Positions 1-64,000 of a DNA stretch of 64,000 nucleotides are shown here, piece after piece. The notes under the pieces were generated by a model, which was not told the origin of the DNA, did not search any database, and worked only from the letters and a program-made list of their open reading frames with translations. Positions within the stretch are counted from its first letter, which is position 1. Each line of letters opens with the position of its first letter. The stretch is from sequence record PQ287320.1; one strand, given 5' to 3'. Made by a program: the position numbers and the translations under genes.

Positions 1-3000
1 GACCGCCAAGGGCGTCCCCAACGCCGGCGCGATCGCCCGCGACCTGGACACCATCGCCGCCGCCGCCACCCGCGCCTCCAAGGCGATGGCGGACCTCAAG
101 GGCGCGCGCTCGGGCATGGGAGCGATGCGCGGCCCCGGCGGCGGCGGAGGGGTGGTGGGATCACCAGCGGAGCCTCCGGCAACGTCAAGCGCTTCAACGA
201 GGAAGTCTCCAAGGTGAAGGGCCACGCCGAGGCGGCGTCCAAGGGTGTCGACGGGCTGAGCAAGGGCCTGGGCGCCCTGACCGGCCGCTTCAACCTGTCC
301 TATCAGGCGGGCACGCTGTTCTCGGCGATGTTCTCCTCGTTCACCTTCGGCCAACTGGTCAAGGGCATCTACGACACCACGGTCTCGTTCCAGAAGCTGA
401 ACAAGGCCATGCTGTTCGTCACCGGAACCTACGCCGGCGCCAAGGCCGCGACCCAGGACTTCATCGACATTTCGGTCCAGTTGGGCGCGTCGGTCGAGGA
501 CAACGCCGACGCCTACTCGCGCTTCGCCATCTCGTCGGCCGCCGCCGGCCTGAAGCTGGCCGACGTCAACAAAATCTACAAGTCGACCCAACTGGCCCTG
601 ACCGCCGTCGGCGCCAACAGCGAGCAGGTGGGCTACGCCTTCTACGGCCTGTCGCAGGCCATGGCGAAGGGCAAGATTTCGTCCGAAGAGTTCAACCGCC
701 AGATCGGTGAGCAAATCCCCGGCAACGCCCAGGCCGGCGCCCGCGCCCTGTCCAAGCTGACGGGGCAGCAGAAGTCGGTCGCCGACCTGTTCGACGAGAT
801 GCGCAAGGGCACGCTCCAGTCCGCGCCGTTCCTGAAGGCCTGGGCCGACGAGATCAACCGCATGTTCGCGCCCCTCCTCCCGGAGGCTGAGAAGCGCCCT
901 GACTTCCAACTGAACAAGCTCAAGACCGCCTTCTCCCTGTGGAAGAAGGAAGTGGGCCAGTCGCAGTTCATCGGCGCCCTGACCACCCAGTTCAAGAAGC
1001 TCTCGGACATGCTGATCGTGGTCGAGGGCGACCACTATGTCCTGACCGAGCGCGGGCGCAAGCTCGCCGACTCGTTTGGCAAGGGTCTGGCCCAGGCCGT
1101 CAACATCCTCGGCAACGCCCTGGCGTGGCTGGCGGACAATCTCGACAAGGTCGTGGCGGTCGTGAAGGTGATCGGCGCCCTGGCGATCGGCAACGAGTTC
1201 GCCAAGTGGGGCCGGCAGGTCGCCAAGTTCGCCGACAACATGATGGCCGTGAAGACGGCGATCGTCGAGGTCTCGGCCGCCGAGACCGCCGCCCAGGGCA
1301 AGCGCGCCGTCACCAGCAAGGCTGGGGCGGTCAGCGCAGTGTCGAGCGTGGCGGCCGATCGCATGGCGATGGCGACCAACCGCAGCCGTGACGCGGTCAT
1401 GGGCGGAACCTTCGTCGCCAAGGGCGTGGCCCCAGCGATGCGGCAGGCCCCGGCGTTCTCGCAACTGTCCTATCTCACCGGCTCGCCCACCGAGGCCGTG
1501 CGCGGCCGGGCGACGTTCGGCCAGCGCCAGCCCTATCTCGGCAACGCCACCTTCGACGCGCGTCCGAGCGCCCGCGCCGCCGGCGGCCTGCTGGGCGCGA
1601 TGGGCGCGGGCGCGGCGACGGCCGCCACCACCGCGTTCGGCGGCCTGCGCAAGGCCATCAACCTCCTGCCCGGCGTGGCGCTCGGCGCGGCCGTCGCCCT
1701 GGCGATCTTCGGCAACAGCCTGACCAAGCTGAACGACAAGGCCGTCACCTACAACAACATCGCCGCCGGCGCCCTGGGAACGGCGGGCGACGAGGTCGGC
1801 AAGGGCATGACCGGCCTCTTCAACGGCATCCGGGGCCTGCTCGGCGCGCAACAGAAGGCCGGTGGCACCGGCGACTGGCTGGTCGACCTGTCGGCCTCGA
1901 TCATCGTGTTCGGCAAGGCCGTCTTCACCCTGGCCTCGACGATCGGCAAGGTCCTGGGCCTGCTGGTCGCCAACACCATCATCCCCTGGATCGAACTGAG
2001 CCAGAAGATCGCCTCGGGCGACATGAAGGGCGCGCTCGGCAAGGGCGGCGAAATCCTCATGGGGCAGTTCGGCAAGGGCAACCGCGAACGCTGGGGCGAA
2101 CTGGCCAAGGAGATCGGCCAGGACTGGGGCAAGGCCCTGGACTACGCCGGCACCCGTCAGTCGATCGTCAACGGCGCCCTGAAGTCGGCCGAAGGCGACA
2201 GCGCCGCCCAGAAGGGGGCGAACGCCGCCGAGAAGATGACCGAGGCGGCGCTGGCCCAGATGAAGGCCGCCGACCAGCAGGCGCTCGCCGCCGCCGACCT
2301 GAAGGACGCCACGGCGAACTTCAAGAAGGACCTGGAGCCGCTCAACTTCAACGACCTGTTCAAGCGCGCCCAGGCCCTGGCCGACGGCAGCTTCGCGCGC
2401 GCCAACGCCTCGGCCCCGAGCGCCATGAGCGCGCCGCCGGCCATGGCGACCCAGCAGACCGCCGCCGCCGTCAAGGCGACCATCGCCACGATGGGCGATC
2501 GCGTGTACGCGACGGCCGGCCAGCACATTGGCCGGACCGAGGCCAAGGATGCGGCGTCCCTGCAAGCCTATTTCAAGGCCAACGGCGTCACCATCGACCC
2601 CAAGAAGCTGGCGTGGTGCGCGGCGTTCGTCAACGCGGTCCTGGCCCAGAACGGTCTCCAGGGCACCGGCGACCTGCGCGCCTCGTCGTTCAAGGACTAC
2701 GGGTCCGAGGTCTCGCGGGCCGATGCGCGCAAGGGCGACATCGTCGTCCTCAAGCCGGGCACCTCGGGCGGCGGCACCGGGCACGTCGGGTTCCTCGACG
2801 GTTTCGACCGTCACGGCAACGTCCGGGTGCTGGGCGGCAACCAGGGCGACGCGGTCAACGTGTCGACCTTCACCTCCGACCGGGTCGTCTCGTTCCGTCG
2901 CACCGGCTCGGCCGGCGCGTCGGGGGCCGATCCCAGCTTCCTCGGCGGCGCGATCAAGGACGGACAGGGCGACGAGGGCGGCTCGCGCTACGAGCGCCGC

Positions 3001-5863
3001 ATGAACGCCTTCAAGGCGCTCGGCACCATCACCGGTCAAGCCTCGCCGGCGGCCGACGCCCTGGCGGACTATCAAGGCAACCTGGAGAAGCTGCGCGACA
3101 TCATCGTCTCGGAAGAGAAGCTGATGAAGGACGTGGGCGCCGGCGGCGAGTCGTTCTTCAACAAGACCAACCTCGAAGCCCTGGTCGCGGCCCAGAAGAA
3201 GTGGAACCGCTCGATCGTCGAGGCCCTGAACCCGATCGCCAAGGAAGCCCGGACCATGTCCGAGGCCAATGACGTCCTCGATCTGCGGGTCAAGGGTCTG
3301 ACGCAGGAAGCCGACTGGCAAGAGCGGCTGACCGAGCTTCGCAACTCGGGCCTGAACGTTGACCTGATGCAGGACGAGGCCAAGTGGACCCAGTACCTGA
3401 ACGAGTTGAAGAAGCAGGGCCTGGAGATCGACGTCAAGGCGCTGCAACTGAAGCCGGACGAACTGCGCTACCAGCAGGGTCGCACCGAAGCCCTCCAGGC
3501 TGAACTCGATCTGACCAAGGCGCTGAACGACGCCAAGCAGGCGAACATCGCCCGCACCGGCTCCAGCTACGACCGCACCCTGGCGGGGCTGATCGGCGGC
3601 AAGGCCAAGGACGGCGAGTCCTTCGACCAGACGCGTCAGCGGCTGGCCGGCTCGGTCGGCAGCGACGGCCGTAACGCGCTGGAGGCTCTGCAAGAGACCG
3701 CCGGCGTGATGGAAAGCTCGCGCATGGCCGACGTCAAGGCCAACATGAAGTCCCAGCTTGGGATCATGCAGGAGAGCGCGCGCCTCAACAGCACCCAGCG
3801 CGGCATCTACGAGGACTATCGCAACATCCTGGGCGAACTGCTCAACAAGCAGGGCGCGTCGCTGAAGGAACTGCTGGACTCGGCCGACGAGGAGACCAAG
3901 AAGCTCGCCCAGTCGTTCGTCCAGGCCAAGCAGGACTTCGAGAACCCGCCGGGCTTCCAGAAGTGGGCCGACGCCCTGGAGCCGCTGGACAAGCGCCTCC
4001 AGGACATCAAAGCCCAGTTCATGGACGACCTGGGCGGCGGCATCACCGACGCCCTGCTCGGCGAGGACGTCGACTGGCGCGAGATGCTGCACAACACCTT
4101 CAAGAAGCAGCTTCGCGCCCAGGTCGACGAAGGTCTGAAGAACGTCACCTACTGGCTGACCGGTCAGGACCCCAACGCCCAGGCCGCCAAGACCCCGGAG
4201 GCCCAGGCCCTGGTCTCGGCCGCCGATGTCCAGAAGCAGGCCGGCGACACCCTCCAACAGGCCGCCAACGCCCTGCTCCAGGTCACCCAGGGCGGCGCGC
4301 CGGGCATGATGCCGGGCGCTCCGGGAACCATGCCGAACGGCATGCCCTCGGCCGTCACGCCCGGCATGACGCCGCTGCAAGGCCTCGCCGCGCAGGGGAT
4401 CAACAGCGCCGTCCAGGGCGTCGGTTCGCTGATCGGGGGTGATCCGACCCAGCACCAGGGCGCGCGCAGCTTCGGCCAGCGCGTGGGCGGCATCCTGTCG
4501 AGCGTCGGCAGCATGTTTGGCTTCGGCGGCGGCCGTCCCACGGCCATCGCGCCCGGCGGGCTGGGCGCCATCGGTCAGACCCAGACCTCGGGCGGCGTCC
4601 TGGGGCTCTGGGCGCGGCGTTCGGCCTGACCGGCATGCAGAAGACCTCGACCATGGTCGGTGGCACCTCGGCGGCTGGTGGCTCGACGGCGATCTCCGAC
4701 GCCCTCACCATGGGCGGCGACCTGTCGCGCAACGCCGGCATGACCAACGCCTTGCAGATCGGCAGCGCCACCATCTCGGTCGGCAACGCCACGATCAACG
4801 GCGGCGGCATGGGGGTGGTGCGGGCGGTGGAGCCCCGGCGGCATGGCGGGCGGCGGCATGGGGCCATGGGCGGCCCCGGCCTGGGCGGGCTGCTCGGCAA
4901 CCTCAACACCAGCACCGTCGGCGTCGGCGACGCCATGCTGAGCCCCTTCACCATGGACGGCTCGGGCGGTCCCGGCTTCATGCCGGCTGGCTCGGGCCTG
5001 ATGGGGCTGCTGGGTGGTGGCGGCGGCTTTGGCGGCGGCGCGGACCTCTCGGGCCTGACCAACACCGCCGTGGGCCTGCCCGACATGCTGAGCGCCTTCA
5101 CCATGGACGGTTCGGGCGGCCCCGGCTTCCAGGCGGCGGGCGCGGCGCTTCAAGGCCTGAACATCACCCCGTTCGGCGGTGGCGGCGGCCTGGGCGGGTT
5201 CTTCTCCTCGTTCGGCCCGATGTTGCAAGGCGCCATGTCGTTCGCCGGACCGCTGCTGGGCGCGCTGATGACCGGCAAGAAGGGCGGCCCCAAGCCCCGA
5301 CGACCTACCGCACGCCCAACGGCGTCTTCGGTCAGGCCAGCCAGAACACCGTCACCGGTCGCCTGCTTGGCCCGCGCAAGAACATCTTCGGCGAGATCGC
5401 CAACCTCGCCATGCAGTTCTTCACCGGCGGCATGGGCGGCGGCGGGCCGATGGGACTGATGAACATGTTCGGCGGCGCCGGCGGCGGCCCGATGAGCATG
5501 ATGGGCTTCAAGGAAGGCGGCCTGACCGGCTCGCCGGTCAACAGCTACACCGTCTCCTCGCTGGGATCGATGTTCGCCAACGCCCCGCATTATGCTGAAG
5601 GCACGCAGAACACCAAGCTGGCCAACGGCGGCATGCCGGCGATCGTCCACCCGGACGAAGCGGTGATCCCGCTGTCGCGCGGTCGTGAGGTCCCGGTCAA
5701 GCTGAACGGCGCCGCCGGCGGCCACTCGACGACGGTCATCTCCCCGATCACCGTCTACGCCAACGACGCCGACAGCTTCCGCCCGGCCCAGAACCAGATC
5801 GCCCGCAAGCAGAACCGCACCCTGCGCCGCGCGGCCCTCCGGAACGCCCAGGGCGTCGGCTAA
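1..5863 (+). CDS. Tail tape measure protein (5' partial; apparent frameshifts near 155, 4620 and 5300)
   Basis: The 1471-aa Ala/Gly-rich ORF 214-4629 has the tape-measure N-terminal motif (YAFYGLSQAMAKGKISSEEFNRQIGEQIPG) and an internal LAWCAAFV..GHVGF..LGGNQ hydrolase domain. It continues in other frames to a typical TMP C-terminus (FKEGG..AIVHPDEAVIPL) ending at TAA 5863, directly upstream of the distal tail gene. Confidence 0.9.
4934..5129 (+). repeat. 46-nt imperfect direct repeat (150-nt period) in the TMP C-terminal region
   Basis: catgctgagccccttcaccatggacggctcgggcggtcccggcttc (4934-4979) versus catgctgagcgccttcaccatggacggttcgggcggccccggcttc (5084-5129). Confidence 0.85.
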
Positions 5864-5878
5864 GTCACCACGCACGAC

Positions 5879-5895
5879 TGTCGTGAATCTTGACG
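5879..5895 (+). promoter_or_regulatory. Conserved 17-bp pseudo-palindromic operator/-35 element
   Basis: TGTCGTGAATCTTGACG in the gap between the TMP and distal tail genes; the motif recurs more than 10 times in the window. Confidence 0.75.
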
Positions 5896-5946
5896 TCCCT
5901 GGATGAACGTGGCATCCAGGGACACCCCATTCATGGTTAATGCCCG

Positions 5947-6603
5947 ATGCCGAGCTATCCGTTCCACGACGTCCTGTTCCCCGAGACCATCAGCTACGGC
6001 TCCTCGGGCGGCCCGAAGTTCAAGACCACGATCTTCCAGGCCGACAGCGGCTATGAGCAGCGCAACAAGGACTGGAGCGACGTGCGGCACGAGTTCGACG
6101 TCGCCCAGTCGATCCGCTCGACCGAGGACATGGCCGAGCTTCGCGCCTTCTTCATGGCCCGCAACGGCCGCGCCCACGGCTTCCGCTACAAGGACTGGGG
6201 CGACTTCCAGATCAAGAACCAATTGATCGGCGTCGGGGACGGCCTGACCAAGGTGTTCCAGATCGTCAAGACCTACACCAGCGTCGGACAGGGCGGGACC
6301 GAGTTCACCTACACCCGCAACATCCGCAAGCCCAAGTGGGATTCGATCGCCGGCGTCAAGGTCGGGCCGGTCGTCCAGGTCTCGCCGACCAACTACGAGG
6401 TCGACTACGCCACGGGCCTGATGACCTTCGTCACCGCCCCGCCGGCGGACGCCCCGGTGACCATCGGCTACGGCGAGTTCCACGTTCCGGTCCGCTTCGA
6501 CACCGACTTCATGGACGTCACCCAGGAATTCTGGATGCGCGAGACGTGGCCCAACATCCCGATCATCGAAATCCGTGACTGGCAGGAGGTCACCACGCCG
6601 TGA
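5947..6603 (+). CDS. Distal tail protein, GTA-like (DUF2460 / TIGR02217 family)
   Basis: FHDVLFP..ISYGSSGGPKFKTTI..SGYEQRN..W..FF.AR.GRAHGFRYKDW.D..F.VPVRFDTD motifs; position after the TMP. Confidence 0.9.
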   Translation: MPSYPFHDVLFPETISYGSSGGPKFKTTIFQADSGYEQRNKDWSDVRHEFDVAQSIRSTEDMAELRAFFMARNGRAHGFRYKDWGDFQIKNQLIGVGDGLTKVFQIVKTYTSVGQGGTEFTYTRNIRKPKWDSIAGVKVGPVVQVSPTNYEVDYATGLMTFVTAPPADAPVTIGYGEFHVPVRFDTDFMDVTQEFWMRETWPNIPIIEIRDWQEVTTP

Positions 6604-8224
6604 AGAACGTCCCCGAGCAACTGATGGCGCATCTCCAGCAGGAGGTGACGACGCTCGCGACGGTGATCACGATCGTTCGCCAGGACGGCAAGGCGTTCTT
6701 CATGACCGACCATGACCGGCCGATCAAGTTCGAAAACCAGACCTTCGTCCCCTACGACTCCTACCAGCGCACCGCGATCCTGATGTCGTCGGAACTGGAG
6801 GTGGACACCGCCGACATCACCGCCTTCCTGACCTCGGACGGCGTGTCGCGCGACGACGTGGCCTCGGGGCTGTTCGACTACGCCGCGATCAAGGTCCAGT
6901 TGATCAACTACGAAAGCCCCGAGCAGGGCGCGATCCTGCTGCGCAAGGGCACGTTCGGCGAAGTGGTGATGAACCAGGACGAGACCTTCTCGGCCGAAAT
7001 CCGGGGATGACCCAGGTCCTGACCTACCGCGTGGGCGAGTCCTACGCCCCCGAGTGCCGCGCCGACCTGGGCGACAAGCGCTGCAAGATCGGCCTGATGC
7101 CCCAGGAGTGGCAGGGCAACAAGTATTACGCGACCAGCACCTGCGTCCTGGGTGAGGTCGACCCAGCCAATTCGTTCGTCAACCTCGACGTGATCAACTG
7201 GAGCTTCGAGAGCGGCGACCTCAACACCGTGGTCACCGCGCCGGCCGGCTGGGTGGCCTATGGCGATTCGACCAGCCGCTGGGTGTACAAGCACGACTGG
7301 TACAATCTCTCGCGTCCGCAACTGGGCGACAAGTTCATCGCCGCGACCCGCACCTCGATCGACGACAAGCAGGAGGTTGCCGGCATCTTCCAGGACATCA
7401 GCCTCGTCTCGGCCGGCGTCTCCGAAGAGGACCTCGACACCGGGCTCTGCCGCGTGCGCTACAAGTCCTTCGTCGCCTGTCTCAACAACCGCGCCCAATC
7501 GCGCGAGCGCCTGACCTGTATCAAAGCCGACGGCTCGGTCGAGACGATCTGGGACACCGGCGAGAAGAAGTACCCCGAGGATCGCTGGGTCGCGGTCAAC
7601 GCCGACGACGTCCTGATCCCGGCCGGCACGCGCGTCCTGCGCATCGATCTGTGGTCCAAGAAGCGCAACGTCCACGAAGAGGGCGTGGCCTACGACGGGA
7701 TCAAGGCCTCGATCAATCTCCCGGACGGCACCGCCGGCAACGCCGACGTCTACGGCGGCGTGATGTTCAAGTGCATCCAGGCCGGGGTCAGCGGCGACAC
7801 GCCACCGGTCTGGACCAACGAGATCGGCGCCACCTTCACCGACGGGACGGTGATCTGGGAGTGCGTGACCAACTACAAGCGGGTCGGCACGGTCGCGGCG
7901 GTCGATTCCAACAAGTCGTTCACCCCGGACGGGGTGGGCGAGCAGGGCGGCTTCTATGATGGGGGCGTCCTCTACTGGGAGACCGGACGCAACGCCGGCC
8001 GCGCCCAGGAGATCAAGCGCTGGGCCAGCGGGGTCTTCACCCTCTTCCAGCGGACCTACTATCCCATCGAGGAGGGGGACCGCTTCGTCTGCTATCCCGG
8101 CTGCGACAAGCGCCGCACCACCTGCGCCGACAAGTTCAACAACATCCTCAACTTCCGCGCCGAGCCCGACGTGCCCGGCCAGGACATCTACTATCGCACG
8201 CCCAACGCGCCGGAGCAGGAATGA
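6600..8224 (+). CDS. Tail hub/baseplate protein (DUF2163 plus BR0599-type C-terminus; TIGR02218-like); 1-nt break at ~7005
   Basis: N-part TTLATVITIVRQDG..FMTDHDRPI; C-part CRADLGDKRCKI and GCDKRRTTCADKFNNILNFRAEP.VPG. The two ORFs join if one G is added to the gggg run at 7003-7006. Confidence 0.88.
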
Positions 8225-8646
8225 CCCGCGACGACATCGTGACCGAGGCGCGGCGCTACGTCGCGCTCCAGACCCCCTGGCGCCACCGGGGCCGCACCGA
8301 GCGCGGCCTCGACTGCATCGGGCTGGCCGTGATGATCTTCGAGAAGTTCAACCTGGAGTACATGGACCAGGACGGCTACGCCCGCACGCCCGACGGCGAG
8401 AAGTTCGTCGACGTGATCCGCCAGCACATGACGCTGGCCGACCCTACCGCGCTCAAGCCCGGCATGCTCCTGCTGTTCAACGACGACGCCCGGCCCTGCC
8501 ATGTCGGCATCCTGGCCCGCCAGCATGGACGTCTGACCCTGATCCACGCGACCGCCGACAAGAAGCGGACGGTCGAGGAACCCTATGACCGCCGCTATGC
8601 CGCCCGCTTCCGCATGGCCTTCGATTTCCCTGGCGTTGAGGACTAA
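8221..8646 (+). CDS. NlpC/P60 family tail-associated peptidase (TIGR02219-like)
   Basis: TPWRHRGR..GLDCIGL catalytic Cys motif plus HVGI and IHA; canonical position in a GTA-like tail module. Confidence 0.9.
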   Translation: MTRDDIVTEARRYVALQTPWRHRGRTERGLDCIGLAVMIFEKFNLEYMDQDGYARTPDGEKFVDVIRQHMTLADPTALKPGMLLLFNDDARPCHVGILARQHGRLTLIHATADKKRTVEEPYDRRYAARFRMAFDFPGVED

Positions 8647-8648
8647 GT

Positions 8649-11600
8649 ATGGGCGCCGCCATTGCTCTTCCGATCGTCTCGGCCATTGTCAGCACGGCGA
8701 TCAGCTACGTCTTCCCGGACGAAGGTCCGCGCCTGCGCGACGCCAAGGTCTCGGCCTCGACCTACGGCAACGTGATCCCGGAAATCTACGGCACCGCGCG
8801 CGTGGCCGGCAACATGATCTGGTCCAAGCCCTTCACCGAGAAGAAGAAGAAAAAGCGCGCCGGTAAGGGCGGCTCGTACTACAACCAGTACACGTATTTC
8901 TGCGACTTCGCCATGGGGTTCTGCAAGGGGCCGGTGAAGGAAATCCGCCGCCTCTGGGCCGATGGCAAGGTGATCTACGACACCACCGGCGGGTCGGAGG
9001 TGGTCGACAACAACAAGTACCGCTTCCGCTTCTATGCCGGCGACGAGGAGCAGCTTCCCGACAGTCTCGTCTCGGAGGACAAGGGGCTCGACTATGCCCC
9101 GGCCTATCGCGGGCTCTGCTATGTCGTGTTCGACGACTTCGCCCTGGCCGACTTCGGCAACCGCATCCCGCAGATCATGGCCGAGGTCTATGCCGGCGAC
9201 GAGGGTGGCGCGGCGATCATGGACGTCACGCCGCTCTCGGGCGACGTGGCGCCCTCGCCGGTGTCGGGGGCTACCAACTCGATCAGGCGATCATCGACAC
9301 CGACCGGGGCTACTTCTACCTCGTCGACGGCACGGCCGATCCGAAGGGTGGCGTCCTGCGTCGCTTCAAGCTGTCCGACGGCTTCGAGGATCGTCGCGAA
9401 CTCGTCCAGGTCCCGCCGAAAATCTATTCCTTCTACGAGAGTCCCGGCCTGACGGCTGTGCGCGGCCTGACCTCCAAGGGCGAACTCCTCTGCGTGTTCG
9501 GCGGGATCAACAACTACATGCGGATCGAGAAGCTCGATCCCTACTCCTGGGCCTCGCTTGGCTCGCTGGGCGTCAGCCACCCGTTTGGCACCACGCCTGA
9601 AGACAGCCTCCAGTTTTCCAACACGAATTTCAAGACCGGGCGCGACGACAAGGGCAACTACTATACCCTGACGCTGGGCGTGTTCGGCGAGTACAACATC
9701 TTCGACCCCACGACGATGTCGTACATGGGGAAGGGCCAGATGGCGGGCTGGAACGGTCCCGCCACCCCGATGTTCATCACCGCGCGCCAAGGCGGCCCGC
9801 CTACCGCGCGCCGCTTCTACCACGTCACCTATGACGGCGGCCCGACCCTGTCGGTGTGCAGCTTGGGCGAGACGCTCTACAACCACCCGCTGCCGGCCCC
9901 GGCACGCCGGGCGTGACCGGCTGGTGCTTCTGGGACGAAGGCGACCCTGGGGTGGTCTTCTTCTTCTCCGACGCCAACCAGGATCGCTACATCGCCAAGT
10001 GGTCGGAGACCACCGGAACCCTGGCTTGGCAGACCAAGCTCAGCAACGCGCCTTACTGCGGCTACCCCGTCTGGGGCATGGAAGCGCGGATCAAGGACAA
10101 CGAACTCCACTGGGTCTGGGACCAGCGCCTGTTCTCGATCAACACCTCGACGGGCAAGTGGATCGATCGCACCTTCGACCAGGACTTCTACAAGAGCGAC
10201 AACGACAAGACGGCCGATCAGGTCAATGACGGCGAGAAGGGCCTGGAGCTTCCTCGCGTGATCAACGACGACTACATCATCTACGATCCGCGCCGCAACA
10301 TCGTCATCGGCCTGGGAAGCCCGCAGGTCGAAAACGGCATCGTTCACGTCGGCGCCTATACCGGTCAGCGGACCAGCGTCGGGCGCATCGTCGAGCAGCT
10401 TCTGCGCACTACCGGCCAGATGACCTCCAGCGACTTCGACCTGACGCCGCTCTACGACATCCCGGTGCGCGGCTACGGTTACGCGACCTCGACCGACGTC
10501 AAGTCGATCATCTCTGAGTTGCGCAACCTCTTCATGTTCGACCTCGTGGAAAGCGACGGCAAGCTGGTCGCCCGCGTGCGCGGTGATGAGGTCGCCGACG
10601 TCGAAATCCCCTGGCAGATGCTGGGCTCCCAGGGCGGCCCAGCGACGACAAGGCCGATTACTGGAAGGAGACGCGGATGTCGGAATCCGATCTCCCGTCG
10701 GCGATCGACCTGACCTACATGAACATCGACGACGACTACAACCCGTCGACGGCCAAGTCCAAGCGCATCTCCGCCCCGGTGGCGACCATGCTGTCGCGCC
10801 AGCAGGTCAAGACCGAGTGCAACCTCGTCATGGACGCGACGGAGGCCAAGAACCGGGTCAACGTCATGCTCTACACCCAGTGGGACGAGCGCACCCAGCA
10901 CAACACCGCCCTGCCCTGGCGCTACGCCCACCTCGACGCTTCCGACCTGATCTCGGTCACCATGGAGGACGGCCGCAACTATTTCGACCGGATCGGTTCG
11001 ATCGAGTTCGGCGCCGACTTCTCTTCGCGCCTGGAGACCTACGGGACCGACAGCGGCGCCTACCTCTCCGAGAAGGTCGGCGACGGTGGCGGCGCGGGGC
11101 GCCCGACCGTGGTCAACGCCCCCAAGCCGGTCGTGGGCTTCATCATGAACACCCGCTGCTGCGTGACACCCACGACAGCGGCGGCAACTATTCCAACTGG
11201 TATAGCGCCATTGGCGCCGGCGCGCCCGGTCAGTTCTTCGGCGGCACGCTCTACAAGTCCGCCAACAGCCAGGACTATGTCGACCTCTACCAGGAGACCG
11301 AGTCGGCCGAATGGGGCACGGTGATCGGCATCGTCCCGCCGGCCTCGCACGGCTGGTTCGCCCTCGACTGGGAGACCAAGATCACCATCGTGCCGGCGGT
11401 CAGCTTCTTCGAACTGGAGTCGATCACCGACGACGAACTCTGGGAGGGCCAGAACGCCATCATCGTCGGCGAGGAGATCATGCAGTTCCGCGACGCGGTC
11501 GAGAACCCCGACGGGTCCTGGACGATCTGGAACCTGCTGCGCGGCCGGCGCGGGACGCAATATGCCTGCGATACGCACGTCGCCGGCGAGAAGTTCATCT

Positions 11601-12120
11601 TCCTCGACGAGCGGTCGATCGAATTCCAGGCCGAGAACCTCGACACCGCCGGGCTCAACCGCTGGTACAAGGCGGTCGGTTCGGGCATGTCGCTGTTCGA
11701 GGCCGACGCGATCCAGCGCAACTACCAGCCCGCGACCTCATGCCCTACCGCCCGGCCGACATCCGCCGCACGATCGCCGGCGGCGACGTCACGGTGACCT
11801 GGAAGCGCCGCACGCGCTTCACCGCCACCCTGAAGGACGGAACCGGTGAAGTCCCGGTCAACGAAGGGACTGAAGCCTACGAGGCCTATGTGCTGGCCGC
11901 GCCCTTCTCCGGCGACGCATCCCGCCAGGACCCGCCGGCTGCATACCGGCGGAAATACGACCTGACGAGCCCTACGTTCACCTACACGGCGGCCGAGCAG
12001 GCGGCCGACGGATATGACGTGAATCTTGACACTCTCCACGTCGTGATCTATCAGTTGAGTTCGGTTGTCGGTCGGGGCTTCCCCGGCGCGCGCTCGATTG
12101 AGTCCTGGCAGGACTTCTAA
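8649..12120 (+). CDS. Central tail fibre / host-specificity protein (GTA-like tip attachment); several 1-nt breaks
   Basis: STYGNVIPEIYGTARVAGNMIW, PAYRGLCYVVFDDF.LADFGNRIP, FMFDLVESDGKL, GEEIMQF..NLLRGRRGT and TWKRRTR motifs distributed over ORFs 8649-9452, 9458-9916, 9856-10713, 10677-11160, ~11160-11750 and ~11740-12120. Confidence 0.85.
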
Positions 12121-12190
12121 GTCCCCTTTCCACAAATCCGCGATCCTGGCTCCGGCCGGGATCGCCCCTTGTCATAAAAGCCGTGGAACG

Positions 12191-13030
12191 ATGAGCAACA
12201 CGCCGATCCTGAGCATCCCCCAAGTCGCGCCCAACCAGAACCAAAAAGAAGACACCATCAACACCGGCTTCGCGATCCTGGAGGCGGCGCAGAACGACGA
12301 CGTCCAGATCACCGTGACGTCCGGCAACTATAGCGTGACGGCCGACCAGTTCACCAAGGCCTTCGTCCACCGCTACTCGGGTCACGCCGACGCCACCGTG
12401 GTCGCGGTGATCCCCAACACCGCCCGATGGTTCGCCCTCTCGAACGAAGGGGGTTTCGCCATGGGGCTGAAGGTCTTCGGGCAGGTTCCGGTCGTGACCA
12501 TCCAGCCGGGCAAGATCGTCCTCTTCCAGTCGGACGGCACGACGCTGCGGGCGGTGTCCGAGGGCGTCAGCCGCATCTTCGACCTCTCCGACGTCGATGG
12601 CTCCGACACCCCGTCCAACGGGCAGACCCTGGTCTGGAACAGCACCGCCGGCCAGTTCGAGCCGGCCGACCTGCCCGCCGACGTCGACTTCTGGACCACG
12701 GGCACGACGCCTAGCAACGGCGTCGTCCTGCGCAAGCTCTTCCTGCGCCCGGTCCGCTTCCTGGCTGATTTCCTGGGCTCGATCGCCAAGGCGGGTGTCG
12801 CCGCCACGGGATCGGCGGCCTTCACGGTCAAGAAGACCACCGGCGTCACCACCACCACGGTCGGGACCATCACCTTCACCGGGACCACCGCCACCTTCTC
12901 GACCGACGTCGGAGCCGGTGCGGTGACCGTCAACTTCGGGGTCGGCGACATCATGACCATCACCGGCCCGGCCTCCTCCAACTCCGTCGCTGACATCGCT
13001 GCTTCCCTCAAGGGCGTCATCCTGCAATGA
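12191..13030 (+). CDS. Tail fibre protein 1 (DUF2793-like N-terminus)
   Basis: ATG 12191 gives MSNTPILSIPQVAPNQNQKEDTINTGFAILE; contains a fibre-type LFDLSDV..GQTLVWN repeat; translationally coupled (ATGA) to the next gene. Confidence 0.8.
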   Translation: MSNTPILSIPQVAPNQNQKEDTINTGFAILEAAQNDDVQITVTSGNYSVTADQFTKAFVHRYSGHADATVVAVIPNTARWFALSNEGGFAMGLKVFGQVPVVTIQPGKIVLFQSDGTTLRAVSEGVSRIFDLSDVDGSDTPSNGQTLVWNSTAGQFEPADLPADVDFWTTGTTPSNGVVLRKLFLRPVRFLADFLGSIAKAGVAATGSAAFTVKKTTGVTTTTVGTITFTGTTATFSTDVGAGAVTVNFGVGDIMTITGPASSNSVADIAASLKGVILQ

Positions 13031-16000
13031 CCGATTACACGCCGATCCTGCATCTCCCCGAGGTCGCGCCCAACCAGAACCAGAAGGAAGACACGATCAA
13101 CACCGCGCTCGCCATCCTGGAGAGCGCGATGAACAATGTGAAGCCCTACACCCTCTCGGGCGCGGGGCCGTTCGCCCTGACCGAAGACGACCACACCCGT
13201 TATTTCCTGCACCGCTTTTCGGGCCAGACCGCCGCCTATGAGATCACCGTGCCGGCCGGCCAGCCCCGCTGGTTCGCGGTCGAGAACGCCGGCGACTACG
13301 CCATCACCCTGCGCTGCGCGGGCGTCACCGGCGGCCTGCCGTTCGAGGTCCCGCCCGGCAAGATCGGCCTCGTCGTCTCCGATGGCGCCGACCTGCGGAC
13401 CATCGTCCCGCAGTCGGGCATGGGCCTGCTCCAGGACCTCTCGGACGTCTCGGGCGTGCCGATCGACAAGCAGGTCCTGCGCTACGACGCCGCCTCCAGC
13501 CTTTGGAAGCCGTCGACCTTCACCCTCACCTTCACCAATCTGACCGACACGCCCAGCAACTACCTGGGGTCGAACGGAAAGATCGTCGCGGTCAACGCCG
13601 ACGGCACGGGCCTGGAATTCATCTCCTCGGCCGCCAACGTCAACTCGTTTGTCGACCTCGACGACACCCCTAGCAGCTATTCGGGCGCGGCGGGGCTGAC
13701 CGTCAAGGTCTCCTCGGGCGGCACGGGCCTGATCTTCGCCCGCCCTACCTTCCTGGAGGCCTCCGACACCCCTAGCAGCTACAGCGGTCAGGCCAAGAAG
13801 TTTCCGCGTGTCAAGTCCGACATGTCGGGCCTGGAGTTCGACAGCGTCCGTCTGACCGACCTGTCCGACGGGCCGGGGACCTTTTCGGGCGCGGCCGGCA
13901 TGTTCCTGCGGGTCAAGAACGACGGCACCGGCTTTGAGTTCAACACCGGCTCGGGCGGCCCCGACAATTTCCTGGACCTGACCGACACGCCGAACGCGTA
14001 CACGGGTCAGGGAAACAAGGCCGTGCGCGTCAAGACCGACGTCAGCGGCCTGGAGTTCTACACCCCGACCCTGGTGGGCCTGGGCGATACGCCGGCCAAT
14101 TACACCGGCGCGGCCAACAAGGTCCTGCGCGTCAACGGGTCGGGCAACGCGGTCATCTTCAGCACCCTGGCCTTCCAGGACCTCTCCAACGTCGCCGCTG
14201 GCGAGGCCAACAAGTGGCTGCGCTGGAACCCGAACGGCAACGGGATCATCAACGACATCCCGACCTTCCTGGGGCTGGCCGACACGCCCAACGCCTATGC
14301 TGGCAACGAGGGCAAGTTCATCTATGTCAAGGGGACGGTTCGGGCCTGGGCTTCTCGGCCTCGTCGGTCAACCTTTCGTACCTGGAACTGAACGACACCA
14401 CCGATACGAGCTACAGCGGCAAGACCGACATGGCCCCGATCGTGACGATCGTGGCCGGAACGCCGGTCCTGCAACTGGGCTTCCACAAGTTCAGCAAGCT
14501 CTCGGGCGTCAGCCTGTCCTCGCCGGCCGACGGCCAAATCCTCGGCTACAACGCCGCTCTGGACATCTGGACCAACATCGACGCCCCTGAGGGCGGGGGC
14601 GGCGGTTCGATCGGCGTGCCCTCGTTCGGCCCGCATACCTACTGGCGCCTGCTCCTGCACACCACGGATGGCTCGACCGTCCAGTACGGCATCCAGGAAA
14701 TCCAGTTCAAGCACTCCAAGACCGGCCCGGACTTGGCCAATGGCGGCACCGCCTCGGCCAGCAGCGACGAGTTCGGCACCGTCACGGGCGCCTTCGACAA
14801 CGTGATCAGCGGGGCGTGGTTCTCCACGTCCGCCGCCGACGGGGAGTGGATCAAGTACCAGTTCCCGGCCCGGCCGACGTCCGCTACATGACCATCCAGG
14901 GCTCGCAATCGCAGCCCACGACCTCGCCGGCCTCGTTCTCGGTCCAATACAGCGACGACAACTCGGCCTGGACCACCGCCTGGGAAGTGACCGGACAGAC
15001 CGGCTGGGCGCCGGGGCAAATCCGCGAATTCCACGCCCCGATCGACCTCTTCTTCACCGATCTGGCCGACGCGCCGCCGAGCTACATCGGCCAAGGTCTC
15101 AAGGCCTTGCGCGTCAATTCCGGTGAGACGGCCCTGGAGTTCTTCACCTTCCCGACGATCCCGACGTCGCTGAACGATCTGACCGATGTCACGATTTCCG
15201 GGACCCCGACCGACGGGCAGGTCCTGGCCTATGACGCGGACGCGGCGGTGTTCAAGCCGACCTCGGTCCCCGGCGTCACCCCGACCGCCTTCACCGACCT
15301 GACCGACGCCCCGACCAGCTACGCCGGCGAGGGCGGCAATGCCGTGCGGGTCAAGATGACCGAGGACGGCCTGGAGTTCTACACCCCCGGCACGGGCGGC
15401 GGTGGCGGGGCGGCTGGCGCGGCGCCTGGGCGGCGGGGGCCGAGCAGGTCACGCTCAATTTCGAGACCGCTTCGCTCAACCCGGCCTTCACCTACGATGC
15501 GGCGGGCTTTGCGGCCGTCGTTCAGCCGGACGCCACGGCCGGGACGACCTACGCTTTGAAGTTCCGCCCGATCGGCAACGGCGGGCTCTGCTACTGCGAA
15601 CTTCCGATCGCGGACGTCCTCGCCGTCGCCAGTCTGAAGGTCCGCTACAAGGTCTCCTCGGAAGGCCCGGACTACTTCCGAATCCTCCAGGATGGCTCGC
15701 AGGTTCTCCAGGACAGCGGCACCGGGGGCGGCTGGGAGGAATTCTCGCTGGCCACGACCGGCGATCATACCCTGCGGTTCCAGTACAGCAAGGACGGCTC
15801 GCTGGCGGTCGGGGACGACACCGTCTACATCTCCCAGATCGTCTACTTCAAGACGCTCGACAACCCCTACGTCTACGGCGACACGGTCTCCTACCAGGGA
15901 TCGTACTGGTTCTGCCGTCAGCCGGGGACCACGAGTGAGCCGGGCGACGGCGATGACTGGATCAGGCTCCCGGAGGGGCTGGCCAACCTCGATGACGTCG

Positions 16001-17769
16001 ATTTCTCTTCGCCGCCTGAAAACGGGCAGGCCCTGATCTACGATGCCCTGTCGAACAAGTTCAAGCCCGGCGACGTCGCCTCCGGCGGTGGATCGGGCGG
16101 CAACACCTACTATGTGGGTCTGCCGCCGCGCACGCGCCTCCACCGCGTGGCGACCCAGGCGGTCGCGACCGCGACCTGGACCGCCGTTCAGTGGGACACC
16201 GAGGTCGAGGACGCCGTCAACGCCTTCACCAGCGGCGCCAACACCCGTGTCACCGTGCCCGTCGGCGTCACCAAGGCGCGGGTGACGGGCTATGTCACCT
16301 GGGCCTCGAACCTGACCGGCGCCAGCATCGTCGGGGCGGCCCTGCGACGCAACGGCGTCGAGACGGGCAGCACCGGCGGCTCCCGGATCGTCGCCTCGCG
16401 CTCGGGTCAGTATGAGTCTCATCTCAACCTGACGTCGGAGTGGTTCAGCGTCACGCCGGGTGATTATTACGAACTCTTCGTCCTTCAGCAGTCGGGCGTT
16501 TCCGCAAATCTGAACGGGCCGGTCTCCAATTTCGGCGAGAACACCTATCTCCAGTTCGAGTGGGATGACGGCACGCCGCTCACCGCGATTGAGGCGGGCG
16601 ACAACCACGCCCCGCACCAGGGCTGGCGTATGCTCGTTCTGGAGAGCCAGACTGACACCTATGCGACCATTTCGGAACTGAAGTTCTACGATCGTTCGGG
16701 GGTGCAGGTCCCGACCACGGGCGGCAAGCTTTACGACACCTACTCCCACGCCTCCTATCCGGTCCAGAACGCCTTCGACGGCAACACCTCCACCTACTGG
16801 TCCTCGACCCAGCCCACCTCGACGGGGCCGATCGCCGGCCCCGGCTACATCTTCTCTGCGGGCGTCGATGTCGGGTCGGTCAAGATCACCTCGACGGGCA
16901 CGGACTTCAACGCCACCAACTCGCCCAAGAACTTCGTCATCCAGTACAGCGATGATCGAGGGGCGACTTGGACGACCTATAAGACCTTCACGGGTCAGAC
17001 CGGATGGGGGGACAAGGAAGAGCGGACCTTCGTTCTGCCGACGGTTGGCGACGCGCGCGTTGCCGGAGCCCGGACCCTGGACGAGTTGCGCGATGTTTCG
17101 ATCGGGACGCCCAAGCATGGCGATCTCCTGGCCTACGACATCGCCTCGGGGACCTGGAAGCAGAAGACCGTGTTCGGCTGGGGGCCGCCCGTGGCCAGCG
17201 ATTTCCCGACGGCGGTCGGGGCGGTTGCGCTGACCCTGGCCAACGATGCCGACGCCGGCCTGACCGTGGATTGCGGCGCCGCCGCCTCGGGAGACGTCCA
17301 GCGGGCGGTTCTCAAGAGCTTGCCGGCATCGGGCGACTGGATGGTGACCGCCAAGATCGTCGATCACCTCTCGCCGGTCTATTACAACGCCGTGGGCCTG
17401 ATGCTGCGGGAATCGTCCACCGGTAAGCTGGTGCTGTTCGGCTGCGAGATCGCCGGGTCGGCCTATCCGGTTCCGATGCGGCAGGTGCGCTATTCGCGTC
17501 TGCCCGGTCTTTCCGGATTCACGGCGAACGACTATGGCCGCGCCTCGCCCTCGATGCCTCAGTGGTATCGCCTCACCTTCAATGCCGCGACGTCGACTCT
17601 GAAGGCGGAGGTCTCCACCGACGGCAAGTTCTGGCGGACGGTCGTTTCCCAGGCCGTGACCACCGGCTTTACGACCGCACCGAACCAGATCGGCTTGGGC
17701 TGCTCGTTGAACTACTCCGACACCCAGAACGCCATGTTCTCGGTTCCCTACTGGTCGCAAAGCTGGTAG
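13027..17769 (+). CDS. Long tail fibre / receptor-binding protein with ~10 DTP repeats and two F5/8-type-C-like domains; breaks near 14335, 14870 and 15425
   Basis: N-terminus is paralogous to the previous gene. It has repeats of F.DL.DTP..Y.G...K..RV.....GLEF, discoidin-like segments (AFD....YWSS; FSVQYSDD...WTT) and a beta-rich C-terminus ending TAG 17769. Confidence 0.82.
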
Positions 17770-17772
17770 GAG

Positions 17773-17812
17773 TGTCGTGAATCTTGACATCCACATATTC
17801 CGGGGGCATAGT
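17773..17812 (+). promoter_or_regulatory. Lysis promoter: operator motif plus TTGACA-N17-CATAGT
   Basis: TGTCGTGAATCTTGACA at 17773-17789; -35 TTGACA 17784-17789; -10-like CATAGT 17807-17812, upstream of the endolysin. Confidence 0.65.
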
Positions 17813-17847
17813 CAAGCCCTGATTTCGAAGCTTCCCGGAACCCCGAC

Positions 17848-18486
17848 ATGCGTGTCTCCGACGCCGGCCTCAAACTGATCCAGGCCTGGGAGGGTCTTGG
17901 TGACGGTAATCCCGCCACCGTCGATCTCGAACCCTATATCTGCCCGGCTAAAGTCTGGACCGTCGGCTGGGGCCACGCCCTGAAAACGCCCACCGGCCAG
18001 ATCATCGACGTGGACGTTTTCGGCGCCGCCAGGGCCAAGGCCCTGGCGGCTGAATCCATGCAGCGCAAGTTCGGCAAGGGCGCGATCACCAAGGATCAGG
18101 CCCTGGCCCTGCTGCGCGAGGACGTGACCTTCTTCGAGCGTCAGGTCGAGAAGATCACCAACGCCAGCGCCGCCCAGGCCGAGTTCGACGCCCTGGTGTC
18201 GTTCGCCTATAACTGCGGCGTCGCCAACCTCCAGTCCTCGACCCTGCTGCGGATGCACAACGCCGGCAAGCGCCGCGTGGGCGACGTCTCGCTGACCGAT
18301 CTCTGCCAGAAGAGCAAGCTGTCGACGCCGATCGACAACGTCGCCGTCGCCTTCGTCCGCTGGAACAAGTTCAACGGCAAGTGGGCGCTGGGGCTCTTCC
18401 GCCGCCGCCTGTCGGAGGCCCTGGTGTACGGCGGCCACAACGTCGACGAGGCGGTCAAGGCCGCCCAGGGCTTCAAGGGCTGCTGA
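17848..18486 (+). CDS. Endolysin, GH24 phage lysozyme
   Basis: IQAWEG..PYICPAKVWTVGWGH (E..C/D..T catalytic triad) and FDALVSFAYNCG, SSTLLR, GLFRRR. Confidence 0.92.
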   Translation: MRVSDAGLKLIQAWEGLGDGNPATVDLEPYICPAKVWTVGWGHALKTPTGQIIDVDVFGAARAKALAAESMQRKFGKGAITKDQALALLREDVTFFERQVEKITNASAAQAEFDALVSFAYNCGVANLQSSTLLRMHNAGKRRVGDVSLTDLCQKSKLSTPIDNVAVAFVRWNKFNGKWALGLFRRRLSEALVYGGHNVDEAVKAAQGFKGC

Positions 18487-18488
18487 TC

Positions 18489-18976
18489 ATGAGCCTGTTC
18501 GGCATCATCGCCCTGGCCTGGAAGTTCTTCCTCAACCCGGCGGTCATGGGCGTCGTGTTCGCGGCGATCGCGGCCCTGAGCGGACTGTGGTTCCTCGGCG
18601 GCCCGGCGCTCTTCTGGAAGGTGATCCGCGACGCGCGCCTGTGGCTCCTGGTCGCCGTGGCGTCCGTGGTCTTCGGCTACGGCCATCTCCAGGCCAAGCT
18701 CGAACAGACCGAGAAGCGCCTGGAGCAGGTCGAGAACCAGAAGCGGTCCCACGACGACGGCCAGGAGGTCGTCAAGAACAACATCAAAAAGCAGGTCAGG
18801 CGCGCCAAGCAGGCGGCCAAGTACCAAGAGGTTATCCACGATGCCCGACTGGCGAAAAGCTCGACGCGCTCCTCGACGAGTTCGCGCGCGAGCAAGGCGT
18901 TCCTGATCCCCGCCCTGCTGACGCTCAGCCTGACTCTGGCGGCGTGTCAAAGCGTCCCGGTCGGATTCTCCCCTGA
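18489..18976 (+). CDS. Inner-membrane spanin (Rz-like); 1-nt break at ~18845
   Basis: N-terminal transmembrane segments followed by a coiled coil. Adding one C to atgcccga (18841) carries the frame through PTGEKLDALLDEF.. to TGA 18976. Confidence 0.78.
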
Positions 18977-19229
18977 CGACCTCTACCCCAAGGAACTGCG
19001 GACCTGCACCGCTGATCCCAAGGTCCCGCTGCGCCCGGCGCCCGCCCTGCCGCGCGCCGAGGACGACCAGACCGGCTACGTCAAGAACCTGAAGCTCGCC
19101 GCCGCCGACTGCCGCGACAAGGTGGAGTCCTGGAACGAACGCGCGGTCAAGTACGAAGCCCAGTACAAGGACATGAACGCCAGCCCGGTCAGCAAGCTGT
19201 TCGGCCGGCTCAAGGGCAAGAAGCAGTGA
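18841..19229 (+). CDS. Outer-membrane lipoprotein spanin (Rz1-like), overlapping the i-spanin
   Basis: With the same +1 C correction, ATG 18841 gives MPRLAKSSTRSSTSSRASKAFLIPALLTLSLTLAA-C, a signal peptide with lipobox LAAC, followed by a Pro/Cys-containing periplasmic region. Confidence 0.8.
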
Positions 19230-19725
19230 CCGTCCGCGCCTCCAACTTGCCGCCGTGGGTGGCGGCTCCGCTGCGCGTCTGCGGCAACTTCTTCCGCTGG
19301 GTCCGCGAGACCCTGGACATGCTCTGCGACCGTCCCGACCACCTCCAGCGGCTGGCGATCATCGGGGCGGGCATGTCGCTGTTCCCCATGGTCGCGATCA
19401 TGGTCTGGATCGTCTGGAAGGGCTTTGGCGAGCGCCCCGAACTGATGTCCCAGCAACTGGGAATTCTCGGCAACGCCCTCTATGGCGTGCTGGGCCTGTT
19501 CGCCATCGCGATCATCGCGCTCCTTGGCATCGTGCGCGGCATCCGCGTCAGCGGGCCGGGCGGCGTCAACTTCGAGGTCGAGACCACCGCCGGCAACGAT
19601 GACGGCCCCAGCCTCTCCCCGGTGAACAACACCACGATCGTCGAGCGGGGTCGTCGCTACGGCCGCGATCACGATTGCGACCCCAATCCCCTGCCGGCTC
19701 TGGCGCCGGCGCTATCACGGAGTAG
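19226..19725 (+). CDS. Putative holin (two transmembrane segments); 1-nt break at ~19690
   Basis: Two hydrophobic helices and a charged C-terminus, directly after endolysin and spanins. The corrected frame ends at TAG 19723-19725. Confidence 0.55.
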
Positions 19726-19730
19726 GGACC

Positions 19731-19892
19731 ATGCGCGAAGGCTTCATGCTGGAAGGCTATGGCGGTCTGAAGATCGGCGACGGCGGCTCGAACGGCCTCG
19801 TCGACGGTCTGATCGGCGGCATCCTGCCGATCAAGGACGACATCTCCGGCGACGGCGGGACCGAGATCATCTCCCGCGACGACTACGGCTAG
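19731..19892 (+). CDS. 53-aa Gly/Asp-rich small protein (absent from the ORF track)
   Basis: RBS ggagtaggga then ATG; MREGFMLEGYGGLKIGDGGSNGLVDGLIGGILPIKDDISGDGGTEIISRDDYG*; strong GC3 codon bias matching neighbouring genes. Confidence 0.65.
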   Translation: MREGFMLEGYGGLKIGDGGSNGLVDGLIGGILPIKDDISGDGGTEIISRDDYG

Positions 19893-19915
19893 ACCCTCTG
19901 CGACATACGGTCGCA

Positions 19916-19955
19916 TGTCGTGATCCTTGACAGATCAGCGTTCTTAGAGTATGGT
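19916..19955 (+). promoter_or_regulatory. Sigma70-type promoter TTGACA-N17-TATGGT with overlapping operator
   Basis: TGTCGTGATCCTTGACA 19916-19932; -35 at 19927-19932; -10 at 19950-19955. Confidence 0.75.
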
Positions 19956-19961
19956 TCGCGC

Positions 19962-20259
19962 CACTTGACGGCATCCCACCGTCCCCCATGGCTCGCGGCC
20001 CACCGTTCGCAGGGACACGTTCGCGACCAAAGCGGTAGCCGGAACGACGCTAGGCCGTAAGGTCAAAGCCTCCGGAACACGCGGTAGCCGGCTGGAACGC
20101 TAGGCCTCCTCGTCCAAACGGGGTCATAGTCTGTGAGGCGCAAGCCAAAAGGCCCCACCACCCGACAAGGGTTCACGCGTGATGCGGAAGACGGGCGTCA
20201 GCCCTGAAGAGTCTCAGATACAGGAAGACCCGCCGGAGCGATCCGGCGGGTTTTCTTTT
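19962..20259 (+). ncRNA. Unassigned structured non-coding RNA candidate (~290 nt)
   Basis: Bounded by a strong promoter and an intrinsic terminator; no ORF with an RBS; GNRA hairpins (ggcc-GTAA-ggtc, ggc-GCAA-gcc); duplicated module GCGGTAGCCGG..ACGCTAGGCC. Confidence 0.6.
20224..20259 (+). terminator. Intrinsic terminator (probably bidirectional)
   Basis: gaagacccgccgga-GCGA-tccggcgggttttc followed by tttt, between converging transcription units. Confidence 0.85.
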
Positions 20260-20279
20260 GCCAGGACGGAGGAGATCGC

Positions 20280-21059
20280 CTAGCGCTTGGCCTTGGACAG
20301 GGTCGGGGACAGGTCGCCGATCTTGCCGACCACCTTGCCGAGGATCGCGATCTTCTTGGGATCGACGTCGACGTGGTCCTTCAGGTCCGCGTCGTAGACC
20401 CGGTAGGGACCGGTCTTGATCGGGCGGGTGATGTGGGCGACCCGCATGACCTTGTCCATCCCGTAGACGAACTCGCCGCCGGCCGTGTTGGGCTCGACGT
20501 CGCGGCGCACCACCGCCATGTCGCCCGGCTTGAGCGACGGGGTGAAATCGTTGATGATCGCCAGGGCCAGTTCCGTCGCGTCGGCCTCGAAGCGCTCATA
20601 GAGCCAGTCGGGGTCGAGGTTCCAGGTCCGCAGGCGGGTGAACTCGCCGGTCCGGCCCTTGAAGGCGACTTCCTCGATCGGGTTCTGCGGACCGACGCCA
20701 AACGCGATATATTCGGGCGTGGTCTTCAGGACGTGGGCGATCTGCTCCAGCACGTCGATGTGCGGCTTGACGCTGTCGGTCTCGTACATGATGTACGCAG
20801 TGCGGGCCATCGGCCGACGCTCGCCGGCTTGGCGCGGCGCCCAGCCCGGCTTGGTGCTGTTGTCCTTGCGGGACGTGCTTTGCTGGGTGAGGTAGACCAT
20901 GTTGGCGACCTGGACCTGCGTCAGGTCGAGGGCCTTGCGGCAGGCGGCGATGCGCTGACCGATGGTCTGAGGATGCTCCAAATCCGCATCCTTGTGGATC
21001 AGGGAACGAGCGCGGTGGGCCGTTCGGTCCATCGGCTTCAGTTCAGCCACGGCTTGCAT
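20280..21059 (-). CDS. XRE-family HTH transcriptional regulator with S24-like C-terminal domain (phage repressor-like)
   Basis: TIGQRIAACRKALDLTQVQVA..YIMYETDSVKPHIDVLEQIAHVL..EYIAFG HTH; C-terminal P.LKPGD.AVV..ILGKVVG; RBS ggaggag before ATG 21059. Confidence 0.8.
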   Translation of the reverse strand: MQAVAELKPMDRTAHRARSLIHKDADLEHPQTIGQRIAACRKALDLTQVQVANMVYLTQQSTSRKDNSTKPGWAPRQAGERRPMARTAYIMYETDSVKPHIDVLEQIAHVLKTTPEYIAFGVGPQNPIEEVAFKGRTGEFTRLRTWNLDPDWLYERFEADATELALAIINDFTPSLKPGDMAVVRRDVEPNTAGGEFVYGMDKVMRVAHITRPIKTGPYRVYDADLKDHVDVDPKKIAILGKVVGKIGDLSPTLSKAKR

Positions 21060-21259
21060 ATTCGTTTCTCCTCCGTCCGTCGAGAACCGCGTCATCAGGT
21101 GTCTGTGTAACCCGTGACATTCGCGATGGTTCCGCGACGCAACGTAACCTGTCGATATTGACAAATCGGGGTGTACACCCTCTTTGGCAACACATCAAGG
21201 CCAACATCGTAAAAATGTTGCGGAGGCGACTTAGCGCCCTGGAGGAGGGTCCGGGGCCT

Positions 21260-21943
21260 TTAAGCCCCGGTCGATCCGAACCCCCCGGCGCCCCGTTCGG
21301 TCTCGGTCAGGCTGTCGACCTCGACCACCGGCGCGATCAGGCACTGCTCAAGGATGATCTGGGCGATGCGGTCGCCCGGATTGATCACCACGTTCTCGCC
21401 CATGAAGGGCGCGCCGAAGATGTCGTTCTGGATGCCATGGTGGGTCAGGATCACCTTGACCTCGCCGGTGTAGTCGGCGTCCACCACGCCGGCCAGGACG
21501 CCCAGGCCCTTGACGCCCAGCCCCGAGCGGGGGGCGACGCGGGCGTAGGTCCCTTCGGGCGCGGTGATCGCCAGCCCGGTCGGCAGCAAGGCGCGCTGGC
21601 CCGGTCGCAGGGTGACCGGCTCGGCCCCGTCATAATAGACGTCGAGGCCGGCGGCCTTCGGCGACCCGCGCGTCGGGAGCTTGGCGGTTTCGGTCAGACG
21701 CTTGACCAACAGGACAGGGCCGTCGTGCTTCACCTTGGTCAACTCCCTCGCCTCATCCCAGGACAGGTACTTCAGATCGCGCGTGAACCGGCCATAGATC
21801 GCGACGTTCTGGCCAGCGCCCGAACAGACGTCCGCCTCGATGCCGGCGCCCCGAAGGGCGTCGGCGAGGCCGTAAGCCTGTTCGGCTTGCGCGGTCCGTT
21901 GATAGAAGACGGTAGCTCGGCCGTAAAGGGTGCTCGGGGACAT
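21260..21943 (-). CDS. dut: dUTPase (trimeric) with ~70-aa N-terminal extension
   Basis: AAGLDV, RVAPRSGL, GVVDADYTGEV, GDRIAQII and RGAGGFGSTG (motifs I-V). Confidence 0.93.
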   Translation of the reverse strand: MSPSTLYGRATVFYQRTAQAEQAYGLADALRGAGIEADVCSGAGQNVAIYGRFTRDLKYLSWDEARELTKVKHDGPVLLVKRLTETAKLPTRGSPKAAGLDVYYDGAEPVTLRPGQRALLPTGLAITAPEGTYARVAPRSGLGVKGLGVLAGVVDADYTGEVKVILTHHGIQNDIFGAPFMGENVVINPGDRIAQIILEQCLIAPVVEVDSLTETERGAGGFGSTGA

Positions 21944-21959
21944 TTTTGCAGGCCTCTGG

Positions 21960-23393
21960 TTAACGGGGGATGTCGAGATGGTCGGCCAGATCGTCGGCGC
22001 CGCCGATGAAGGCTTCCTCCTCGCCGGCCGCGTCCAGCAGGAAGACCATCGGCGAGGAGTTCCAGGCCGGGTGGCCCCAGTTCTGGCGCACGTCCTCGAA
22101 CTTGGCGCGGCGGTCCTCGTCGCTCGGCTGGATCGCCTCGAACGGGATGTCCTGGTCGGTCAGATAGGCCTTGGCCCGGTCGCAGTGCGGGCAGTTGACC
22201 TTGGTGTAGACGCGGTAGGCGGGCGCGCCCGCCGGCGCGGTGACCGCCATCTCGTCGAGGCGCTTGACCGACCAGTAGCGCGGCGTCTCGGGGATCGCGC
22301 AGACGCCGTCCTCGGCGCAGCCATCCTCGTCCGCCGGCGGGGTCCAGACCGGGCGCTGGAGGAAGTTGAACGCCCGCTCCCAGCCGGGAATCTCACCCTT
22401 GCCGTACTCCGTCGAGCGCTGCTCGAAGAAGTTGGTGTGGGTCGGGGCGTTCATGATCCAGTCGAGCCAGTCGAACGGGTTGATCTTGACGCCGTAGTTC
22501 GGCTTCAGCCCCAGTTGGAGCAGGCGGCGGTCGGCGATGTAGCGGATGTACTGCTTGGTGTCCTCGGGCGTCACGCCCTCGATCTGGAGCTTGCGGAACT
22601 GCCCCGAGCGACGCTCGGCCCGGTTCTTCGCCGCCGGCTTGGCCTCGGCCATGTCCGGGGCGATGGCGAAGGCTTGATCGATGAAGGCGTCCTCCAGGGC
22701 GACCATGGCGCGGCAGGCGTCGTAGATGCGCTTCTTGGTCTCGTCGTTCCAGGCGCGCGGGTGTTCCTTGATCAACTCGTGCAGGAGCTTGATCATCGAC
22801 TCGACGTGGTGGCTCTCGTCGCGAATCGACCACTCGACGATCGTGGTCATGCCCTTCATGCGGTTGCGGCGCTGGAAGGACATCAGGAGGGCGAAGGACG
22901 AGAAAAGCTGCATCCCTTCGCCGAAGGCCGAGAAGACGGCGATGTCGACCATCAGGTCGGCGATCGAATGGCCGCTCTCGCGCTCGAACATGTACTCGTG
23001 CTTCTCGCGCATCGCCTGATAGTCCAGGAAGGCGCGGAACTCGACCTCGGGCAGGCCCAGGGTGTCGATCAGCGTCGAATAGGCGTCGATGTGGTTGGCC
23101 TCGGCGGCGATGAACGCGCCCAGCATCATCCGGACTTCCGGGTGCGGGAAGCGCGGGCCGTACTTTTCGAAGTAGCCGCGCGCCACGTCGACGTCAGCCT
23201 GGGTGAAGAAGCGGAAGAGTTGCGTCAGCAGGACGCGCTCGTCCGGCGTGAGCTTCTCATTCCAGTCCTGGATGTCCTGGTCCATCGGGGCTTCGTGGGG
23301 AAGCCAGTGCATGGCCTGCATCGTCTTGTAGGCCTCGTAGGCCCAGGGGTAGTGGAACGGCTTGTAGTAGTCGCGGGACTTCAGGAGGGACAT
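21960..23393 (-). CDS. nrdB: Ribonucleotide reductase beta subunit fused to a C-terminal glutaredoxin-like domain
   Basis: FRFFTQADVDVA, EANHIDAYS, EGMQLFSSF, WSIRDESHH and NFFEQRSTEY; C-terminal YTKVNCPHCDRAK..SSPMVF (CPHC). Confidence 0.92.
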   Translation of the reverse strand: MSLLKSRDYYKPFHYPWAYEAYKTMQAMHWLPHEAPMDQDIQDWNEKLTPDERVLLTQLFRFFTQADVDVARGYFEKYGPRFPHPEVRMMLGAFIAAEANHIDAYSTLIDTLGLPEVEFRAFLDYQAMREKHEYMFERESGHSIADLMVDIAVFSAFGEGMQLFSSFALLMSFQRRNRMKGMTTIVEWSIRDESHHVESMIKLLHELIKEHPRAWNDETKKRIYDACRAMVALEDAFIDQAFAIAPDMAEAKPAAKNRAERRSGQFRKLQIEGVTPEDTKQYIRYIADRRLLQLGLKPNYGVKINPFDWLDWIMNAPTHTNFFEQRSTEYGKGEIPGWERAFNFLQRPVWTPPADEDGCAEDGVCAIPETPRYWSVKRLDEMAVTAPAGAPAYRVYTKVNCPHCDRAKAYLTDQDIPFEAIQPSDEDRRAKFEDVRQNWGHPAWNSSPMVFLLDAAGEEEAFIGGADDLADHLDIPR

Positions 23394-23445
23394 GGCGGTC
23401 TCGGAAATGGAGGGCAGGGGAGGTGCAGGGAGGCCAGCGGCCTCC

Positions 23446-26253
23446 CTAGCCCTCGCAGGCGAGGCAGTCGGACGACGCGGTCGGGTTGAGCGCCAGCATG
23501 GCGGCTTCCTCGGCCGAGCCCTCGGTGACGGGCTCCTCGGCGATGTCGATCTTCTTGCGCTCGATCTTGTTGTTGGTGTTCTCGGCCCGCTTGGGGGTCG
23601 ACGAGCGCAGATAGTAGAAGGACTTGACGCCGGCGCCCTCGCCCCAGCCCAGGAAGTGGAGTTCCGAGAGGTACTCGGCGTCCGCATCGTGGGGCACGAA
23701 GACGTTCAGCGACTGGCCCTGGCAGATCGACTTGGAGCGGTCGACTCCGAAGGTCACGACCCAGCGCTGGTCCATCTCGCGGGCGGTCTTGTAGACCTTC
23801 AGGAGATGCAGGCGGTCCTTCTCCGGCATGGTCACGCCATGCTCGGCCAGGAACTCGACCGTGAAGTGCTGGATCGAGCCCTCGGCCGCGACGATCGACT
23901 TCCAGACCGCCTCGGTGTCCAGGCCCAGGGCCGCCAGCTTCTGCTTCAGCCAGCGGTTCTTGACCGCGAACGAGCCCGACAGGGTCTTGTGCAGGAAGGT
24001 GTTGGCCGGGATCGGCTCGATCGACGGCGAGGTCCCGCCGCAGAGGATCGACGAGGAGGCGTTGGGCGCCACGGCCAGCTTGTGGGCGAAGCGCTCGCCC
24101 GTGCCTTCCATGTCCGGGGCCTCGCCGCGCTCCTTGCCGAGCCGCAGGGAGGCCACGTCGGCGTGCTTGCGCAGGTGGACGAACAGTTCCAGGTTCAGCT
24201 TGCGGGCCGCGTTGCTCTCGAACGGGATGTCGAGCATCTGGAGCAGCGAATGGAAGCCCAGCAGACCCAGGCCCACCGAGCGCTCGCGCATCGCGCTATA
24301 GACGGCCCGGTGCATCTCGTCCGGCGCGTTGTCGATAAAGACCTGGAGGCAGTTGTCGAGCATCCGCATGAGGTCTTCGATGAAGGTCGGGTGGTCCTTC
24401 CACTCCAGCCACTTCTCGGCGTTGACCGACGACAGGCAGCAGACGGCGGTCCGCATCTTGTTGAAGATGTCGCGCCCCGAGGCCAGCATGATCTCCGAGC
24501 AGTTGCCCGTCAGGTAGCCGTTGAAGACCAGACGGTTGCGCAGCGGCTCGGTGGCGCAGAAGACGTCGGCCTTGTGCGCCAGCGGATGGACGTCGGCGAC
24601 CGTCGCCGCCAGGATCGCGGCCACGCCGATCGCCGCGTCGCGCGGCTCGACCGTGTTGGCCAGGATGAAGCTGCGTTCCGACAGGTAGGCCACGTCCCAC
24701 TCGGCGAGCGAGAAGGCGTTGACGGTGTCGGTCAGGCGGATGCGCGGGTGCAGGCCCGACTCGATGGCCATGAGGCGCATCTGGCGGATCAGGTCGACGT
24801 CCGTCGAGCCCACGGTGAGCCAGCGCACCCCGTCGATCTCGATCCACTCGCCGGCCGCGTCCAGCGCGCCACCCAGCCACGTCAGGCGCCGGTCGACGTT
24901 CCAGGGAAACGGGACGACGCCGGGCGACAGGGTCAGGGGGTCGAAGCGCAGGGTCGTGCCGTGCTCGTCGCCTTCCAGGTTCAGCGACAGGGCCGACAGG
25001 CGCTTGAGCACCGCGTCGGGCGTGTTGACCGGCACGAAGGCCGACAGGCGGTGCTTGTCGTCGAAGCCGGCGAAGGTCGTCCAGCCGGCCGCGTAGGCGT
25101 GCTCGACCGGCGGGGTGCGCTCGGACACGCCCTCGATCACCGGCGCCTGGGCCTTGGCCAGGACCGTGCCGTTCTTCAGTTCGCCGGCCCGGACTTCCTT
25201 GCCGTCCTGGGTGTAGAACTTGTGGTAGGGCGTGCAGTCGATGTAGTCGCCGTCCTCGAACCAGACGCGCACCAACGAGGCCTTCTCGTCGGTGGGGTTG
25301 GTCTGGTGGATCAGCACGCGGCTGAACTCCTCGCCGTTCCAGACGTCGTGGTACTCGCCCTTCAGGGCCTCGATCGGGAGGTGACCGCTGCGGGTCAGGA
25401 TTTCGGTCTCGCCGACGACGCAGAGGTTCGACTGCTTGACCTTCAGGCCGAGCTTCTTCTGGGCCTCGGGGAAGTGGCGGTTGGAGGTGTCGATGAAGTG
25501 GATGTAGGGCTCGCCCGTCTGCATCCGCGTCTCCATCAGGAGGCGCCACAGTTCGCGCGCCCGCTCCACTCGGATCACCTCGCCCGTCTTGGGCGAGCGC
25601 AGGGCGAAGTCGGTGTCGTCGCGCACCGCGATCATGAACTCGTCGGTCACGTTGACCGCGTTGTGGAGGTTCGTGATCTTGCGGTTCTGGTCGCCGCCCG
25701 TGGGCTTGCGCGCGGTGATGAACTCGCGGATTTCCGGGTGGTTGATGTCGAGGTAGACGGCGTTGGAGCCCCGGCGCGTGCCGCCTTGGCTGACGGCCAG
25801 GATCAGGCGGTCGTCCACCGCCATGAACGGGATCACGCCGGTCGACTGCGAGCCCTTGGAGGTCTTCTCGCCCAGGCCGCGCAGGGCGCCGTAATAGGAG
25901 CCGATGCCGCCGCCCATCGACGAGAGCCAGATGATCTCGTCGTAGTGCTCGGAGATCGATTCGCGGCTGTCCTCGATCGCGGTGAGGAAGCAGGAGATCG
26001 GCAGGCCACGGGCCGAGCCGCCGTTCGACAGCAGGGGCGTGGCGAACATGAACCAGAGGTTCGAGACGTAGTCGTAGAGCCGCTGGCCATGCTCGGCGTC
26101 ATCCGCGAAGGCCGCACTCGCGCGCGCGAAGGCCTCCTGGGGCGAGCTTTCCCCAGGCAGCAGGTAGCGTTCACGGAGGGTCTGAAGGGTGAAGTCGTCG
26201 AGCAGGGCGTCGCGGGCAAGATCAATCTTGATTTCGGAGGGTGCGACAGCCAT
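23446..26253 (-). CDS. nrdA: Class I ribonucleotide reductase alpha subunit with an intein
   Basis: FATPLLSNGG, PISCFL, SQGGTRRGS, QSNL/CSEI, TAVCCLSS, LAVAPNASSS, CQGQSLN, KSFYYLRS and C-terminal CLACEG; no ATP cone. Confidence 0.95.
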   Translation of the reverse strand: MAVAPSEIKIDLARDALLDDFTLQTLRERYLLPGESSPQEAFARASAAFADDAEHGQRLYDYVSNLWFMFATPLLSNGGSARGLPISCFLTAIEDSRESISEHYDEIIWLSSMGGGIGSYYGALRGLGEKTSKGSQSTGVIPFMAVDDRLILAVSQGGTRRGSNAVYLDINHPEIREFITARKPTGGDQNRKITNLHNAVNVTDEFMIAVRDDTDFALRSPKTGEVIRVERARELWRLLMETRMQTGEPYIHFIDTSNRHFPEAQKKLGLKVKQSNLCVVGETEILTRSGHLPIEALKGEYHDVWNGEEFSRVLIHQTNPTDEKASLVRVWFEDGDYIDCTPYHKFYTQDGKEVRAGELKNGTVLAKAQAPVIEGVSERTPPVEHAYAAGWTTFAGFDDKHRLSAFVPVNTPDAVLKRLSALSLNLEGDEHGTTLRFDPLTLSPGVVPFPWNVDRRLTWLGGALDAAGEWIEIDGVRWLTVGSTDVDLIRQMRLMAIESGLHPRIRLTDTVNAFSLAEWDVAYLSERSFILANTVEPRDAAIGVAAILAATVADVHPLAHKADVFCATEPLRNRLVFNGYLTGNCSEIMLASGRDIFNKMRTAVCCLSSVNAEKWLEWKDHPTFIEDLMRMLDNCLQVFIDNAPDEMHRAVYSAMRERSVGLGLLGFHSLLQMLDIPFESNAARKLNLELFVHLRKHADVASLRLGKERGEAPDMEGTGERFAHKLAVAPNASSSILCGGTSPSIEPIPANTFLHKTLSGSFAVKNRWLKQKLAALGLDTEAVWKSIVAAEGSIQHFTVEFLAEHGVTMPEKDRLHLLKVYKTAREMDQRWVVTFGVDRSKSICQGQSLNVFVPHDADAEYLSELHFLGWGEGAGVKSFYYLRSSTPKRAENTNNKIERKKIDIAEEPVTEGSAEEAAMLALNPTASSDCLACEG
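24502..25422 (-). mobile_element. Intein (307 aa) inserted just before the RNR active-site cysteine
   Basis: QSNL|CVVGETEILT...VFNGYLTGN|CSEI: Cys1, terminal Asn and +1 Cys; degenerate LAGLIDADG-like blocks (YAAGWTTFAG, WLGGALDAAG). Confidence 0.92.
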
Positions 26254-26329
26254 GGGGTCTCGTTCTCGCATCAGGGCACGATGCGTTAAAAAGCCCTGCG
26301 AAATCAGGGCCTTAAGTTGACAGCAAAGG

Positions 26330-26374
26330 ATGGTTAAGATAGCCTGAGGGTCCCGAAAGTCAAGATTCACGACA
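26330..26374 (-). promoter_or_regulatory. nrdA promoter: operator/-35 (TTGACT), GCTATCTT -10, TTAACCAT box
   Basis: Reverse complement reads TGTCGTGAATCTTGACT-ttcgggaccctcag-GCTATC-TTAACCAT. Confidence 0.65.
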
Positions 26375-26414
26375 CTCGCGAACCCCTCAAAGATTCCTTG
26401 ACAGCCCTTCGGAT

Positions 26415-26654
26415 TTACTCGTCCGCGAACTTCATTCCGGCCGCCTTCAGGATGTCCTTGGTATTGCAAGGCTTTCCATCCAGGAGGAAGCTCATCTTGG
26501 TTTCGCGGACGCGATCCCCCAAGGCGGCGATCGCCCGTTCGAGGACCGTCATGCCGTCGCCGAGCGGCGCGATCAGGGCGCCCGTTTCGCGCGGAAGGCG
26601 AGGACCGCTGGTGCTCGCCTTCTCCTCGGCCGGCTTGCGACGCTTACCGGACAA
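26415..26654 (-). CDS. Hypothetical protein
   Basis: 79-aa ORF with phage-like codon usage in the - strand operon; start codon uncertain. Confidence 0.5.
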   Translation of the reverse strand: MSGKRRKPAEEKASTSGPRLPRETGALIAPLGDGMTVLERAIAALGDRVRETKMSFLLDGKPCNTKDILKAAGMKFADE

Positions 26655-26987
26655 CGCCAGCCACCCCGACCACCGCCTGGAACTCGGCCAGGGCTTCGTC
26701 GACGTCGTAGCCGGCGGCGATCTTGGCCGACAGGTCCGAGACGGCCGTGTTGACGCGATCCAGTTCCGCCTTGAAGAAGTCCGGGGTCTCCTTCAGGATG
26801 TTGATCAGCGCCAGGGTGACGATGTCCACCACCGGGATGCGGATGTTCTCGCCGTCGGCTTCGTTGAACGAGGCCAGCGACAGCCCGATCGTGAAGCCGC
26901 TCGGGTTGTTGGGCGATTCCGTCAGGGCGATGACGGATTGGGCCAGGACCGGTTCTTCCTGGAGTTGGGGGTGTCAGTGGAGGTCAT
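26644..26987 (-). CDS. Hypothetical protein (1-nt break at ~26960)
   Basis: The corrected frame MTSTDTP-QLQEEPVLAQSVIALTE..VDIVTLALINILK.. is continuous. Confidence 0.5.
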
Positions 26988-27276
26988 TGGACGCCTGCTG
27001 GAGGAGGATGTTGATGCGGTTGACGGCGTCGACCTCGCTGATCGGCCCCTGCTTGAGGAGGGCGTCGATCGTGTCGCCGATCACCCCCTTCTCGTCGAGG
27101 ATCATGATCGCGAGGCCGTAGAGCAGCGCCTGGGAGGCGTGACGCCGGATGCTCGGGGTGGTGTGGTGGATGATCAGGTCGGCCTCGCCGCGATCACCGT
27201 CGGCGGGGACGAAGGCCGAAAGCGAGAATTCCGGGGCCAGATCGTCGGGGATGTCGAAGGTCTCGGGGAGGGACAT
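26974..27276 (-). CDS. Hypothetical protein
   Basis: ATG 27276, 100 aa, downstream of an operator copy at 27315-27331. Confidence 0.6.
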   Translation of the reverse strand: MSLPETFDIPDDLAPEFSLSAFVPADGDRGEADLIIHHTTPSIRRHASQALLYGLAIMILDEKGVIGDTIDALLKQGPISEVDAVNRINILLQQASNDLH

Positions 27277-27361
27277 AAGCGGCTCCGGGGGATGTCGTGT
27301 CTCCCGACTATGAATGTCAGGATTCACGACATCGGTCAACGTGGTTAATTCGCCGCAGCGG

Positions 27362-28291
27362 CTACCAGACCGCTTCGCCGGGGACGAACTTGCGGAACTG
27401 CTGGAAGCCCCGGAAATTGCCCTGGAACTGGCTGTTCAAGCCGGCGGCGCGGGCTTGGTGCTCCAGCGGCGAGGCGTGGACCGGCTGGGAGCCGGCCAGC
27501 TTCAGGAAGGTCCCGACGTCGCGCTCGATGGTGGCCTTGGAGCCGTCGAAGTCGCGATAGCTGGCGCGGGCGCAGCGGGCCGCCGAGGAGACGATCAGCA
27601 GGCGGTCCTTCAGGAACACCTCGGGGAGGTTCACGAAGGCGAAAGCGACTTGGTCATTCAGGTGATAGTAGAGGTCGCTTTGATCGGTTTGCAGGCGCTC
27701 AACGGCCTCGCGATCCTCCTCCAGGTCGACGAACGGCAGGTGCCAATCGGACTTGCCGAGCAGACGCGGGGTCTGGGCGTACAGGTCGGCCTTGACCCGG
27801 CGGGCCAGGACCTGGATTTCATCCTGGGCGCCTTCGTCGTCGCGCAGGGTCAGGAAGTTGATCCAGTCGGTGGCCGAGACCACGACCGAGATGTAGCCGA
27901 ACCACTCGGTGGCGCGGTTCACCCATTGCTTGTGGATGTTGAGGCCGCCTTCCTCGCGCGGCAGACCCAGCTTGGCGACGCCGGCGCGCACCGCGTCCGC
28001 CATCTCCATCCAGATCGCCTCGGCCGCTTCCTGGTCGGCGTTCGAGAGGTAGGCGCCCGGCTGCATCCCCGGCTTGTTCTCGCGGAACAGCGGCACGTAG
28101 GGCTCGTCCAGAAGCATCTTCTTGAGCGGGATCGCCCGGCTCGACGAGGCGTTGCGGCTGAAGACCCGATGGGTCATGAAGTCGGCATGCACCATGCGGG
28201 GGTAGCGCAGGAGCAGGCTGTCCAGGCGCTTGCCGTCCTGGGTGATCGACGACGCCAGGGGCGTCATCTGCACGAAATCGAGGGTCGGCAT
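27362..28291 (-). CDS. thyX: Flavin-dependent thymidylate synthase (ThyX/Thy1 family)
   Basis: HADFMTHRVFSRNASSSRAIP, F.LR....AQ.EI..LA, SAARCARASY and HASPLEHQA. Confidence 0.9.
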   Translation of the reverse strand: MPTLDFVQMTPLASSITQDGKRLDSLLLRYPRMVHADFMTHRVFSRNASSSRAIPLKKMLLDEPYVPLFRENKPGMQPGAYLSNADQEAAEAIWMEMADAVRAGVAKLGLPREEGGLNIHKQWVNRATEWFGYISVVVSATDWINFLTLRDDEGAQDEIQVLARRVKADLYAQTPRLLGKSDWHLPFVDLEEDREAVERLQTDQSDLYYHLNDQVAFAFVNLPEVFLKDRLLIVSSAARCARASYRDFDGSKATIERDVGTFLKLAGSQPVHASPLEHQARAAGLNSQFQGNFRGFQQFRKFVPGEAVW

Positions 28292-28292
28292 G

Positions 28293-28868
28293 TCAGTCCT
28301 TGTCGAAGACGATCATTTCGATCGCGTTGTGGAGGTCGGCGATCGCGCGGTCGTTGGTGATCGACCAGTCCGGGACGATCTTGGCCATCTCGGTCTCGGA
28401 GGCGTGCTGGGAGGCCGCGTCGGCGGTGTGCTTGCGCGGGTCCTGGACCCGGATGATGGCGCCGCCCATGGCGCGCACGGCCGCCGCCTCGTTCAGGAAC
28501 CGGCAGTCCGAGCAGACCACGCCTTCGACCACCCGCACGCCGCCAAAGCCGTTGGCGACCTTGCCGTCGAGATAGGCCTTGGCCTTGTTCGCCCAGGCCT
28601 GGACCCAGGTGTCGTCGACGTAGTTGCGGAACATGTCCGTTCCGATGTGCTGGAGGATTTCGCGCGGGCTCTTGAAGGGCCAGCGATCCAGCTTGGTCTC
28701 CTTCAGGACCGGGTCCAGCATCTCCTTCATCGTCAGGCCGTAGGCGATCTTGGCGATCTCCCGCAGCGGGTCGGCGAAGTTGAGATGGACATAGCCCCGC
28801 GCTTCCAGGGCGGCGGCGGCCGTGGATTTTCCGTGTCCACGGGGGCCGGTGATGGCGACGATCTTCAT
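28293..28868 (-). CDS. Deoxynucleoside monophosphate kinase
   Basis: IVAITGPRGHGKST, FADPLREI, PREILQHIGTD, VCSDCRF.NEA and HASE. Confidence 0.9.
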   Translation of the reverse strand: MKIVAITGPRGHGKSTAAAALEARGYVHLNFADPLREIAKIAYGLTMKEMLDPVLKETKLDRWPFKSPREILQHIGTDMFRNYVDDTWVQAWANKAKAYLDGKVANGFGGVRVVEGVVCSDCRFLNEAAAVRAMGGAIIRVQDPRKHTADAASQHASETEMAKIVPDWSITNDRAIADLHNAIEMIVFDKD

Positions 28869-28876
28869 GGGGTCTC

Positions 28877-30211
28877 CTATCGAAGGACGGTGAGGGTCTT
28901 GGCCGCGCGGGTGACGGCGGTGTAGAGCCAGTTGTTTTCCTCGGCGCGGAAGCAGCCGCTTTCGTCGATCACCACGACGTCGTCCCACTGCGAGCCCTGG
29001 GAGGAATGGCAGGTGATCGCGTAGGCCCAGTCGGCGACGATGGAGTTCTTCAGCGCCCGCCACGCGGTCTTCTCCGGCGCGGTGTAGCCCTTGTTGGTGC
29101 GCGAGAAGTGCTCCTCGAACATCCCCTGGAACATCGTCTTGTCGTGGTATTCGACGCCGTTCTCGTCTCGGAAGGAGCCCTGGAAGGTGGCGTCCCCGCG
29201 CACGAACTCGGTCGAGGACAGCGCCGTGACCTCGGTCCCGTTGGTCAGGTCCGGGTTGTCCTTGACGTTCTTGCGGATCAGCATGGGCTCGCCCTTCTGG
29301 GGTCCCACGCGCTCGCCGGCGTATTCGACGTAGCCGAACTCCTCCCGGAGTTGCTGGTTGATGTTCCAGCGCGTCTTGTTGCGGCCGACGATGAACTGCG
29401 GGCGATCCTCGAAGTCGAAGATGCCGTCGTACTCCTTGCGGCGAACCACGCGCACGCCGCTCCCATAGTCGCGGAAGGGAAGCTCCTTGCCTTCGCGCGA
29501 CAGGGTGGCGAGATGGATGATCGGGTTGTCTTGGGCCTGACGGTGGACCTCCGACAGGAAGAAGTCGGGATCGTTCGCCAAGAGGCCCGGTTCGTCCTCG
29601 ACCGGGCGAAGCTGGCCAGGATCGCCCATGGCGAAGACCGGGACGCCGAAGTCCATCAGGTCGGTCGCCATCCGCAGACCCACCATGGACGCTTCGTCGA
29701 CCACGATCAGGCCGGCGGTCTGGATCGCGCTGTCGGGATTGAGTTGGAAATTGACCTTGTCCTCGCGGTAGGCTTGGCTGAGTTCCTGCTCCAGGCGGTG
29801 GATCAGCTTGCGTTCCGTGATGATGTGCTGGTCCTTGTCGGGATCGCCGCCCTCCAGCGCCAGGAGGTACATCGCTTCCGAGAGAGCCTCCCGGTGGTTG
29901 TGGAGGTCGTCTTCCAGTTGGGCGATCGGCGCCGGCTTGGCGCGGTAGATCGCCGAGTGGATCGTGCCGGCGTTGGAATTGGGATAGCCCTGGGCCTTCA
30001 GCTTGGACCGCATGACCTTGGCGGCCTTGCCCGTCGGGGCGACGAAGGCCACGGTCTCGGGAACGATCCCGAGCTTGTCGAGGATGAAGGGCAGGATGGT
30101 CGACTTGCCAGAGCCCGCGTAGCCCGTCATCGTGGTCAGGGGCTGGCCGTCCTTGATCTTGTCGACGACGACCTTGAGGGCCGTTTCCTGTTGTGCGCTG
30201 AGCGTCGTCAT
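28877..30211 (-). CDS. RecD/Dda-like SF1B helicase
   Basis: GYAGSGKST (Walker A), APTGKAA, TIHSAIY, VVDEASM (Walker B), GDPGQL.PV, EVHRQ and YAITCHSSQGSQW. Confidence 0.92.
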   Translation of the reverse strand: MTTLSAQQETALKVVVDKIKDGQPLTTMTGYAGSGKSTILPFILDKLGIVPETVAFVAPTGKAAKVMRSKLKAQGYPNSNAGTIHSAIYRAKPAPIAQLEDDLHNHREALSEAMYLLALEGGDPDKDQHIITERKLIHRLEQELSQAYREDKVNFQLNPDSAIQTAGLIVVDEASMVGLRMATDLMDFGVPVFAMGDPGQLRPVEDEPGLLANDPDFFLSEVHRQAQDNPIIHLATLSREGKELPFRDYGSGVRVVRRKEYDGIFDFEDRPQFIVGRNKTRWNINQQLREEFGYVEYAGERVGPQKGEPMLIRKNVKDNPDLTNGTEVTALSSTEFVRGDATFQGSFRDENGVEYHDKTMFQGMFEEHFSRTNKGYTAPEKTAWRALKNSIVADWAYAITCHSSQGSQWDDVVVIDESGCFRAEENNWLYTAVTRAAKTLTVLR

Positions 30212-30282
30212 CGGGTGACTTTCGGGCAGAGACGAAGGACCCGCCCAGCTAGGCCGGGCGGGTTGGTGGAGATCAGGGATGC

Positions 30283-31386
30283 TTAGAAGCGGCCCCGGCC
30301 ACGCGAGGTACGCTCGGTGCGCTCCTCGCCTTCATCATCGTCGCGACCACGGCCGCGCGCCGGGCGCTCTTCACGCTCGTCCTCGTCGTCGCGGCTGCGA
30401 CCACGGGCCGGACGTTCTTCGCGCTCGTCTTCGTCACGGCTGCGGCGGGCCGGACGGTCTTCGTCGCGGTCGTCACGATCCGAACGGCGAGCCGGACGCT
30501 CCTCGTCCTCGTCGCGCGAGCGGCGGGCCGGGCGGTCTTCGTCACGCTCGTCGCGGTCGTCGTCGCGGCTGCGACCACGGGCCGGACGCTCGTCCTCGTC
30601 GTCGCGCGAACGACGGCTCGAACGCTCTTCGCGCTCTTCACGGTCGTCGTCGCGGCCCCGGCGGCTCGAACGGCTGTCGCGCTCGTCTTCGTCGCGGTCA
30701 CGGCGCGAGCCGCCGCGCTTGTCTTCCAGCGCCTTGCCGCCCTTGTCGTAGTCGTCCGGCGAGCCTTCCAGGAGGGCGGCCAGATCGGTCTCCGACATCC
30801 AGCGGACGATCTTCAGCTTCGGGGCGTACTTGGTGACCTTACGGCCGCCCTTGGTCTTGCCCTCGAACTCGTTGGAGTCCAGCGCGATGATCGGCACTTC
30901 GCCGGGGTGGTTGCGGAAGCTGTTGCCGAAGTCCTTCAGGAACGCGGCCAGCGCGCGGCGCTTGGACACGTTGTTGGCCTGGAAGACCATCTCGACGTAG
31001 GGCTCGTCGATCAGGCGCAGGTCCATCGTGTACTGCTCGACCGGGCCGTCTTCGTCGCCGTAGGGGCCGTGGTCGGGCAGCGAGCCCTTGGTCGGCTGGG
31101 GGCCTTCCTTGATGCCGACCATCTCCTCGTAGACGACCTTGCCGTCCTTCCAGATGACCCAGCCGCGCTTGTAGGAGAGCAGGTTGGCGGCCATCTCCGT
31201 GCCGAGCTTCAGCGGCTCGTCTTCGGCGCCGTAGGAGAACGTGCCGTCGTTGCCGTCGAACTTCATGAAGGCCTTGCCGTCGCCGCCGCCCTTCAGGTTG
31301 TTCGCTTCCTGAGCGATCAGGTTGTAGAAGTCGTCGTTGTTCGTCAGGTAACCGCCGGACGAACGGGTGGTGAGATCATTTCCCAT
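30283..31386 (-). CDS. Putative single-stranded DNA-binding/annealing protein with a ~150-aa Arg/Asp/Glu repeat tail
   Basis: Globular N-domain (FMKF..GTFSYG..GWVIWKDG..KYAPKLKIVRW) like phage SSB-type proteins; located between helicase and nuclease genes; low-complexity tail. Confidence 0.55.
   Translation of the reverse strand: MGNDLTTRSSGGYLTNNDDFYNLIAQEANNLKGGGDGKAFMKFDGNDGTFSYGAEDEPLKLGTEMAANLLSYKRGWVIWKDGKVVYEEMVGIKEGPQPTKGSLPDHGPYGDEDGPVEQYTMDLRLIDEPYVEMVFQANNVSKRRALAAFLKDFGNSFRNHPGEVPIIALDSNEFEGKTKGGRKVTKYAPKLKIVRWMSETDLAALLEGSPDDYDKGGKALEDKRGGSRRDRDEDERDSRSSRRGRDDDREEREERSSRRSRDDEDERPARGRSRDDDRDERDEDRPARRSRDEDEERPARRSDRDDRDEDRPARRSRDEDEREERPARGRSRDDEDEREERPARGRGRDDDEGEERTERTSRGRGRF
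30290..30720 (-). repeat. Tandem degenerate repeats encoding RPARRSRDEDE(ER) units
   Basis: Repeated gtcgtcgcggctgcgaccacgggccggacg and related units. Confidence 0.85.
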
Positions 31387-31488
31387 AATGCTGATGCCTA
31401 TTTCTTGGGAGTTACCCGGAGGCGTGATGCCTCCGGGGCTATTACTGAGACTAGGAGCTAAGACTGATGGAAGACTTCGTGAGTACAG

Positions 31489-32622
31489 CTATTCCTCGTC
31501 CGCCTTCTGAGCGCCCTTTTCAGAGATACTCAGGCGACCGTGGCCTTCACCTTCTTTCATGTAGTCTTCGATATTGAGGCCGTGTTCAGCGAGAGCTTCA
31601 CGAACGGCGCTCTGATCCAGGGTCTTGCGACCCTTGATCCAGGAGATGGAGACCTTGGTCTTTCCGTCCGTCGACTTCGCGACCCGGACTCCAGTCTTGT
31701 GGAACCACGACTTCAGAGCCTCCGAAGCCGTCTTGTGTCCCACTTCGGCCGCCTTCTTCGCGGCCGAAGCGCACCGCTCCTCGGCCACAAGGCGTTCGAA
31801 CTCTTCGAGGATGGCGGGCGGCGTCGTCTTGGAGTTCGCCTCGCCAGTCGTCGGGGTGATGGCCTTCGTGGTCCGCGCGCAGGCGACCTTGAAGGGGCAA
31901 TAGGTGCAGGAGCCGTCGTACTTGCCCTCGGCCTCGACCTCGCCAGCCGTGGCCGAGTCGTAGACCACGCGCGAGCGCAGCTTGGCGACCTCGAACGTCT
32001 TGTGGTCGTAAGGAACCACGAAGATTTCGATGTCGTCGAAGAAGGAAGCGTCAATATAGATGATGACGGCGTAGTTGGGTTTCCAGAACGAGTTCTCGCG
32101 GGTAAGTCCCATTTGAATAATCGTCTGGCCTCTATGGATGGCCTTTTCCTCTTTCAAGTTCACGCGCGGGTCGATGGACTTGATTTCGAGGTTGAAGCAG
32201 GCATGAGGACTGTCGGGATCGCCCTTGGTCCCCAGGCTGGCGATGCCGTACTCGGCCAGGGCGTCGTCGTCGGCATAGATCATCAGGCCGTCGGGCGTGG
32301 CCGTCAGCGGCGCGTCCTTCGAGGCGAGCGTCTTCTGGTTGGCGCCGCCCCAGATCAGTTGGGCGTCGCGGGTCAGGTTCTCGGCGATCCACGCGACCGC
32401 CGGCTCGACGAAGTGGTTCTCGATCAGGTCCCCGCGCTGGAGCGCGCCCCAGGACTGTTCGTAGTCCGGGTCCTTCTCGGCGTCGTGCTTGGCGAACCAG
32501 ACCTTGCGCAGGCACCCGAAGGCCTCGGAGGCGCCGACGGTCTTGCTGCGGTCGTGCTTCCAGACCTTCTGGTGCGCGGCGACGAACTTGTCGAAGCCCT
32601 GCTTGAAGTCGATGGCGGCCAT
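31489..32622 (-). CDS. Cas4-like PD-(D/E)XK exonuclease with Fe-S cysteine motif
   Basis: GASEAFGCLRKVWF (Cys1), RGDLIE, ATPDG, LEIKS, Q..MG and CTYCPFKVAC (CxxCx5C). Confidence 0.85.
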   Translation of the reverse strand: MAAIDFKQGFDKFVAAHQKVWKHDRSKTVGASEAFGCLRKVWFAKHDAEKDPDYEQSWGALQRGDLIENHFVEPAVAWIAENLTRDAQLIWGGANQKTLASKDAPLTATPDGLMIYADDDALAEYGIASLGTKGDPDSPHACFNLEIKSIDPRVNLKEEKAIHRGQTIIQMGLTRENSFWKPNYAVIIYIDASFFDDIEIFVVPYDHKTFEVAKLRSRVVYDSATAGEVEAEGKYDGSCTYCPFKVACARTTKAITPTTGEANSKTTPPAILEEFERLVAEERCASAAKKAAEVGHKTASEALKSWFHKTGVRVAKSTDGKTKVSISWIKGRKTLDQSAVREALAEHGLNIEDYMKEGEGHGRLSISEKGAQKADEE

Positions 32623-32775
32623 AGGGAGTCCGAGGTCATAAAACTAGGGTTTCGTGACAAGGGTCCATCCAGGTCACGGGCGGCTGGGGTCTCGACGTTT
32701 AGGGGCGGTCGAGCTTATTCCGCAGCCAGATGAGGAAGGCGATGCCGATGAAGCCCGCCGAGGTCCAGAAGAGGG

Positions 32776-33400
32776 TCACGCGGCTTGCTCCTGCTTCTTG
32801 GCGGCGACCATGTCCTCCATGGCGTAGAAGCACCGGCGGGTCGCCAGGACGTCGGCGATCGCGGTGTGGGCGTCTTCGAAGCCCTCGCCGGTCAGGTGCT
32901 TGTGGAGGTCGATCAGCTTGGGCTTTCGAAAGCCGCCCTGCCGGGCCGGCAGGCGCATCAGCGGCATGCCCGCCAGGATCGTGTCGAACATCGCCTTGCC
33001 GGCGAACGGATCGGCGTCGGGCCGGCGCAGGACGCGGCGCACGACGTTGGTCATGATCTTGTTGTCGAACGAGACGTGGTTGTGCCCGACGATGACGTCG
33101 GCGACGGCGACCAGATCGAGAAACGCCTCGACCGCGATGTCCTCGGTGATCCCGATCGCCTCGGAGAGGTCGGGGCTGATCCCGTGGATCGAGGCCGCGC
33201 CCGGCTTGGCCGGCGTGCCGACCCAGCTATCCATCACGTTCGGGGGACTTCGCCGACCCGCAGAATCATGTCAAGACGCTGCATCTCGCGGCGGTCCGGA
33301 TTGGCCAGGATCGCCCCAGTTGGACCACGCGCGGCTGCTCGTGGAGGGGGCGCTTGCTGTCCGGGAAGCCGGTCGTTTCGGTGTCGTAGAAAAGGATCAT
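32776..33400 (-). CDS. DEDDh 3'-5' exonuclease (DnaQ-like); 1-nt break at ~33243
   Basis: MILFYDTETTG, VVQLGAI, IHGIS, VGHNH.SFD and AHTAIADV.ATRRC. Confidence 0.85.
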
Positions 33401-33447
33401 CGGGCGATCTCGTTCGGGAGTGTCTTGTTAACCAAGTTCCGGATGGG

Positions 33448-33464
33448 TGTCAAGATTCACGACA
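33448..33464 (-). promoter_or_regulatory. Operator/-35 motif (perfect copy)
   Basis: Reverse complement TGTCGTGAATCTTGACA upstream of the exonuclease gene, with TTAACCAA at 33428-33435. Confidence 0.7.
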
Positions 33465-33471
33465 TCAAAAG

Positions 33472-34137
33472 TCACGAAGGACGACGATGGGCCTTCACGA
33501 TCTCGTAGATGCGCTGGGGCGAGAGGTCGTAGTCCTCGGCCACCACGGCGACCGGCGCGCCCGCCTCGACCTGGGCGGCGATCTCGGCGTAGAAGCGCTT
33601 CTTGGTCTCCTCCCGCTTGGCCTTGGACGCCGGCGCGTGACGGTCGATGAAGCGGTAGATCGCGATGCGGCTCACGCCGTGTTCCTGGGCGATCAGGGGC
33701 ACGGGGGCGAAGCTCTCGTACATCGAGATGATGTGGTCGGCGTTGTCGGCGAGGGCCATGTCGGTCTCCAGGAGGTCGAGGGCGCGGTCGATCACCACCG
33801 CCGCGCGCTTGGAAGGGTTTTTGGTCAGGAAGCCGCAAGGGCGGCCGGCGGCGTAGGGTGGCTCCAGCCCCTCGCAGAGGTACTGCTCGGCGGTCGGGTC
33901 CAGGCGCCCGCCCTCACGCGTGCAGAGCCACCAGTGCGTGCCGCCCTCCGGATCGGGGGCCACCATGCCGCGCCAGAGGCCGTCCCGCCCGTCGAGCAGA
34001 TGCCAGAGCGCCTCGGAGGCGACATAGCAATGCCCGGCGGTCGGATTGCGTGCCGTGTACGCGGAACGATAGGGCTCGCGCAGAAGCTCGGGTGTGAGGC
34101 TGGCCTGAACCGCGACAAGGGAGGCGTGAATATCCAT
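33472..34137 (-). CDS. Hypothetical protein with a possible C-terminal HTH
   Basis: 221-aa ORF; C-terminal IAQEHGVSRIAIYRF and VAEDYDLSPQRIYEI resemble helix-turn-helix motifs. Confidence 0.55.
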   Translation of the reverse strand: MDIHASLVAVQASLTPELLREPYRSAYTARNPTAGHCYVASEALWHLLDGRDGLWRGMVAPDPEGGTHWWLCTREGGRLDPTAEQYLCEGLEPPYAAGRPCGFLTKNPSKRAAVVIDRALDLLETDMALADNADHIISMYESFAPVPLIAQEHGVSRIAIYRFIDRHAPASKAKREETKKRFYAEIAAQVEAGAPVAVVAEDYDLSPQRIYEIVKAHRRPS

Positions 34138-34138
34138 C

Positions 34139-36383
34139 CTAGTGCGTCTCGGCCCAGGTGCGGCCCCACTTCACGTCGACGTCGACCGGCAGGCGGAAGT
34201 CGAACCGATGTCCGGCTTCCTTGGCGGCGTCGATGATGTTGCGGCGGCAGATTTCCTTGACCCGGTCGTCGTCGCGCACGGCGACCTGCATTTCGTCGTG
34301 GACCCAGGCCAGGACCGCATAGTCCCCATGCCAGCCGTGAACGAGCCCGTCGTCTTCGTTGAAGGTCTCGAAGTTGACGCACCAGCCCTTGGCGATCGTG
34401 GCCCCGGCGCCCTGGAGCTTGGTGTTGAGCGCCGAGTGCTTGGCCCGCACGTAGAGGAGGCGTCCATCCAGGGCGTCGACATAGCCGCGCTTGGCCTCGC
34501 GCTGGACGGACTTGACGACCTGTTGCAGGGCGGGGATGCGCGTCATGATCCGCCGGCGCATTTCGGCGCCCAGGGCCTTGGCCTTGGCCACGTGCATCGC
34601 CAGCGACGGATCGACCGTCACCCCCAGCTTGTAGTCCTGGGCGCCGTAGATCATGGCGTAGATGAAGGTCTTGGCGGTGTCGCGCGACTCCATCTCCATG
34701 GCGGCTTGGTGGACGCCGTGAACGTCGCCGTCGAGCACGATCTTGCCGTACTGCCCGTTGTCGAACTCGGCCATGAAGTGGGCCAGACAGCGCAGTTCGA
34801 TACCCGCTTGGTCGGCGCCCATCAGGACCCAGCCGTCGGGGACGTAGAAGAGGTTGCGGCAGTCCCAGCCGTGATCGCCGTCGCGGCCCTTCATCAGGAC
34901 CTTCTTGGTGACCACCTCGCCCTTTTCGTTCAGGGTGAACTCGCCTTCCGGCGTGAGGACCGGCCGGCCCCGGATTTGCTGGCCGTCGGGACCCAGCAGC
35001 GGGATCGTCTTGGCCTCGTCCTTCCACTGGGCGGGGACTTGAAGACGACGCGGGGACCTGGGCGATGTTGGGGTTGGAGTGCGAGGCGCGGTTGGTCACC
35101 GTGCCGCCGACGTTGACGCGGCCGTGAATCTTGCCGTCGCCGTTCCACTCCTCGCACTTGACCAGCCAGCCGTTCTTGCCGTCGACCAACTGCCCCAGGC
35201 GCTTCTTGTAGTAGAAGATTTCCGCCAGGGTTTCGCAGATCGGGATCACCAGCTTGCCGGTGTTCTCGTCCTCGGCCTTGGCCAGATCGCGCAGCACCTC
35301 GTCGTCCACCACGGGGGCGTTGTTCTCGGTGAACTCCTGCGGCTCCCAGCCGTAGACCTTGGTCAGGCGGTCGATGATCTGTGGGCGCGAGTTGGGGTTG
35401 AACTCGGTCAGCTTGATCGGGCAGAAGGCCGCGCCCGCCGTGCGATCGGCGACCATCGGGTCCTTGTATTTGATGTCGCGCGACGGGACCGACACCTCCG
35501 CCCAGTGCTCGCGGCTGTCGTCCTCGCCAAACTCGGGGCGCGGCTTGAAGCTGGGCTGTTCCTTCTCGGGCTTGCCGGTGACGGGCGAGATGTAGGAGGT
35601 CGTCTTGCCCTTCTTGAGCCACTTGCCCGGCACCCACCAGGAGCCGAAGTGCTCGATCGCGGCCTCGGACATCTTGGTGTGGGTCGTGCGAAGCTCTTCC
35701 TCCAGGGCGCGCGCGCGCTCGCGGTGGAACGGGAAGCCGTTGCGCTGGACCCGCTCCATCATGTCGTGGATCATGTGTTCGAGCGTGATCGCGGTCTTGG
35801 ACCACGGCCGGCTCTCGATCTTGCGCCACAGGGCCTCGGTGACCTCGACGTCTTGGATCGCGTAGTCCTCCATGTCCTGGTTCCAGGACCCCCAGACGTA
35901 CTTGCTGATCTCGGCCTTGTCGGTGATCCCCTTGGCCTTGGCCTCCTCCTCGGCGACGTCGGCATAGTCGCCCTTGGGGAAGCCCAGGCGCTGGCCCCAG
36001 GCGCCCAGTTCGTGCGAGCCGATGTAGCCGCCATAGAGGTCGCCGCGCTTCCACATGCGGAAGTCGTCTTCCTTGACGTCGGCGAACAGCATCCGGGTCA
36101 TCACCAGGGTGTCGCGGATGATCCCCTGGGGATTGAACTTGTCGCCGTAGACCTTCCACAGGGCCTCGCAGTCGAAGCCGATGATGTTGTGGCCGATCAG
36201 CATGTCGGCGTCGTTCAGCATCGCGACGCCTTCGAGGATGTTGTCCTCGCGCTTGTTGCGGTGGAAGACCCAGCGCTGACGGGTGTCGGCGTCCTTGATC
36301 ACCAGGATGTGGATGCGCGTCAGTTGCAGCAGCAGCCCATCGGTTTCCAAGTCGAAGAGCAGGCGGCGCTTACGGAGCTTCAT
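34139..36383 (-). CDS. Family A DNA polymerase, T7 gp5-like (3'-5' exonuclease plus polymerase); breaks at ~35035-35055
   Basis: LFDLETDG, GHNIIGFD, DTLVMTR, YAIQDV, TVTNRASHSNPNIAQVP, MGADQAGIELRCLAH, AKTFIYAMIYGA, LNTKLQGAGA and WVHDE. Confidence 0.95.
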
Positions 36384-37440
36384 GGAGAGCCTTCACGATC
36401 TGGTCGCCGATCCAGTCCACCATCGGGACGATCAGGCTGTTGCCGACGATGGTCCGGCGTTCGGTGTCCGAGAGGCCTTCGATGTCGGTGTGCCCCACGG
36501 GCATCCCCATCAGCCGTTCGTACTCGGACACGGTGTGATTGCGCAGCCGCCAGTGCTCGCCTTCCTTGACGAGCAACATCCCGATGCTCGAACCGCCACC
36601 GGCGGTCCGCAGGCAGTTGGCGATTACGCCGCGCTCTTCGAGTTGCTGATCGGGGCGTCCGCGAACAGCGACGGATCGAGCCCGTGCGACAAGGCCGCCC
36701 GCAATTCCGGGGACAAGGTCCGGCCCGTCCGGATCGCATTGTTCAGGAGGGTCAAACGCCGGGAGGGGCTCATGTACAATCCGTCGGGGATCGATGCCGG
36801 AGCGTCGAGTACACGCGACAAGCACAATCCGGGGTCTAGACTGCGGGATTCCGAATTCGGGGCCGTCGAAGACCGTCCAGGCGATCGCGCGACGCGGTCC
36901 CAGCACGTAACCAGAGTCCGGCCACCGACACCCTGCCGGCTTTCGAACACCGTCGGGGCTTTCTTCGGGCTTTCCGAAGGGGTAGAGGGGCTCTCGCTCG
37001 CCGGCGAGGCGGCCGAGGAATTGTCCAAAGGCGTTGTCCTTGTTGGAGAGGAGCTTGACCACGTTCTCGAAGCAGAAGATCGGCGGGTCGATCTCGTCGA
37101 CCACCCGCAGCCCCGACAGCGTCAGCCGCCCGCGCGGGTCGGCCAGACCCAGACCCTTGCCGGCTTCGCTCCAGGCCTGACACGGGAAGGAGGCCCACAG
37201 GGCGTCGACCTCTCCCTCGTGCTGGGTCCCGTCGATCTGTTCGAGGTCGCCCAGGTTGGGAACCGTCTTCCAGCGCGTCGCCAGAAGACGAATGGGGGCC
37301 GAGGCAATTTCGCTGAAGAAGCGGGCCTTGCCGCCCTTCTTCTCCCACGCCACCGAGGGGACGTCGGCGCCGGAGCAAAGGGTCGCAAAGACCCACGGCG
37401 TGACGCCGGTGGCGTCCGCAGGGGAGGGGTTCGGGGACAT
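36370..37440 (-). CDS. C5-cytosine DNA methyltransferase
   Basis: Motif I variant TLCSGA, motif IV SFPCQAWS.AG, motif VI FENV, QSRPRI and motif X GNS. Confidence 0.85.
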   Translation of the reverse strand: MSPNPSPADATGVTPWVFATLCSGADVPSVAWEKKGGKARFFSEIASAPIRLLATRWKTVPNLGDLEQIDGTQHEGEVDALWASFPCQAWSEAGKGLGLADPRGRLTLSGLRVVDEIDPPIFCFENVVKLLSNKDNAFGQFLGRLAGEREPLYPFGKPEESPDGVRKPAGCRWPDSGYVLGPRRAIAWTVFDGPEFGIPQSRPRIVLVACTRRSGIDPRRIVHEPLPAFDPPEQCDPDGPDLVPGIAGGLVARARSVAVRGRPDQQLEERGVIANCLRTAGGGSSIGMLLVKEGEHWRLRNHTVSEYERLMGMPVGHTDIEGLSDTERRTIVGNSLIVPMVDWIGDQIVKALHEAP

Positions 37441-37495
37441 GGCTCTATGGTTAACGGATGTCGTGAATCACGTCAAGAAATGTCGACAGCGACGA

Positions 37496-38251
37496 CTACA
37501 GGCCGGCTTCGAGCTTCTTGACCTCGGCGTCCGACAGGGGCCGGCGATCGGTGGTCCGCACCTCGCCGCGCCACACCTTGTCGGCCAGCTTCAGGAACGC
37601 CTTGGCGACGTTCTGCTTGTCCGTATGGGCGATGAAGCGCTTGAAGGTGTGAGGCCAGCGCGGCGGCAGGGCGAAGAAGTTCAGCAGCCCAGGCCGCGTC
37701 CAGGTGTCGACGGCGAAGTCGCCGGCCGCGCGCTTGCCGATCGCGAACGACTGGTCGCCCAGGATGGCGGTGTTGGTGTCGTCGTAATAGCCAAGACCGA
37801 TCCTGATCTTGTCGATCGTGCCGTCGTAGGACAGCCAGACGCAGCGCCCGTCGCCCAGGTCGACCTTCTCGACCTCCCAGTCCAGGGGATGGCCCCAGAC
37901 CTCGTCATGCGCCATGCGGATGGCCTCGGCCAGCAGCTTGGTGATGGTCTGGGTCCCCTCCAGGTTGATGAACATGTGGGGGTTGATCTCCAAGGTCTTG
38001 TCGACCCCGAAGAACGGCGCCAGCTTGCCGGCCTTGAACACGAAGCCCTCGCGCTCGATCTGGTCGGCGACCTCGTAGGCGAAGCCCGGCTTGAGGTTCA
38101 TCGTCATGACGTGGGTCACGTTGAGCCCCGAGACGGATTCGTGTCCGAGGCCCACCTGGATCGAGTTGGTTTCGGTGGTCACCAGGGCGTACAGGAAGCC
38201 GCCTTTGGGACGGGTCGGGTAGAAGACCCGACGGGAGACGAGAAGGGTCAT
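37496..38251 (-). CDS. Hypothetical protein (two loosely similar halves)
   Basis: 251-aa ORF with phage codon bias; NSIQVGLG and DKIRIGLG segments suggest an internal duplication. Confidence 0.6.
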   Translation of the reverse strand: MTLLVSRRVFYPTRPKGGFLYALVTTETNSIQVGLGHESVSGLNVTHVMTMNLKPGFAYEVADQIEREGFVFKAGKLAPFFGVDKTLEINPHMFINLEGTQTITKLLAEAIRMAHDEVWGHPLDWEVEKVDLGDGRCVWLSYDGTIDKIRIGLGYYDDTNTAILGDQSFAIGKRAAGDFAVDTWTRPGLLNFFALPPRWPHTFKRFIAHTDKQNVAKAFLKLADKVWRGEVRTTDRRPLSDAEVKKLEAGL

Positions 38252-38693
38252 GATTGCTCCTGGAGGCTTTCGTAGAAGGTCAGCAAGGCCTTAAGGTCTT
38301 GGAGGCTTCCGCTGTTCTTGAGTCGATTGGCTTTCCAACTGACGACCACGACATTGCCGGGGACATATCCCAGCGCGTTGTCGATGCGGTCGAGAGACGG
38401 AGAATGGTCGTGCATCTTGCCGGAGCCGGCGATGAGTGGAATTCCGAGTGCCGGACAGACCGTAGGGATTGTGAGATCACCGGGCGTCAAGGAGAACGGA
38501 ATTCCTGCCTGTTTGGCGCGTCCTCGTGCAGTAGACAGGAGAGTTGAGGTAAAGCCTCCCCTGCATACCTAAGTCGACGCGCACCAGAGCGGCACGTAGA
38601 GCAAGTCCTGCGGAGACCGTTATTACGGGACCGGTCCTTGGAGAACTGGTCGAGGCTTTTTAGGTCCCCGCAGGAATTACACCGCTGCATCAT
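38248..38693 (-). CDS. Free-standing His-Me finger (HNH-like) endonuclease; 1-nt break at ~38540
   Basis: N-terminal CxxC..CxxC (CNSC, CSTC), then ARGRAKQAGIPFSLT..CPALGIPL..SPSLDRIDNALGYVPGNVVVVSWKANRLKN; lower GC3 than its neighbours. Confidence 0.8.
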
Positions 38694-40395
38694 CACAGGC
38701 GCCAATGACGACCCTGGAAGGTGATCAGCGCCCTCTTGCCGTTCGGGTACTGAACGCAGTGGGTGTGAGCCCAGGACGAGGGACCCACGTTGTAACCCAT
38801 GTCGAGCTTCGAGGTCGTCCCGGTGTTGTAGGCGCTCTCGAAGATGCCCGGCGAGTGGGTGTGCCCGAACGTCGTCTTCGGCCCGATCTTGGCGAACTGC
38901 TGGATGTTGCCGCGCGCGCCGTTGGCCCCGTTGTGGCCGTGGTTGGAGTGCTCGACCCCGCCCACGACGCAGCTTTCGTCCTCGCGCAGGAACTTGACGC
39001 CGGTGCAGTTCCAGACGTCGAACGCATTGTTCATCACGTCCTGGAAGATCGAGAAGTTCTTCTCGCCGGTGCGGATGGCGGCGTAGACCGACCGCTGGCA
39101 GGACAGGAAGAACTCGGCGTTGACCGGGTCGGTGCGGTAGTCGGCGGTCTTGAGCCACTTGTTGAGCGCCAGATCGTGGTTGCTCTCGACCACCGTCACC
39201 TGAGCGTCCTTGGCTTGGCGAGCCAGGATCGTCAGGAACATCGCCACCTCGCGCAGTTCGTGCTCGACGCTCTCGGTCCCCTTGACGTAGAGACGGAAGC
39301 GATCGTGCGGATCGGCGATGTTGTGGTGGTTGCGCGCCCGGAAGTCGGAGACGTCGTGGACGAAGATATGCTCGGGGCGCAGGACGTCGATCATCGACGG
39401 CGTCGCCACGCTGGCCCAGACGCGGCTCCCGTCGGCCGAACGCTGCTCGGTCGGGTGGAAGCCGAAGGTCGCGGCCGAGACCTCGGGGTCGATCTGCGCC
39501 ACGTGGACGTCGCCCGGCGTGATGCAGGCCACGCGGTGACCCTCGGTCACCACGCCATTCTGGACGAAGACGTCCAGGTCGTAGAACGAGCCGTCGAGAT
39601 CGCCCAGCAGGTGGCGGCAGAAGAACTTGCCGTCCTCGTCGACCTCAACCAGGACCGCGCCCAGTTGGTGGTGGAAGCTGGCCTTGATCCCGGCCTTCTT
39701 GGGGACGTAGTTGGGCTTGGTGACCGCGCCCGTCGTCATGATCTGCTTGGACGGGGTGTGCTTCATCGTCGGGACGCTGACGAGTTGCACCTTGGCGTGC
39801 GGGAAAATCCCCCAGCGCTCGCGGGTGTAGGAGTGGAAGCCCGACAGCGGGTTCTCGGCCGTGGGGAGGGTGTTCATCTCGCCGCAGAAGTCGATGCGGT
39901 CGGCGATCCGGACCCGCTCGGCGACGAGATATTCCATGACCCGCTTGTGGAAGAAGGCCGCGTGCTTGGCGTGGTCCTCGAACAGGCGCTTGGAGTAGGT
40001 GAAGCCGGCGATCATGATCTCGCACGGCGCGTCCTTGCGCAGGTGCTCGGCATAGGCCTCCAGGTTGTCGACGAACCCCTCGTGGATGTGGGTCGAGTCC
40101 TGGGCCGAGGACAGGATGAAGCGCCGGCGCCCGGTGGTCTCGTCCACCGTCACGGTCCGCGCGGCCGGGGCCGGACGGTGCGACAGCGGGTCCTTGCGCA
40201 TCGAGTAGAGGCGGTTCTGGAGGGTCGTGCGCTTGACGCTGTACTTGCGCGAGAACGCCCGCTGGCCGCCGGCCTTCTTGACCATCGCGTTCAGTTCCTC
40301 GGGGTCACCGAATAGATGTCGAAGGGACCCTCGGCCGGCAGCGTCGTCTTGGGCTTCTTGCCCGCGCTGGAGGCGTGTTCGAACTCAGCCGGCAT
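38693..40395 (-). CDS. T5 A1-like protein, calcineurin-like metallophosphoesterase/nuclease; 1-nt break at ~40300
   Basis: SSAQD.T..H..F..NL..Y, GDVH, HD..D...RNHH, VESNHD, HGH.G.NGARG, GHTHSP and GYN.GPSSW. Corrected start ATG 40395 overlaps the MTase stop. Confidence 0.75.
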
Positions 40396-41067
40396 AGAGC
40401 AACTCCGGTTTGGCGCTGACGGGCTTGGACCAGTCCCAGACGAACCACGCATAGGCGAAGCGCGGCGCGCCCTTGGTTCCGGCGATCCAGCGGGGGCGAT
40501 GGCGAAGGGTGACCTTCGCGGCGAAGGCGGGGTGGTCGAACAGGTCCTTGCGCGAGCGCGCGGCGTCCCATTCGTGGCGGCAGAGGAAGGCGACCAGCCC
40601 GTGATCTTCCTTCATCAATTCCAGGGCGTGGCGGGCGGCGCGCTCGGCGTCCTTCCCGTAGGGCGGGTTGGTGATGATCGCGTCGGGCCGCTCGGGCATC
40701 GGGGTCGCCGGCCGGGTCTCGCCTCGATCGTCGAGCATGGTCGCGGGCCGGGCCTTCAGCGCCCCAGGCGGTCCAGGTCCGCCGTGGTCAGCTTGAAGAA
40801 GTCCTCGACCGCGTCGACGTCGAAACCCTCGTAGCGATGGATGTCCGTCGAGAGGACGTCCTGCACGTAGGGCTTGAGCGGCACGGCGATCGCCCCATTG
40901 CCGGCGAAGGGTTCCCAGGCCAGATAGGGCGCGAAGTTGTCGCCCAGGGCCTCGATCAGCGCGTCGAACGCCGGACGAGGGGTCGGATAAAAGTCCAAGG
41001 GGTTCCTGGCGTAGCCCGAGGTTCCCAGCATGGAGGGGTCTTTGCGACCAGCATCGGAGAGAGACAT
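40385..41067 (-). CDS. N6-adenine DNA methyltransferase; 1-nt break at ~40760
   Basis: DFYPTP, WEPFAGNGAI (motif I), DFF and IITNPPY (motif IV), AWFVW. Confidence 0.85.
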
Positions 41068-41083
41068 GGTCGTGAGGGATGTC

Positions 41084-41115
41084 ATGGTTAACGAAGGGTG
41101 TCAAGATTCACGACA
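41084..41115 (-). promoter_or_regulatory. Operator/-35 plus TTAACCAT box upstream of the N6-MTase
   Basis: Reverse complement TGTCGTGAATCTTGACA-cccttcg-TTAACCAT. Confidence 0.7.
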
Positions 41116-41144
41116 TTGACTGTCGTGAGCGTCCACGCTAGAAG
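41116..41144 (+). promoter_or_regulatory. Caulobacter-type sigma70 promoter TTGACT-N15-GCTAGAAG
   Basis: Matches the TTGAC..GCTANAWC consensus; divergent from the MTase gene. Confidence 0.55.
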
Positions 41145-41412
41145 GCTGGGGACGGGGCGGCCTGCTGCGTCAGCCCCGCGTCGCCGGACATCCACGGCGG
41201 CGCGGGGCCGGGTCGTCTTGCTGTCGTGGAAGGTCGAGGCAGCGGCTGGAAGCGAGAACGTGGGAGTTCGGTGTTGGCGCGGATGCCTTGCCTTCGATAC
41301 CACCCCCAGGGTTACAGCGTTGCCGACCACGCGTTGAACCCCGCCCGCGCCTGTGCGATGGCGCGTTGAGGCCCCGCCCGGCCGAGAAATGGAAACGGGC
41401 GACGGCGGGAGC

Positions 41413-41441
41413 TTGACGGCTCCCGCCACCTCCCCTATCAT
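41413..41441 (+). promoter_or_regulatory. Sigma70 promoter TTGACG-N17-TATCAT
   Basis: Near-consensus hexamers with ideal spacing; no protein gene downstream. Confidence 0.7.
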
Positions 41442-41447
41442 GCAGCC

Positions 41448-41755
41448 CTATCCTAGGCGCAGCACTGCTTCGGGCTACTCAGGCATCGTGACCTGGGTCC
41501 TCGGCTATGAAGCCTGAGATCGGGGAGTGGACTGCTATCCTCGATCACGACCGGAGGGCGCGTAGTCCCTCCTGAGGTGAACGCCGGCCAAGATAAGGCG
41601 ACGAGGCGTGACGCTGGGGAGAGGACCCAGGCTTGTCGTAGGCGTCGGGCAGTCTGAAGCCGGGTGTCCTATCCCGTGCCCGGCGTCTACGACAGGCGAA
41701 AGCCGACGATCTCCTTGAGCGGAGGGCGGGATTGGCCGATCGGGGCCTTTTTTGA
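41448..41755 (+). ncRNA. Unassigned highly structured RNA candidate (~300 nt, possibly extending to 41889)
   Basis: 20-bp helix 41631-41650/41677-41696 with 3 G-U pairs (which fixes the + strand); crossed helices ctcaggc/gcctgag and tcgtg/cacga; GGCGTGAC-GAGA module; TGTCCTAT loop. Confidence 0.55.
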
Positions 41756-41854
41756 GAGCCAAGGACATCCCGTCATAGGTCCTGGCCCGGCTACGAGGTA
41801 GGCAGGCCGGTAAACCGGAACCTCTGAGGCGCGTCGCCAAGATACAGCAGACGC

Positions 41855-41889
41855 AAAGAAGGCCCCGATCTGGCGATCGGGCCTTCTTC
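41855..41889. terminator. Bidirectional intrinsic terminator
   Basis: aaagaaggccccgatc-tggc-gatcgggccttctt with A and T tracts on either side, between converging RNA units. Confidence 0.75.
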
Positions 41890-42020
41890 ACATCCTGGTG
41901 GTCGGCTAATAGCCTCGACAGGCCTAAGTCCTCCAGGTCAAGCCTGGAACCACCCGGCCTTGCGGGGTCCAAAAGGACCCATCACCATGCGCCTTGCACC
42001 CGAAGGCTCGGGGCGCGAAT

Positions 42021-42109
42021 TGGAGCTTCGGGAGGGACTCGAACCCTCATAGGTGTCACCACCAGCAGAGCTTTGCAGGCCCGCGCCTAACCTCTCGGAC
42101 CACCGAAGC
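42021..42109 (-). tRNA. tRNA-Cys(GCA) with a long variable arm
   Basis: GCUUCGG/CCGAAGC acceptor, U73, encoded CCA, loop CU-GCA-AA, T arm GAGGG-UUCGAGU-CCCUC, variable arm GGUG-GUGA-CACC. Confidence 0.85.
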
Positions 42110-42292
42110 ACAAAAGGACCTCGACGCCCGAAGGCCCGAGGTCCGATCCGTAACCAGGGGAGGGCCGTAGCTGTCCCTGACCCTGAACGACAGGTGGCGG
42201 GCTTGGTCGTCATCCCGTCAGGCTCGCGGCGCCGCTCGCCTGAACCGCCGATATGCCACGAGGGCAGTGATCCGCAGGTCCCCACAAATAGC

Positions 42293-42326
42293 AAAAAGGC
42301 CACGATCGCGAGGACCGTGGCCTTTT
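42293..42326 (-). terminator. Intrinsic terminator downstream of the GOLLD-like RNA
   Basis: aaaaggccacggtc-ctcgc-gatcgtggccttttt on the - strand. Confidence 0.8.
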
Positions 42327-42329
42327 CGT

Positions 42330-43205
42330 TTTCCGATGGGCTGAGACTACACCCATCAGCAATCCCGCTTCGAGGATTATTCCCCAGGTGCGACCCCAGG
42401 TATTCCCTCGACGTCCACCAGACCCCTTGCGGTAGTCCAGTCCGAGATCATCGCCGCCGTTCTTGCGCACCCCGAAGGGATTGCGGGTCTGGCGTTTGAC
42501 CCATCATGGCGAACTACTCGACAGTTCCTTCCCCGCTGGGCTTGCGACCCACTCACCGGCGCTAACCGGCTGACGAAGCTCTTCCTATCGACACCTCGCG
42601 GGCTTGCGACCCTTGAGATGACTCCGTTACCCGAAGGCCGGAGCATTTGGCGACTTACGTCCGCCACTGGACCAGTCTTTGCGTTTTTCATCGAAGCGGG
42701 GATTGAACCCGCGACCGACAGCTAGGATGGCTGTTGCACTACCACTGTGCTATTCGCAAACCCACCAAGACGTGCTGGTCCAGTTGTTTCCAGGGCTTTT
42801 GACCCCAGAAATGCAACACGCCTCATGTCTTTCGCCTTGCGGGCTACTCGACTGTCCTTCGGGACCTCTGTCTCATCCAACCCTTCGGCCAGACTGCCCA
42901 GCACCCCTTGGACTGAAGCAAAGCTCTTCACCGCGAAGTGTCGAACCCTGCAACCCAAACGGTTATCCGTACTCCTTGGATCGAGTTGCGTGGGTAGTCC
43001 GGTGGCGCCGGACTGGTGGTTAAAGCCTCAGAGTTACCCAGGCCCCACCTTGTCTCCCTCGATCTTCAGGTCTATCCCCTTTTGCAAGAGGCGGCCAGCT
43101 TCCCAGCCCGGACCCGTCGGCTTCCTCTGTCCTCTTGCGAGGTCGGGCGGCCTATGGGAGACCGTCCCTGTCACCCCGTCGCCGGGGCTTTCGTCGGAAG
43201 CGACG
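42330..43205 (-). ncRNA. GOLLD-like giant ornate RNA (~870 nt)
   Basis: - strand motifs match the GOLLD consensus as I recall it, in the expected order: GAGUAGCCCGCAAGGCGAAAG (42829-42849), GUGUUGCAUUUCUG (42806-42819), AGCACGUCUU, CCGGUUAGCGCCGG (42556-42569), CCGCAAUCCCUUCGGGGUG (42466-42486) and GUAGUCUCAGCCCA (42337-42350). Many GNRA and UUCG hairpins; own promoter and terminator; phage tRNA-cluster context. Confidence 0.8.
42688..42759 (-). pseudogene. Degenerate tRNA-like domain (UCC, Gly-like) embedded in the GOLLD-like RNA
   Basis: Intact D arm GCAC-AGUGGUA-GUGC, anticodon stem ACAGC/GCUGU and T arm GCGGG-UUCAAUC-CCCGC, but A33, a broken acceptor stem and no CCA. Confidence 0.7.
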
Positions 43206-43211
43206 ATCAGG

Positions 43212-43240
43212 GTTGTAGCCGGGCCGGATGTCGTCGTCAA
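43212..43240 (-). promoter_or_regulatory. Promoter of the GOLLD-like RNA: TTGACG-N15-GCTACAAC
   Basis: The -10 matches the Caulobacter housekeeping consensus GCTANAWC exactly; -35 is TTGACG. Confidence 0.8.
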
Positions 43241-43363
43241 CGACTTTTTCGTCCTTGATCGAACTTTTTCGACACTATCGCGCCAAGTGGTTGATTTCCG
43301 TGAAGCTTCCATCAGGGCCTCGCCTACGCGCGAAAGGAATGTCGTCCGTCGTGACGTTTTTTC

Positions 43364-43393
43364 TTGACAGCGGGCCAAAGGCTCTGCTAGAGG
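43364..43393 (+). promoter_or_regulatory. tmRNA operon promoter TTGACA-N16-GCTAGAGG
   Basis: Caulobacter-type -35/-10 directly upstream of the tmRNA acceptor piece. Confidence 0.7.
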
Positions 43394-43399
43394 AGGGGC

Positions 43400-43770
43400 A
43401 TCGTTGTAATTCGGACAACGGAACTGGCGGCAAGACAGGGGTGCGAATCCCCTCGCCTCCACCATCGACGCCCGGCGCTGGGAGTACGCGACTCCTGGGC
43501 AGGGAGTGTTACCCTGGCGGGCTGCGGCCCGAGCCAAAGGTAGCCGGGCGTCGTTGATGGGGGCGACTAGCTTTCGATTGGCGCTCGGGTCTGGAAGACG
43601 CAACGGTGGGTGACCTCCACATCGGCTTGCCGGTGATCGGGTCAGGCAACATTAAATGTCGCCGCCAATGACAACGACGTCGTGGCTTTCGCCTCGGCTC
43701 GTGAAGCCATCGCCGCCTAATAAGCGGTAGAGGAGCCCGCCGGGAGCTTGGCAACAGAATCCCGGCACCT
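43400..43770 (+). ncRNA. ssrA: Permuted two-piece (alphaproteobacterial-type) tmRNA
   Basis: Acceptor piece ends AGGGG-UGCGAAU-CCCCU-CGCCUCC-ACCA (43464). Coding piece starts GGGGGCG at 43559, giving a G3-U70 Ala identity pair. Tag ORF (V-A-)ANDNDVVAFASAREAIAA** at 43658/43664-43723. 3' GGGAGCUUGGCAACAGAAUCCC motif; helix-2 complementarity between the pieces. Confidence 0.95.
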
Positions 43771-43776
43771 TCTTGT

Positions 43777-43849
43777 GGGCGTCGCACCGTGATTTTCACC
43801 CGGTGTCCTAGCCGGTGGGCCTAGCCCTGGCGCGGCGCGACGCTCTCCA
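43777..43849 (+). other. 73-nt tRNA-sized element ending in UCCA (pseudo-tRNA or tRNA-like RNA)
   Basis: GGGCGUCGC/GCGACGCUC 9-bp closing stem, then U-CCA; internal hairpins; no canonical T loop. Confidence 0.45.
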
Positions 43850-43991
43850 AGACCCCTTTCGCAGGTGGGGACACGAAATAGGCGATCTGTCGGGAAAACC
43901 GATCACCAACCCCCGTGTCCCCATCTTCGAAAGGCGGTCTGGCCCTCCCCTCCTTTGGTGTCCTATCCAAGGGGCCGGGCCGCCTTCAGAA

Positions 43992-44070
43992 CGCGGGGTA
44001 GAGGAGTCCGGTTGTCCTCGTCTGGCTCATAACCAGAAGATCGTGGGTTCAAATCCCATCTCCGCACCCA
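43992..44070 (+). tRNA. tRNA-Met(CAU), initiator type
   Basis: CGCGGGG 5' end with a C1xA72 mismatch, UCUGG-CUCAUAA-CCAGA anticodon arm, GUGGG-UUCAAAU-CCCAU T arm, encoded CCA. Confidence 0.92.
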
Positions 44071-44530
44071 GGACCCGAACGCCGGGGGACACATCAGAAC
44101 GATGGCGTGACAAGCCCGGAGAGAACGGGCACTCCAGTCCGGGGTATGAGGCCGGACTAGCGGACGCCGTAGTGATAGCAGGCGTGACACCCGGAGATAG
44201 CGGGACCGATTTTCCAGGCTTCATGCCCGGCGTATAAGACCGCAGGCCTCGGCCATCGGGCAGTGTCAGGGGATGAGGCTAGTCCTCGGCCAACCACCTA
44301 GCGGTGGGGCCAGGGCATGGAGCTTGGAAAGTCGGTTCGGTACGGTGGCTCGACAGGTAAGGCATCGGCCTCATAAGCCGAGGGGCTCGTCCCCAATACT
44401 GGTTCAAATCCAGTTCGTACCTCCAAGCTCCAGAAGTGCGCTACGTCCGTATAGCTCGGCCAGTTCGTGCTCCGGGGTGCTTCAAGAAGGGTATGGCCAG
44501 AAATGGTATGTAATAAGCCCTCGCTTCTGT
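44071..44530 (+). ncRNA. Unassigned structured RNA region enclosing the CAU class-II tRNA
   Basis: Two copies of the ACGCC..GGCGTGAC-stem-GAGA module; hairpins agtccgg/ccggact and tgcccgg/tcgggca; an 11-bp inverted repeat clamping the tRNA; no credible ORF. Confidence 0.5.
44339..44425 (+). tRNA. tRNA(CAU) (Met or Ile2) with a long variable arm and U73
   Basis: GGUACGG/UCGUACC acceptor, UCGGC-CUCAUAA-GCCGA anticodon arm, variable arm GGGG-CUCGU-CCCC, T arm ACUGG-UUCAAAU-CCAGU, then U-CCA. Confidence 0.85.
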
Positions 44531-44545
44531 GACACAATATGACGC

Positions 44546-44573
44546 TTGACCGCCGGCGGTGGCTTGCTAAGCT
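44546..44573 (+). promoter_or_regulatory. Putative promoter TTGACC-N14-GCTAAGCT
   Basis: Caulobacter-like hexamers about 35 nt upstream of a terminator. Confidence 0.45.
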
Positions 44574-44604
44574 CTCCTCGTCGGGATCGTCCCGCGTCCT
44601 TCCC

Positions 44605-44640
44605 AAAAGAAAGCCCCGCAGTTCGCTGCGGGGGCTTTTC
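44605..44640. terminator. Bidirectional intrinsic terminator closing the RNA island
   Basis: aaaagaaagccccgcag-TTCG-ctgcgggggcttttc. Confidence 0.85.
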
Positions 44641-45012
44641 TCATTCTCCGATCACCCGGAGCTTCTTGGCTTCCCTGGCGCGGATCATCGCCGCGTAGCG
44701 CGACACATCCTGGAGGTGGGCTTTGGCGATCAGGTCGGGCGCGCCGACCGGACGGAAGGGGACGTGCGGGGCGATCTCGGTATAGCGCCGCAGGAGCGGT
44801 TCGAACTCCAGGTCCCGGCTCTTGGCGATCCGGGCCAGGGCGCCGGCGACGATCGCCACCACGAGTACATTGGTCGGCGTGTCCTTGGTCAGGTTCCATA
44901 TGCCGGGGATCGTCTGCCCCGGATGCAACGCCTGTCGGGAGACGTCATCGGCGGCGGCGCGGAAGAGGTTCTCGTAGGGCACGTTTTGGTACATGCCGGG
45001 CACAATACCCAT
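44641..45012 (-). CDS. Hypothetical protein
   Basis: 123-aa ORF ending at the terminator; phage codon bias. Confidence 0.6.
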   Translation of the reverse strand: MGIVPGMYQNVPYENLFRAAADDVSRQALHPGQTIPGIWNLTKDTPTNVLVVAIVAGALARIAKSRDLEFEPLLRRYTEIAPHVPFRPVGAPDLIAKAHLQDVSRYAAMIRAREAKKLRVIGE

Positions 45013-45078
45013 TTCCCGTTGACTGTCTATCGGGTACGCCTGACACTAGAAAAGTCGGCAATACAACAATGGGGCGTA

Positions 45079-45471
45079 TTAGAGCCGCCCGCCATAGTAG
45101 TCTCGCCACATTCCTTCCCAGTATTCGATGTGGAACTCCGTGCAATCGGGGCAGAGCCGAAGCGGGCCGTTCGGGTCCCGGCCCTTGCCGTCCCAGTGGT
45201 AGCAGGTCAGCACCGGAGCCAAGCCCAGGCGCCAGAACGAGCCGCACCGCTCGCAGCCGCCCAGGGCGATCTTCTGCATCGTCCGGTGACCATTCCACTT
45301 CGCCAGCGGCCGGCTCCAGACTTGATCGACCACCGCGTGGCGCAGGCTCCCGTACTGGGTGAGCCCGATCTGGACGACCTTGCGCTTACCCGTCCGCCGG
45401 GACACGCCGCCCATGAACCGGTAGGCGTCGGTGTAATAGATGCGGACCTTTGGGATGCGGAACTTCTTCAC
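45079..45471 (-). CDS. Hypothetical protein, possible Zn-binding (CERC..CPDC)
   Basis: 130-aa ORF coupled to the helicase stop (GTGA overlap). Confidence 0.6.
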   Translation of the reverse strand: MKKFRIPKVRIYYTDAYRFMGGVSRRTGKRKVVQIGLTQYGSLRHAVVDQVWSRPLAKWNGHRTMQKIALGGCERCGSFWRLGLAPVLTCYHWDGKGRDPNGPLRLCPDCTEFHIEYWEGMWRDYYGGRL

Positions 45472-47392
45472 GTGTCCATGACCTTGTTGATGTTGTCCTC
45501 TTTTTCCTTGGCGGCCTGGGCGATGCGCGCGTCCAGCGAGCCGTTCGCCACCAGGAAGAAGCTCATGATCTTCTCGGCCGTCTGTCCGATCCGGCAGGCG
45601 CGGTCCTCGGCCTGCTCGATCAGGGTCGGCGTCCAGTCCCCCTCGGCGAACGCGACGTCATGCGCGCGCGTCATGGTGAAGCCTACACCGGCGGCCTGGA
45701 GGTTGCAAACGATGACCCGACAGGTCTCGTCCTCCTGGAACTTGTCGACCTGAAGCTGGCGCCTGTGGACGGGGGTCCCGCCATAGATCATCGCCGGGTT
45801 GTAGTCGGACAGCGCCTCGGCCAGGGCCTTGACGACATCGGAGTGGTAGGCGAACAGGATCAGCTTCTCGCCGGCGTCGAGGAAATCCTTGACCCACGGA
45901 ATGATCGCCGGGAGCTTGGCCATCCCCAGTTCGCGCCGGACCTGGGCGATCTCCTCGAACAGCACCGCCACGGCCGGCGGAGCAAGGCCTAGGACGGCGG
46001 CGGCGTAGTCGAGGTCGAGCGCCCGCGAGTTGGGCTTGTCGGGGTCGCCGTCCGGTCCCACGGCCTTGTGGAAGCCGTACTTGTAGGCGGTGTCGAGGAT
46101 CGACAGCCCCAGGCGGATGTCGCGCTCGTCCTCGGTCTCGTTCTCAGGCTTGAGGACGTTGCTCTCGTAGAGCTTCAGCGCCTCGGCCAGTTCATCCTCG
46201 CGGGCGACGACCTCGCGGATTTCCGGGCTGTCGAGGAGGACGATCTGGCGGAACTTGGGCGGAAGCTCGGGCAGGACCTCGCGCTTGTTGCGCCGGACCA
46301 TGAAGGTCGAGCGCAGCCTGTAGCCCAGTTCCTCCTCGTTGCTCGACCCGGTGAAGTCGTAGGAGCCCTGAGGCCCGCGCATGTTGTCGAACCAGCCGGC
46401 GCAGTAGCGGTAGCCGTACTCTTTCCAGTCCTTCCCCAGGCCGTCGGGATCGAAGGCCTTGACGATCGACCACAACTCCAGCGGCCGGTTCATCATCGGC
46501 GTACCGGAGAGGAACACGCGGCGCTTGGCGTCGACCGGATTGAACCAGACGTCGTGCGGGGTGTCGCCCGGCTTGAGCTTGGCGTTCAGGTCCTTGCGGC
46601 GCTTGCGCAGCCGGGCCTTCTGGCGCGCGTCCATCTGCTCGCCCCGAGGACGAACACGGTCCGGCCGCTGTCGGGCGTCTTGAGGGCGTGGCACTCATCG
46701 CAGATCAGCAGGTCCCACGGCTGGGCGTGGATTTCCTTGGAGAACCGCTCCAGGATGTCGTAGTTGATGATCACGACGTCGGTGCTGGGCCACCAGCGCT
46801 TGTGGACCACCGAGCGGAACCGGGGCTTGCCGTTCTTGTAGAAGCCGTCCTGGAACTGCTCGCGGTGGTGGGTGCTGGCGACCCCGACCGACAGGCCCTT
46901 GGCGCACCACAGGAGCCATTCGCGCCGCCAGTTCTCCTTCAGCGAGGCGGGCACCACCACCAGGACCCGGCGGATTTTCTTCAGGGTGTTGGAGACCCCG
47001 ATCGCCTGGATGGTCTTGCCGAGCCCCGGCGGATCGGCGATCAGGACGTCGCGACGGCCGGGCAGGGTGGCAAAGTCGATCCCCGCCCGCTGGAAGGGCT
47101 TATAGTCCCAGCCCTTGGCCTCGACCGCCTTGGAGAGCGGCGGCCAGAAGTCGCAATCGGCCTTGTAGGAGAGCGCGCGAGAGAGCTTGGCGATTTCCAG
47201 GCGGTGGTCGATCTCGGCGATCGCTCGGTCCTTCCAGACCACGCCCTTGACCGCCTGGGCGGCCGACAGCTTGTTGGTGATCAGCGCCCCGCGCGCCGGG
47301 CTCCAGGTGAAGCCGGCCTCCTGGAACCGCTTGCGGTCTTCCCAGGGCGTGACGGCCCAGAAGTAGCCGTCGTGATAGTCGATATAGGCCAT
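45468..47392 (-). CDS. SNF2/SF2 helicase (HARP/SMARCAL1-like); 1-nt break at ~46650
   Basis: LIADPPGLGKTIQAI, VVVPASLKENW, IINYD, ICDECH, LSGTPMMNRP.ELW, LILFAYH, AAGVGFTMT and QAEDRACRIGQ. Confidence 0.92.
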
Positions 47393-47419
47393 GAATCCGG
47401 ACGTGGTTAACGCCCGGAG

Positions 47420-47477
47420 TGTCGTCGATCATGACGTCGAGGTCAAGATTCATGACTTGACCTGCGGCGTTAACCAT
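47420..47477. promoter_or_regulatory. Divergent promoter region with two operator copies and TTAACCAT
   Basis: TGTCGTCGATCATGACG 47420-47436; GGTCAAGATTCATGACT 47441-47457; TTGACC 47457-47462; TTAACCAT 47470-47477; GTGGTTAA 47403-47410. Confidence 0.6.
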
Positions 47478-47528
47478 GTCAGGTTTGCCGCACGGCCGAG
47501 AGATCGGCCGGTTACAAGGAGAACTATC

Positions 47529-47828
47529 ATGACCCTGATCGTCAAGATCATGTCGGGCGAAGACTTGCCCGACACCGCGCCCGAAAAGCGCTTCACCCTC
47601 CACGCCGGCGTCAAGTCCTTCCATCCGGTGGTCCAGCCGCCGGAGGCCCCTGGCGGCCAGCCCTACTGCTATGTCCGGCTCTACATCGCCGACCCGGTCA
47701 AGACCGCCGCCGTGCCCGGCTTCGTCGAGCATGAGGTCACGGTCGAGGCGCCGGGCAACGTCTACGTGATGAACGAGGCCGGCAAGACCATCGCCACCTG
47801 GACCCCGCCCTGCGGCAGGCCGAACTAG
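47529..47828 (+). CDS. Hypothetical protein
   Basis: RBS aaggag before ATG 47529; VYVMNEAGKTI motif typical of small phage proteins. Confidence 0.7.
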   Translation: MTLIVKIMSGEDLPDTAPEKRFTLHAGVKSFHPVVQPPEAPGGQPYCYVRLYIADPVKTAAVPGFVEHEVTVEAPGNVYVMNEAGKTIATWTPPCGRPN

Positions 47829-48064
47829 GTTTCGCCAGCTTCCGAACCCGGTGCGTCATCCCAGGCCGCCGGGTTCTTCTGCCAGCCCATCCGCTCCAGG
47901 ACGGCTTGACAGTTCAGAGGCGCACTACCGTCCTTGGGCTCGTCCCCCAGGACCAGGAAGACGAACCGCCGTCCCTTGGGGGCTCGGTAACGCAAGCGCA
48001 GGTCCCCGTCCTCCGAGACGATCTCGCAAGACGTCATATTGACGACTTCACCAGCACGCATCAC
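47825..48064 (-). CDS. Hypothetical protein
   Basis: 79-aa ORF coupled to the upstream glycosylase gene. Confidence 0.5.
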   Translation of the reverse strand: MMRAGEVVNMTSCEIVSEDGDLRLRYRAPKGRRFVFLVLGDEPKDGSAPLNCQAVLERMGWQKNPAAWDDAPGSEAGET

Positions 48065-48633
48065 GCAGCTTCCTTGATTTCCCGAGCCCGCTCGGTCCAG
48101 ATCATCAGGTCGTAGTCGGCCGGGCTCATCCCGGCGGCGTCGGCAAGGCCCAGGAAGGCATCTTCCAGGCGACGATAGACCTTGGGGTTGCCCGGCGTGA
48201 CCTTGGGGGTCTCAACGCCCTTCTCGGCCAAATGCGCCAGGATGTGGGTGTCGAGCGCCGAGAGGCGCTGGTCGGGCCGCGAGTGGAGCAGGAAGAACCG
48301 GGCGGTCTTGGGGCCGACGCCGTGGATGGCCTCGAACTTCTCGATCGGGTCGCGCCGCAGGTCCAGCCCCCGGACGCTCTGGGTGAAGCAGGCCTCCAGG
48401 CGGGCGTACTGCCCGATCCCGAACATCTCCATGTAGCGCCGCAGCTTACCCTCGTAGATCGCGCAGCGCAGCTTGTCGAACGGCGAGCCGCCGACCATCG
48501 CATAGAGCATGCGTTCGAGCTTGGCGGCCTGGATGTCAGCAGTCTTGCCCGCGACGATGCAGCAGAACAGCCACCACTCTTCGAGTTCCGCGTCGGTGCG
48601 GTCGAACTTGGTGACGTCGCGGGGGTCGATCAT
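48061..48633 (-). CDS. HhH-GPD DNA glycosylase/AP lyase (8-oxoguanine glycosylase, Ogg-like)
   Basis: HhH motif IHGVGPKTARFFL with the catalytic Lys, and ALDTHIL with the catalytic Asp; Y..LE.AF. Confidence 0.75.
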   Translation of the reverse strand: MIDPRDVTKFDRTDAELEEWWLFCCIVAGKTADIQAAKLERMLYAMVGGSPFDKLRCAIYEGKLRRYMEMFGIGQYARLEACFTQSVRGLDLRRDPIEKFEAIHGVGPKTARFFLLHSRPDQRLSALDTHILAHLAEKGVETPKVTPGNPKVYRRLEDAFLGLADAAGMSPADYDLMIWTERAREIKEAA

Positions 48634-49103
48634 CTGGAGTGGTCCTTGAATTCCTGGTAGGTCCGGGCGTGCCGGGCTCCCTGCCACGTGATCTTGTAGC
48701 CGTCGACCTTGGCCCAGCCGCTACAGCAGGCCGCGCCGCAGGTGCAGCGCTTGTGGGCCTTCTGGACATGGTGGCGCTCCAGCAGCTTCTCCATGGCCGA
48801 GCCCTTGAACGGGACCGGCTCGGGGAAGGCCTCCTCGCTCCGCAGCGCCATTTCGATCAGCAGCCACTTGGGGCCGGCGACCTCGCACTTCTTGCAGAGA
48901 TGGGGCTCCAGGGCCAGCCGTTCGGCCTCGGCCTCGGCTTCCCTGTCGACCAGGGCCTCGAACTCCTCGTGGGTGTAGGCGCCGGTCAGGAAGCGCTCGA
49001 CGGTGACGTCCCGTTTGAGCTTGCGATTGCACTGCGAGCAGTTACACGAATAGGTGTAGGTCGACACGAACCGATCGATGTCGTCGAGGTTGCGAGACCT
49101 CAC
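48630..49103 (-). CDS. Hypothetical Cys-rich protein
   Basis: GTG 49103 overlaps the upstream stop; CNCSQC, CKKC and CTCGAACCS clusters. Confidence 0.6.
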   Translation of the reverse strand: MRSRNLDDIDRFVSTYTYSCNCSQCNRKLKRDVTVERFLTGAYTHEEFEALVDREAEAEAERLALEPHLCKKCEVAGPKWLLIEMALRSEEAFPEPVPFKGSAMEKLLERHHVQKAHKRCTCGAACCSGWAKVDGYKITWQGARHARTYQEFKDHSR

Positions 49104-49549
49104 AGGTGGGGCTCCGCTTCTTTGGCCATCCGGTCCAGTTCGCCGCGCGCGTGGAGCTTGCCGACCCGCATCAGGGCGATGACCTTCTGCTCGATATAGG
49201 CGGCCGTGGCGGGCGAGCGCACCGGAAGCTCCGACAGGCCGGTCCCGATCCCCTCGGAGGGCCAGATCACGATGCCGCCCTTGCGGACGTGCTCGAACAG
49301 CGGGCGCATGTCCTCGTCGATGATCCGGCACTGGGCGTCGACCGAGACCGGATCGTTGTCGAAGAAGTCGCTGGCGTGCATGCCCGGCGCGCGTTTGGTC
49401 GCCACGCCCACGGCGTTCGGCTCGCCGCGCATGTGGCCGGCCTGCCCGCCCATTCCCAGGCGCACGAGGTTGTCCCCGAAGACGTAGAGGACCTCGCGGT
49501 TGCGGTTGAGGTCTTCGCGGTAGATGCGGTGCTGGAACAGAACGGGCAT
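49100..49549 (-). CDS. Conserved phage hypothetical protein (VFGDN..GGQA..RGEPNA.G..TK motif)
   Basis: Recognisable widespread phage motif set; GIGTGLS loop. Confidence 0.7.
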   Translation of the reverse strand: MPVLFQHRIYREDLNRNREVLYVFGDNLVRLGMGGQAGHMRGEPNAVGVATKRAPGMHASDFFDNDPVSVDAQCRIIDEDMRPLFEHVRKGGIVIWPSEGIGTGLSELPVRSPATAAYIEQKVIALMRVGKLHARGELDRMAKEAEPHL

Positions 49550-49608
49550 GGTCTCGATCCTTGAAGGGTGAGGGGCCGGCGGGCCGGCCCCTCGGGTGCG
49601 GGTGAGGC

Positions 49609-51300
49609 TTACGACTTGGCCTGGAACGTCGCCACGTAGGCGGCGGCATAGGCTTGGTCGTAGAGGGCGATGGCGCTGTCCTCGGTGAGGTCCACGCCGC
49701 CGTCCTTGACGCCGTCGATGTCCAGGTTCTCGATGTCGTAGCGGCTGTCGCCGTTCTCGACGTTGAGATTGAACAAGCCGTCGTTCGTCGCGTCCGCCGC
49801 GCCTTCGGCCGCGCCCAGGGCCTTGATCGCGGCCACATACTGGCCCTTGACCTCGGTCATGAACGCGTCGTCATAGGCCGTGATGAACGACTCCTCGCTG
49901 AAGTCCAGGTCTTCCTCGATCTGCGAGTCGCTGACGTGATCGCGGCGGGCGCCGGCGTACTCGTCCAGTTCGATGATGTCCTTGGGCTTGCCGGCGATCT
50001 TGGCGAGTTCGGCCTGGGCGTCTTCGGCGCCCCAGGTCTTGGCGAGGTGCAGCGCCATCACCTTGTCCTGGGTCGGGAAGCCGTTGGCGTCCAGTTCCGG
50101 GGCCTGCGACGAGTCGCTGGCATCCGTCTGGTCGTCTTCGTCGCCGGCCGCCTGTTCGTCGTCAGCCTCGGCGTCGTCCCGCGATTGCGTGAAGCCCGCG
50201 CCGTAGCCCTTCACATACCCCTCGGAGTAGGCTTGCCGGGCCGAATCGGGGCCGTCGTTCAGTTCGTCCGGCATCATGAAAGACGCGTCGTACTCGTAGC
50301 CGTTCTGTTGGTCGCTTTCGCCGTCCTTGTAGCCGGCAGCCTCGCCCAGCGCCTTCCAGTCGGGCGTGACGGCGCCGGCCTCGGTGGTGTCGACCGGGGC
50401 ATTGACCTCGGCCGCGCCCGAGGCCTCGGCTTCCGGCGCCGTGGCCGTCACGGTGACGCCGTCGGCGACCGTGGCGTCGGTGGCGTCCTCGGGATCGTCC
50501 TGGACTTCGCTGGCGGTGTCAGCCTTGTCCTGCTCGGCAAAGCGCCGGTCGACGGCCGACGAGAAGAACTTCTCGGCGTCGGCTTCGGGGATGACGCCGT
50601 GGACGAACATCTTGCAGCAGCGCAGCTTGGCTTGGTTGTAGTCCACCGGGATGGCGGTGACGTCCTGGGGGTTGATCTCGACGATGATGATCTTGCCCCG
50701 GCCGCCGTGGAAGGCGCGCAGATAGTCGAACGAGCAGGCGTGCAGGCCCGACGAGCAGGTCTGGTTGCGGTTGGTGTCGCACTTGGCGCGGTCCATCTCG
50801 ACCGTCGAGCCGACCTTGTACTCCACGGTGTGGGAGTGAAGGTCGAAGAAGTCCTCGCCCACGCGCTTGAAGGCGTGGAAGTTGCCGTCCGGGGTCAGGG
50901 GCAGGTTGCCCTTCTCCAGGAAGGCGTAGAGGTCGGCGGCGATCGACTTGTCCGGGTTGAGGTGAACTTTCTCGATGAACTTGGTCAGCGGCTCGATGTC
51001 GAAGCCTTCGGCCAGGACGCGCTTGAAGGTCTCGGCCGCGATGTAGTCGACCACGTGCCCGTCCAGGCGCAGGCGATCGCGATCATCGATGATCACGCGG
51101 CCGAAGGACTGGGCCGCGACATAGGCGGCGACGTCGGCGATCAGGCGGATTTCGTCGAGGTCCTGCGGCTTGCGCTTGACGGCCTCTTCGAGCTTCTTGC
51201 CCTGTCCCGAGTTACGCGGGAAGGAGCGGTAGCGCCCGTCCAGCGTGATCGAGATGCGGTCTCCGGTGATAGTCGCCGAGACCCGAGATTGGGTGGACAT
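49609..51300 (-). CDS. rIIB: rIIB-like lysis-inhibition protein with an acidic C-terminal extension
   Basis: LYAFLE..LPLTPDGNFHAFKRV..D.HS..GSTVEM.R..CD.N....CSSGLHACS..YL..F..INPQDVTAIP.DY..KLRCC; adjacent to rIIA. Confidence 0.9.
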   Translation of the reverse strand: MSTQSRVSATITGDRISITLDGRYRSFPRNSGQGKKLEEAVKRKPQDLDEIRLIADVAAYVAAQSFGRVIIDDRDRLRLDGHVVDYIAAETFKRVLAEGFDIEPLTKFIEKVHLNPDKSIAADLYAFLEKGNLPLTPDGNFHAFKRVGEDFFDLHSHTVEYKVGSTVEMDRAKCDTNRNQTCSSGLHACSFDYLRAFHGGRGKIIIVEINPQDVTAIPVDYNQAKLRCCKMFVHGVIPEADAEKFFSSAVDRRFAEQDKADTASEVQDDPEDATDATVADGVTVTATAPEAEASGAAEVNAPVDTTEAGAVTPDWKALGEAAGYKDGESDQQNGYEYDASFMMPDELNDGPDSARQAYSEGYVKGYGAGFTQSRDDAEADDEQAAGDEDDQTDASDSSQAPELDANGFPTQDKVMALHLAKTWGAEDAQAELAKIAGKPKDIIELDEYAGARRDHVSDSQIEEDLDFSEESFITAYDDAFMTEVKGQYVAAIKALGAAEGAADATNDGLFNLNVENGDSRYDIENLDIDGVKDGGVDLTEDSAIALYDQAYAAAYVATFQAKS

Positions 51301-51321
51301 GGACGTCTCCTTGCAGCGGCT

Positions 51322-53432
51322 TTAGTGGCCGAACGTCATGGTGAGGGGAATGGCCCGCAGGAGGCCCGCCAGAGCCTTGGTGCAGGCCTCGACCTGCTCC
51401 TTGCTGTTGGCGTTCGACAGGTTCTCGACGAACTTGCGAATGGGGTGATTGTAGCTCTTGAAGAGCAGGTTGTAGCCCTCCTCGAAGGCCACGCAGGCGG
51501 CCGACTTCGGCGGCGCCTGGAAGTTCCCGTCGACGTCGTAGAGCGAGCGGATATAGGTGCGCTCACGCTCGTTCCAGCCGTGGACCTTGGCCACCAGGAA
51601 GGGCTTCATCGCCACGAAATAGCTGGCGAGCCCGGACTTCATCCGGCCCAGGGCGTCGAAGTCGGCCTCGCACTGCTCGATCGCGCGCCCGAAGAAGGAC
51701 ATGCCGGTCGAGGACGACGACAGCTTGCCCGCCAGATTGACGATGTCGTCCAGCGAGACCTTGTGCTCGTCCGCCAGCTTGCCGGCGATCGCGTCCTTCA
51801 GCGAGGGAATCTTGGCGTCCTCGACGTGCTTGAGCGCGGTCGGCGAGGCGATGTAGACCTGCTTGATCCCGAACTTGCTGGCCACGACGAAGGTGTCTTC
51901 CGGGCGCCGGCGGTACTGGTCCGACGACACCCAGGCGGTCTCAGGCGCGAACGCAACCTCGGTCACGGCCTTCTGCTCGCCGGCGCGCTTGGCCAGGGCC
52001 AGCCCCCGGATCGGCGGGACGTAGACGGTCTTGGAACCCTTGGGCGGGGCGGCGCGCGGCACGTTGCCCCGCAGATCGTCGATCGGGAGTTCGATGAAGG
52101 TCGCCTTGGGGAGGGTGGCGTCCCAGAAGGCCTTGGGCTTGTCGAAGGCCAGGAGGAATTCGCCGCGCTTGAGCTTCTTGCTCTCCAGGTAGAGCCGGAA
52201 GAGCCGGGCCAGACGGCGGGTCTCGCTCTGGGAGAACTCCTTCTTGGACTGGTCGTCGCGGGAGGGATCGAGCAGTTCGCTGATGTCGCGGACGACGTAG
52301 AACGAGCGTTCGGTCTTGCTCCGCAGGTCGATGGTGTTCTCGATCCGGTAGCCCCAGCGCTCGCGGTAGTCGTCCATGCTGGCGCTGTAGACGCAGGCGA
52401 TGTCGGGCAGCGAGATGGTGGTTCCGCTCAGGCCCGTCAGCGGGTGGGTCACCGTCTTGAAAAGGAAGTGCGGCTTGATCTTGTTGTAGGTGTCGAAGAA
52501 CTCGACCACCGATTCGATGTCCTTGACCTTGTCCCAGATCACGTCCTCGACCTCGGCGACGATGGCGGCGATCTTGTCGTTGAGGAGTTGGACCGTCTCG
52601 GGCGGTACTGGATTTCTTCGCGCGACGGGACCGGCTCGACCGAGCCGATCGGCACGGTGATCAGCCACTTGCGGCCGGAATCGTTCTGGAGGGCAAGGCC
52701 GCTCTTGGAGGCCAGGGGGTAGATGACGCAGCCTTGGCGGATGTTCCAGGTCGCCGGCAGGGCCGAGCCCTCATAGGCGGCCCAGGTGCCGTCCTTGCCC
52801 TCGAACTGCGCCGTGCCGAGGCCCGCCAGTTCGATGTTGCTGTCGAACATCGGCTCAAAGCCCAGGGCGATGTTGCGCACGGCCTTCTCGAAGGCCTGAA
52901 AGTCCTTGGGCTCGACCGCCACGGTGACGCGCACGCCGCGCGGCTCGGCGCAGTCCTCGGTCCCCTGGAGCATGATCTTGGGGGTCCCATTGACCCCGAT
53001 GGCGGCGGTGTAGTGGCGCACCCGCTCGCCGTCATAGCACGAGAGCGAGAACTGGTCGGCATAGGCGAACGGGCTCTTGGACCCCAGGCCGAACGCCCCG
53101 ACCAGATCGTCGGTCTCGTCCTTGTCCGACTCGAACAGGGTCGAGTAGAGGTGCATGACCTTGGCGTGGTCCATCCCGACGCCGTAGTCGCGAACGTAGA
53201 ATTCCGGGCGCGTCATGTTCGGGACGTTGATGTAGAACGTCCCGTCGTAGCAGGCCGACAGTTGGCTGTCGTAGGCGTTGGTCGCAAGCTCGCGCACCAT
53301 CGAGCCGATCTTGTCCGAGTAGAGGCCGTCGATCAGCATCCGGAAGGCCTTGGCGTTGGCCTTGATCTTGAAATCCTGTTCCTCCTCGACGCCGATGGTT
53401 TCGAGGTGCTTGGCTTCGCTAGACAGACGCAT
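51322..53432 (-). CDS. rIIA: rIIA-like protein (GHKL ATPase N-domain); 1-nt break at ~52625
   Basis: KAFRMLIDGLYSDKI..VRELATNAYD, VRDYGVGM, GAFGLGSKSPFAY.DQF and GVRVTV. Confidence 0.9.
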
Positions 53433-53531
53433 CAGACGCTCCGGAGGCAGGGACGCAAAGGGTTAAGAGGAACTTGACGGCCTTCGTAGCGAGGGCTTCC
53501 GGTTCTGTCAACACACTGCGGCCGGATTTTT

Positions 53532-53570
53532 GGTCGTGAATCTTGACGCTCGGAGGTGATCCGGTACAAT
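53532..53570 (+). promoter_or_regulatory. Operator plus promoter TTGACG-N16-TACAAT
   Basis: GGTCGTGAATCTTGACG 53532-53548; TACAAT 53565-53570. Confidence 0.75.
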
Positions 53571-53576
53571 TTGATC

Positions 53577-53810
53577 ATGCGCAACATCACGGCTGAAGCC
53601 AGCCATACGATTCGGAAATGCACCTCCGAGGACTACCCGTGGCCCGAACGCGGCTCGGAAGGGTGCGACTGCCGCGAGCCGTCGAGCAACCCGGCCCGCG
53701 ACTTCATGCTCCTGGTCGACACGCGCAACGTAGTTCAATGGTACGCGAGGATGACATGCCCGATCCACGGCCCGAAGATCACGGACGTCGAAACAAAATC
53801 CACGACCTGA
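53577..53810 (+). CDS. Hypothetical small Cys-containing protein
   Basis: ATG downstream of the promoter; CDC and CPIHG motifs. Confidence 0.5.
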   Translation: MRNITAEASHTIRKCTSEDYPWPERGSEGCDCREPSSNPARDFMLLVDTRNVVQWYARMTCPIHGPKITDVETKSTT

Positions 53811-54157
53811 TCATCGCCGATCCCCGCGCGGACGAGCGCTACACCCGCAAGCTGAGCAACCGCGACAAGGCCGCCTTCGTCTGCGGCGTCATCGGCCATC
53901 CCCCCGCCGCCTTCGATCTTGATCTCCCCTTCCCGGTCGAGGACTGGATCGCCTCGGACGACAACTCCCTGGTGGTCGCCGGCCTCTACCTGTCGGACCT
54001 GCGGGTCCAGTTCTACGAGGCCCTGGAGGTCAAGCCCGACGACGAGGCCGGCTTCGTCCGCCAGGGCGAGGCCGAGTTCTGGTATCACGGCTTCAACGTC
54101 ATGGTCGAGCGGCGCGCCCACGGCGTCCTGGTCACCGACGGGCGCGTGCTCCATTGA
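53756..54157 (+). CDS. Hypothetical protein
   Basis: ATG 53756 after gaggat; strong GC3 bias. Confidence 0.6.
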   Translation: MPDPRPEDHGRRNKIHDLIIADPRADERYTRKLSNRDKAAFVCGVIGHPPAAFDLDLPFPVEDWIASDDNSLVVAGLYLSDLRVQFYEALEVKPDDEAGFVRQGEAEFWYHGFNVMVERRAHGVLVTDGRVLH

Positions 54158-54528
54158 CCACGATCCTGGTTCACGGCGTCCTGGAAGGCAACTGTGTCGG
54201 CCGCTTCGTGCGCGCCGGCCTGACCTTCGACCTCATCCGACCCGGCTTCGATTCGCAGGGGAACAAGAAGCAGACCTGGACCCAGGTCTTGCATGAAGGC
54301 GTTCCGATCTACGAGGCCAAGGTCCGCACCGAGGTCGAGAACGTCATTGATCGGTTTGACGATCTCTGGGAGGTCCATATCGGCGAGGACGAGGACCTCC
54401 TGAAGAAGGCCCTGGCCGCCGTCAAGAAGGAGCGGGCCTCCAAGTTCATGGACGGCAAATCCGGCGTCGCCCCCGCGCCGGCCCTGGCGCATGACGAGCG
54501 CCCGGCGCCTAAAACCTACGTCGGATAA
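54154..54528 (+). CDS. Hypothetical protein
   Basis: Coupled start overlapping the upstream stop; 124 aa. Confidence 0.6.
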   Translation: MTTILVHGVLEGNCVGRFVRAGLTFDLIRPGFDSQGNKKQTWTQVLHEGVPIYEAKVRTEVENVIDRFDDLWEVHIGEDEDLLKKALAAVKKERASKFMDGKSGVAPAPALAHDERPAPKTYVG

Positions 54529-54548
54529 TGTTGGCGTTAGAGGGTTGA

Positions 54549-55629
<1,081 letters not shown>

Positions 55630-55633
<4 letters not shown>

Positions 55634-55890
55634 AGGAGTACCGTTTGACCCCTGCTTCCGAAAAGCCCGCCTACGCCCTCCGCCACCAGGGTCACCTCTT
55701 CGAGGTCTACAAGGCCCCGGAGGGACACACCCACCAGTTCGTCGGCTACTGCGACGGCGAACTGAGCGTCAGCGCCAACCGCGTCGACGTGGCGATCCGT
55801 GCGCTGGCCCTGAAGCATGAGCCGACCGCCGAGGTGATCGACTTCACTGCCTACCGCCTTCAGCGCCTGGGGGAAGCCCTCTCGGCCTAG
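55630..55890 (+). CDS. Hypothetical protein
   Basis: GTGA-coupled 86-aa ORF. Confidence 0.6.
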
Positions 55891-55905
55891 GCCGTGATTT
55901 ATGAC

Positions 55906-55946
55906 TGTCATGAATCTTGACACCTGTCGGGATCGCGGGCTAGATG
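55906..55946 (+). promoter_or_regulatory. Operator plus promoter for the primase gene
   Basis: TGTCATGAATCTTGACA 55906-55922; GCTAGATG 55939-55946. Confidence 0.65.
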
Positions 55947-55980
55947 GCTCCCGCCTTTCACCCCCGTCCCGACAGGCTTC

Positions 55981-58900
55981 ATGTCCAACTCTTTCGATTT
56001 CCTCGCCGCGCTGTTCGCGGCGCATGAAGGCCCGATCGCCTTCGAGCACGACAACAAGACCGTCAAGACCCGCGACCCCGATTTCGTCGTGGATCACGCC
56101 GGCGCCCTTTACGTCTCCCCGTCCACGCCGGACGGCCGTGTCGCCTTCGTCTTCGGCTCTGACCAGGACGTCGACGCCGACACCTGGAAGGACTTCCGCC
56201 TCGAACCGACCGCTGTCCTCTACAAGGACAAGACCGGCGACCTGATCGTCTGCTGGGCCTTCGAGGAAACCCAGGAGCCCGACGATGTGCGCGCCCTGGC
56301 CTCGGCGCTCGGCATGGCCGACCTGGAGGAGCCCGTGCCGCTGCCGGGCACCAACGGCTGGGCTCTGGTCCACGCCGACGAGGGAATCTACTACCAGACC
56401 GACGAACTCGAACGCGTGTACGCGCCGACCAAGAAGGTTGGCTATCCCGACGCGCCGAAGAACCGGCAGGATGACCGGCAAAAACCCGACACGAAAGCGG
56501 CGCAAGGCTCGGAAAAGGCTGGGAAAAAGGCCACTTCCAAGACCGGCAAAAAGACCGGCGCCGATGATCCCCCGTGGGATGAGGACCTGGGCTCCTACGC
56601 CGATGCCAAGGTCATCACCCGCTACGACGAGAACGACCCGGTCCTGGCCCAGGACCTGATCGTCTCGGTCGGGGCCAACAGCAAGTCGATGAACTGGCAA
56701 CCCAAGACCATGCCCCTCGGGGCGTTCGTCGCCCAGTTCTGCCAGCACCGCGAGGGCGCCAAGGACGGCGTCTCCTTCGTGCTGGGCGACATGGTCCCCG
56801 GCCAGCGCAAGAAGACCTCGATCAAGGCCCTCTACGCGGTGGGCCTGGACGTCGACGTCGGCATGTCCTCGGCGGCGATCGACGCGGCGCTGAAGAAGTT
56901 CGGCCGCATGGCGATCCGCTACACCACCCACTCGCACCTGAAGGCCATGACGGACGTCAAGAAGGACGTCCTGGTCAAGTGGTGCGACCAGGAAGCCGAC
57001 GGCGCCGACTTCGAGGACGACGCCATCCTCCAGCGCTACTTCCTGGAGCGCGAACTGATGTCGCCCGAGATCGCCTCGACCGTGACGTTCCATGACGTGG
57101 AGCACAAGGACGGCGGCATCATGGTCACCGTCAAGCACGCCCCGATCCCCAAGCACCGGATCATCGTCCCGCTGGCGGCGGCCTTCGACATCTCCAAGGT
57201 CGCCCCGACCCAGAAGGAGGCGATGGACAAGTGGGCCAAGGTTCCCACCGCCCTGGCGCGGGAACTGAACGTCCCGCTCGACAAGTCGTGCCTGGACCCC
57301 TCGCGCCTCTTCTATCTCCCCCGCCACGCCAAGGGCAAGCCGTTCGAGATCAGCCTGTTCGGCGGCGATCTGTTCGACTGGACGACCCTGACCCTGGACG
57401 ATCCGTTCGAGGCCGAGATCGCCAAGCTGACCAAGGGGACCTCCAAGTCCAAGACCGAGGCCGGCCGCGCCCTGGGCCGTTGGTCGATGAAGGCCGCCCA
57501 CGGCTTCCAGGTCGTCCAGGTCCTGGAAGAGCACGCCTCCGATAAGCTGCGCCACCAAGTGTCGGCCGGCTATGAGATCGAGTGCCCGTTCGACGAGCTT
57601 CACTCCAACGCCGGCGACACCGAGGACCGGGCCTGCTTGGCGGTCAACGCCGGCGATGGTCCCAGCGAGTGGTTCACCGTCCGCTGCCAGCACGAGTCCT
57701 GCCGCGAGTTCACCAACCTCGACATGCTCGGGAAGATGGTCGAGGACGGCTGGTTCGATCGCGCCGTCCTGGACGACGAGTCCTACAACATCGTCGAGGT
57801 CGAGAACGCGCCCAACCCCGAGGCCGCCAAGAAGATCGTCAAGGAGGACAAGGCCAAGGAAGCCTACATGCAGGCGATCTTTGACCTCCCCGAGAAGGAC
57901 TTCACCGACGCCGACGTCGAGCGCGTCCTCAAGGTCTGCTGCGAGGCCAACCTCGGGACCCTGGCCGAGAACAAGGCCAAGGAAGCCCTGAAGGCGCGCC
58001 TGGGGGTCAACGGGACCGTCATCAACAAGATGTTCAAGGACATGAAGGCGCAGATCGCCCGTGAACAGAACACCGAGGGCAACGTCAAGGACCCGCTGGG
58101 CCGGAGCGTGTTCTCCTACACCGGCGAGTTCAACTTCGACGAGGCCTTTTCCTGCTGCTTCCGCGCCCTGACCAACACCAACCGCGAGAAGGACCAGCCG
58201 ATCTTCTCGTGCTTGCAGGACAAGCCCATGCGGATGGCCATGGAGGAGGACGGGCGCCTGAAGTTCACCGAGATCGGGGCCTCGGCCGCGATGAACGCCG
58301 AACTGAACGAACTGGTGACCTTCGTGCGCAAGAACGAGCAGGGCCAGGGCGCGCGCGGCCGGGTTCCTGACGACGTGGCCCGCCACGTCTACGAGAAGGC
58401 CTACACGCGCCTGCCGCGCACGCCGGAGATCATGTACACCCCGATCTACACCGCCGACGGCAAGCTGATCCGCAAGCCCGGCTGGTATCAGGACCTCGAC
58501 ATCATGATGGCCGACATCGGCTTCGACGTCCCCAAGGTCTACAGCGATCCCTCGCCCGAGGAGGTCGAGGACGCGGTGAGGCTTCTGACCGACGAGGTCC
58601 TGGTCGACTTCCCGTTCCTGGACTACGATCTGGCCGGCGAGGAGCGGCGCGAGCCGTCGATGGCCAACGCCATGGCGATGCTGATCACCCCGTTCATGCG
58701 CCGCATGATCGATAGCTGCACGCCGGTCTTCTTCGTCTCCAAGCCGACCCCTGGCACGGGCGGGACCTTCCTGGGGATGGTTCCGATCATCCTGTTCGAT
58801 GGCGAAGAGCCGGCTCCGATCCGCTATACTCAGAACGAAGAAGAAATGCAGAAGGCTCTGTTGGCCTCTCTGATGAATTCGAAAGCCTATCTTTTCTTCG

Positions 58901-59640
58901 ATGACGTCAAAGAATTTAACAACAGAGTGCTTTTGATGGCGATTACTTCCCGCTATATTGGCGGGCGGGTGCTGGGCTCCTCGAAGAATATCGAGATGCC
59001 TAACAACTCGATCTGGATCGCCACTGGGAACAACCCGCTGATCTCGTCGGAAATGGCGCGGCGGGTGGTCGACATCCGTCTCAACGCCAAGACCTCGGAC
59101 ATCCAGAAGCGGACCTACAAGCACCCCGACTACGTCCAGTGGCTCAAGGCCAATCGCGGCGAGATCGTCCACGCGATCCTGACCCTGATCGCCCACTGGA
59201 TCAACTGCGGGATGCCGAAGTTCACCAAGCGCAAGCGCGCCTCGTTCGAGGACTGGTCGGAGAAGGTCGGCGGCGTGCTGATGTGCGCCAACATCGACGG
59301 TTTCCTCGACAACCGCCGCTCGGTGGCCGCCGACATGGACGAGGCCGCGATCAAGCAGTTCGTCCGCGACTGGCTCCTGAAGTGGGGCGAGAAGACCCCG
59401 GTCCGCATCGCCGAACTGTGGAGCTACGCCTTCGACATGGAACTCGACATCGTCTCTGGCGCGAACGACGACCAGAAGAAGTCGCGCTTCATGCGGATTC
59501 TCCCGACGCTGGACGGCCGGACCTTCAAGCTCCCCAAGGGGGACTGCATGGTTCGCGCCGGCGCCGACAGCGACGGTAACGTGACCTACCAACTGGAGCG
59601 GCTGACCGTTCCGGAGGAGGAGGGCCTGGAGATCGCCTGA
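55981..59640 (+). CDS. Large primase-helicase-like replication protein
   Basis: Prim-pol-type LDVD..YTTHSH..HRIIVPL..D.S....SRLFYLP; Zn-binding CPF..H..C.H..C; P-loop region KPTPGTGGT and Walker-B-like LFFDD; IATGNN..RR. Confidence 0.75.
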   Translation: MSNSFDFLAALFAAHEGPIAFEHDNKTVKTRDPDFVVDHAGALYVSPSTPDGRVAFVFGSDQDVDADTWKDFRLEPTAVLYKDKTGDLIVCWAFEETQEPDDVRALASALGMADLEEPVPLPGTNGWALVHADEGIYYQTDELERVYAPTKKVGYPDAPKNRQDDRQKPDTKAAQGSEKAGKKATSKTGKKTGADDPPWDEDLGSYADAKVITRYDENDPVLAQDLIVSVGANSKSMNWQPKTMPLGAFVAQFCQHREGAKDGVSFVLGDMVPGQRKKTSIKALYAVGLDVDVGMSSAAIDAALKKFGRMAIRYTTHSHLKAMTDVKKDVLVKWCDQEADGADFEDDAILQRYFLERELMSPEIASTVTFHDVEHKDGGIMVTVKHAPIPKHRIIVPLAAAFDISKVAPTQKEAMDKWAKVPTALARELNVPLDKSCLDPSRLFYLPRHAKGKPFEISLFGGDLFDWTTLTLDDPFEAEIAKLTKGTSKSKTEAGRALGRWSMKAAHGFQVVQVLEEHASDKLRHQVSAGYEIECPFDELHSNAGDTEDRACLAVNAGDGPSEWFTVRCQHESCREFTNLDMLGKMVEDGWFDRAVLDDESYNIVEVENAPNPEAAKKIVKEDKAKEAYMQAIFDLPEKDFTDADVERVLKVCCEANLGTLAENKAKEALKARLGVNGTVINKMFKDMKAQIAREQNTEGNVKDPLGRSVFSYTGEFNFDEAFSCCFRALTNTNREKDQPIFSCLQDKPMRMAMEEDGRLKFTEIGASAAMNAELNELVTFVRKNEQGQGARGRVPDDVARHVYEKAYTRLPRTPEIMYTPIYTADGKLIRKPGWYQDLDIMMADIGFDVPKVYSDPSPEEVEDAVRLLTDEVLVDFPFLDYDLAGEERREPSMANAMAMLITPFMRRMIDSCTPVFFVSKPTPGTGGTFLGMVPIILFDGEEPAPIRYTQNEEEMQKALLASLMNSKAYLFFDDVKEFNNRVLLMAITSRYIGGRVLGSSKNIEMPNNSIWIATGNNPLISSEMARRVVDIRLNAKTSDIQKRTYKHPDYVQWLKANRGEIVHAILTLIAHWINCGMPKFTKRKRASFEDWSEKVGGVLMCANIDGFLDNRRSVAADMDEAAIKQFVRDWLLKWGEKTPVRIAELWSYAFDMELDIVSGANDDQKKSRFMRILPTLDGRTFKLPKGDCMVRAGADSDGNVTYQLERLTVPEEEGLEIA

Positions 59641-59667
59641 CGGGGGTGGGTCTCCAGAACCTACGAG

Positions 59668-59698
59668 AAAGGCCCCAGGAGCGATCCTGGGGCCTTTT
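59668..59698. terminator. Bidirectional intrinsic terminator
   Basis: aaaggccccagga-GCGA-tcctggggcctttt. Confidence 0.85.
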
Positions 59699-59708
59699 GA
59701 GTGAGCGC

Positions 59709-60026
59709 CTAGAGCCAGACGACCTGGGGAGGTTTCCCCTTCTTCCTGACGATCCTGACGAGCCCCTCGTCGACGAGCTTGCCGTACATTCTGTCGAGGG
59801 AGGCGGTCTTGCCCCGGCCCTTCTCCCCGGCCTGGGCCGCGCGGCGGGCCTTGCGGGACAGAGGCTCGCCAGTCTCCGAGGTCCCGACGATGGAGCGAAG
59901 CTCCTCGCCCGAGAGCTTGTCGCTGACCAGCATCTGGCTGGCCATCTCGGGGCCGGCCTTCTCTTCCAGGAGCCGCCGCATCTCCGCCTCGTCCGGGGTC
60001 TCCCGGATGTCGATCGGCTCGGACAT
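59709..60026 (-). CDS. Hypothetical protein
   Basis: ATG 60026 (GTGATG overlap); 105 aa. Confidence 0.55.
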   Translation of the reverse strand: MSEPIDIRETPDEAEMRRLLEEKAGPEMASQMLVSDKLSGEELRSIVGTSETGEPLSRKARRAAQAGEKGRGKTASLDRMYGKLVDEGLVRIVRKKGKPPQVVWL

Positions 60027-60250
60027 CACTTCTTGTCCCGGCTCGCGGCCATGGCGATGGCGCCGCCGAAGATGCCGAGCAGGAGCAGGAGCTTGATCAC
60101 GAAGACCACCGCCCAGATGTAGAACGGGATCAGGACAGCGGCCCAGCCGGCGGTGACCACGCCCACCAGCTTGAGGACGACGGCGATAGCGCCGAGGAGC
60201 AGCAGGACCCCGCTCAGGGTGATCTTGCTGGCGGATTTGGTGTCGGACAT
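60026..60250 (-). CDS. Small membrane protein
   Basis: Two hydrophobic segments (LLLLGAIAVVLKLVGVV..W..V.IPFYIW). Confidence 0.65.
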   Translation of the reverse strand: MSDTKSASKITLSGVLLLLGAIAVVLKLVGVVTAGWAAVLIPFYIWAVVFVIKLLLLLGIFGGAIAMAASRDKK

Positions 60251-60342
60251 CAGGGTCTCCAAAATGGGGATGTCGTGCATCATGACACACCCCCGCCAAG
60301 ACGTAAAGTGTTGACAGACGACACCCGGACTGGGTATGACCC

Positions 60343-60966
60343 ATGCTGTACGGTAAGGAAACCCGGATGATCGACGATGATTCGGACTGGGACGACGGCG
60401 AACTTAACGCGCCGCGCGCCCCGATCACGACGAAGGACTTGAACGATGTCGCCCAAGGCGTCGCCGGCGGAAGGCTGGCGGCCATGCGGGCGGCGGGCGA
60501 GGAGCATCGTCGTGAGTTTCTGATGCTGCGGGGGCCGCTGGGCGTTGTCCGGCTGTCGCTCGCGCATACCCCGGTCCTGCATGCGCTCTGGCGCGTCTGG
60601 TCCCGAAAGCGCCTGGAGCGAGTCGAGGACCCTGGCGCCAGTCTTGCAGAGATCGGCCAGGAGATGGGGCAGGAGGCCGAAGCGGTTCGCGCCGTGATCG
60701 CCAGCCTGCTCAAGAACCAGCTTGTCCGCTCGCGTCGCAGTCACGTGGGCTGGCAGGGCAACCGAGCGACCTATTATCCGTCGGAGATCGCCGTCCAGGC
60801 CCTGGCCTTGGCGGAGGTCCTCGGTCCGGGCCATGCGGTTCAGGTGGGGCGAAACGCCTCGGCCTGGGCCAATCGCAGCCAGACCGAACCCGGCACCCTG
60901 TTCCAACACGCCGCCCTGTTGCGCGGCGGGGCTCAACCTCGGGCCTTCGACACGGAGTATTCATGA
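60343..60966 (+). CDS. Hypothetical protein, possible winged helix
   Basis: Downstream of TTGACA (60311)..TATGAC and the operator copy at 60271-60287; SLAEIGQEMG..VRAVIASLLKNQLV. Confidence 0.6.
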   Translation: MLYGKETRMIDDDSDWDDGELNAPRAPITTKDLNDVAQGVAGGRLAAMRAAGEEHRREFLMLRGPLGVVRLSLAHTPVLHALWRVWSRKRLERVEDPGASLAEIGQEMGQEAEAVRAVIASLLKNQLVRSRRSHVGWQGNRATYYPSEIAVQALALAEVLGPGHAVQVGRNASAWANRSQTEPGTLFQHAALLRGGAQPRAFDTEYS

Positions 60967-60967
60967 G

Positions 60968-61384
60968 ATGCCGAAAGCCAAGGAAGGACCCGCCACCCGG
61001 ACCGCCACCCCTGGGGCTCCGGGAGAGCCGCAGTCTGGAGGTCCTCAAGGCGCGGCTCCCGAGGGCGCGGTACTTCTGAGCAAGGAAGCGATCGGCGAGA
61101 TCGGCGAGGCGATCGGGGGGCGTACCCACTGGCAGGCCTCCGCCGCCCGCCGCGTCGGGGTCTCCAAGTCCCAGATGACCCGTTACCTGAACGGGGATCG
61201 CACGCCCAACACCGCCCTGGCCGACGCCTTCCATGACCTGATGCTCGACAACATCGCCGAACTCGGCGACCTGATGAGCACACCGGGCCTGCCGCATGCC
61301 GACGAGCCCATCGTCGCCGAAGCCCAGGCCCTGATCAAAAAGGCCGTCTACATGATGCGCTACGGCCATCGCCCCAAGGACTGA
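60968..61384 (+). CDS. HTH (Cro/CI-like) protein
   Basis: WQASAARRVGVSKSQMTRYLNGDRTP. Confidence 0.7.
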   Translation: MPKAKEGPATRTATPGAPGEPQSGGPQGAAPEGAVLLSKEAIGEIGEAIGGRTHWQASAARRVGVSKSQMTRYLNGDRTPNTALADAFHDLMLDNIAELGDLMSTPGLPHADEPIVAEAQALIKKAVYMMRYGHRPKD

Positions 61385-61386
61385 CC

Positions 61387-61856
61387 ATGACCCTGCTGGA
61401 AAAGCTCCAAAACGACGCCCTGGCCGCCCGCAAGGCGGCGATGAAGAAGGAAGAAGGCGGCGAGCACGCCGTGCTGCTGGCGACCGTCGCGGCGGACGCG
61501 GCGATGATCGCCAAGAGCGACCGCGCCAATCCCAGCCGTCCGGTGACCGACGCCGACGTCGTCTCGGCCCTGAAGAAGCACATCGCCGGCATCGACACCA
61601 CCCTGGCGGAGATGATCAAGCGCGACCGCCCGAAGGCGAACTCTCGCGCTACCACGTCGAGCGCCGGCGCCTGGAGGGCTACCTCCCGCAGTTCCTGTCG
61701 GGCGGCCATCTGACCGACGCGATCGCGGTGTCCCTGGAGAAGCTGGGCCTCAAGCGTGAAGCCAAGAGCATCAAGCCGGTGGTCGCCGATCTGCAAGAAA
61801 CCCATCCTGGCCTGATTGATCCGGCCCTGGTTTCGAGCTATCTTCGCAACGTCTGA
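61387..61856 (+). CDS. GatB/YqeY-domain protein; 1-nt break at ~61640
   Basis: LLEKLQNDALAARKA..VLL..V..D..D.DVV..LKK.I..YLPQ.L..MKP pattern; ends TGA 61856. Confidence 0.7.
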
Positions 61857-61883
61857 TCCCAGACGAAATCCCAACCAGAACTC

Positions 61884-61915
61884 AAAAGGCCCGGATCGCT
61901 CCGGGGCCTTTTCTT
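61884..61915. terminator. Bidirectional intrinsic terminator
   Basis: aaaaggcccggatcgctccggggccttttctt. Confidence 0.8.
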
Positions 61916-62232
61916 CAGAAGTGGTGATCGATCCTCAAGGGAACGACCTCGTAGTCTTCGAGCCGCCGGCCGACGTCCTCGCGCGCCAGCTTGAAGGTCC
62001 GGAGGACTGGTCCACTGGCGAGCAGGCTGTTGTTGGCGTCCTTGGCGACGACGATCCGACCCTTGACGTAGTGACGCAGGGCTTTCCAGGCGCCGGCCTC
62101 GGTCGGCCACATCTGGGGCGGCTCCTTCTCGGCCGGCTCGGCGTGGGCGAGGCACATGGAACGCTCCCGCCAACGCTTGGCCTGCGGGAGGTACCAGCCG
62201 GTCTTCTTCTGGCGGATGCCGTAGAAGATCAT
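61915..62232 (-). CDS. Hypothetical protein
   Basis: ATGA-coupled to the ligase stop; MIFYGIRQKKTGWYLP.. Confidence 0.6.
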   Translation of the reverse strand: MIFYGIRQKKTGWYLPQAKRWRERSMCLAHAEPAEKEPPQMWPTEAGAWKALRHYVKGRIVVAKDANNSLLASGPVLRTFKLAREDVGRRLEDYEVVPLRIDHHF

Positions 62233-63284
62233 TGCCGCCCCAGGGAGGCGAAGAGTTCCCGCAGGAGGATGACGCGGGTCTGGTCCATGTCGTCGGGATC
62301 GCGGATGCCCTCGAACACCCCGTGGCGCGGGAGTTCGTAGTCGCCGGCCAGGGCGTAGCTCATCTTGACGAACTGCCCGATCGGCGGGTTCTCGTAGAAC
62401 TCGGCCTTCTGCTTGGCGTTGAGCCCCGAGGCGACTCTGGCGAGCTTGCCCGGCCATTCGGGGAACGCCACCAGGAGGCCGCCGGCGATCCCCTTGGCGA
62501 CCTTGCCGGCCTTGTGGGTCGAGCGCTTGGTGTAGCCGCGCTCGTCGATCGTGGCCGCGTTGGTGTTGGCCTTCTCCTCGTAGACCCCGACGCAGACGCC
62601 CTCCAGGTCGGCCTTGTCCTTGGCCTTGACATAGTAGCCCTCCAGCACCGTCGAGCGGTTGGGCTTGTAGGGGCCGTCGATCGCCGAGAAGATCAGGCCT
62701 TCGTCCTCGTTGGCCAGCGCCTCCAGGTACATCGCCATGGCTTCCTCGGCGTTGTTCAGCAGACGATGCTCCAGGAGGATCGCCCACGGCGGAAGGTCCA
62801 TCTCCAGGCTTCGCAGGGCCGACAGGCGCTCGCCCTTGCCACCCGGCGCCAGGAAGTGGTCGAAGACGTAGAAGCGGATGTCCGGCTCGCCTTCCTGGGT
62901 CATCACCGCCGAGGTCGAGCCCCGGAAGTTCAGCTTGCCGTCGGTGAGGATGCCGATCTCGCCGTCCAGGCCGTGAGGCAGGGTTGACAGGAGCCTGCGG
63001 ACGTGGAGGTTGGGAATGTACTTGAGCGACCGGGTGATCGCGTGCCCGACCATGTCGGCGTGATCGCGCTCGACGACCCAGCCGGCCTCGGTGTGGGTGA
63101 AGGCGTGTTCGATCAGGTCAGGGTGGACCGGCGAGACGGCGGCCCGCACCCCGTCCTTCTTGAACGAGCCGTAGCACGGGAACTGGATGCGGGTGGCGAA
63201 CTCGCTCGGCTTGACCGAGTCGGTGTCGGCCAGGGCGATCCGGAACCGCTTGTAGGGCTTGAACGGCTTGGGCTTCTTGGTCAT
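62229..63284 (-). CDS. ATP-dependent DNA ligase
   Basis: Motif I KKDGVR, LDGEI, FYVFD, EGLI, YVKAK and OB-fold V.SG..ELPRH.VF..IR. Confidence 0.9.
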   Translation of the reverse strand: MTKKPKPFKPYKRFRIALADTDSVKPSEFATRIQFPCYGSFKKDGVRAAVSPVHPDLIEHAFTHTEAGWVVERDHADMVGHAITRSLKYIPNLHVRRLLSTLPHGLDGEIGILTDGKLNFRGSTSAVMTQEGEPDIRFYVFDHFLAPGGKGERLSALRSLEMDLPPWAILLEHRLLNNAEEAMAMYLEALANEDEGLIFSAIDGPYKPNRSTVLEGYYVKAKDKADLEGVCVGVYEEKANTNAATIDERGYTKRSTHKAGKVAKGIAGGLLVAFPEWPGKLARVASGLNAKQKAEFYENPPIGQFVKMSYALAGDYELPRHGVFEGIRDPDDMDQTRVILLRELFASLGRQ

Positions 63285-63733
63285 CGCAGCTTCCCCTCGA
63301 TGAGCTTGAGACCGGGTTGATCCCGATCCATCTGGTGGACGACATAGCGGTCGCCCTCGAACTCCACGCTGTAGACCGTCATGCCGGCCTCTAGGCACTG
63401 CATCCACATGTCCCGCGTCCCCGGCCCGCCGGGGAAGGCCACGCAGACGTCGGCGCGGCTCTCGACCCGCATGCGGGTGTTGCGGTTCTTGGGCGCGTCG
63501 TCGCCCTCGCCATCCAGCGCCGGGTCGACCTTGTAGACCTCGGTCGGAAAGCCCCACTTCTCGGCCCAGGCGCGTGAGAGCTTGTCGTAGCCCTCGGCGT
63601 CGCCGTCGACGAACACCGTCGTCCGGGGCCAGCGCAGCGCCGAGACCAGGGCCGAGAGGACGAGGCGCGGGGCCTGCTCGACGACACCGACCCGGCCGCC
63701 GCAGACCACCGCCTTGAAGACCTCAGGCTTCAT
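63281..63733 (-). CDS. YspA/SLOG-family (DUF2493-like) protein
   Basis: VVCGGR, VDGDAEGYD.L...WA, RN..M and VAFPGG.GT.DM. Confidence 0.8.
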   Translation of the reverse strand: MKPEVFKAVVCGGRVGVVEQAPRLVLSALVSALRWPRTTVFVDGDAEGYDKLSRAWAEKWGFPTEVYKVDPALDGEGDDAPKNRNTRMRVESRADVCVAFPGGPGTRDMWMQCLEAGMTVYSVEFEGDRYVVHQMDRDQPGLKLIEGKLR

Positions 63734-64000
63734 CGAAAATCTCCGGATCGAGGATGTCTTCTTCCATGTCGGTGTAGCCGCTGGTGCTGACCCCGCCGGT
63801 CTTGGAGACGTACTCCATGGCGATCTTGCGGTCGCTCCAGCCGTCATCCAGGTCATAGATGTGGTGGTGTCCGCGCCGCGTGCGCTCCAGGCCCAGCAGG
63901 TCGCCGTAGCGATCATAGCCGCCCTTATCGAGATCGCGCTCCTTGAGCATGGCCCTGAAGGCGTCGTAGCGGCCTTGCTGGATGGTCGCGGCCGTCTGGG
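63723..64000 (-). CDS. Hypothetical protein (5' end outside the window)
   Basis: The open frame continues off the window edge with phage codon bias. Confidence 0.5.
   Translation of the reverse strand, partial: QTAATIQQGRYDAFRAMLKERDLDKGGYDRYGDLLGLERTRRGHHHIYDLDDGWSDRKIAMEYVSKTGGVSTSGYTDMEEDILDPEIFDEA

Follow-up and report, generated by a model that had tools for sequence, protein, structure and literature searches.

The DNA analysed here, a 64,000-nt stretch of record PQ287320.1 (hereafter the window), belongs to Caulobacter phage BL57 (PQ287320, 100% match). A predicted non-coding RNA (ncRNA) sits in it within a 387-nt gap, with a 53-aa Gly-rich ORF upstream and a convergent XRE-type HTH gene downstream. 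In BL57 and related records, nothing is annotated in this gap save, in some of them, a terminator, and the conserved RNA gene of ca. 300 nt is without annotation in all records examined. The features of the locus, in window positions, are as follows.

17848-19892, + strand: lysis cassette (endolysin gene at 17848-18486, membrane/spanin/holin genes, and a small ORF), with its own promoter motif at 17774
19731-19892, + strand: 53-aa Gly-rich ORF, the last gene of the lysis cassette (TAG stop at 19890-19892)
19899-19915, + strand: inverted repeat TGCGAC-N5-GTCGCA, just past the stop of the small ORF and 12 nt ahead of the -35 hexamer
19917-19932, + strand: promoter/operator motif GTCGTGATCCTTGACA (16 nt), which holds the -35 hexamer TTGACA (19927-19932)
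19950-19955, + strand: -10 hexamer TATGGT after a 17-nt spacer, with predicted transcription start at ca. 19962
19962-20259, + strand: predicted ncRNA of ca. 298 nt, its ends inferred from promoter and terminator geometry rather than mapped
20224-20259, + strand: intrinsic terminator with arms at 20224-20237 and 20242-20255 (14 nt, 93% complementary), loop GCGA, and then UUUU
20280-21059, − strand: convergent XRE-type HTH gene (Pfam HTH_3)

The initial annotation ascribed to this RNA a consensus promoter of its own, overlapped by an operator, and a strong terminator. The sigma-70-like promoter TTGACA-17-TATGGT was confirmed with a score of 10/12; it was the sole such site in 19000-21500 in the promoter scan and is among the four sites scoring at least 10/12 across the whole window. 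The -10 hexamer is invariant in the alignment of phiCbK-like relatives, and the promoters of the homologues read TTGACA-17-CATAAT in Colossus and TTGACA-16-TATAAT in Gurke, with the same TTGACA layout in Bajun. The motif GTCGTGATCCTTGACA is probably what had been called the operator. The 16-mer GTCGTGAATCTTGACA, allowing up to 3 mismatches, occurs 15 times in the window, where 0.36 sites would be expected; this finding, together with the -35 lying inside GTCGTGATCCTTGACA, is consistent with an operator overlapping the promoter. Other sites of the same motif class lie before the lysis cassette (17774) and before the RNR operon (26373, − strand), and a spaced variant precedes the tmRNA. Since the ncRNA shares the motif class with these other units, it appears to use the standard promoter class of the phage.

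The terminator was also confirmed. It was missed by a simple terminator scan; its homologous site carries a rho-independent terminator annotation in the phiCbK and Karma records, and the ncRNA ends at a terminator in every lineage. The conserved promoter and the intrinsic terminator, both read from sequence alone, point to an independent transcription unit of the bacterial type. The inverted repeat ahead of the promoter is unchanged in eight phiCbK-like genomes, and Bajun, Colossus, and Gurke each have a distinct inverted repeat of their own at the equivalent place. This element may serve as a site for a regulator or else as a hairpin at the 3' end of the lysis mRNA. In Logan contigs of three RNA-seq runs, the whole 5 kb was spanned at flat depth, which is uninformative on transcript ends. 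The ncRNA region alone was matched in one wastewater library; however, other wastewater runs contain the lysis genes too, and therefore no ncRNA-specific enrichment can be claimed. A published infection time course of phiCbK makes no mention of the ncRNA region (PMC10688885).

The earlier statement that the region holds no ORF was right as to coding signature but not to the letter, as mechanical ORFs of 46 aa and 34 aa exist on the + strand. The 91 variable columns among eight close relatives are distributed 33/31/27 by position modulo 3, with no 3-nt periodicity, and single-base indels occur at four places between close relatives. This even spread over codon phases and the indels indicate that the region is not coding. 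We searched 19962-20220 with the covariance models of Rfam 15 and obtained no match at the gathering threshold or at E ≤ 10, bearing out the view that the RNA fits no known family; only terminator-shaped partial matches were returned (sX6, 21.7 bits against a threshold of 40). The Gurke and Colossus homologues, searched against Rfam, belonged to no family either, and no description of the BL57 ncRNA was found in Rfam 15 or the searchable literature. 5S rRNA, SRP RNA, the c-di-GMP-I riboswitch, box C/D, and boxB were dropped as candidates after the Rfam results and a check of the alignment. A ToxI-type repeat RNA of a type III antitoxin was rejected as well: there are no head-to-tail tandem repeats, and the two split copies found here lie 49-50 nt apart and are missing in relatives. 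We conclude that the ncRNA is a real, hitherto undescribed folded RNA gene, a new family of the familiar kind of orphan structured phage ncRNA.

Homologues and gene neighbourhood

By blastn, the ncRNA region matched 25 other phiCbK-like phage records at 81-87% identity, and a diverged homologue, in Brevundimonas phage Bajun, came from nhmmer. R1, a covariance model of the core that was built from BL57 19985-20111 and six relatives, matched Bajun (E = 2e-6), Colossus (9e-5), PW (3e-4), Gurke and Kikimora (2e-5), and Domovoi (4e-3). A second model (R2) lifted the homologues found by R1, which are themselves in its training alignment, to between 1e-13 and 3e-6; Bajun, Colossus, and Gurke, all three inside that alignment, scored 1e-13, 2e-12, and 4e-9, respectively. 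The new matches of R2 were Marchewka (5e-7) and an uncultivated 279-kb IMG/VR contig (2e-6). The range of homologues thus takes in the phiCbK and Rogue groups, Bajun, Colossus/PW, the five Brevundimonas jumbo phages checked, and the one uncultivated contig, and the evidence for the family rests on about seven cultured lineages. The search was widened by four motif-pattern scans and one XRE-protein scan of IMG/VR and by one pattern scan each of JGI metagenomes and GTDB genomes, without a further credible homologue; they yielded only known phiCbK-type phages, the 279-kb contig, and chance matches in coding genes. No copy follows the lysis cassette of Bertelyvirus BL9, and the ncRNA is therefore not universal in the subfamily. 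Judging by the genomes searched, the family looks confined to part of the Dolichocephalovirinae, and its range of phages and hosts is narrow. Its length grows from ca. 300 nt in BL57 to ca. 400 nt in Bajun and Colossus and ca. 600 nt in Gurke around a constant core. In Gurke and Domovoi, which have natural minimal versions, this conserved core spans only ca. 80 nt.

Wherever the upstream flank of a lineage could be read, the lysis cassette, ending in its small ORF, immediately precedes the ncRNA and has the same orientation. Such an arrangement was seen in phiCbK, Rogue, BL10, Magneto, Karma, Ccr10, RBC63, Bajun, Colossus, and PW, and also in Gurke, Domovoi, Kikimora, and Marchewka; the uncultivated contig offers an upstream flank of 126 nt only. 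The lysis cassette is the sole neighbour kept across lineages. The downstream neighbour varies: phiCbK-like phages and Bajun have the XRE gene there, Colossus and PW have a Ro60/TROVE gene, and the Brevundimonas jumbo phages have a DNA methylase gene. The RNA had been described as placed between the lysis genes and the XRE repressor; the first half of this setting is conserved, but the second is not. With the lysis side constant and the far side variable, the meaningful linkage is to the lysis cassette and not to the XRE repressor, and a link to the XRE gene was rejected.

Consensus fold and covariation

The proposed consensus fold consists of the helices below, given in window positions (window position = 19961 + RNA position).

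19967-19983, + strand: P1, hairpin GACGG/CCGUC with loop CAUCCCA, invariant in phiCbK-like phages
19989-20029, + strand: P2, arm UGG-c-UCGCGG...UCGCGA-CCA with inner CCC/GGG and loop ACCGUUCGCA
20032-20082, + strand: central arm P3-P5, which contains the first copy (module 1) of the duplication discussed below
within 20032-20082, + strand: P3, GCG-GU/AC-A-CGC with a bulged A, invariant in 13/13 sequences
within 20032-20082, + strand: P4, CCGG/CCGG, 3/5 pairs compensatory
within 20032-20082, + strand: P5, GCU-a-GGCC GUAA GGUC-aa-AGC with a GNRA loop, 3/7 pairs compensatory
20087-20105, + strand: P6, hairpin GCC-g-GC UGGAAC GC-ua-GGC, the second copy (module 2)
20120-20156, + strand: P7, GGGGUC/GGCCCC around P7a (GGC GCAA GCC), with a conserved UGA...GANA internal loop
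20161-20171, + strand: P8, hairpin CCC GACAA GGG (CCUC GAAA GAGG in the Rogue group, CCCA GACG UGGG in Bajun)
20172-20189, + strand: P9, hairpin UUC-a-CGC GUGAU GCG-GAA, which contains GAUGCGG
20193-20204, + strand: P10, hairpin GGGC GUCA GCCC, two pairs compensatory

Comparison of the homologues shows that a predicted multi-hairpin fold has been maintained by compensatory substitutions across seven cultured lineages. Support for the core comes from a 13-sequence model alignment (A8), which is model-fitted and thus leans towards structure; in it, 96.9% of cells are paired, compared with 27-42% when the partners are slid by 1-3 columns. Both sides have changed in 13 of the 34 pairs. The covariation score of A8 is 0.245 against 0.011-0.045 for slid partners, and none of 500 shuffles reached the observed value. 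The fold was therefore supported above both slid and shuffled controls, and the raw sequences by themselves plainly reveal compensatory change in P2, P4, P5, and P6. P2 (helix 1 of A8) is 100% paired, and four of its eight pairs have changed on both sides. P6 (helix 6) has three compensatory and two one-sided pairs, and reads CCCGAC/GUCGGG in Bajun and CCGGC/GCCGG in Colossus. In Gurke, Domovoi, and Colossus, the arm equivalent to P2 forms a short hairpin with a (U)GGAA(C) cap. In place of P1, Bajun has CUGGGG/CUCCAG and Colossus has a 10-bp hairpin. The 20 G.U cells of the fold fit an RNA of the + strand.

In the 3' domain, P7, P7a, and P10 have compensatory changes among close relatives (pairs counted by script), and Bajun adds more. 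Within P7/P7a, the pair at RNA positions 163-191 is U.G, C-G, or U-A and that at 177-184 is G-C or C-G; the loop of P7a is either GNRA or UUCG among close relatives, and Bajun has AGGGA-aC/GUCCCU and GCGGC/GCCGC. P10 is GGAC/GUCC in the phiCbK group and has a different loop in the Rogue group. P9 is weakly supported because its changes are one-sided (U-A to U.G); its GAUGCGG occurs once per lineage, 75-105 nt ahead of the terminator. P3 and P9, being without two-sided variation, are proposals only. The P3 pairing GCGGU/ACACGC is preferred because it can form in all homologues, whereas the rival folds, in which CACGC pairs with GCGUG or the two modules pair with each other, are impossible in Bajun, Colossus, and Gurke. 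The full-length single-sequence fold and RNAalifold of close relatives disagree on long-range pairings, and the folding energy of the single sequence is only mildly unusual (z = -1.81). Four blocks, UGGC, CCAA-R-GCGGUA, CACGC, and CUGGAA, located at junctions and in one loop, are invariant over all lineages, and the P6 loop CUGGAA(C/A)G is invariant family-wide. The single-stranded linkers are the least conserved parts of the ncRNA. GNRA-type loops, noted from the BL57 sequence at the outset, are indeed present (GUAA, GCAA, (U)GGAA(C), GACAA, and GCGA).

The initial annotation centred on a two-copy module at 20032-20056 and 20081-20106, taken as two equivalent sites. The duplication itself is real and far beyond chance, with exact copies of GCGGTAGCCGG at 20032/20081 and of ACGCTAGGCC at 20047/20097 (11 + 10 nt). 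However, it is exact in BL57 only. The phiCbK group carries GCAGCAGCCGG in copy 2, which reads GCAGCAGCC in that group and GCAGUAGCC in Rogue and BL10. The duplication is absent from Bajun, Colossus, Gurke, and Domovoi, and Bajun has a plain hairpin at the place of copy 1. Moreover, the two copies fall into different helices of the consensus fold: copy 1 provides the 5' strands of P3, P4, and P5, and copy 2 is hairpin P6, so that ACGCUAGGCC pairs rightwards in copy 1 (the covarying 5' strand of P5) and leftwards in copy 2 (the 3' strand of P6). The equivalence of the two sites was therefore not upheld. The P5 insert looks like P6, and the simplest reading of the alignment is that the P4 loop received an incomplete P6 copy in the phiCbK lineage. 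The 11 + 10-nt duplication of BL57 would then be a lineage-specific elaboration and not a pair of equivalent functional sites.

Two further structural proposals failed on comparison with the homologues. Each copy had been thought to form a GCG/CGC stem enclosing loop-E-like GUA/GAA nucleotides. The strand opposite GCGGUA is (C)ACACGC, 45 nt downstream, in 13/13 sequences, and GAA precedes it only in phiCbK-like genomes, being missing on the homologous strand in Colossus, Gurke, and Domovoi. A sarcin-ricin/loop-E motif was rejected because GAA is not conserved opposite GUA, and its register also clashes with P4. The fold had also been closed by pairing TGACG (19966-19970) with CGTCA (20196-20200). 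Both are present, but CGTCA forms the loop of P10, which is UGAAAA in the Rogue group, and TGACG belongs to P1, which covaries in Bajun (GACGG/CCGUC to CUGGGG/CUCCAG). A kissing interaction between GAAC of P6 and GUUC of the P2 loop was rejected, since Bajun and Colossus do not preserve it. At the level of the family, a two-site design does have one argument on its side, although not at the coordinates of the BL57 duplication: in the minimal forms of Gurke and Domovoi, P2 and P6 both end in an identical C-UGGAAC-G cap. BL57 keeps this cap in P6 only, and the Colossus cap is a GGAA tetraloop closed by U-A.

Possible function and comparison with known RNAs

Our preferred reading, held tentatively, is that the ncRNA is an independent, trans-acting scaffold or decoy RNA that binds protein. 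Invariant junction and loop nucleotides amid drifting helices, the GGAA and GNRA loops, and the variable arms point to protein recognition or a compact tertiary core and not to antisense action. As a scaffold or decoy, the ncRNA would be transcribed as its own unit from the standard promoter class of the phage, and read-through from the lysis operon may add more. It would act in trans as a folded RNA. The most likely role of its invariant bulged-A helix (GCGGU/ACACGC), of the hairpins capped by GGAA, and of the GNRA loops would be to offer one or several proteins a specific platform, in a small RNP or as a decoy.

The constant position after the lysis cassette on the same strand could also mean that the ncRNA is a cis element of the lysis operon, that is, a 3' untranslated end stabilising, processing, or terminating the late transcript and insulating it from the neighbouring unit. 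Read-through is plausible, because the inverted repeat that follows the small ORF lacks a U tract, and the only strong terminator of the region is the one that ends the ncRNA. We consider this unlikely because every lineage examined for one has a near-consensus promoter separating the ncRNA from the cassette, and because the invariant junctions and the 300-600 nt of covarying structure far exceed the needs of a terminator or stabiliser. A base-pairing regulator, either an sRNA acting on phage or host mRNAs or a terminator read-through antisense to the XRE gene, is less likely than a protein platform and, in our estimate, very unlikely. In its favour, the ncRNA of phiCbK-like phages converges on the XRE gene, and pairing of GCGG in P9 with CCGC in the 5' arm of the terminator could allow regulated read-through; however, the convergent partner is not conserved (Ro60 in Colossus, a co-directional methylase gene in Gurke), the complementarity of the ncRNA to the start regions of the lysis genes was not above background (z from -1.8 to +1.3), and the single-stranded linkers, least conserved of all parts, argue against it. 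We give no greater probability to a large RNA that is catalytic (a ribozyme) or self-assembling (architectural, such as GOLLD or ROOL), with a conserved core and lineage-specific arms. The growth in length from BL57 to Gurke around a constant core, the many GNRA loops, the invariant junction nucleotides, and the presence of a GOLLD RNA in the same genome agree with such an RNA, but the ribozyme and large-RNA models of Rfam were unmatched, the core is just three hairpins, and a cleavage site, a ligand, or multimers would have to be postulated.

The initial model, in which two equivalent 25-nt modules with a GCG/CGC stem and a loop-E-like interior bind two copies of one factor, is highly improbable. 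The exactness of the duplication and the twin C-UGGAAC-G hairpins of Gurke and Domovoi, the latter at other coordinates, speak for it; the divergence of copy 2 in the phiCbK and Rogue groups, the missing modules in Bajun, Colossus, and Gurke, the assignment of the copies to different helices by covariation, and the unconserved GAA speak against it. Least probable of all, and rejected here, is the idea that a Ro60/Rsr protein has the ncRNA as its Y RNA-like partner. Like YrlA and YrlB, the ncRNA is structured and has its own transcription signals, and in Colossus and PW it converges on a TROVE/Ro60 gene, the terminator region being shared. However, the Ro60 gene adjoins the ncRNA in these two phages only. 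The two lie ca. 25-30 kb apart in Gurke and Domovoi, and a tblastn search of BL57, phiCbK-like phages, and Bajun gave no Ro60 homologue. YrlA RNAs are recognised by a Ro-binding motif, GNCGAA(N)G/CGAA, near the 5' end (PMC4201824, PMC12135203). Neither CGAA nor GNCGAA occurs anywhere in 19962-20259, the BL57 ncRNA is also without a tRNA-like T/D module, and the YrlA model did not match the ncRNA of BL57 or Colossus. The YrlA-like matches of Colossus lie upstream, across the Ro60 gene from the ncRNA (locus L011, 5033-5644), in line with the published descriptions (PMC4201824, PMC12135203), and no ncRNA copy was found next to Ro60 in phages of Xanthomonas, Ralstonia, and Rhizobium.

A more far-reaching version, that the ncRNA is the core of a new phage RNP or ribozyme working with the lysis module, is quite unlikely. 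If it were true, the RNA might, for example, time or license lysis or, late in infection, disable a host factor of RNA processing or defence, and its lasting attachment to the lysis cassette through the genome rearrangements of the subfamily would be explained. New structured RNAs of a few hundred nt with solid covariation are rare, and several earlier ones were ribozymes, riboswitches, or RNA cages. phiCbK is a classic Caulobacter phage and a widely used tool. The family comes with a tractable host and natural minimal versions, and its fixed position after the lysis genes suggests burst timing or burst size as a phenotype. The covariance model and the invariant motifs let annotators mark the ncRNA gene in genomes of the Dolichocephalovirinae.

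The comparison with other RNAs gives partial likenesses. GOLLD and ROOL are, like the ncRNA, phage-borne orphan RNAs, stand-alone, hundreds of nt long, and rich in GNRA loops, with a conserved core and variable peripheral arms. In the Rfam search, BL57 was found to carry a GOLLD RNA 22 kb from the ncRNA. The ncRNA matches neither model in sequence or structure and is smaller, with its three-hairpin core; GOLLD and ROOL are tied to tRNA clusters, whereas the BL57 ncRNA is tied to the lysis cassette and, so far, to one phage subfamily. CsrB/RsmZ-type sRNAs have repeated GGA hairpin loops, as do the minimal family members with their two identical C-UGGAAC-G loops. In contrast to CsrB/RsmZ, the ncRNA has one or two such loops and not many, and its invariant P3 has no counterpart there. 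By hand estimate, the BL57 ncRNA has ca. 6 GGA against ca. 5 expected for its composition, which appears to be about as expected. The alphaproteobacterial hosts are not known to have a CsrA-type protein. The 6S RNA of phage lambda (pR'-tR') is likewise a short, terminated transcript of a phage promoter tied to the lysis/late block. It lies upstream of the lysis genes as a by-product of Q antitermination, whereas the BL57 ncRNA lies downstream of them and is strongly structured and covarying.

A probable promoter/operator motif, the RNR genes and an RNA gene cluster

The 16-nt motif GTCGTGAATCTTGACA was found at 15 sites in the BL57 window when up to three mismatches were accepted, versus 0.36 expected. 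At the lysis cassette and the RNR operon, as at the ncRNA (19962-20259), it overlaps the -35 element of an apparent promoter; a spaced variant is present at 43348, at the tmRNA gene. The motif looks like the standard promoter/operator class of phage BL57.

5880, 12016, 17774, 19917, 35121, 37460, 38407, 53533, 55907, 60272, plus strand: GTCGTGAATCTTGACA motif sites
26373, 27330, 33463, 41114, 47456, minus strand: GTCGTGAATCTTGACA motif sites
21960-23687, minus strand: RNR beta ORF
23446-26469, minus strand: RNR alpha ORF
42338-42824, minus strand: GOLLD RNA (169.7 bits)
42692-42756: tRNA-like element embedded in the GOLLD RNA
43402-43720, plus strand: permuted tmRNA
43992-44067 and 44339-44422, plus strand: two tRNAs

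On visual inspection, an intein seems to interrupt the RNR alpha ORF (CVVGETEILT ... GYLTGN/C), and the RNR beta ORF ends in a CPHC glutaredoxin-like tail at its C-terminus. The GOLLD RNA, the permuted tmRNA, and the two tRNAs are grouped approximately 22 kb from the ncRNA.

Diverged ncRNA copy and the ORF closing the lysis cassette

A further diverged copy of the ncRNA core was detected (E = 2e-6) at 127-215 of L063, the uncultivated jumbo-phage contig IMGVR_UViG_3300001199_000001 (278,859 bp), and this copy adds new compensatory changes in helices P2 and P4.

19731-19892, plus strand: small Gly-rich ORF (53 aa), the last of the lysis cassette

This ORF had no match in Pfam. A small ORF is located at the end of the lysis cassette, 5' of the ncRNA, in most lineages examined, and at the same place in BL9, which is without the ncRNA, as well.

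Ro60 loci

A Ro60/TROVE+vWA protein is encoded by CcrColossus, PW, and the Brevundimonas jumbo phages (L011, the CcrColossus genome, and also L012, L013, and L015). Upstream of the CcrColossus gene were three sub-threshold matches to YrlA (Y RNA-like), the second of which is overlapped by an annotated tRNA.

L011 5033-5146, 5231-5327, 5535-5644: YrlA matches
L011 5196-5263: annotated 'tRNA-Gln'
L011 6024-7433: Ro60/TROVE+vWA gene
L052 2267-4290: Ro60 homologue locus of Xanthomonas phage MET23-P3 (43 kb)

The gaps of approximately 1 kb flanking the Domovoi Ro60 gene hold repeated GGCGUGACGG..CCAGAGGC units. The MET23-P3 homologue shows 59% identity to the CcrColossus protein, with a 700-nt non-coding gap upstream and a lysozyme gene directly after it; the adjacency of Ro60 and lysis genes is seen again outside the phiCbK group.

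Follow-up and report, generated by a model that had tools for sequence, protein, structure and literature searches.

Gene content and transcription signals of the island

The sequence analysed here, a window of 64,000 nucleotides from Caulobacter phage BL57 (PQ287320.1), contains a protein-free RNA island of 3.5 kb at positions 41090-44640. Genes for a DNA methyltransferase and a helicase flank the island in every Dolichocephalovirinae genome examined, and the synteny comparison proposed in the initial annotation found this slot constant in 13 phages of five genera and in BL57, which is unclassified in its own record. Compared with close relatives, BL57 carries lineage-specific insertions at 41203-41555, 41631-41697, 41891-42020, 43772-43852 and 44430-44535.

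The initial annotation saw no credible protein gene in the island, and this is borne out by a flat codon-phase GC spread (at most 0.22 over 41000-44620, compared with 0.4-0.56 in the flanking genes). None of the island ORFs matches a PHROG or Pfam family, including the annotated BL57_146c (43034-43240). It is extremely improbable that part of the island is protein-coding (the gp290 homologue, BL57_145 and BL57_146c) and that the repeated motif described below as Module A is a DNA-level site. The depositors annotated ORFs here, and phiCbK shows weak periodicity at L002:2625-2800. However, besides having no family match, these ORFs lack codon periodicity in BL57, phiCbK and Rogue, their lengths vary among close relatives (414-591 nt), and the conserved features lie on the strand opposite to gp290.

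The five promoters called earlier (at 41116, 41413, 43364 and 44546 on the plus strand and at 43240 on the minus strand) all recur at corresponding positions in phiCbK, where the spacer sequences differ. The pattern given for the island is TTGAC-N16-17-GCTA. Promoter P1 (41116-41142, +; TTGACT-N16-GCTAGA) is of the host sigma-70/sigma-73 type and is kept at the same position in phiCbK, Magneto, Ccr10, RBC8, Rogue and BL10. P2 (41413-41441, +; phiCbK counterpart at L002:2913) reads TATCAT in its second element (TTGACG-N17-TATCAT). The GOLLD promoter (43214-43240, -; TTGACG-N16-GCTACA) has counterparts in phiCbK, Karma, Magneto, Ccr10 and Bajun. The promoter of the tmRNA-tRNA operon lies at 43364-43392 (+; TTGACA-N17-GCTAGA), and P5 (44546-44573, +) lies upstream of a candidate sRNA; no promoter was found for tRNA-Cys. 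The three terminators called earlier also stand: a terminator-like hairpin (41864-41881, within 41855-41890, +) ending the S2 RNA, a strong intrinsic GOLLD terminator (42292-42328, -) with a 16-bp stem and a U run, and a bidirectional terminator (44614-44633) ending the candidate sRNA.

RNAs without a familiar identity occupy both edges. S1 (41145-41412, +), an RNA or leader without codon periodicity, has a 14-bp GC hairpin at 41173-41208; its conservation is limited to the first ~60-100 nt, and S1 and several further segments are BL57-specific. S2 (41445-41890, +) contains the first copy of Module A. The ~330 nt at its 3′ end show plus-strand conservation in Shapirovirus and Poindextervirus; in the alignment, changes keep the stems intact and indel lengths are not divisible by three. 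S2 overlaps the minus-strand ORF annotated as gp290 in phiCbK, which we judge spurious. At the right edge, P5 and a candidate sRNA of ~65 nt (44546-44642, +) are conserved in Shapirovirus; the sRNA would consist of a hairpin, CGGGAUCGUCCCG, a single-stranded stretch, CGUCCUUCCC, and the terminator.

The tmRNA, the tRNAs and the GOLLD RNA

Scans with Rfam and ARAGORN, which the initial annotation had also proposed, recovered the GOLLD RNA, a permuted tmRNA and the tRNAs, and confirmed the earlier inventory of RNA parts except for a second tRNA relic. The permuted two-piece tmRNA (43402-43723, +) was found by both programs: the match to RF04321 covers 43402-43720 with 70.7 bits (gathering score 47 bits), and ARAGORN gives a permuted span of 43372-43811. 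The acceptor piece comes first and has its terminal CCA at 43462-43464; next come an intervening segment (43465-43556) and, from 43557, the coding piece. The tag, (V)AANDNDVVAFASAREAIAA, and two stop codons (UAA UAA) are encoded at 43658-43723; it begins AANDN, ends AIAA, and is probably longer than the tag of the C. crescentus host-type tmRNA. The Ala-identity pair G3.U70 is present (GGGGGCG with CGCCUCC). Judged by these features, this is a ribosome-rescue tmRNA, predicted to be two-piece as claimed before.

The initiator tRNA called earlier is an initiator-like tRNA-Met (43992-44070, +; Rfam and ARAGORN) with a C1xA72 mismatch, a CAU anticodon and an extended D arm. Its anticodon stem, UCUGG/CCAGA, has two G-C pairs at the base, where three are the initiator norm. 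Bacterial tRNAs with a long variable arm (type II) are normally those for Leu, Ser or Tyr. The two long-variable-arm tRNAs called earlier are real: ARAGORN finds a tRNA-Cys(GCA) of 89 nt (42021-42109, -) and a tRNA-Met(CAU) of 87 nt (tRNA-Met2; 44339-44425, +). The former has a 7-bp acceptor stem, U73, CCA, a 3-bp D stem and a long variable arm, and is long in all relatives except CcrSC; the latter has U73, CCA and a 16-nt variable arm. On sequence, both count as type II, with D stems of 3 bp and variable arms longer than 10 nt, and the names Cys and Met are given by anticodon. The proposal that tRNA-Met2 is built into a larger helix was not sustained, as the leader/trailer helix has 9 bp, occurs in BL57 only and is near chance level.

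On the minus strand, the GOLLD RNA (RF02032; P1 hairpin, linker and conserved 3′ domain) lies at 42338-42824. The earlier GOLLD-like call is supported, with 169.7 bits (E 7e-46) over the whole Rfam model (positions 1-416) and a gathering score of 150 bits. Scores in relatives are 165-171 bits in Shapirovirus and only 104 bits in Bajun. The adjoining 5′ domain (42825-43205, -), ~380 nt and non-coding, shows compensatory changes relative to Shapirovirus. These changes, the non-coding stretch and the promoter at 43240(-) and terminator at 42292-42328, which bracket about 915 nt, suggest that the 3′ and 5′ domains form a single transcript of ~0.9 kb. GOLLD is absent from the island in Poindextervirus, Colossusvirus and Bertelyvirus. 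As the island persists in these three genera, GOLLD is an accessory part of it rather than an obligatory partner.

The GOLLD linker contains a tRNA-like fold (42687-42760, -), called tRNA-Gly(tcc) by ARAGORN. This is one of the two tRNA-like relics claimed initially; the second gave nothing in Rfam at E≤5. The anticodon loop is CAUCCUA, i.e. with A33 and U37. Pairing in the acceptor stem is limited to 4 Watson-Crick pairs and one G.U, with 2-71 and 3-70 mismatched; the Rfam match is confined to model positions 4-67, and no CCA is encoded. We therefore reject the fold as a canonical aminoacylatable tRNA on account of its defective acceptor, the missing CCA and A33/U37. In the Karma allele the loop, CUCUUAA, is canonical, and the acceptor stem is equally defective. 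A stretch of 111 nt containing the fold is identical in five phages save for five adjacent anticodon-loop positions (33-37), giving the alleles C-A-UCC-U-A, C-G-UCC-U-A and C-U-CUU-A-A. Scans of IMG/VR and metagenomes yielded no further alleles.

Module A and the hairpins of the operon

Module A consists of RAACGYC…GGCGUGAC followed by a hairpin with a GAGAGAA loop. RAACGYC pairs with GGCGU to form an upstream hairpin, and the purine-loop hairpin starts one to three bases after the linear box GGCGUGAC. A search of all 64 kb with the covariance model R1 gives three matches, each on the plus strand of the island: copy 1 inside S2 (41576-41649; 46.4 bits, E 1.8e-9), reading GAACGCC…GGCGUGAC-G-CUGGG-GAGAGGA-CCCAG, copy 2 (44074-44148; 51.2 bits, E 1e-10) and copy 3 (44155-44225; 45.9 bits, E 2.3e-9). 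A further 110 kb of BL57 sequence, 50 kb of it holding the 22-tRNA array, gave none. Three occurrences of the string GGCGTGAC..GGAGA fall in the island; chance would give 0.05 across all 64 kb. One more, at 23820, is intragenic and has no hairpin. Covariation of helix P2 is 0.39-0.40 compared with 0.14 in shuffles (0 of 500 shuffles reach this value), and helix P1 also shows compensatory changes. The threefold GGCGUGAC-GAGA module reported before is thus real.

Conservation of Module A extends from BL57 to Colossusvirus and to Brevundimonas phage Bajun. Unrelated IMG/VR contigs with GC contents of 42-69% contain it as well, again with compensatory stem changes. Rfam gave no match for it in BL57 (E≤5) or at its position in eight IMG/VR loci, and it is apparently an undescribed two-hairpin RNA motif. 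Same-strand tRNA or tmRNA genes adjoin it in 7 of 15 credible IMG/VR loci, compared with a tRNA, on the opposite strand, in 1 of 21 control loci (Fisher p=0.005). In six of these seven the neighbour is an initiator-like tRNA-Met, twice together with a tmRNA. The strand of Module A is always that of the neighbouring RNA genes; this and the compensatory changes in both helices argue against a DNA-level site. From its architecture and position we infer a cis-acting element of initiator-tRNA/tmRNA operons, although CcrSC has the tmRNA and tRNAs and lacks Module A. By analogy, its most likely role would be that of a nut/boxA-like antitermination site. In CcrPW, Colossus and L026, however, Module A directly abuts tRNA 5′ ends, and in some phages it lies 25-70 nt 5′ of protein start codons, so that a role in processing would fit equally well.

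The sequence GGTGTCCTA also occurs three times in the island (0.16 expected). Hairpin B1 (41631-41697, +), with a long stem and the loop UGUCCUAU, is a BL57-specific insertion in S2; B2, with the loop UGUCCUAG, lies in another BL57-specific insertion (43772-43852, +). B3 (43944-43975, +; loop UGUCCUAU) is conserved just 5′ of tRNA-fMet, with the loop UGUGCUAU in Shapirovirus and UGUGAUAU in BL10. The UGUCCUA loop module noted earlier is therefore real, but two of its three copies are peculiar to BL57. A conserved long hairpin (43855-43934, +) between the tmRNA and tRNA-fMet shows compensatory changes between BL57 and phiCbK. The initial annotation had considered that the unassigned parts might all map to described Rfam families. 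This is not the case: Module A, the B hairpins, S1, S2 and the terminal sRNA gave only chance-level matches in Rfam 15 (F6, miRNA models etc., E≤5).

The UCCUA common to five BL57 hairpin loops bears on a counter-defence role, in which these hairpins and the tRNA-like fold of GOLLD would imitate anticodon stem-loops as decoys for, or uncleavable competitors of the substrates of, host tRNA-targeting nucleases, with the atypical tRNAs as resistant replacements. Evasion of anticodon nucleases has been proposed for phage tRNAs with altered anticodon loops (PMC10264068), and the variation of the GOLLD fold, restricted to five loop positions in 111 nt, is consistent with such a role. However, the decoys have no known nuclease partner, the loops of the hairpins are 8 nt long instead of 7, the loop sequences are lineage-specific with two of the hairpins being recent insertions, and the fold has no further alleles in the scans. 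The decoy idea, already raised initially, is thus speculative, and we consider it quite improbable. It is somewhat less doubtful, but still unlikely, that the island is an ordinary tRNA/tmRNA cluster with an inserted GOLLD, the unassigned RNAs being functionless spacers, leaders, promoters and terminators and the motifs leftovers of local duplication. The several lineage-specific insertions, B1 and B2 among them, and the dispensability of GOLLD in three genera would agree with this. On the other hand, Module A is kept as far as Colossusvirus and Bajun and recurs with compensatory changes in unrelated contigs, and the S2 3′ region and the long hairpin 5′ of tRNA-fMet are conserved with covariation.

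Proposed function and comparison with known systems

As a whole, the locus is rather likely to be best explained as a conserved protein-free RNA-gene island of CbK-like phages. From parts whose identities, boundaries, conservation and covariation were observed, we infer the following roles. Host RNA polymerase would transcribe the island from the five host-type promoters. Leftward transcription would give the ~0.9-kb GOLLD with its non-releasable tRNA-like fold; the long-arm tRNA-Cys is carried on this strand too. The rightward product would be one untranslated operon of tmRNA, hairpins, initiator-like tRNA-Met, two copies of Module A and long-arm tRNA-Met, with two plus-strand RNAs at the left edge (S2 with the third Module A) and the ~65-nt sRNA at the right. 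The island may supply the phage's own ribosome-rescue and initiation RNAs during shutdown of host RNA synthesis. Module A would most likely guard this long untranslated RNA against early termination, Rho-dependent or intrinsic; alternatively, it would direct the processing of the RNA. GOLLD would be accessory cargo, probably an RNA nanocage with the tRNA-like fold inside, by analogy with the published structure.

A translation theme, as in the coordinated toolkit proposed initially, does follow from the identity of the parts (rescue tmRNA, initiator-like tRNA and two more tRNAs), but GOLLD, missing in three genera, is not an obligatory component of it. The suggested RNA scaffolding fits the published 14-mer cage, which was described for env-38 only. 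Since the main components fall in described families, the island is not a wholly undescribed system; it is a known kind of phage tRNA/GOLLD/tmRNA locus with new motifs, in a phage of a tractable host (Caulobacter). The phiCbK genome paper reported no RNA besides tRNAs.

Module A resembles lambda nut and rRNA boxA/boxB in having a linear box ahead of a short purine-loop hairpin and in being repeated along a long untranslated operon, in its leader and spacers. The resemblance is no more than an analogy: the sequence is not similar to boxA or boxB, Module A has an extra upstream hairpin, and no N-like or Nus-dependent factor was identified for it. Small structured RNAs among phage tRNA genes are also known as T4 tRNA-cluster species 1 and 2 and as skipping-rope RNA, the latter being present in the other tRNA array of BL57. 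Module A has no family match to these and is confined to the tmRNA/initiator island.

Published GOLLD RNAs (Lactobacillus prophage, mycobacteriophages, marine env-38) share with that of BL57 a variable 5′ and a conserved 3′ domain, a length of ~0.9 kb, a phage origin, a tRNA in the linker and adjoining tRNA genes. In the cryo-EM study of Kretsch et al., GOLLD assembles into a 14-mer nanocage and tRNAs can be accommodated in its linker; its location near phage tRNA islands has also been published. BL57 differs in its alphaproteobacterial host, in an embedded tRNA with a defective acceptor stem and without CCA, in an anticodon loop whose sequence (Gly-like UCC or Lys CUU) changes among near-identical phages, and in having sister genera without GOLLD at the same locus. 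Finally, the two-piece tmRNAs of Alphaproteobacteria and phage tmRNAs (e.g. that of Sphingobium phage Lacusarx) have the same permuted order, G3.U70 pair and tag ends, AANDN...IAA; compared with the alphaproteobacterial ones, the BL57 copy resides on a phage and stands first in an operon that also contains an initiator-like tRNA and Module A.

The island and its RNAs

The window matches PQ287320.1, from Caulobacter phage BL57, at 100% identity, and subtracting 62000 from a record coordinate gives the window coordinate. Codon-phase GC periodicity is absent from about 41000 to 44620, where the between-phase spread is at most 0.22, versus 0.4-0.56 in the flanking genes. Three ORFs lie inside the island: 41389-41517 (+ strand) and 43034-43240 (- strand), which come from the depositors' annotation, and 41535-41972 (- strand), the counterpart of phiCbK gp290. 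None of the three has a PHROG match at E<=0.01, and periodicity is also absent in the phiCbK and Rogue regions that carry the gp290 and gp307 annotations, respectively. Over ~3.55 kb, the initial annotation is right in seeing no credible protein gene.

One flank of the island carries the DNA-transfer and methyltransferase genes, the other two small unknown genes and a SNF2-type helicase gene. This order was found in phiCbK, Karma, Magneto, Swift, Ccr10, RBC8, Rogue, BL10, CcrPW, Colossus and Brevundimonas phage Bajun; CcrSC has a variant arrangement. The DNA methyltransferase and the helicase, each a single gene in phiCbK, are both divided in BL57. The methyltransferase occupies two ORFs (40385-40738 and 40756-41085, - strand), matching positions 280-378 and 189-279 of phrog_799, respectively, and the helicase two overlapping ORFs (45468-46634 and 46586-47392, - strand). 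These may be frameshifts, sequencing errors or genuine splits.

A generic sigma-70 scan detected only one promoter site, at 41413. All five of the promoters initially proposed (41116, 41413, 43364 and 44546 on the + strand, 43240 on the - strand) nevertheless fit the pattern TTGAC-N16-17-(G/C)CTA, which resembles TTGACgS…GCtANAWC, the consensus of housekeeping promoters in Caulobacter. Each is matched by a site at the corresponding position in phiCbK, with both hexamers retained and the spacers diverged, which constitutes a phylogenetic footprint of the promoters. The proposed terminators at 41855, 42293 and 44605 are likewise hairpins of the terminator type. No promoter was recognised for the tRNA-Cys.

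At its gathering thresholds, Rfam reports GOLLD, a permuted tmRNA (43402-43720, + strand, 70.7 bits versus a gathering threshold of 47) and three tRNAs; a fourth tRNA (42024-42109, - strand) scores 35 bits in a local Rfam scan. ARAGORN finds a tRNA-Cys(GCA) of 89 nt, two tRNA-Met of 79 nt (43992-44070) and 87 nt (44339-44425), a tRNA inside GOLLD (42687-42760) and the permuted tmRNA, whose tag reads (V)AANDNDVVAFASAREAIAA followed by two stop codons. The acceptor stem of the tmRNA contains a G3.U70 pair, as read from the sequence. The 79-nt, initiator-like tRNA-Met carries the C1xA72 initiator mismatch, but its D arm is extended and its anticodon stem starts with just two G-C pairs. Both long tRNAs have a 7-bp acceptor stem, U73, an encoded CCA, a 3-bp D stem and a stem-loop variable arm. 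A long-arm tRNA-Cys and tRNA-Met with U73 are unusual substrates for studies of tRNA identity. The tmRNA, the tRNA-Cys and both tRNA-Met are present in all phages compared.

Other conserved pieces include the 3′ ~330 nt of S2, a predicted + strand RNA at the left edge of the island (41445-41890) that ends in a terminator; a 21-bp hairpin between the tmRNA and the initiator-like tRNA-Met; and, at the right edge, a ~65-nt promoter-to-terminator unit whose hairpin is conserved and which includes a C/U-rich stretch. Between the long-arm tRNA-Met and the promoter at 44546-44573 lies a BL57-specific, A+T-richer insertion of ~110 nt (44430-44535), absent in Shapirovirus. Two of the structures first proposed do not stand: the Rfam scan of BL57 found no second tRNA relic, and the helix around the long-arm tRNA-Met is 9 bp long, occurs in BL57 only and is near chance expectation. 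Sub-threshold Rfam matches in the island (F6, mascRNA, chrB-a and miRNA models) were treated as chance. Elsewhere in BL57, the main 22-tRNA array contains a skipping-rope RNA (RF02924, record 50137-50241, L111 38137-38241, 46.3 bits versus 36.7), an unannotated tRNA (L111 38495-38566) and a 90-nt 'tRNA-Lys'; L111 denotes a further 50 kb of BL57.

A two-hairpin motif beside initiator tRNA and tmRNA genes

The recurring "GGCGUGAC-GAGA" module noticed in the initial annotation proved to be a single motif, here Module A, whose three BL57 copies match its covariance model with 46-51 bits. The consensus is RAACGYC, 5-21 nt, GGCGUGAC, 1-3 nt, and a 4-6-bp hairpin with the loop (N)GAGAGRA. Built from 31 instances, the model gives exactly three matches in the 64-kb window, all within the island, and none in the 50 kb of BL57 that includes the main tRNA array. 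A weak match at L111:37782 lies inside a CDS and was rejected, as was a fourth GGCGTGAC..GGAGA match at 23820, which is in coding sequence and has no hairpin.

Both helices show compensatory change. Covariation in P2 is 0.39-0.40, versus 0.14 in shuffled columns (none of 500 shuffles reaches it) and at most 0.21 in slid controls. In P1 (ACGYC/GGCGU), two independent instances carry a compensatory ACGUC/GACGU, and CcrPW has ACGG/CCGU. All relatives examined, Bajun and CcrSC apart, have a tandem pair of Module A between the initiator-like and the long-arm tRNA-Met. An additional copy, in S2 to the left of the tRNA-Cys, is the sole copy in Bajun; five to seven copies are present in CcrPW and Colossus, one of them adjoining the 5′ end of the tRNA-Cys, and CcrSC has none. 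In the S2-type copy (41577-41609), CGCC can pair either with a nearby GGCG(AC) or with the GGCG of GGCGUGAC, the two pairings being mutually exclusive; the sequences involved are conserved from BL57 to Colossus and Bajun.

Scanning IMG/VR with the pattern gave 72 contigs, by our own estimate a number of the order expected by chance. Both helices are kept in 15 contigs unrelated to Caulobacter phages, and seven of these carry a tRNA or tmRNA on the same strand within ~400 nt, versus any tRNA in 1 of 21 controls (Fisher p=0.005), the single control tRNA being on the opposite strand. Six of the seven contigs have an initiator-like tRNA-Met as that neighbour, and two also have a tmRNA. Other instances are located 25-70 nt upstream of the start codons of unrelated genes; these downstream genes are heterogeneous and share no gene type. 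In two unrelated phage contigs, L041 (634-1248) and L028 (809-1982), a tmRNA, Module A and an initiator-like tRNA-Met occupy one strand, and the tRNA-Met of L041 has the same extended D arm as that of BL57.

Module A is a genuine RNA motif, associated with initiator-tRNA/tmRNA operons of phages. It is apparently undescribed as a motif: no Rfam family matches it, and a literature search with the motif sequence found nothing relevant. From its architecture and position, we propose that it may be a nut/boxA-like element shielding a long untranslated transcript from termination, or else a processing signal. Its linkage in unrelated phages points to a common, unstudied requirement for expressing initiator tRNA and tmRNA.

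GOLLD, its embedded tRNA-like fold and the UCCUA loops

The function of GOLLD is a long-standing question, its cage structure by now being known, and most of its carriers are metagenomic or genetically hard to handle. Here its carriers are lytic phages whose host, Caulobacter crescentus, is highly tractable. The Rfam match (42338-42824, - strand, 169.7 bits versus a gathering threshold of 150) represents only the 3′ part of the predicted full-length RNA, since the promoter at 43240 and a terminator with a 16-bp stem (42292-42328) enclose ~915 nt. The 5′ domain (42825-43205, ~380 nt) is non-coding and ~94.5% identical to Shapirovirus, with compensatory substitutions; the Bajun 5′ domain is too divergent for its alignment to be informative. 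GOLLD is present in Shapirovirus, BL57 and, more diverged (104 bits), in Bajun, and absent from the islands of Poindextervirus, Colossusvirus and Bertelyvirus. GOLLD is therefore an accessory element and no fixed partner of the island. Both GOLLD and the tmRNA are unannotated in the Caulobacter phage records examined. We found no paper connecting GOLLD with Caulobacter phages, and the phiCbK genome paper reports tRNAs as the sole functional RNA detected by Rfam (PMC3556154).

A 111-nt stretch around the embedded fold is identical in BL57, phiCbK, Ccr10, Karma and Magneto except at anticodon-loop positions 33-37. The seven-base loop reads CAUCCUA, CGUCCUA or CUCUUAA, and the annotation of the fold is therefore tRNA-Gly or tRNA-Lys, depending on the phage. 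Confinement of the variation to this loop implies that the loop is under selection. The fold cannot be a normal tRNA, because it has mismatches at pairs 2-71 and 3-70, it is not followed by CCA, the Rfam tRNA alignment covers only model positions 4-67, and the UCC alleles lack both U33 and a purine at position 37. It probably stays within GOLLD. Further alleles were sought: an exact IMG/VR scan returned only Karma, and a metagenome scan gave 25 solitary tRNAs, none within GOLLD. About two dozen of the solitary tRNAs, from soil and peat (L086-L110), have a near-common body …AGAGC-AACAGC-N7-GCUGUCGGUCGCGGGUUCGAAUCCCGC… with varied anticodons, including GAU, CAU, GGU, GAA, UCU and UUG. Natural controls exist for GOLLD: sister genera have the same island with GOLLD missing, and among near-identical phages the anticodon loop of the embedded fold is the sole difference.

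Of the three hairpins with the UGUCCUA loop first reported (Module B), the one directly 5′ of the initiator-like tRNA-Met is conserved and its stem covaries; BL57 has the loop UGUCCUAU, Shapirovirus UGUGCUAU and BL10 UGUGAUAU. The other two BL57 copies, in S2 and after the tmRNA, are in BL57-specific insertions. UCCUA is common to five BL57 loops, counting the S2 5′ end and the GOLLD anticodon loop. As a pairing partner, UAGGACA occurs on no transcribed strand, and AGGACA, which occurs twice in the GOLLD 5′ domain, was discarded, as both hexamers are located in GNRA-hairpin stems. The Shapirovirus loop UGUGCUAU (5096-5103 of phiCbK sequence L002) is fully complementary to AUAGCACA (L002 ~4040, - strand), at the acceptor/D-arm junction of the embedded fold; the BL57 version has one central mismatch. 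This complementarity could be chance, for which we estimate about 1 in 70 per loop.

A decoy role against anticodon nucleases, as first suggested, is at most a speculative possibility. We regard as quite improbable the full combination, in which the GOLLD fold and the UCCUA hairpins would be anticodon-stem-loop mimics jamming or titrating tRNA-targeting defence nucleases on a multivalent GOLLD-cage decoy scaffold, and Module A a new antitermination or processing class specific to phage initiator-tRNA/tmRNA operons.

The locus belongs to a known class, the phage tRNA/GOLLD/tmRNA islands. New at this locus are Module A, the long-arm Cys and Met tRNAs and the loop-variable tRNA-like fold within GOLLD. 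Kretsch et al. described tRNAs covalently held in the GOLLD linker, inside a 14-mer cage, and a BL57 fold that stays in GOLLD would agree with these linker-held tRNAs.

Follow-up and report, generated by a model that had tools for sequence, protein, structure and literature searches.

Which RNA is encoded three times within one non-coding island of Caulobacter phage BL57, and what could be its role there? The window (the whole stretch of 64,000 nt from record PQ287320.1 that was analyzed) originates from this phage, and the island in question also contains the GOLLD RNA, a permuted tmRNA and four tRNAs.

Three copies of the motif in phage BL57

A sequence-only reading of the window had listed three plus-strand copies of an RNA module, and all three were detected at the places given there by a covariance model (40–43 bits, E ~1e-9), with the next best match in the window reaching 10.5 bits. 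The true start of the motif lies 3–5 nt farther 5′ than given there, as these additional bases pair with the first loop. The model was built from 44 sequences, mostly from unrelated contigs; MAFFT applied to the three BL57 copies alone yielded a misalignment. A strict sequence pattern matched four times in the window, compared with 0.11 matches expected from shuffles. The fourth match (23820–23838, minus strand) does not fit the covariance model. In the whole BL57 record, the strict pattern revealed no copy beyond those three. The features of the locus, with the copies identified from sequence, are the following:

41413–41441, plus strand: promoter-like site (prediction, 10/12 consensus matches), about 135 nt upstream of copy 1
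41576–41630, plus strand: copy 1 (43 bits, E 9e-10); pseudoknot 41576–41578 with 41587–41589, stem A 41581–41585 with 41605–41609, linker GACG 41610–41613, stem B 41614–41618 with 41626–41630, loop 41619–41625
43992–44070, plus strand: tRNA-Met (CCA encoded), immediately 5′ of copy 2
44074–44130, plus strand: copy 2 (39.7 bits); pseudoknot 44074–44076 with 44085–44087, stem A 44079–44083 with 44104–44108, linker GACAA 44109–44113, stem B 44114–44118 with 44126–44130, loop 44119–44125
44136–44158, plus strand: spacer hairpin between copies 2 and 3 (7 bp, 9-nt loop)
44160–44204, plus strand: copy 3 (39.8 bits); pseudoknot 44160–44161 with 44172–44173 (register shifted by 2), stem A 44164–44168 with 44181–44185, linker GACA 44186–44189, stem B 44190–44193 with 44201–44204, loop 44194–44200
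44339–44425, plus strand: second tRNA-Met, ending the inter-tRNA spacer that carries copies 2 and 3

Copy 2 starts 3 nt past the CCA end of the tRNA-Met, and a hairpin just upstream of a motif copy, as observed for copy 3, was also found in other phages. The assignment of the copies to two separate transcripts agrees with the promoter-like and terminator-like sites, these sites and not RNA ends being its basis. Both units carrying copies end at terminator-like sites which face minus-strand genes. RNA-seq contigs from a phiCbK-like infection are continuous across copies 2 and 3, although contigs cannot show RNA ends and DNA was possibly present.

Fold and conservation

From 5′ to 3′, the consensus consists of G-N-G-A, ACGCC, a variable loop, GGCGU, GACA and a stem of 4–6 bp with a G-C-closed GAGAGA loop. 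This corresponds to an H-type pseudoknot that is connected by the linker GACA to a short hairpin with the GAGAGA loop, with an overall length of ~45–60 nt, and each copy is an RNA that folds independently. In the pseudoknot, which is supported by covariation, the 5′ edge forms 2–3 bp with the first bases of the first loop; these pairs are proposed to stack on the nearly invariant ACGCC/GGCGU helix (stem A). The earlier observation of covarying stems alongside an invariant GGCGUGAC and GAGA was borne out and much reinforced in the alignments. Likewise, the conserved tertiary motif postulated at that time gains support from the pseudoknot, which itself had been overlooked. Stem B covaries freely and has 4–5 bp in 117 of 123 copies, and the first loop is the only part varying in length (0 to 85 nt; 5 nt in the Colossus copy).

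Orthologues of the BL57 copies illustrate this variation. In phiCbK-group orthologues of copy 1, stem B is altered and the loop is C-CAGAG-G. Orthologues of copy 2 exhibit compensatory changes in both stem B and the pseudoknot, the latter being CCC/GGG in BL57, CCU/AGG in Rogue and RBC8, and GC/GC in phiCbK. Stem A of the copy 3 orthologue in CcrBL10 is ACGUC/GACGU and hence compensated. The hairpin loop has 7 nt in the BL57 copies, whereas it has 6 nt (GAGAGA) in the family generally.

The limits of conservation are abrupt, at −5 upstream and at about +2 downstream. The 5′ flank has the profile S-G-B-G-A with a G at position −4. Directly 3′ of stem B only an A at +1 (65%) and a C at +2 (54%) are enriched, and ACCA is found in 12 of 123 copies. 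No pairing signal supports a three-way junction in which the 5′ flank would form a helix with the 3′ flank. An extension of stem A by tandem sheared G-A pairs, or a K-turn, was dropped, as it is the pseudoknot that has covariation instead. Reading GTGACA plus a −10 box as a sigma-70 promoter was rejected because no consistent hexamers follow downstream and because of the covariation in the stems, and reading the loop GGAG as a Shine-Dalgarno sequence was rejected because many copies precede tRNAs or have their own Shine-Dalgarno sequence farther downstream.

Distribution and genomic context

The motif turned out to be no feature of a single phage but a family that spans bacterial phyla, which the earlier reading had not recognized. 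The proposed search for homologues with a covariance model retrieved more than 200 distinct copies outside the window, originating from phiCbK-group phages, from contigs in IMG/VR and from prophages whose hosts belong to at least nine bacterial phyla (Proteobacteria, Acidobacteriota, Verrucomicrobiota, Planctomycetota, Gemmatimonadota, Chloroflexota, Cyanobacteria, Actinobacteriota and Myxococcota). Cultured phages with copies infect Cronobacter, Pseudomonas, Stenotrophomonas, Planktothrix and Rhodobacter. No match to a Morganella copy was found in complete E. coli genomes. A comparison with Rfam, which had also been suggested, placed the motif outside the RNA families catalogued there: at E up to 10, Rfam 15 yielded no match for the three copies of BL57 or for a 206-nt slice, nor did canonical copies of 11 other loci match, and literature on the sequence words and related topics contained no description that could be found. 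Judged by its sequence, the motif is a widespread pseudoknot-hairpin RNA family of phages and prophages outside Rfam 15.

In nearly all cases checked, the copies are intergenic and co-oriented with the genes. In 8 of 13 cases with an upstream tRNA, the 3′ end of this tRNA lies 2–4 nt before the conserved G at −4; the five other upstream tRNAs are 11–21 nt away from the motif. At a Microbacterium locus, the motif is preceded by the 3′ fragment of a tRNA, with CCA at its end, and followed by tRNA-Thr. This tRNA adjacency, seen at about nine independent sites, could simply mirror compact tRNA arrays. It would also fit a tRNA-minihelix mimic that is cut by host RNase P at its 5′ edge, with the upstream RNA in the role of the 5′ leader, as the copies adjoin tRNAs, where RNase P already works, and as this universal enzyme matches the spread over many phyla. 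The acceptor/T-arm of a tRNA has the dimensions of a rod of ~12–13 bp with a capping loop of 6–7 nt, and RNase P is known to cut pseudoknotted viral tRNA-like structures as well as phage RNAs, for example P1 C4 and P4 CI. The helix lengths of the motif, namely 2–3 bp for the pseudoknot, 5 bp for stem A and 4–5 bp for stem B, sum to 11–13 bp, so that a rod of fitting length with a loop of 6–7 nt could result if coaxial stacking is assumed. RNase P, however, reads shape, so that 22 invariant bases exceed the needs of a mimic, and the 3′ RCCA is not conserved (the ACCA count given above). Such a mimic appears unlikely.

Copies also often stand in tandem arrays of 2–4, follow a major capsid gene, or precede a start codon by 10–35 nt. 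Some follow closely on a Mu-like gpT major head gene, which at one locus lies 124 nt upstream. Arrays that come after a major capsid gene and precede further genes would be in line with a roadblock for exonucleases or RNase E, in which a mechanically stable fold shields the flanking mRNA or tRNA segments. Flaviviral xrRNAs are comparable roadblocks that also occur in tandem. The motif shares a pseudoknot with them, and a roadblock needs no phage-specific partner. Yet the pseudoknot has just 2–3 bp, roadblocks usually need fewer fixed unpaired bases, and a tRNA would be impeded in its maturation by a roadblock immediately 3′ of it, which leaves this function improbable.

Copies in separate transcription units, as in BL57, might alternatively indicate that the motif is bound by a conserved component of the host, whether RNA polymerase (as for the put RNA of HK022), the ribosome or an RNA-binding protein, and that it would thereby modulate elongation, translation or packaging; protein binding had also been considered in the sequence-only reading. 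The two helices, the first one likely with a groove-crossing strand, resemble the V-shaped put RNA (PMC9378689), and in the lambdoid phage mEp390 weak variants of the motif are present ~150 nt and ~380–400 nt downstream of a pL-like promoter. Against this speak the covariance model, which finds nothing in HK022, and the BL57 units, in which read-through of the terminators would produce RNA antisense to the minus-strand genes. Tandem and inter-tRNA copies would be unexpected for a put-like element, and no protein family is common to the genes neighboring the motif loci. A binding site is considered quite unlikely.

The downstream genes are unrelated and include capsid-module genes, an exonuclease and tRNAs. 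Small pseudoknotted aptamers are similarly conserved and tandem aptamers exist, but with such unrelated genes, without an expression platform and without any Rfam riboswitch match, a ligand-sensing riboswitch aptamer is very improbable.

A possible self-cleaving ribozyme

The ~22 bases that are invariant among phages with unrelated genes and with hosts of nine phyla suggest, as ribozyme cores do, that the RNA functions autonomously or has a universal partner. The motif probably denotes sites at which phage transcripts are cut between tRNAs and genes. It is possible, albeit far from assured, that the motif represents a new class of small self-cleaving ribozyme which cuts at its own 5′ edge. On the same tentative footing, tailed phages and prophages of at least nine phyla may use this ribozyme to cleave polycistronic transcripts at the borders of tRNAs and genes. 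The fold, conservation, spread and genomic placement of the motif are observed, whereas a cut as such, its position and the RNA itself as the cutter are what we infer here. The ribozyme reading is suggested by the compact fold with its pseudoknot, fixed 4-nt linker and constrained stem B length, by the sharp conservation limits, as in ribozymes cutting at their 5′ end, and by the placement before start codons, after capsid genes and in tandem. It is further suggested by the tRNA 3′ ends located 2–4 nt before the G at −4, which resemble the situation of tRNA-adjacent theta ribozymes (PMC10879173).

According to this ribozyme model, the motif would punctuate polycistronic phage transcripts through a cut at its own 5′ edge, made by the RNA itself in the manner of HDV-like theta or hatchet ribozymes. 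The tRNA or mRNA ahead of the motif would thereby gain a free 3′ end, and the downstream RNA would keep a folded cap. Otherwise, exonucleolytic trimming of a tRNA would presumably be hindered by the two stable GC-rich helices immediately 3′ of it. The proposed site differs in its bases from copy to copy and therefore offers no conserved dinucleotide for cleavage. On the opposing side are the contigs running through copies 2 and 3 and a survey of 16 loci, which contained no known ribozyme near the copies.

An RNA of 45 nt with ~22 fixed bases that is common to unrelated phages of nine phyla must do something basic. If it is self-cleaving, it would add a ribozyme class, and phages in general, not just those of the gut, would process tRNAs and mRNAs by means of ribozymes. 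If it acts differently, by recruiting RNase P, by blocking nucleases or by binding polymerase, it would be a compact and portable part to control RNA ends. Whichever function is true, the covariance model can be used at once for the annotation of phage genomes.

Comparison with known RNA families

The HDV-like theta ribozymes of gut phages (PMC10879173), which are found in phages of Bacteroidota and Bacillota, are like the motif small phage pseudoknots frequently located directly 3′ of tRNAs; neither has a sequence requirement upstream, and a role in tRNA 3′-trailer processing is proposed for both. The motif, in contrast, occurs in phages of Proteobacteria and eight other phyla. Its helix order is a-b-a′-b′ followed by a hairpin, unlike the P1-P2-P3-P1′-P4-P2′ of theta and other HDV-like ribozymes, and it lacks both the J4/2 cytosine and an initial G-U pair, stem A beginning with A-U. 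Membership in the HDV-like/theta class was rejected, as the helix order is wrong, the Rfam HDV models remain unmatched and the 5-nt first loop of the Colossus copy is too short for P2 and P3.

Hatchet, of which the ribozyme cuts at its own 5′ end, pistol, twister and twister-sister resemble the motif in size (~50–80 nt), in their occurrence in phage-related intergenic DNA and in having conserved unpaired bases. They differ from it in helix count and conserved bases, and none matched in Rfam at E up to 10. The hammerhead likewise has GA on both sides of a helix followed by a second hairpin, and permuted hammerheads contain pseudoknots (PMC10085705). A hammerhead was nevertheless rejected, since the motif lacks CUGANGA and GAAA, has a G at −4 where A6 is needed, has GACA as linker and yields no Rfam hammerhead match. 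The copies just downstream of gpT genes recall Mu-gpT-DE (RF03012), but this family does not match at the gpT loci even at E 10, and the motif is also present in many other contexts.

The put antiterminator RNA of HK022 is, similar to the motif, a two-helix cis RNA, and two transcription units of the phage carry one copy each; it is V-shaped, with a triplex as first stem (PMC9378689). The motif is shorter, tandem, tRNA-adjacent and far more widespread. Homology to put was rejected, as the best model match in the whole HK022 genome had an E of 0.19 and none was a full motif. Finally, pseudoknotted tRNA-like structures and other non-tRNA RNase P substrates would share with the motif a pseudoknot that builds an acceptor-like helix and, if the helices of the motif stack, the dimensions of a minihelix. 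The motif differs from them in the order of its elements and lacks both a T-loop sequence and conservation of a 3′ CCA.

Three motif copies in a non-coding island of BL57

All three copies of the two-stem RNA module reported from a sequence-only reading of the window were recovered at exactly the positions proposed. The window matches Caulobacter phage BL57 (PQ287320.1) with full identity, record positions being window positions plus 62000. The copies sit within a 3.3-kb non-coding island of this phage, which contains the following features:

41576-41630, + strand, motif copy 1
42338-42824, - strand, GOLLD RNA (169.7 bits)
42687-42760, - strand, tRNA-Gly fold within the GOLLD variable region
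43402-43720, permuted tmRNA
44074-44130, + strand, motif copy 2
44160-44204, + strand, motif copy 3
within the island, - strand, tRNA-Cys
within the island, + strand, two tRNA-Met

In each copy, a stem A of 5 bp (ACGCC with GGCGU) encloses a loop of 12-20 nt and is followed by GAC, one or two further bases and a stem B of 4-5 bp, whose 7-nt loop begins with GAGA. A strict pattern matched the window four times (0.11 expected), and across the whole BL57 record it yielded no copy beyond those in the window. With a covariance model derived from 41 unrelated viral contigs and the three BL57 copies, the latter scored 40-43 bits (E about 1e-9), while the next-best match in the window reached 10.5 bits.

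Copy 1 is directly followed by a hairpin (41631-41695, +) whose stem measures about 20 bp. As a terminator-like hairpin lies further downstream (near 41855-41887), copy 1 might be part of an ncRNA of about 440 nt. The tmRNA, read as a permuted two-piece phage tmRNA (43402-43811, +), encodes a 20-residue tag ending in AA, and a TTGACA box is found at 43364-43369.

Copies 2 and 3 are retained in every phiCbK-group phage examined, and copy 1 is present there in a diverged form with the loop C-CAGAG-G. Phages CcrColossus and CcrPW contain five motif copies; one lies 6 nt upstream of tRNA-Cys. Compensatory changes were observed in stem B of copy 2 (GCCCG/CGGGC in BL57 versus GCUCG/CGAGC in phiCbK) and of copy 1 (CUGGG/CCCAG in BL57 versus AUGGG/CCCAU in CcrPW), as well as in stem A of copy 3 in CcrBL10 (ACGUC/GACGU).

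A widespread family with a covarying stem and a pseudoknot

An exact-pattern scan of IMG/VR returned at least 120 stretches. Among the IMG/VR matches listed, 49 of 128 possessed a stem B around a GAGAGA loop, and every stem sequence was different. Scans were extended to a second viral set and to one genome per prokaryotic species, with loci taken among the matches listed. Covariance-model searches of the scanned loci, the search for homologues that had been proposed with the initial observation, gave at least 86, 73 and 74 matches, which collapse to at least 206 distinct sequences. By record title, matches with E below 0.001 cover all classes of Proteobacteria as well as Acidobacteriota, Verrucomicrobiota, Planctomycetota, Gemmatimonadota, Chloroflexota, Cyanobacteria, Actinobacteriota and Myxococcota. 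Archaeal pattern matches lacked the stems and appear to be coincidental. The motif also occurs in cultured phages, among them Cronobacter CS01, Pseudomonas Medea1, Stenotrophomonas Pokken, Rhodobacter RcCWillis and Planktothrix Pag-Yong1, the last with a tandem pair.

The consensus begins with G(-4)NGA, ACGCC, G, a loop of variable length (0-85 nt) with a final A, and GGCGU, and continues with GACA, stem B with its loop, A and often C. Stem B has 4 or 5 bp in 117 of 123 copies, and its closing pair, which encloses GAGAGA in the general family, is always G-C. The stem covariation described earlier is borne out for stem B, with 89-92% of cells paired and double changes in four of its five pairs. 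None of 500 shuffles reached the observed whole-structure score. Stem A is nearly invariant, with rare compensated (ACGUC/GACGU, ACACC/GGUGU) and wobble (ACGUC/GGCGU) variants.

When flanks and loops were scanned for pairing, a single clear signal emerged: loop positions +2, +3 and +4 pair antiparallel with -3, -4 and -5, the last of these more weakly. Pairing amounts to 69%, 74% and 50%, respectively, with GC, CG, UA, AU and GU all represented. A register scan peaked sharply at register 0 (0.65 versus 0.33-0.45 at other registers), and pair counts on three alignments not fitted to this helix gave the same result. The helix between 5′ edge and loop forms an H-type pseudoknot with stem A, its first loop having 2 nt (GA), its junction 1 nt (G) and its third strand being the remainder of the first loop of stem A. 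Each of the BL57 copies is able to form it, and at the copy-2 site its pairs vary by phage (CCC/GGG, CCU/AGG or GC/GC).

Genomic placement and expression

Copies are intergenic and co-oriented with flanking genes in nearly all loci with checkable genes. CS01, Medea1, Pokken and Pag-Yong1 have same-strand genes downstream of the copy; the exception is RcCWillis, with two flanking opposite-strand genes. About half of the loci have a same-strand reading frame beginning 10-35 nt past stem B. One phage group has a copy 72 nt after the major head gene, with up to three copies spanning the gap to the next gene, and Mu-like prophages have it after gpT or before gp36. No protein family is common to the neighbouring genes. 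Among the matches listed, 23 of 206 copies have a same-strand tRNA within 40 nt. Upstream tRNAs end 2-4 nt before G(-4) in eight of 13 cases (five represent one orthologous site), and downstream tRNAs begin 3-12 nt past stem B in 14 of 15.

In Microbacterium binotii (locus L268, 5961-6050, -), a tRNA 3′ fragment with CCA end, resembling the remnant of a prophage attachment site, immediately precedes the motif, after which come tRNA-Thr and tRNA-Gly. Three-copy arrays were found in viral contig L207 (9980-10260) and its relatives L034, L147, L197, L199, L205, L211, L213 and L214, with stem A versions ACACC, ACGCC and ACGC, a separate hairpin upstream of each copy and a recurring box, GCGACACCUGCC, between the capsid gene and the one after it. 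L207 also contains a match to abiF RNA (RF03085, 43 bits, 1977-2013).

In Logan contigs from four RNA-seq runs of a phiCbK-like infection, 43987-44426 including copies 2 and 3 is covered at the depth of neighbouring genes, and coverage of the GOLLD stretch exceeds that of its surroundings 10- to 100-fold. As such contigs show no RNA ends and might include carried-over DNA, this coverage neither supports nor excludes cleavage.

Possible function

From the fold and placement established here, we infer a function in graded terms. As the motif is invariant across unrelated phages and phyla, it would either act autonomously or rely on a universal partner. Two stable helices 3′ of a tRNA would hamper trimming of the upstream tRNA; jointly, this problem, the sharp 5′ boundary and the tRNAs ending just before it suggest a cut at the 5′ edge. 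Since ribozyme cores typically show such base conservation at unpaired positions, self-cleavage is ranked first, as a tentative reading. Because the helices, if stacked, would match minihelix dimensions, mimicry recognized by RNase P comes next, as a rather doubtful reading. A roadblock to nucleases appears unlikely, and so does binding of a factor, a put-like role included. A riboswitch is very improbable, and the remaining likelihood falls to some explanation not yet considered.

Comparison with known RNAs

Rfam 15, which the sequence-only reading had named as a check, holds no family matching the motif, even when short slices were searched at E 10. Mu-gpT-DE, listed there as RF03012 (PMC7657543), does not match it either. 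Searches of the literature turned up no description of the motif, though large catalogues (e.g., PMC10690425) may list it without a name. HK022, a carrier of put RNAs, gave no motif match. In the lambdoid Enterobacteria phage mEp390 (L340), two weak, partly degenerate variants of about 19 bits (5761-5812, inside an annotated small ORF, and 5986-6025) are located where one would look for a nut or put site, about 150 and about 380-400 nt past a pL-like promoter. Hammerhead, HDV-like and theta folds each have defining features that the motif fails. RNA ligases are reportedly enriched in theta-ribozyme phages (PMC10879173), and in CcrColossus and CcrPW (loci L014 and L015) an RNA ligase gene is located about 3 kb past the island of tRNA and motif.

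Follow-up and report, generated by a model that had tools for sequence, protein, structure and literature searches.

Here we present a complete GOLLD RNA gene, about 870 nt long, in the Caulobacter phage BL57. The gene is confirmed as real and complete, and the locus as a whole is best explained as a GOLLD gene that forms its own predicted transcription unit and carries a built-in tRNA-like module, a reading to which we give a probability of roughly 80%. New in this analysis are the full transcription unit, the membership of the 5' domain, the recognition of the annotated ORF BL57_146c as spurious, and the evidence on the tRNA-like module. The RNA itself lies outside the novelty claim, as a new orthologue of a known family and not a discovery, because the alignment of Kretsch et al. 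2025 already contains 3' domains from 15 phiCbK-like records.

Identity and genomic setting of the locus

The window, that is, the whole 64-kb stretch of PQ287320.1 that was analysed, is 100% identical to Caulobacter phage BL57, which bears out the alphaproteobacterial phage host of the original prediction. Using cmscan against Rfam, we found a match to RF02032 on the minus strand at 42824..42338, with a score of 169.7 bits, an E-value of 7e-46 and coverage of model positions 1-416 of 416; with the gathering score of RF02032 at 150, this is only about 20 bits higher, and the phiCbK-like orthologues score 165-171 bits. The ordered series of GOLLD motifs recognised in the original prediction, which had left the strand unstated, corresponds to this full-model match, and the covariance-model score that had been set beforehand as the refuting test proved significant and leaves the reading unrefuted. 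Orthologues were found in 17 other phiCbK-like records, at 94-95% identity. The G+C content of the RNA is 60%, vs 65.5% in the window.

As for other GOLLDs, the location is in a phage and near tRNA genes, with tRNA-Cys, two tRNA-Met and tmRNA within 1.7 kb. The background offered earlier, namely an unknown function, a tRNA neighbourhood and cages seen by cryo-EM, agrees with Kretsch et al. 2025. Resident prophage copies were not in evidence: a scan of a genome collection for the BL57 GOLLD subtype returned two alphaproteobacterial MAG contigs only. Also, an Rfam scan of the window gave no match to ROOL, which resembles GOLLD in being carried by phages or prophages near tRNA islands and in forming an RNA-only nanocage with a disordered internal linker, but is unrelated in sequence and fold.

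In its own right, we noted a two-piece tmRNA gene 165 nt upstream of the BL57 GOLLD, on the opposite strand. A tmRNA stands beside GOLLD in phiCbK-like phages and in roseophages; tmRNA adjacency as a general GOLLD trait was rejected, with tmRNA in just 3 of 57 IMG/VR GOLLD loci, as judged from the fetched stretches. Annotation of either the GOLLD RNA or the tmRNA is absent from all 11 phiCbK-like GenBank records checked, in which the tRNA-like module is labelled tRNA-Gly or tRNA-Lys.

Relation to known GOLLD RNAs

The GOLLD family was reportedly first described in 2009. Its structural reference is the env-38 GOLLD, an 833-nt RNA that forms a D7 14-mer nanocage (Kretsch et al., Nature 2025). 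BL57, at about 870 nt, shares with this reference the phage setting beside tRNA genes, the full-length match to the conserved 3' domain, the variable linker after the first 3'-domain hairpin, and a structured, less conserved 5' domain (383 nt vs about 420 nt). Unlike env-38, the BL57 RNA is G+C-rich and has a Caulobacter-type promoter; in addition, its linker holds a tRNA-like module in place of a short disordered loop.

Supplementary File 3 of Kretsch et al. 2025 lists the 3' domains of the 15 phiCbK-like records over the same 487-nt span, among them phiCbK, Karma, Magneto, Swift and Ccr2/5/10/29/32/34. These are orthologous to BL57, at the same genomic position and nearly identical; BL57 is not in the list and has a third anticodon-loop allele. 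The list covers the 3' domain only, and the phiCbK-like phages are not discussed in the paper. In the literature that was searched, we found no paper text linking GOLLD with Caulobacter or phiCbK.

Organization of the conserved 3' domain

The first hairpin of the conserved 3' domain (42767..42824, minus strand; Rfam model positions 1-62, P13/P14 by our mapping) shows the conserved UCAAAAG loop and the AGCACG motif. It is followed by the variable linker J13/15 (42673..42766), which holds the tRNA-like module and, in the covariance-model alignment, ends in the conserved AAACGCAAAGACUG motif. The core (42338..42672) comprises a long-range helix, two GGGUCGCAAGCCC hairpins and the 3'-terminal motif, GUAnUCUCAgcC in the family and GUAGUCUCAGCC in BL57. 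Within the long-range helix, which encloses the multi-hairpin core, 9 of 10 pairs form, and the covariance-model alignment contains few non-canonical pairs. Two hairpins with loops UUAGCG and UCGCAAG occupy the place expected for the self-pairing kissing loops L21a and L21b, which in GOLLD accompany an L20-J13/15 bridge, and are candidates for these loops by position. Among the phiCbK-like phages, the whole 487-nt domain has nine variable columns, and the core has a single one (42635) among 10 of these phages.

A predicted host-type transcription unit

Caulobacter sigma-73 promoters follow the consensus TTGACgS-N10-14-GCtANAWC. On the minus strand upstream of the RNA, a -35 element TTGACG (43235..43240) is followed after 15 nt by a -10 element GCTACAAC (43212..43219), an arrangement equivalent to TTGACGA, 14 nt and GCTACAAC. 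Both sigma-73 elements are thus present at a permitted spacing, as a predicted promoter. The pattern TTGAC-N14-18-GCTANAWC matches once in the 64 kb, both strands included, vs 0.02 matches expected from shuffles. Furthermore, the comparison of ten phiCbK-like phages revealed a conservation footprint: the spacer and flanks are heavily variable, and the -35 element is invariant and the -10 element is kept, reading GCTAGAAC in the other phages, with variation at the N position alone. An E. coli-type promoter scan of 41800-44600 gave no match, in keeping with a Caulobacter -10 element that does not resemble TATAAT.

Transcription is predicted to start at about 43205-43207. At the other end, a strong intrinsic terminator (42292..42328, minus strand) with a 16-pair stem, including 8 G-C pairs, and a following UUUUUG begins 9 nt past the last GOLLD motif; it is conserved in the phiCbK-like phages with one loop indel and one stem change in the 3' arm (42302, U/C). 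The distance from the predicted start, which is also the start of conservation, to the last GOLLD motif at 42338 is 870 nt. Three elements of the original prediction therefore held up at the level of coordinates: the extent of about 870 nt (given as 42330-43205), the exact GCTANAWC match, to which the -35 element is now added, and the terminator just after the 3' motif. Taken together, BL57 GOLLD is predicted to form its own transcription unit, from a sigma-73-like promoter of host type at 43240..43212 to the terminator at 42328..42292. In the searched literature, we found neither expression data for phiCbK-like phages nor a transcriptome of phiCbK infection. Beyond the terminator, a conserved 180-nt segment (42291..42112) shows no folding advantage over shuffles (z -0.8) and has no Rfam family match.

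The 5' domain is part of the RNA

The 383 nt between the predicted start and the Rfam match (42825..43207, minus strand) lie beyond the Rfam model. Such a restriction would fit a GOLLD that consists of the 487-nt 3' domain alone, with the upstream 380 nt serving as a leader without structure or forming a small RNA of their own, and in a single-pass profile search the relatives indeed matched over only the last 50-120 nt. Several results speak against this division. Conservation among the phiCbK-like phages sets in sharply at 43207, which coincides with the predicted start, and only one column varies in the first 145 nt. Between the halves there is neither a match to the TTGAC-N14-18-GCTANAWC promoter pattern nor a terminator; no further terminator-like site came up in the scan of the minus strand from 43207 to 42338. 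Also, known GOLLDs carry a 5' region, about 420 nt long, that is less well conserved.

Iteration of the profile search was needed to trace the domain further. Across nearly all of about 50 related GOLLDs outside the phiCbK group, the last ~175 nt of the 5' domain are collinear, and in six of these GOLLDs the match extends over nearly the full length; the iterated profile carries some risk of drift, against which the collinearity and the covariation argue. On that alignment, the predicted pairs form in 77.6% of cells, vs 36-43% with slid partners, and double changes occur in 39 pairs, vs 16-21 with slid partners. The covarying helices, seen in about 57 related GOLLDs, extend to the start of the Rfam model. 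The minimum free energy of the 5' domain is -165 kcal/mol (z -2.9). Within the phiCbK group, an alifold consensus contains 119 pairs, and at six of these BL57 is set apart from the others by compensatory changes; BL57 differs from its phiCbK relatives at about 35 positions, which fall in two patches and are partly compensatory. A 3' domain standing alone is thus very unlikely.

The same stretch is covered in GenBank PQ287320.1 by a 68-aa CDS, BL57_146c (43034..43240, minus strand), which overlies both the promoter and the 5' domain. That the 5' half encodes this hypothetical protein has virtually no probability, with the annotated 68-codon frame itself as the point in its favour. Its TTG start lies inside the -35 element, and in the other nine phiCbK-like phages, despite almost identical DNA, a 1-nt deletion at 43208 is followed by three stop codons in this frame. 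No Pfam match was obtained for the product, and no counterpart is annotated in the other phiCbK-like records. By this comparison, BL57_146c is a spurious ORF call and the GOLLD RNA is non-coding. The sharp start of conservation, the lack of a conserved ORF or an internal terminator, and the covarying helices establish, on comparative grounds, that the 5' half belongs to the GOLLD RNA.

A tRNA-like module with a degenerate acceptor end

The linker contains a tRNA-like module (42687..42760, minus strand), annotated as tRNA-Gly(UCC), which had gone unnoticed in the original prediction. It is called by ARAGORN, with D, anticodon and T arms intact, and by the Rfam tRNA model with 42.9 bits vs 29, over model positions 4-67 only. 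Given both calls, the module could be read as a genuine tRNA, of the Gly-UCC type in BL57 and the Lys-CUU type in Magneto-type phages, and the GOLLD as its precursor or stored form, cut by RNase P and 3' processing to set the tRNA free. 'Inhibited storage' of this kind has been proposed for the embedded tRNA-Phe of a Mycolicibacterium GOLLD (review PMC12990946).

The acceptor end argues otherwise. Of the outer pairs in BL57, pair 1 is U:G, and pairs 2-71 and 3-70 are the mismatches UxU and GxA; only the inner pairs 4-7 form. The stem is followed on its 3' side by AAAAACGC, which belongs to the GOLLD linker motif, and CCA is not encoded, although it may be added post-transcriptionally. The BL57 module is homologous to modules in 52 other GOLLDs, and these can be aligned across phages irrespective of the anticodon. 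CCA is encoded in none of 52 GOLLD modules, vs 83% of the free tRNAs in the same contigs; in the BL57 window, tRNA-Cys and the second tRNA-Met encode it. The D, anticodon and T stems of the 52 modules pair at 96-99%, and acceptor pairs 4-7 form in 92-96% of them, vs 40-56% for pairs 1-3. Not one module has seven Watson-Crick acceptor pairs; among the free tRNAs of the same contigs, 344 of 466 have 7 of 7 pairs with G-U counted. About a third of the modules do have six or seven pairs, G-U counted, a minority that favours a genuine tRNA, and some modules may still be processed. A Mesorhizobium 'tRNA-Leu' module, at 72 nt, is without the long variable arm of Leu tRNAs, a further point against a genuine tRNA.

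A tRNA-shaped element in the same linker is also a feature of mycobacterial GOLLDs, which belong to another GOLLD lineage and another host phylum: a tRNA-Phe in J13/15 is described, with attribution to Morgado et al. 2020, and the M. aubagnense element was termed a 'pseudo tRNA', with no separate transcript detected (Behra et al. 2019), which again disfavours release of a working tRNA.

A possible helix flanking the module would pair UUUGCG (42755..42760) with CGCAAA (42683..42678). In a subclade of 13 members, covariation replaces it by UUCGC/GCGAA, and other subclades do not have it; the mean helix length of 4.35 exceeds that of shuffles (4.00, sd 0.12) by only about 3 sd. We regard the helix as tentative. 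It competes with acceptor pairs 4-5.

Many GOLLDs, env-38 included, have no tRNA in the linker, and in Roseobacter phage DSS3P8 most of the module is gone, yet the GOLLD is kept and scores at threshold. The core function of GOLLD therefore cannot depend on the module.

Turnover of the anticodon loop

The anticodon loop, CAUCCUA in BL57 (42723..42729, minus strand), is hypervariable. Its 7 nt hold five of the nine variable columns of the 3' domain in the phiCbK group, in which three alleles occur: CAUCCUA (BL57), CGUCCUA (phiCbK type) and CUCUUAA (Magneto type). With A33 and U37, the BL57 loop lacks both the U33 found in 480 of 487 free tRNAs and a purine at 37. This counts against a genuine tRNA and could equally reflect decay; the loops of most modules are canonical 7-nt loops (U33 in 43 of 47, A37 in 43 of 47), which counts in favour of one.

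Among 31 module pairs that have no more than four body differences, 13 differ in anticodon, vs 1 of 36 free-tRNA pairs, and on a 45-tip tree the anticodon has changed 20 times or more. Since the anticodon is read by AsnRS and LysRS, switches among GUU, UUU and CUU could track tRNA identity; the occurrence of one body with differing anticodons in near-identical phages, in contrast, counts against a working tRNA. On balance, a genuine, releasable tRNA is distinctly unlikely. The module is an inherited part of BL57's GOLLD lineage and not an inserted tRNA gene, and it looks like a tRNA mimic, not a working tRNA.

Tethered mimicry of this kind has a parallel in tmRNA and in viral tRNA-like structures, in which a tRNA-shaped domain likewise lies inside a larger RNA. 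Both retain an aminoacylatable acceptor end; the module has lost this end and has kept the anticodon arm, which tmRNA lacks.

The anticodons GUU, UUU, CUU or UCU make up 81% of the module anticodons vs 10% of those of free tRNAs, in counts that are not phylogenetically independent. The anticodon classes of the modules overlap published nuclease targets: PARIS AriB cleaves tRNA-Lys(UUU) and tRNA-Asn(GUU), and the enzymes described as depleting tRNAs include PrrC and colicins D and E5. The results on module homology, on loss of the acceptor end and CCA, and on anticodon turnover cover the clade of alphaproteobacterial phages and IMG/VR sequences only.

Predicted assembly and possible function

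Judged by its homology to env-38, whose structure was solved by cryo-EM, the BL57 RNA probably forms a comparable cage with caps, rings and a lumen-facing linker. The transcripts would assemble without protein into a closed homo-oligomer, 14-mer-like and of about 4 MDa, in which the 5' domains would form the caps and the 3' domains the rings. The linker of env-38 is disordered and lies inside the cage (Kretsch et al. 2025), and the linkers of BL57, hence the tRNA-like modules, would likewise face the lumen. The stoichiometry in BL57 is uncertain, because a Streptococcus agalactiae GOLLD consisting of the 3' domain only formed mainly 10-mers, and also 8- and 12-mers.

For the role of the RNA, we offer a tentative and rather doubtful proposal, in which it would act in the conflict between phage and host over translation. 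The many tethered tRNA mimics might capture or lure a host factor directed at tRNAs, with an anticodon-loop nuclease as the most plausible target, and such baiting would spare the tRNA pool, which the phage would also replenish from its own tRNA genes. A more specific version, speculative and less likely still, takes the module as an evolved decoy, neither tRNA gene nor relic: the approximately 14 anticodon arms per cage would mimic the nuclease-attacked Lys, Asn and Arg-UCU classes, and the loop switching, with its three alleles in phiCbK-like phages that are otherwise near-identical, would be the record of an arms race against tRNA-targeting defences of the host. A linker position within a closed cage, if it holds for BL57, would limit the access of proteins to the module and so weakens the decoy idea.

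Significance

The locus is a complete and cleanly bounded GOLLD in a phage family with a well-developed host, Caulobacter crescentus CB15/NA1000, and its 18 sequenced relatives provide three natural anticodon-loop alleles and a 5' domain with two patches that evolve fast. With a bounded locus, a laboratory host and natural alleles, deletion, allele-swap and assembly experiments are easy to design. Of the original claim of a clean example in a tractable host, the bounds hold; the novelty is less than was implied, and the value is limited accordingly, as membership of the phiCbK family was already in the published alignment and tractable mycobacteriophage GOLLDs, such as those of PegLeg and Bongo in the same published list, exist as well. 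As a practical point, the GenBank annotation of phiCbK-like phages misses the GOLLD and the tmRNA and, in BL57, adds a spurious ORF.

The BL57 locus allows direct discrimination between an embedded tRNA, a stored precursor and a mimic. If the decoy reading were true, it would give GOLLD, or at least the clade of BL57, a first function, that of protecting translation during infection.

Identity of the locus and its prior record

Window positions 42250-43300 are 100% identical to Caulobacter phage BL57 (PQ287320.1), which places the RNA in an alphaproteobacterial phage as originally proposed; identity to 17 further records of the phiCbK-like group (Shapirovirus) is 94-95%. In cmscan with Rfam 15, the GOLLD model (RF02032) matched 42824..42338 on the minus strand over its full length (positions 1-416 of 416) with 169.7 bits (E 7e-46), against a gathering score of 150 bits. 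The original prediction of a GOLLD RNA is thereby confirmed, in observation and interpretation, on the minus strand. Across the 11 GenBank phiCbK-like records whose annotation was compared, none annotates a large RNA here; only a tRNA-Gly or tRNA-Lys is marked, and in BL57 additionally a hypothetical CDS.

The GOLLD alignment of Kretsch et al. (Nature 2025, PMC12286853, Supplementary File 3), built by cmsearch over GenBank phages, includes 15 phiCbK-like records, together with Mesorhizobium phage Cp1R7A-A1, Erythrobacter phage L02 and the roseophages DSS3P8, V10, DSS3_MAL1 and MD18. One phiCbK-like entry, NC_019405.1:c102774-102288, is the same 487-nt span as the BL57 3' domain. Thus the family assignment is already public at database level; the BL57 GOLLD adds one new orthologue to a catalogued family, so its novelty is modest. 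The literature searched contained no paper text pairing GOLLD with Caulobacter phages or phiCbK; the BL57 GOLLD itself, its full-length transcription unit and the findings on its 5' domain and tRNA-like module are not yet described. An unannotated GOLLD (186.6 bits) was also seen in the 469-kb jumbo Sinorhizobium phage Phosso.

A predicted transcription unit and its bounds

The minus strand carries a Caulobacter-pattern -35 element, TTGACG (43240..43235), and a -10 element, GCTACAAC (43219..43212), which matches GCTANAWC exactly, as had been reported. Only one TTGAC-N14-18-GCTANAWC match occurs on both strands of the 64 kb, where shuffles predict 0.02, in support of the predicted promoter. A generic scan for E. 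coli-type promoters found none, as expected given that the Caulobacter -10 differs. At the other end, a 16-pair hairpin followed by UUUUUG (42328..42292, minus strand) lies 9 nt past the last GOLLD motif, just where a terminator had been placed, and the scan of the minus strand within the RNA found no further terminator-like site.

Alignment of ten phiCbK-like phages defined the boundaries. Upstream of 43208 the sequences diverge heavily save for the invariant -35 hexamer and the -10 octamer, which varies at its N position alone. The first 145 nt from 43207 have one variable column and the 487-nt 3' domain has nine in all; RNA-type conservation stops at 42338, where the terminator follows. This footprint predicts a transcription start at ~43205-43207, an RNA body of 870 nt, in agreement with the length first estimated, and a primary transcript of ~915 nt including the terminator. 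The G+C content of the RNA is 60%, compared with 65.5% for the window.

The 5' domain is part of the RNA

The 383-nt 5' domain (43207..42825) folds with a minimum free energy of -165 kcal/mol (z -2.9 against dinucleotide shuffles). Alifold, run on seven distinct phiCbK-like sequences, gives a consensus of 119 pairs for it; at six of these, BL57 differs from the other sequences by compensatory double changes. In a single-pass profile search distant GOLLDs matched over the last 50-120 nt only; on iteration, the last ~175 nt were collinear in nearly all of the ~50 clade members outside the phiCbK group, and the match was nearly full-length in six of these, including Phosso. On the clade alignment 77.6% of cells can pair in the BL57 structure, as against 36-43% in controls whose partners were shifted by 1-3 columns, and 39 pairs show double changes versus 16-21 in those controls. 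In this alignment three to five pair types occur in each of the helices 42946-42937/42923-42932 and 42913-42903/42854-42865. The 5' half is a non-coding part of the GOLLD RNA.

The ~35 differences of BL57 in this domain concentrate in two minus-strand patches, 43062-42976 and 42911-42855, the remainder being almost invariant. Divergence from other phiCbK-like phages is ~20-25% within the patches, with several changes compensatory; elsewhere in the RNA identity is ~99-100%. Recombination may have produced the patches, or they may be peripheral hairpins that evolve fast and perhaps lie at the surface.

The annotated ORF BL57_146c (GenBank CDS, 43240..43034, minus strand) was rejected as a spurious call: its start lies within the -35 element, its frame is broken by three stop codons in the orthologous stretch of 9/9 other phiCbK-like phages, and it has no Pfam match.

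Two internal repeats were also seen on the minus strand. A 17-nt motif at the end of the 5' domain, ACAGUCGAGUAGCCCGC (42839-42855), is 82% identical to the conserved 3'-domain ACUGUCGAGUAGUUCGC (42509-42525), and the hairpin GGGUCGCAAGCCC is present at 42612-42600 and 42550-42538. Such repeats may reflect structural modules used more than once or an ancient duplication within the RNA.

An embedded tRNA-like module

Within the GOLLD linker, ARAGORN called a tRNA-Gly(UCC) at 42760..42687 (minus strand). The D, anticodon and T arms are all perfect. In the acceptor stem, U:G, UxU and GxA are followed by four good pairs, with no CCA after them; the anticodon loop, CAUCCUA, has A33 and U37. The Rfam tRNA match spans model positions 4-67 only. 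The BL57 module lacks three of the features that define a working tRNA.

A homologous module, sharing the D arm, variable loop and T arm, occupies the same position in GOLLDs of Mesorhizobium (read as Leu(CAG)), Sinorhizobium, Phaeobacter and DSS3_MAL1 (Arg(UCU)) and Erythrobacter (Glu(UUC)) phages. Scanning IMG/VR for the T-loop followed by the GOLLD linker motif, with matches confirmed by profile search, gave at least 57 viral contigs whose GOLLD 3' domain, nearly always full-length, carries the module. In 52 modules among the matches listed, stem pairing is 99.5% (D), 96.5% (anticodon) and 98.8% (T); acceptor pairs 4-7 form in 92-96% and pairs 1-3 in 40-56%, and neither seven Watson-Crick acceptor pairs nor an encoded CCA occurs in any of them. 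Among 466 free tRNAs from the same contigs, taken as controls, 344 have 7/7 acceptor pairs and 83% have an encoded CCA; 480/487 free tRNAs carry U33. The sharing of the module and its degenerate acceptor across GOLLDs marks it as an inherited tRNA-shaped part of this lineage. The corresponding element in the Mycobacterium aubagnense GOLLD was named a "pseudo tRNA" in earlier work, with no separate transcript (Behra et al. 2019), and "inhibited storage" has been proposed for an embedded tRNA-Phe (2026 review, PMC12990946).

Two variants were noted. In Roseobacter phage DSS3P8 (locus L013, 1530-1600) a remnant keeps two hairpins, with D arm and acceptor lost, and the GOLLD still scores at threshold (150.7 bits) despite this. 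The Phosso module (L012, 1499-1570) was found by the Rfam tRNA model and missed by ARAGORN.

Anticodon turnover

Within the phiCbK group, 5/9 variable 3'-domain columns are the five inner positions of the 7-nt anticodon loop. BL57 has CAUCCUA; phiCbK, S2L, Ccr10 and Ccr29 have CGUCCUA; Magneto, Karma, Swift, RBC57 and Ccr5 have the canonical CUCUUAA. Across the clade, the anticodon differs in 13/31 module pairs with at most 4 body differences (among the matches listed), compared with 1/36 equivalent free-tRNA pairs, that change being synonymous. When 45 GOLLD 3' domains were placed on a maximum-likelihood tree, the loop being masked, at least 20 anticodon changes were required, and several well-supported sister pairs differed in anticodon. 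The same few anticodons recur: GUU, UCU, UUU and CUU account for 81% of modules and 10% of free tRNAs, counts that are not phylogenetically independent.

Distribution and neighbouring RNA genes

In the 3'-domain tree the Mesorhizobium phage branches as sister of the phiCbK group, with the Sinorhizobium phage next. Among 185,579 species genomes, the composite T-loop/linker pattern was found in only two contigs, one from Sandarakinorhabdus and one from a "Rickettsiales" bin, both of them alphaproteobacterial MAGs. Across the genomes scanned, the module-bearing subtype is phage-borne, not a resident prophage element. Its IMG/VR contigs (L017-L136) are very rich in tRNA genes; ARAGORN made 621 tRNA calls over 57 GOLLD-bearing IMG/VR loci, five reference phage loci and the window.

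Divergent from the GOLLD is a two-piece (permuted) tmRNA gene of alphaproteobacterial type (43372-43811, plus strand) with tag peptide VAANDNDVVAFASAREAIAA, not annotated in the compared stretches of BL57 or phiCbK. Immediately upstream of it, near 43365, is a promoter-like TTGACA...GCTAGAGG. A tmRNA adjoins roseophage GOLLDs too, but is present in only 3/57 IMG/VR loci. Beyond the GOLLD terminator, an unannotated 180-nt segment (42112-42291, minus strand), almost invariant in seven phiCbK-like phages, ends in a terminator-like hairpin (42137..42116); its predicted fold is not more stable than that of shuffles (z -0.8), and no Rfam family matched it. Next is an 89-nt tRNA-Cys(GCA) (42021-42109, minus strand) with a long extra arm and a low tRNA-model score (33.8-35.1 bits); 7 columns in the regions of its D and anticodon arms set BL57 apart from the other six phages, and it is an unusual class-II-like Cys tRNA. 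On the plus strand lie two long tRNA-Met(CAT) genes. As read from the sequence, the 79-nt gene (43992-44070) has a C1xA72 mismatch like initiator tRNAs and the 87-nt gene (44339-44425) an extra arm. Both tRNA-Cys and this second tRNA-Met have full stems, including the tRNA-Cys acceptor, and encoded CCA.

Discussion

Our comparative analysis shows a full-length GOLLD RNA locus, non-coding and predicted to be transcribed on its own, with a tRNA-like module as an integral part. By analogy with env-38, the GOLLD whose cryo-EM structure is a 14-mer cage, the transcripts would assemble into an RNA-only cage with 5' domains as caps, 3' domains as rings and the linker in the lumen, so that the module would be displayed ~14 times inside, or exposed upon opening of the half-shells. 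We give this reading roughly a 65% chance: the 3' domain is a clear homologue, but a GOLLD with the 3' domain alone gave 8- to 12-mers (2026 review, PMC12990946), and the BL57 sequence is G+C-rich with a 74-nt insert.

As to function, the module has lost the aminoacylation end but keeps its elbow, and most members also keep a canonical anticodon loop. The repertoire within which its anticodon quickly changes overlaps the targets reported for tRNA-directed defence nucleases; PrrC, VapC and colicins D and E5 have been treated alongside phage tRNA anticodon-loop mutations. The mechanism that we favour for testing, though speculative and on balance improbable, is that the module acts as a decoy or sponge for such a tRNA-directed defence factor. 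Against it, a lumenal position would restrict access to the module, many GOLLDs lack it, DSS3P8 has lost it, and BL57's own anticodon loop is non-canonical. The BL57 locus is of value as a complete GOLLD with clear bounds, found in a phage-host pair that is tractable, and for its testable lead on the embedded tRNA mimic.
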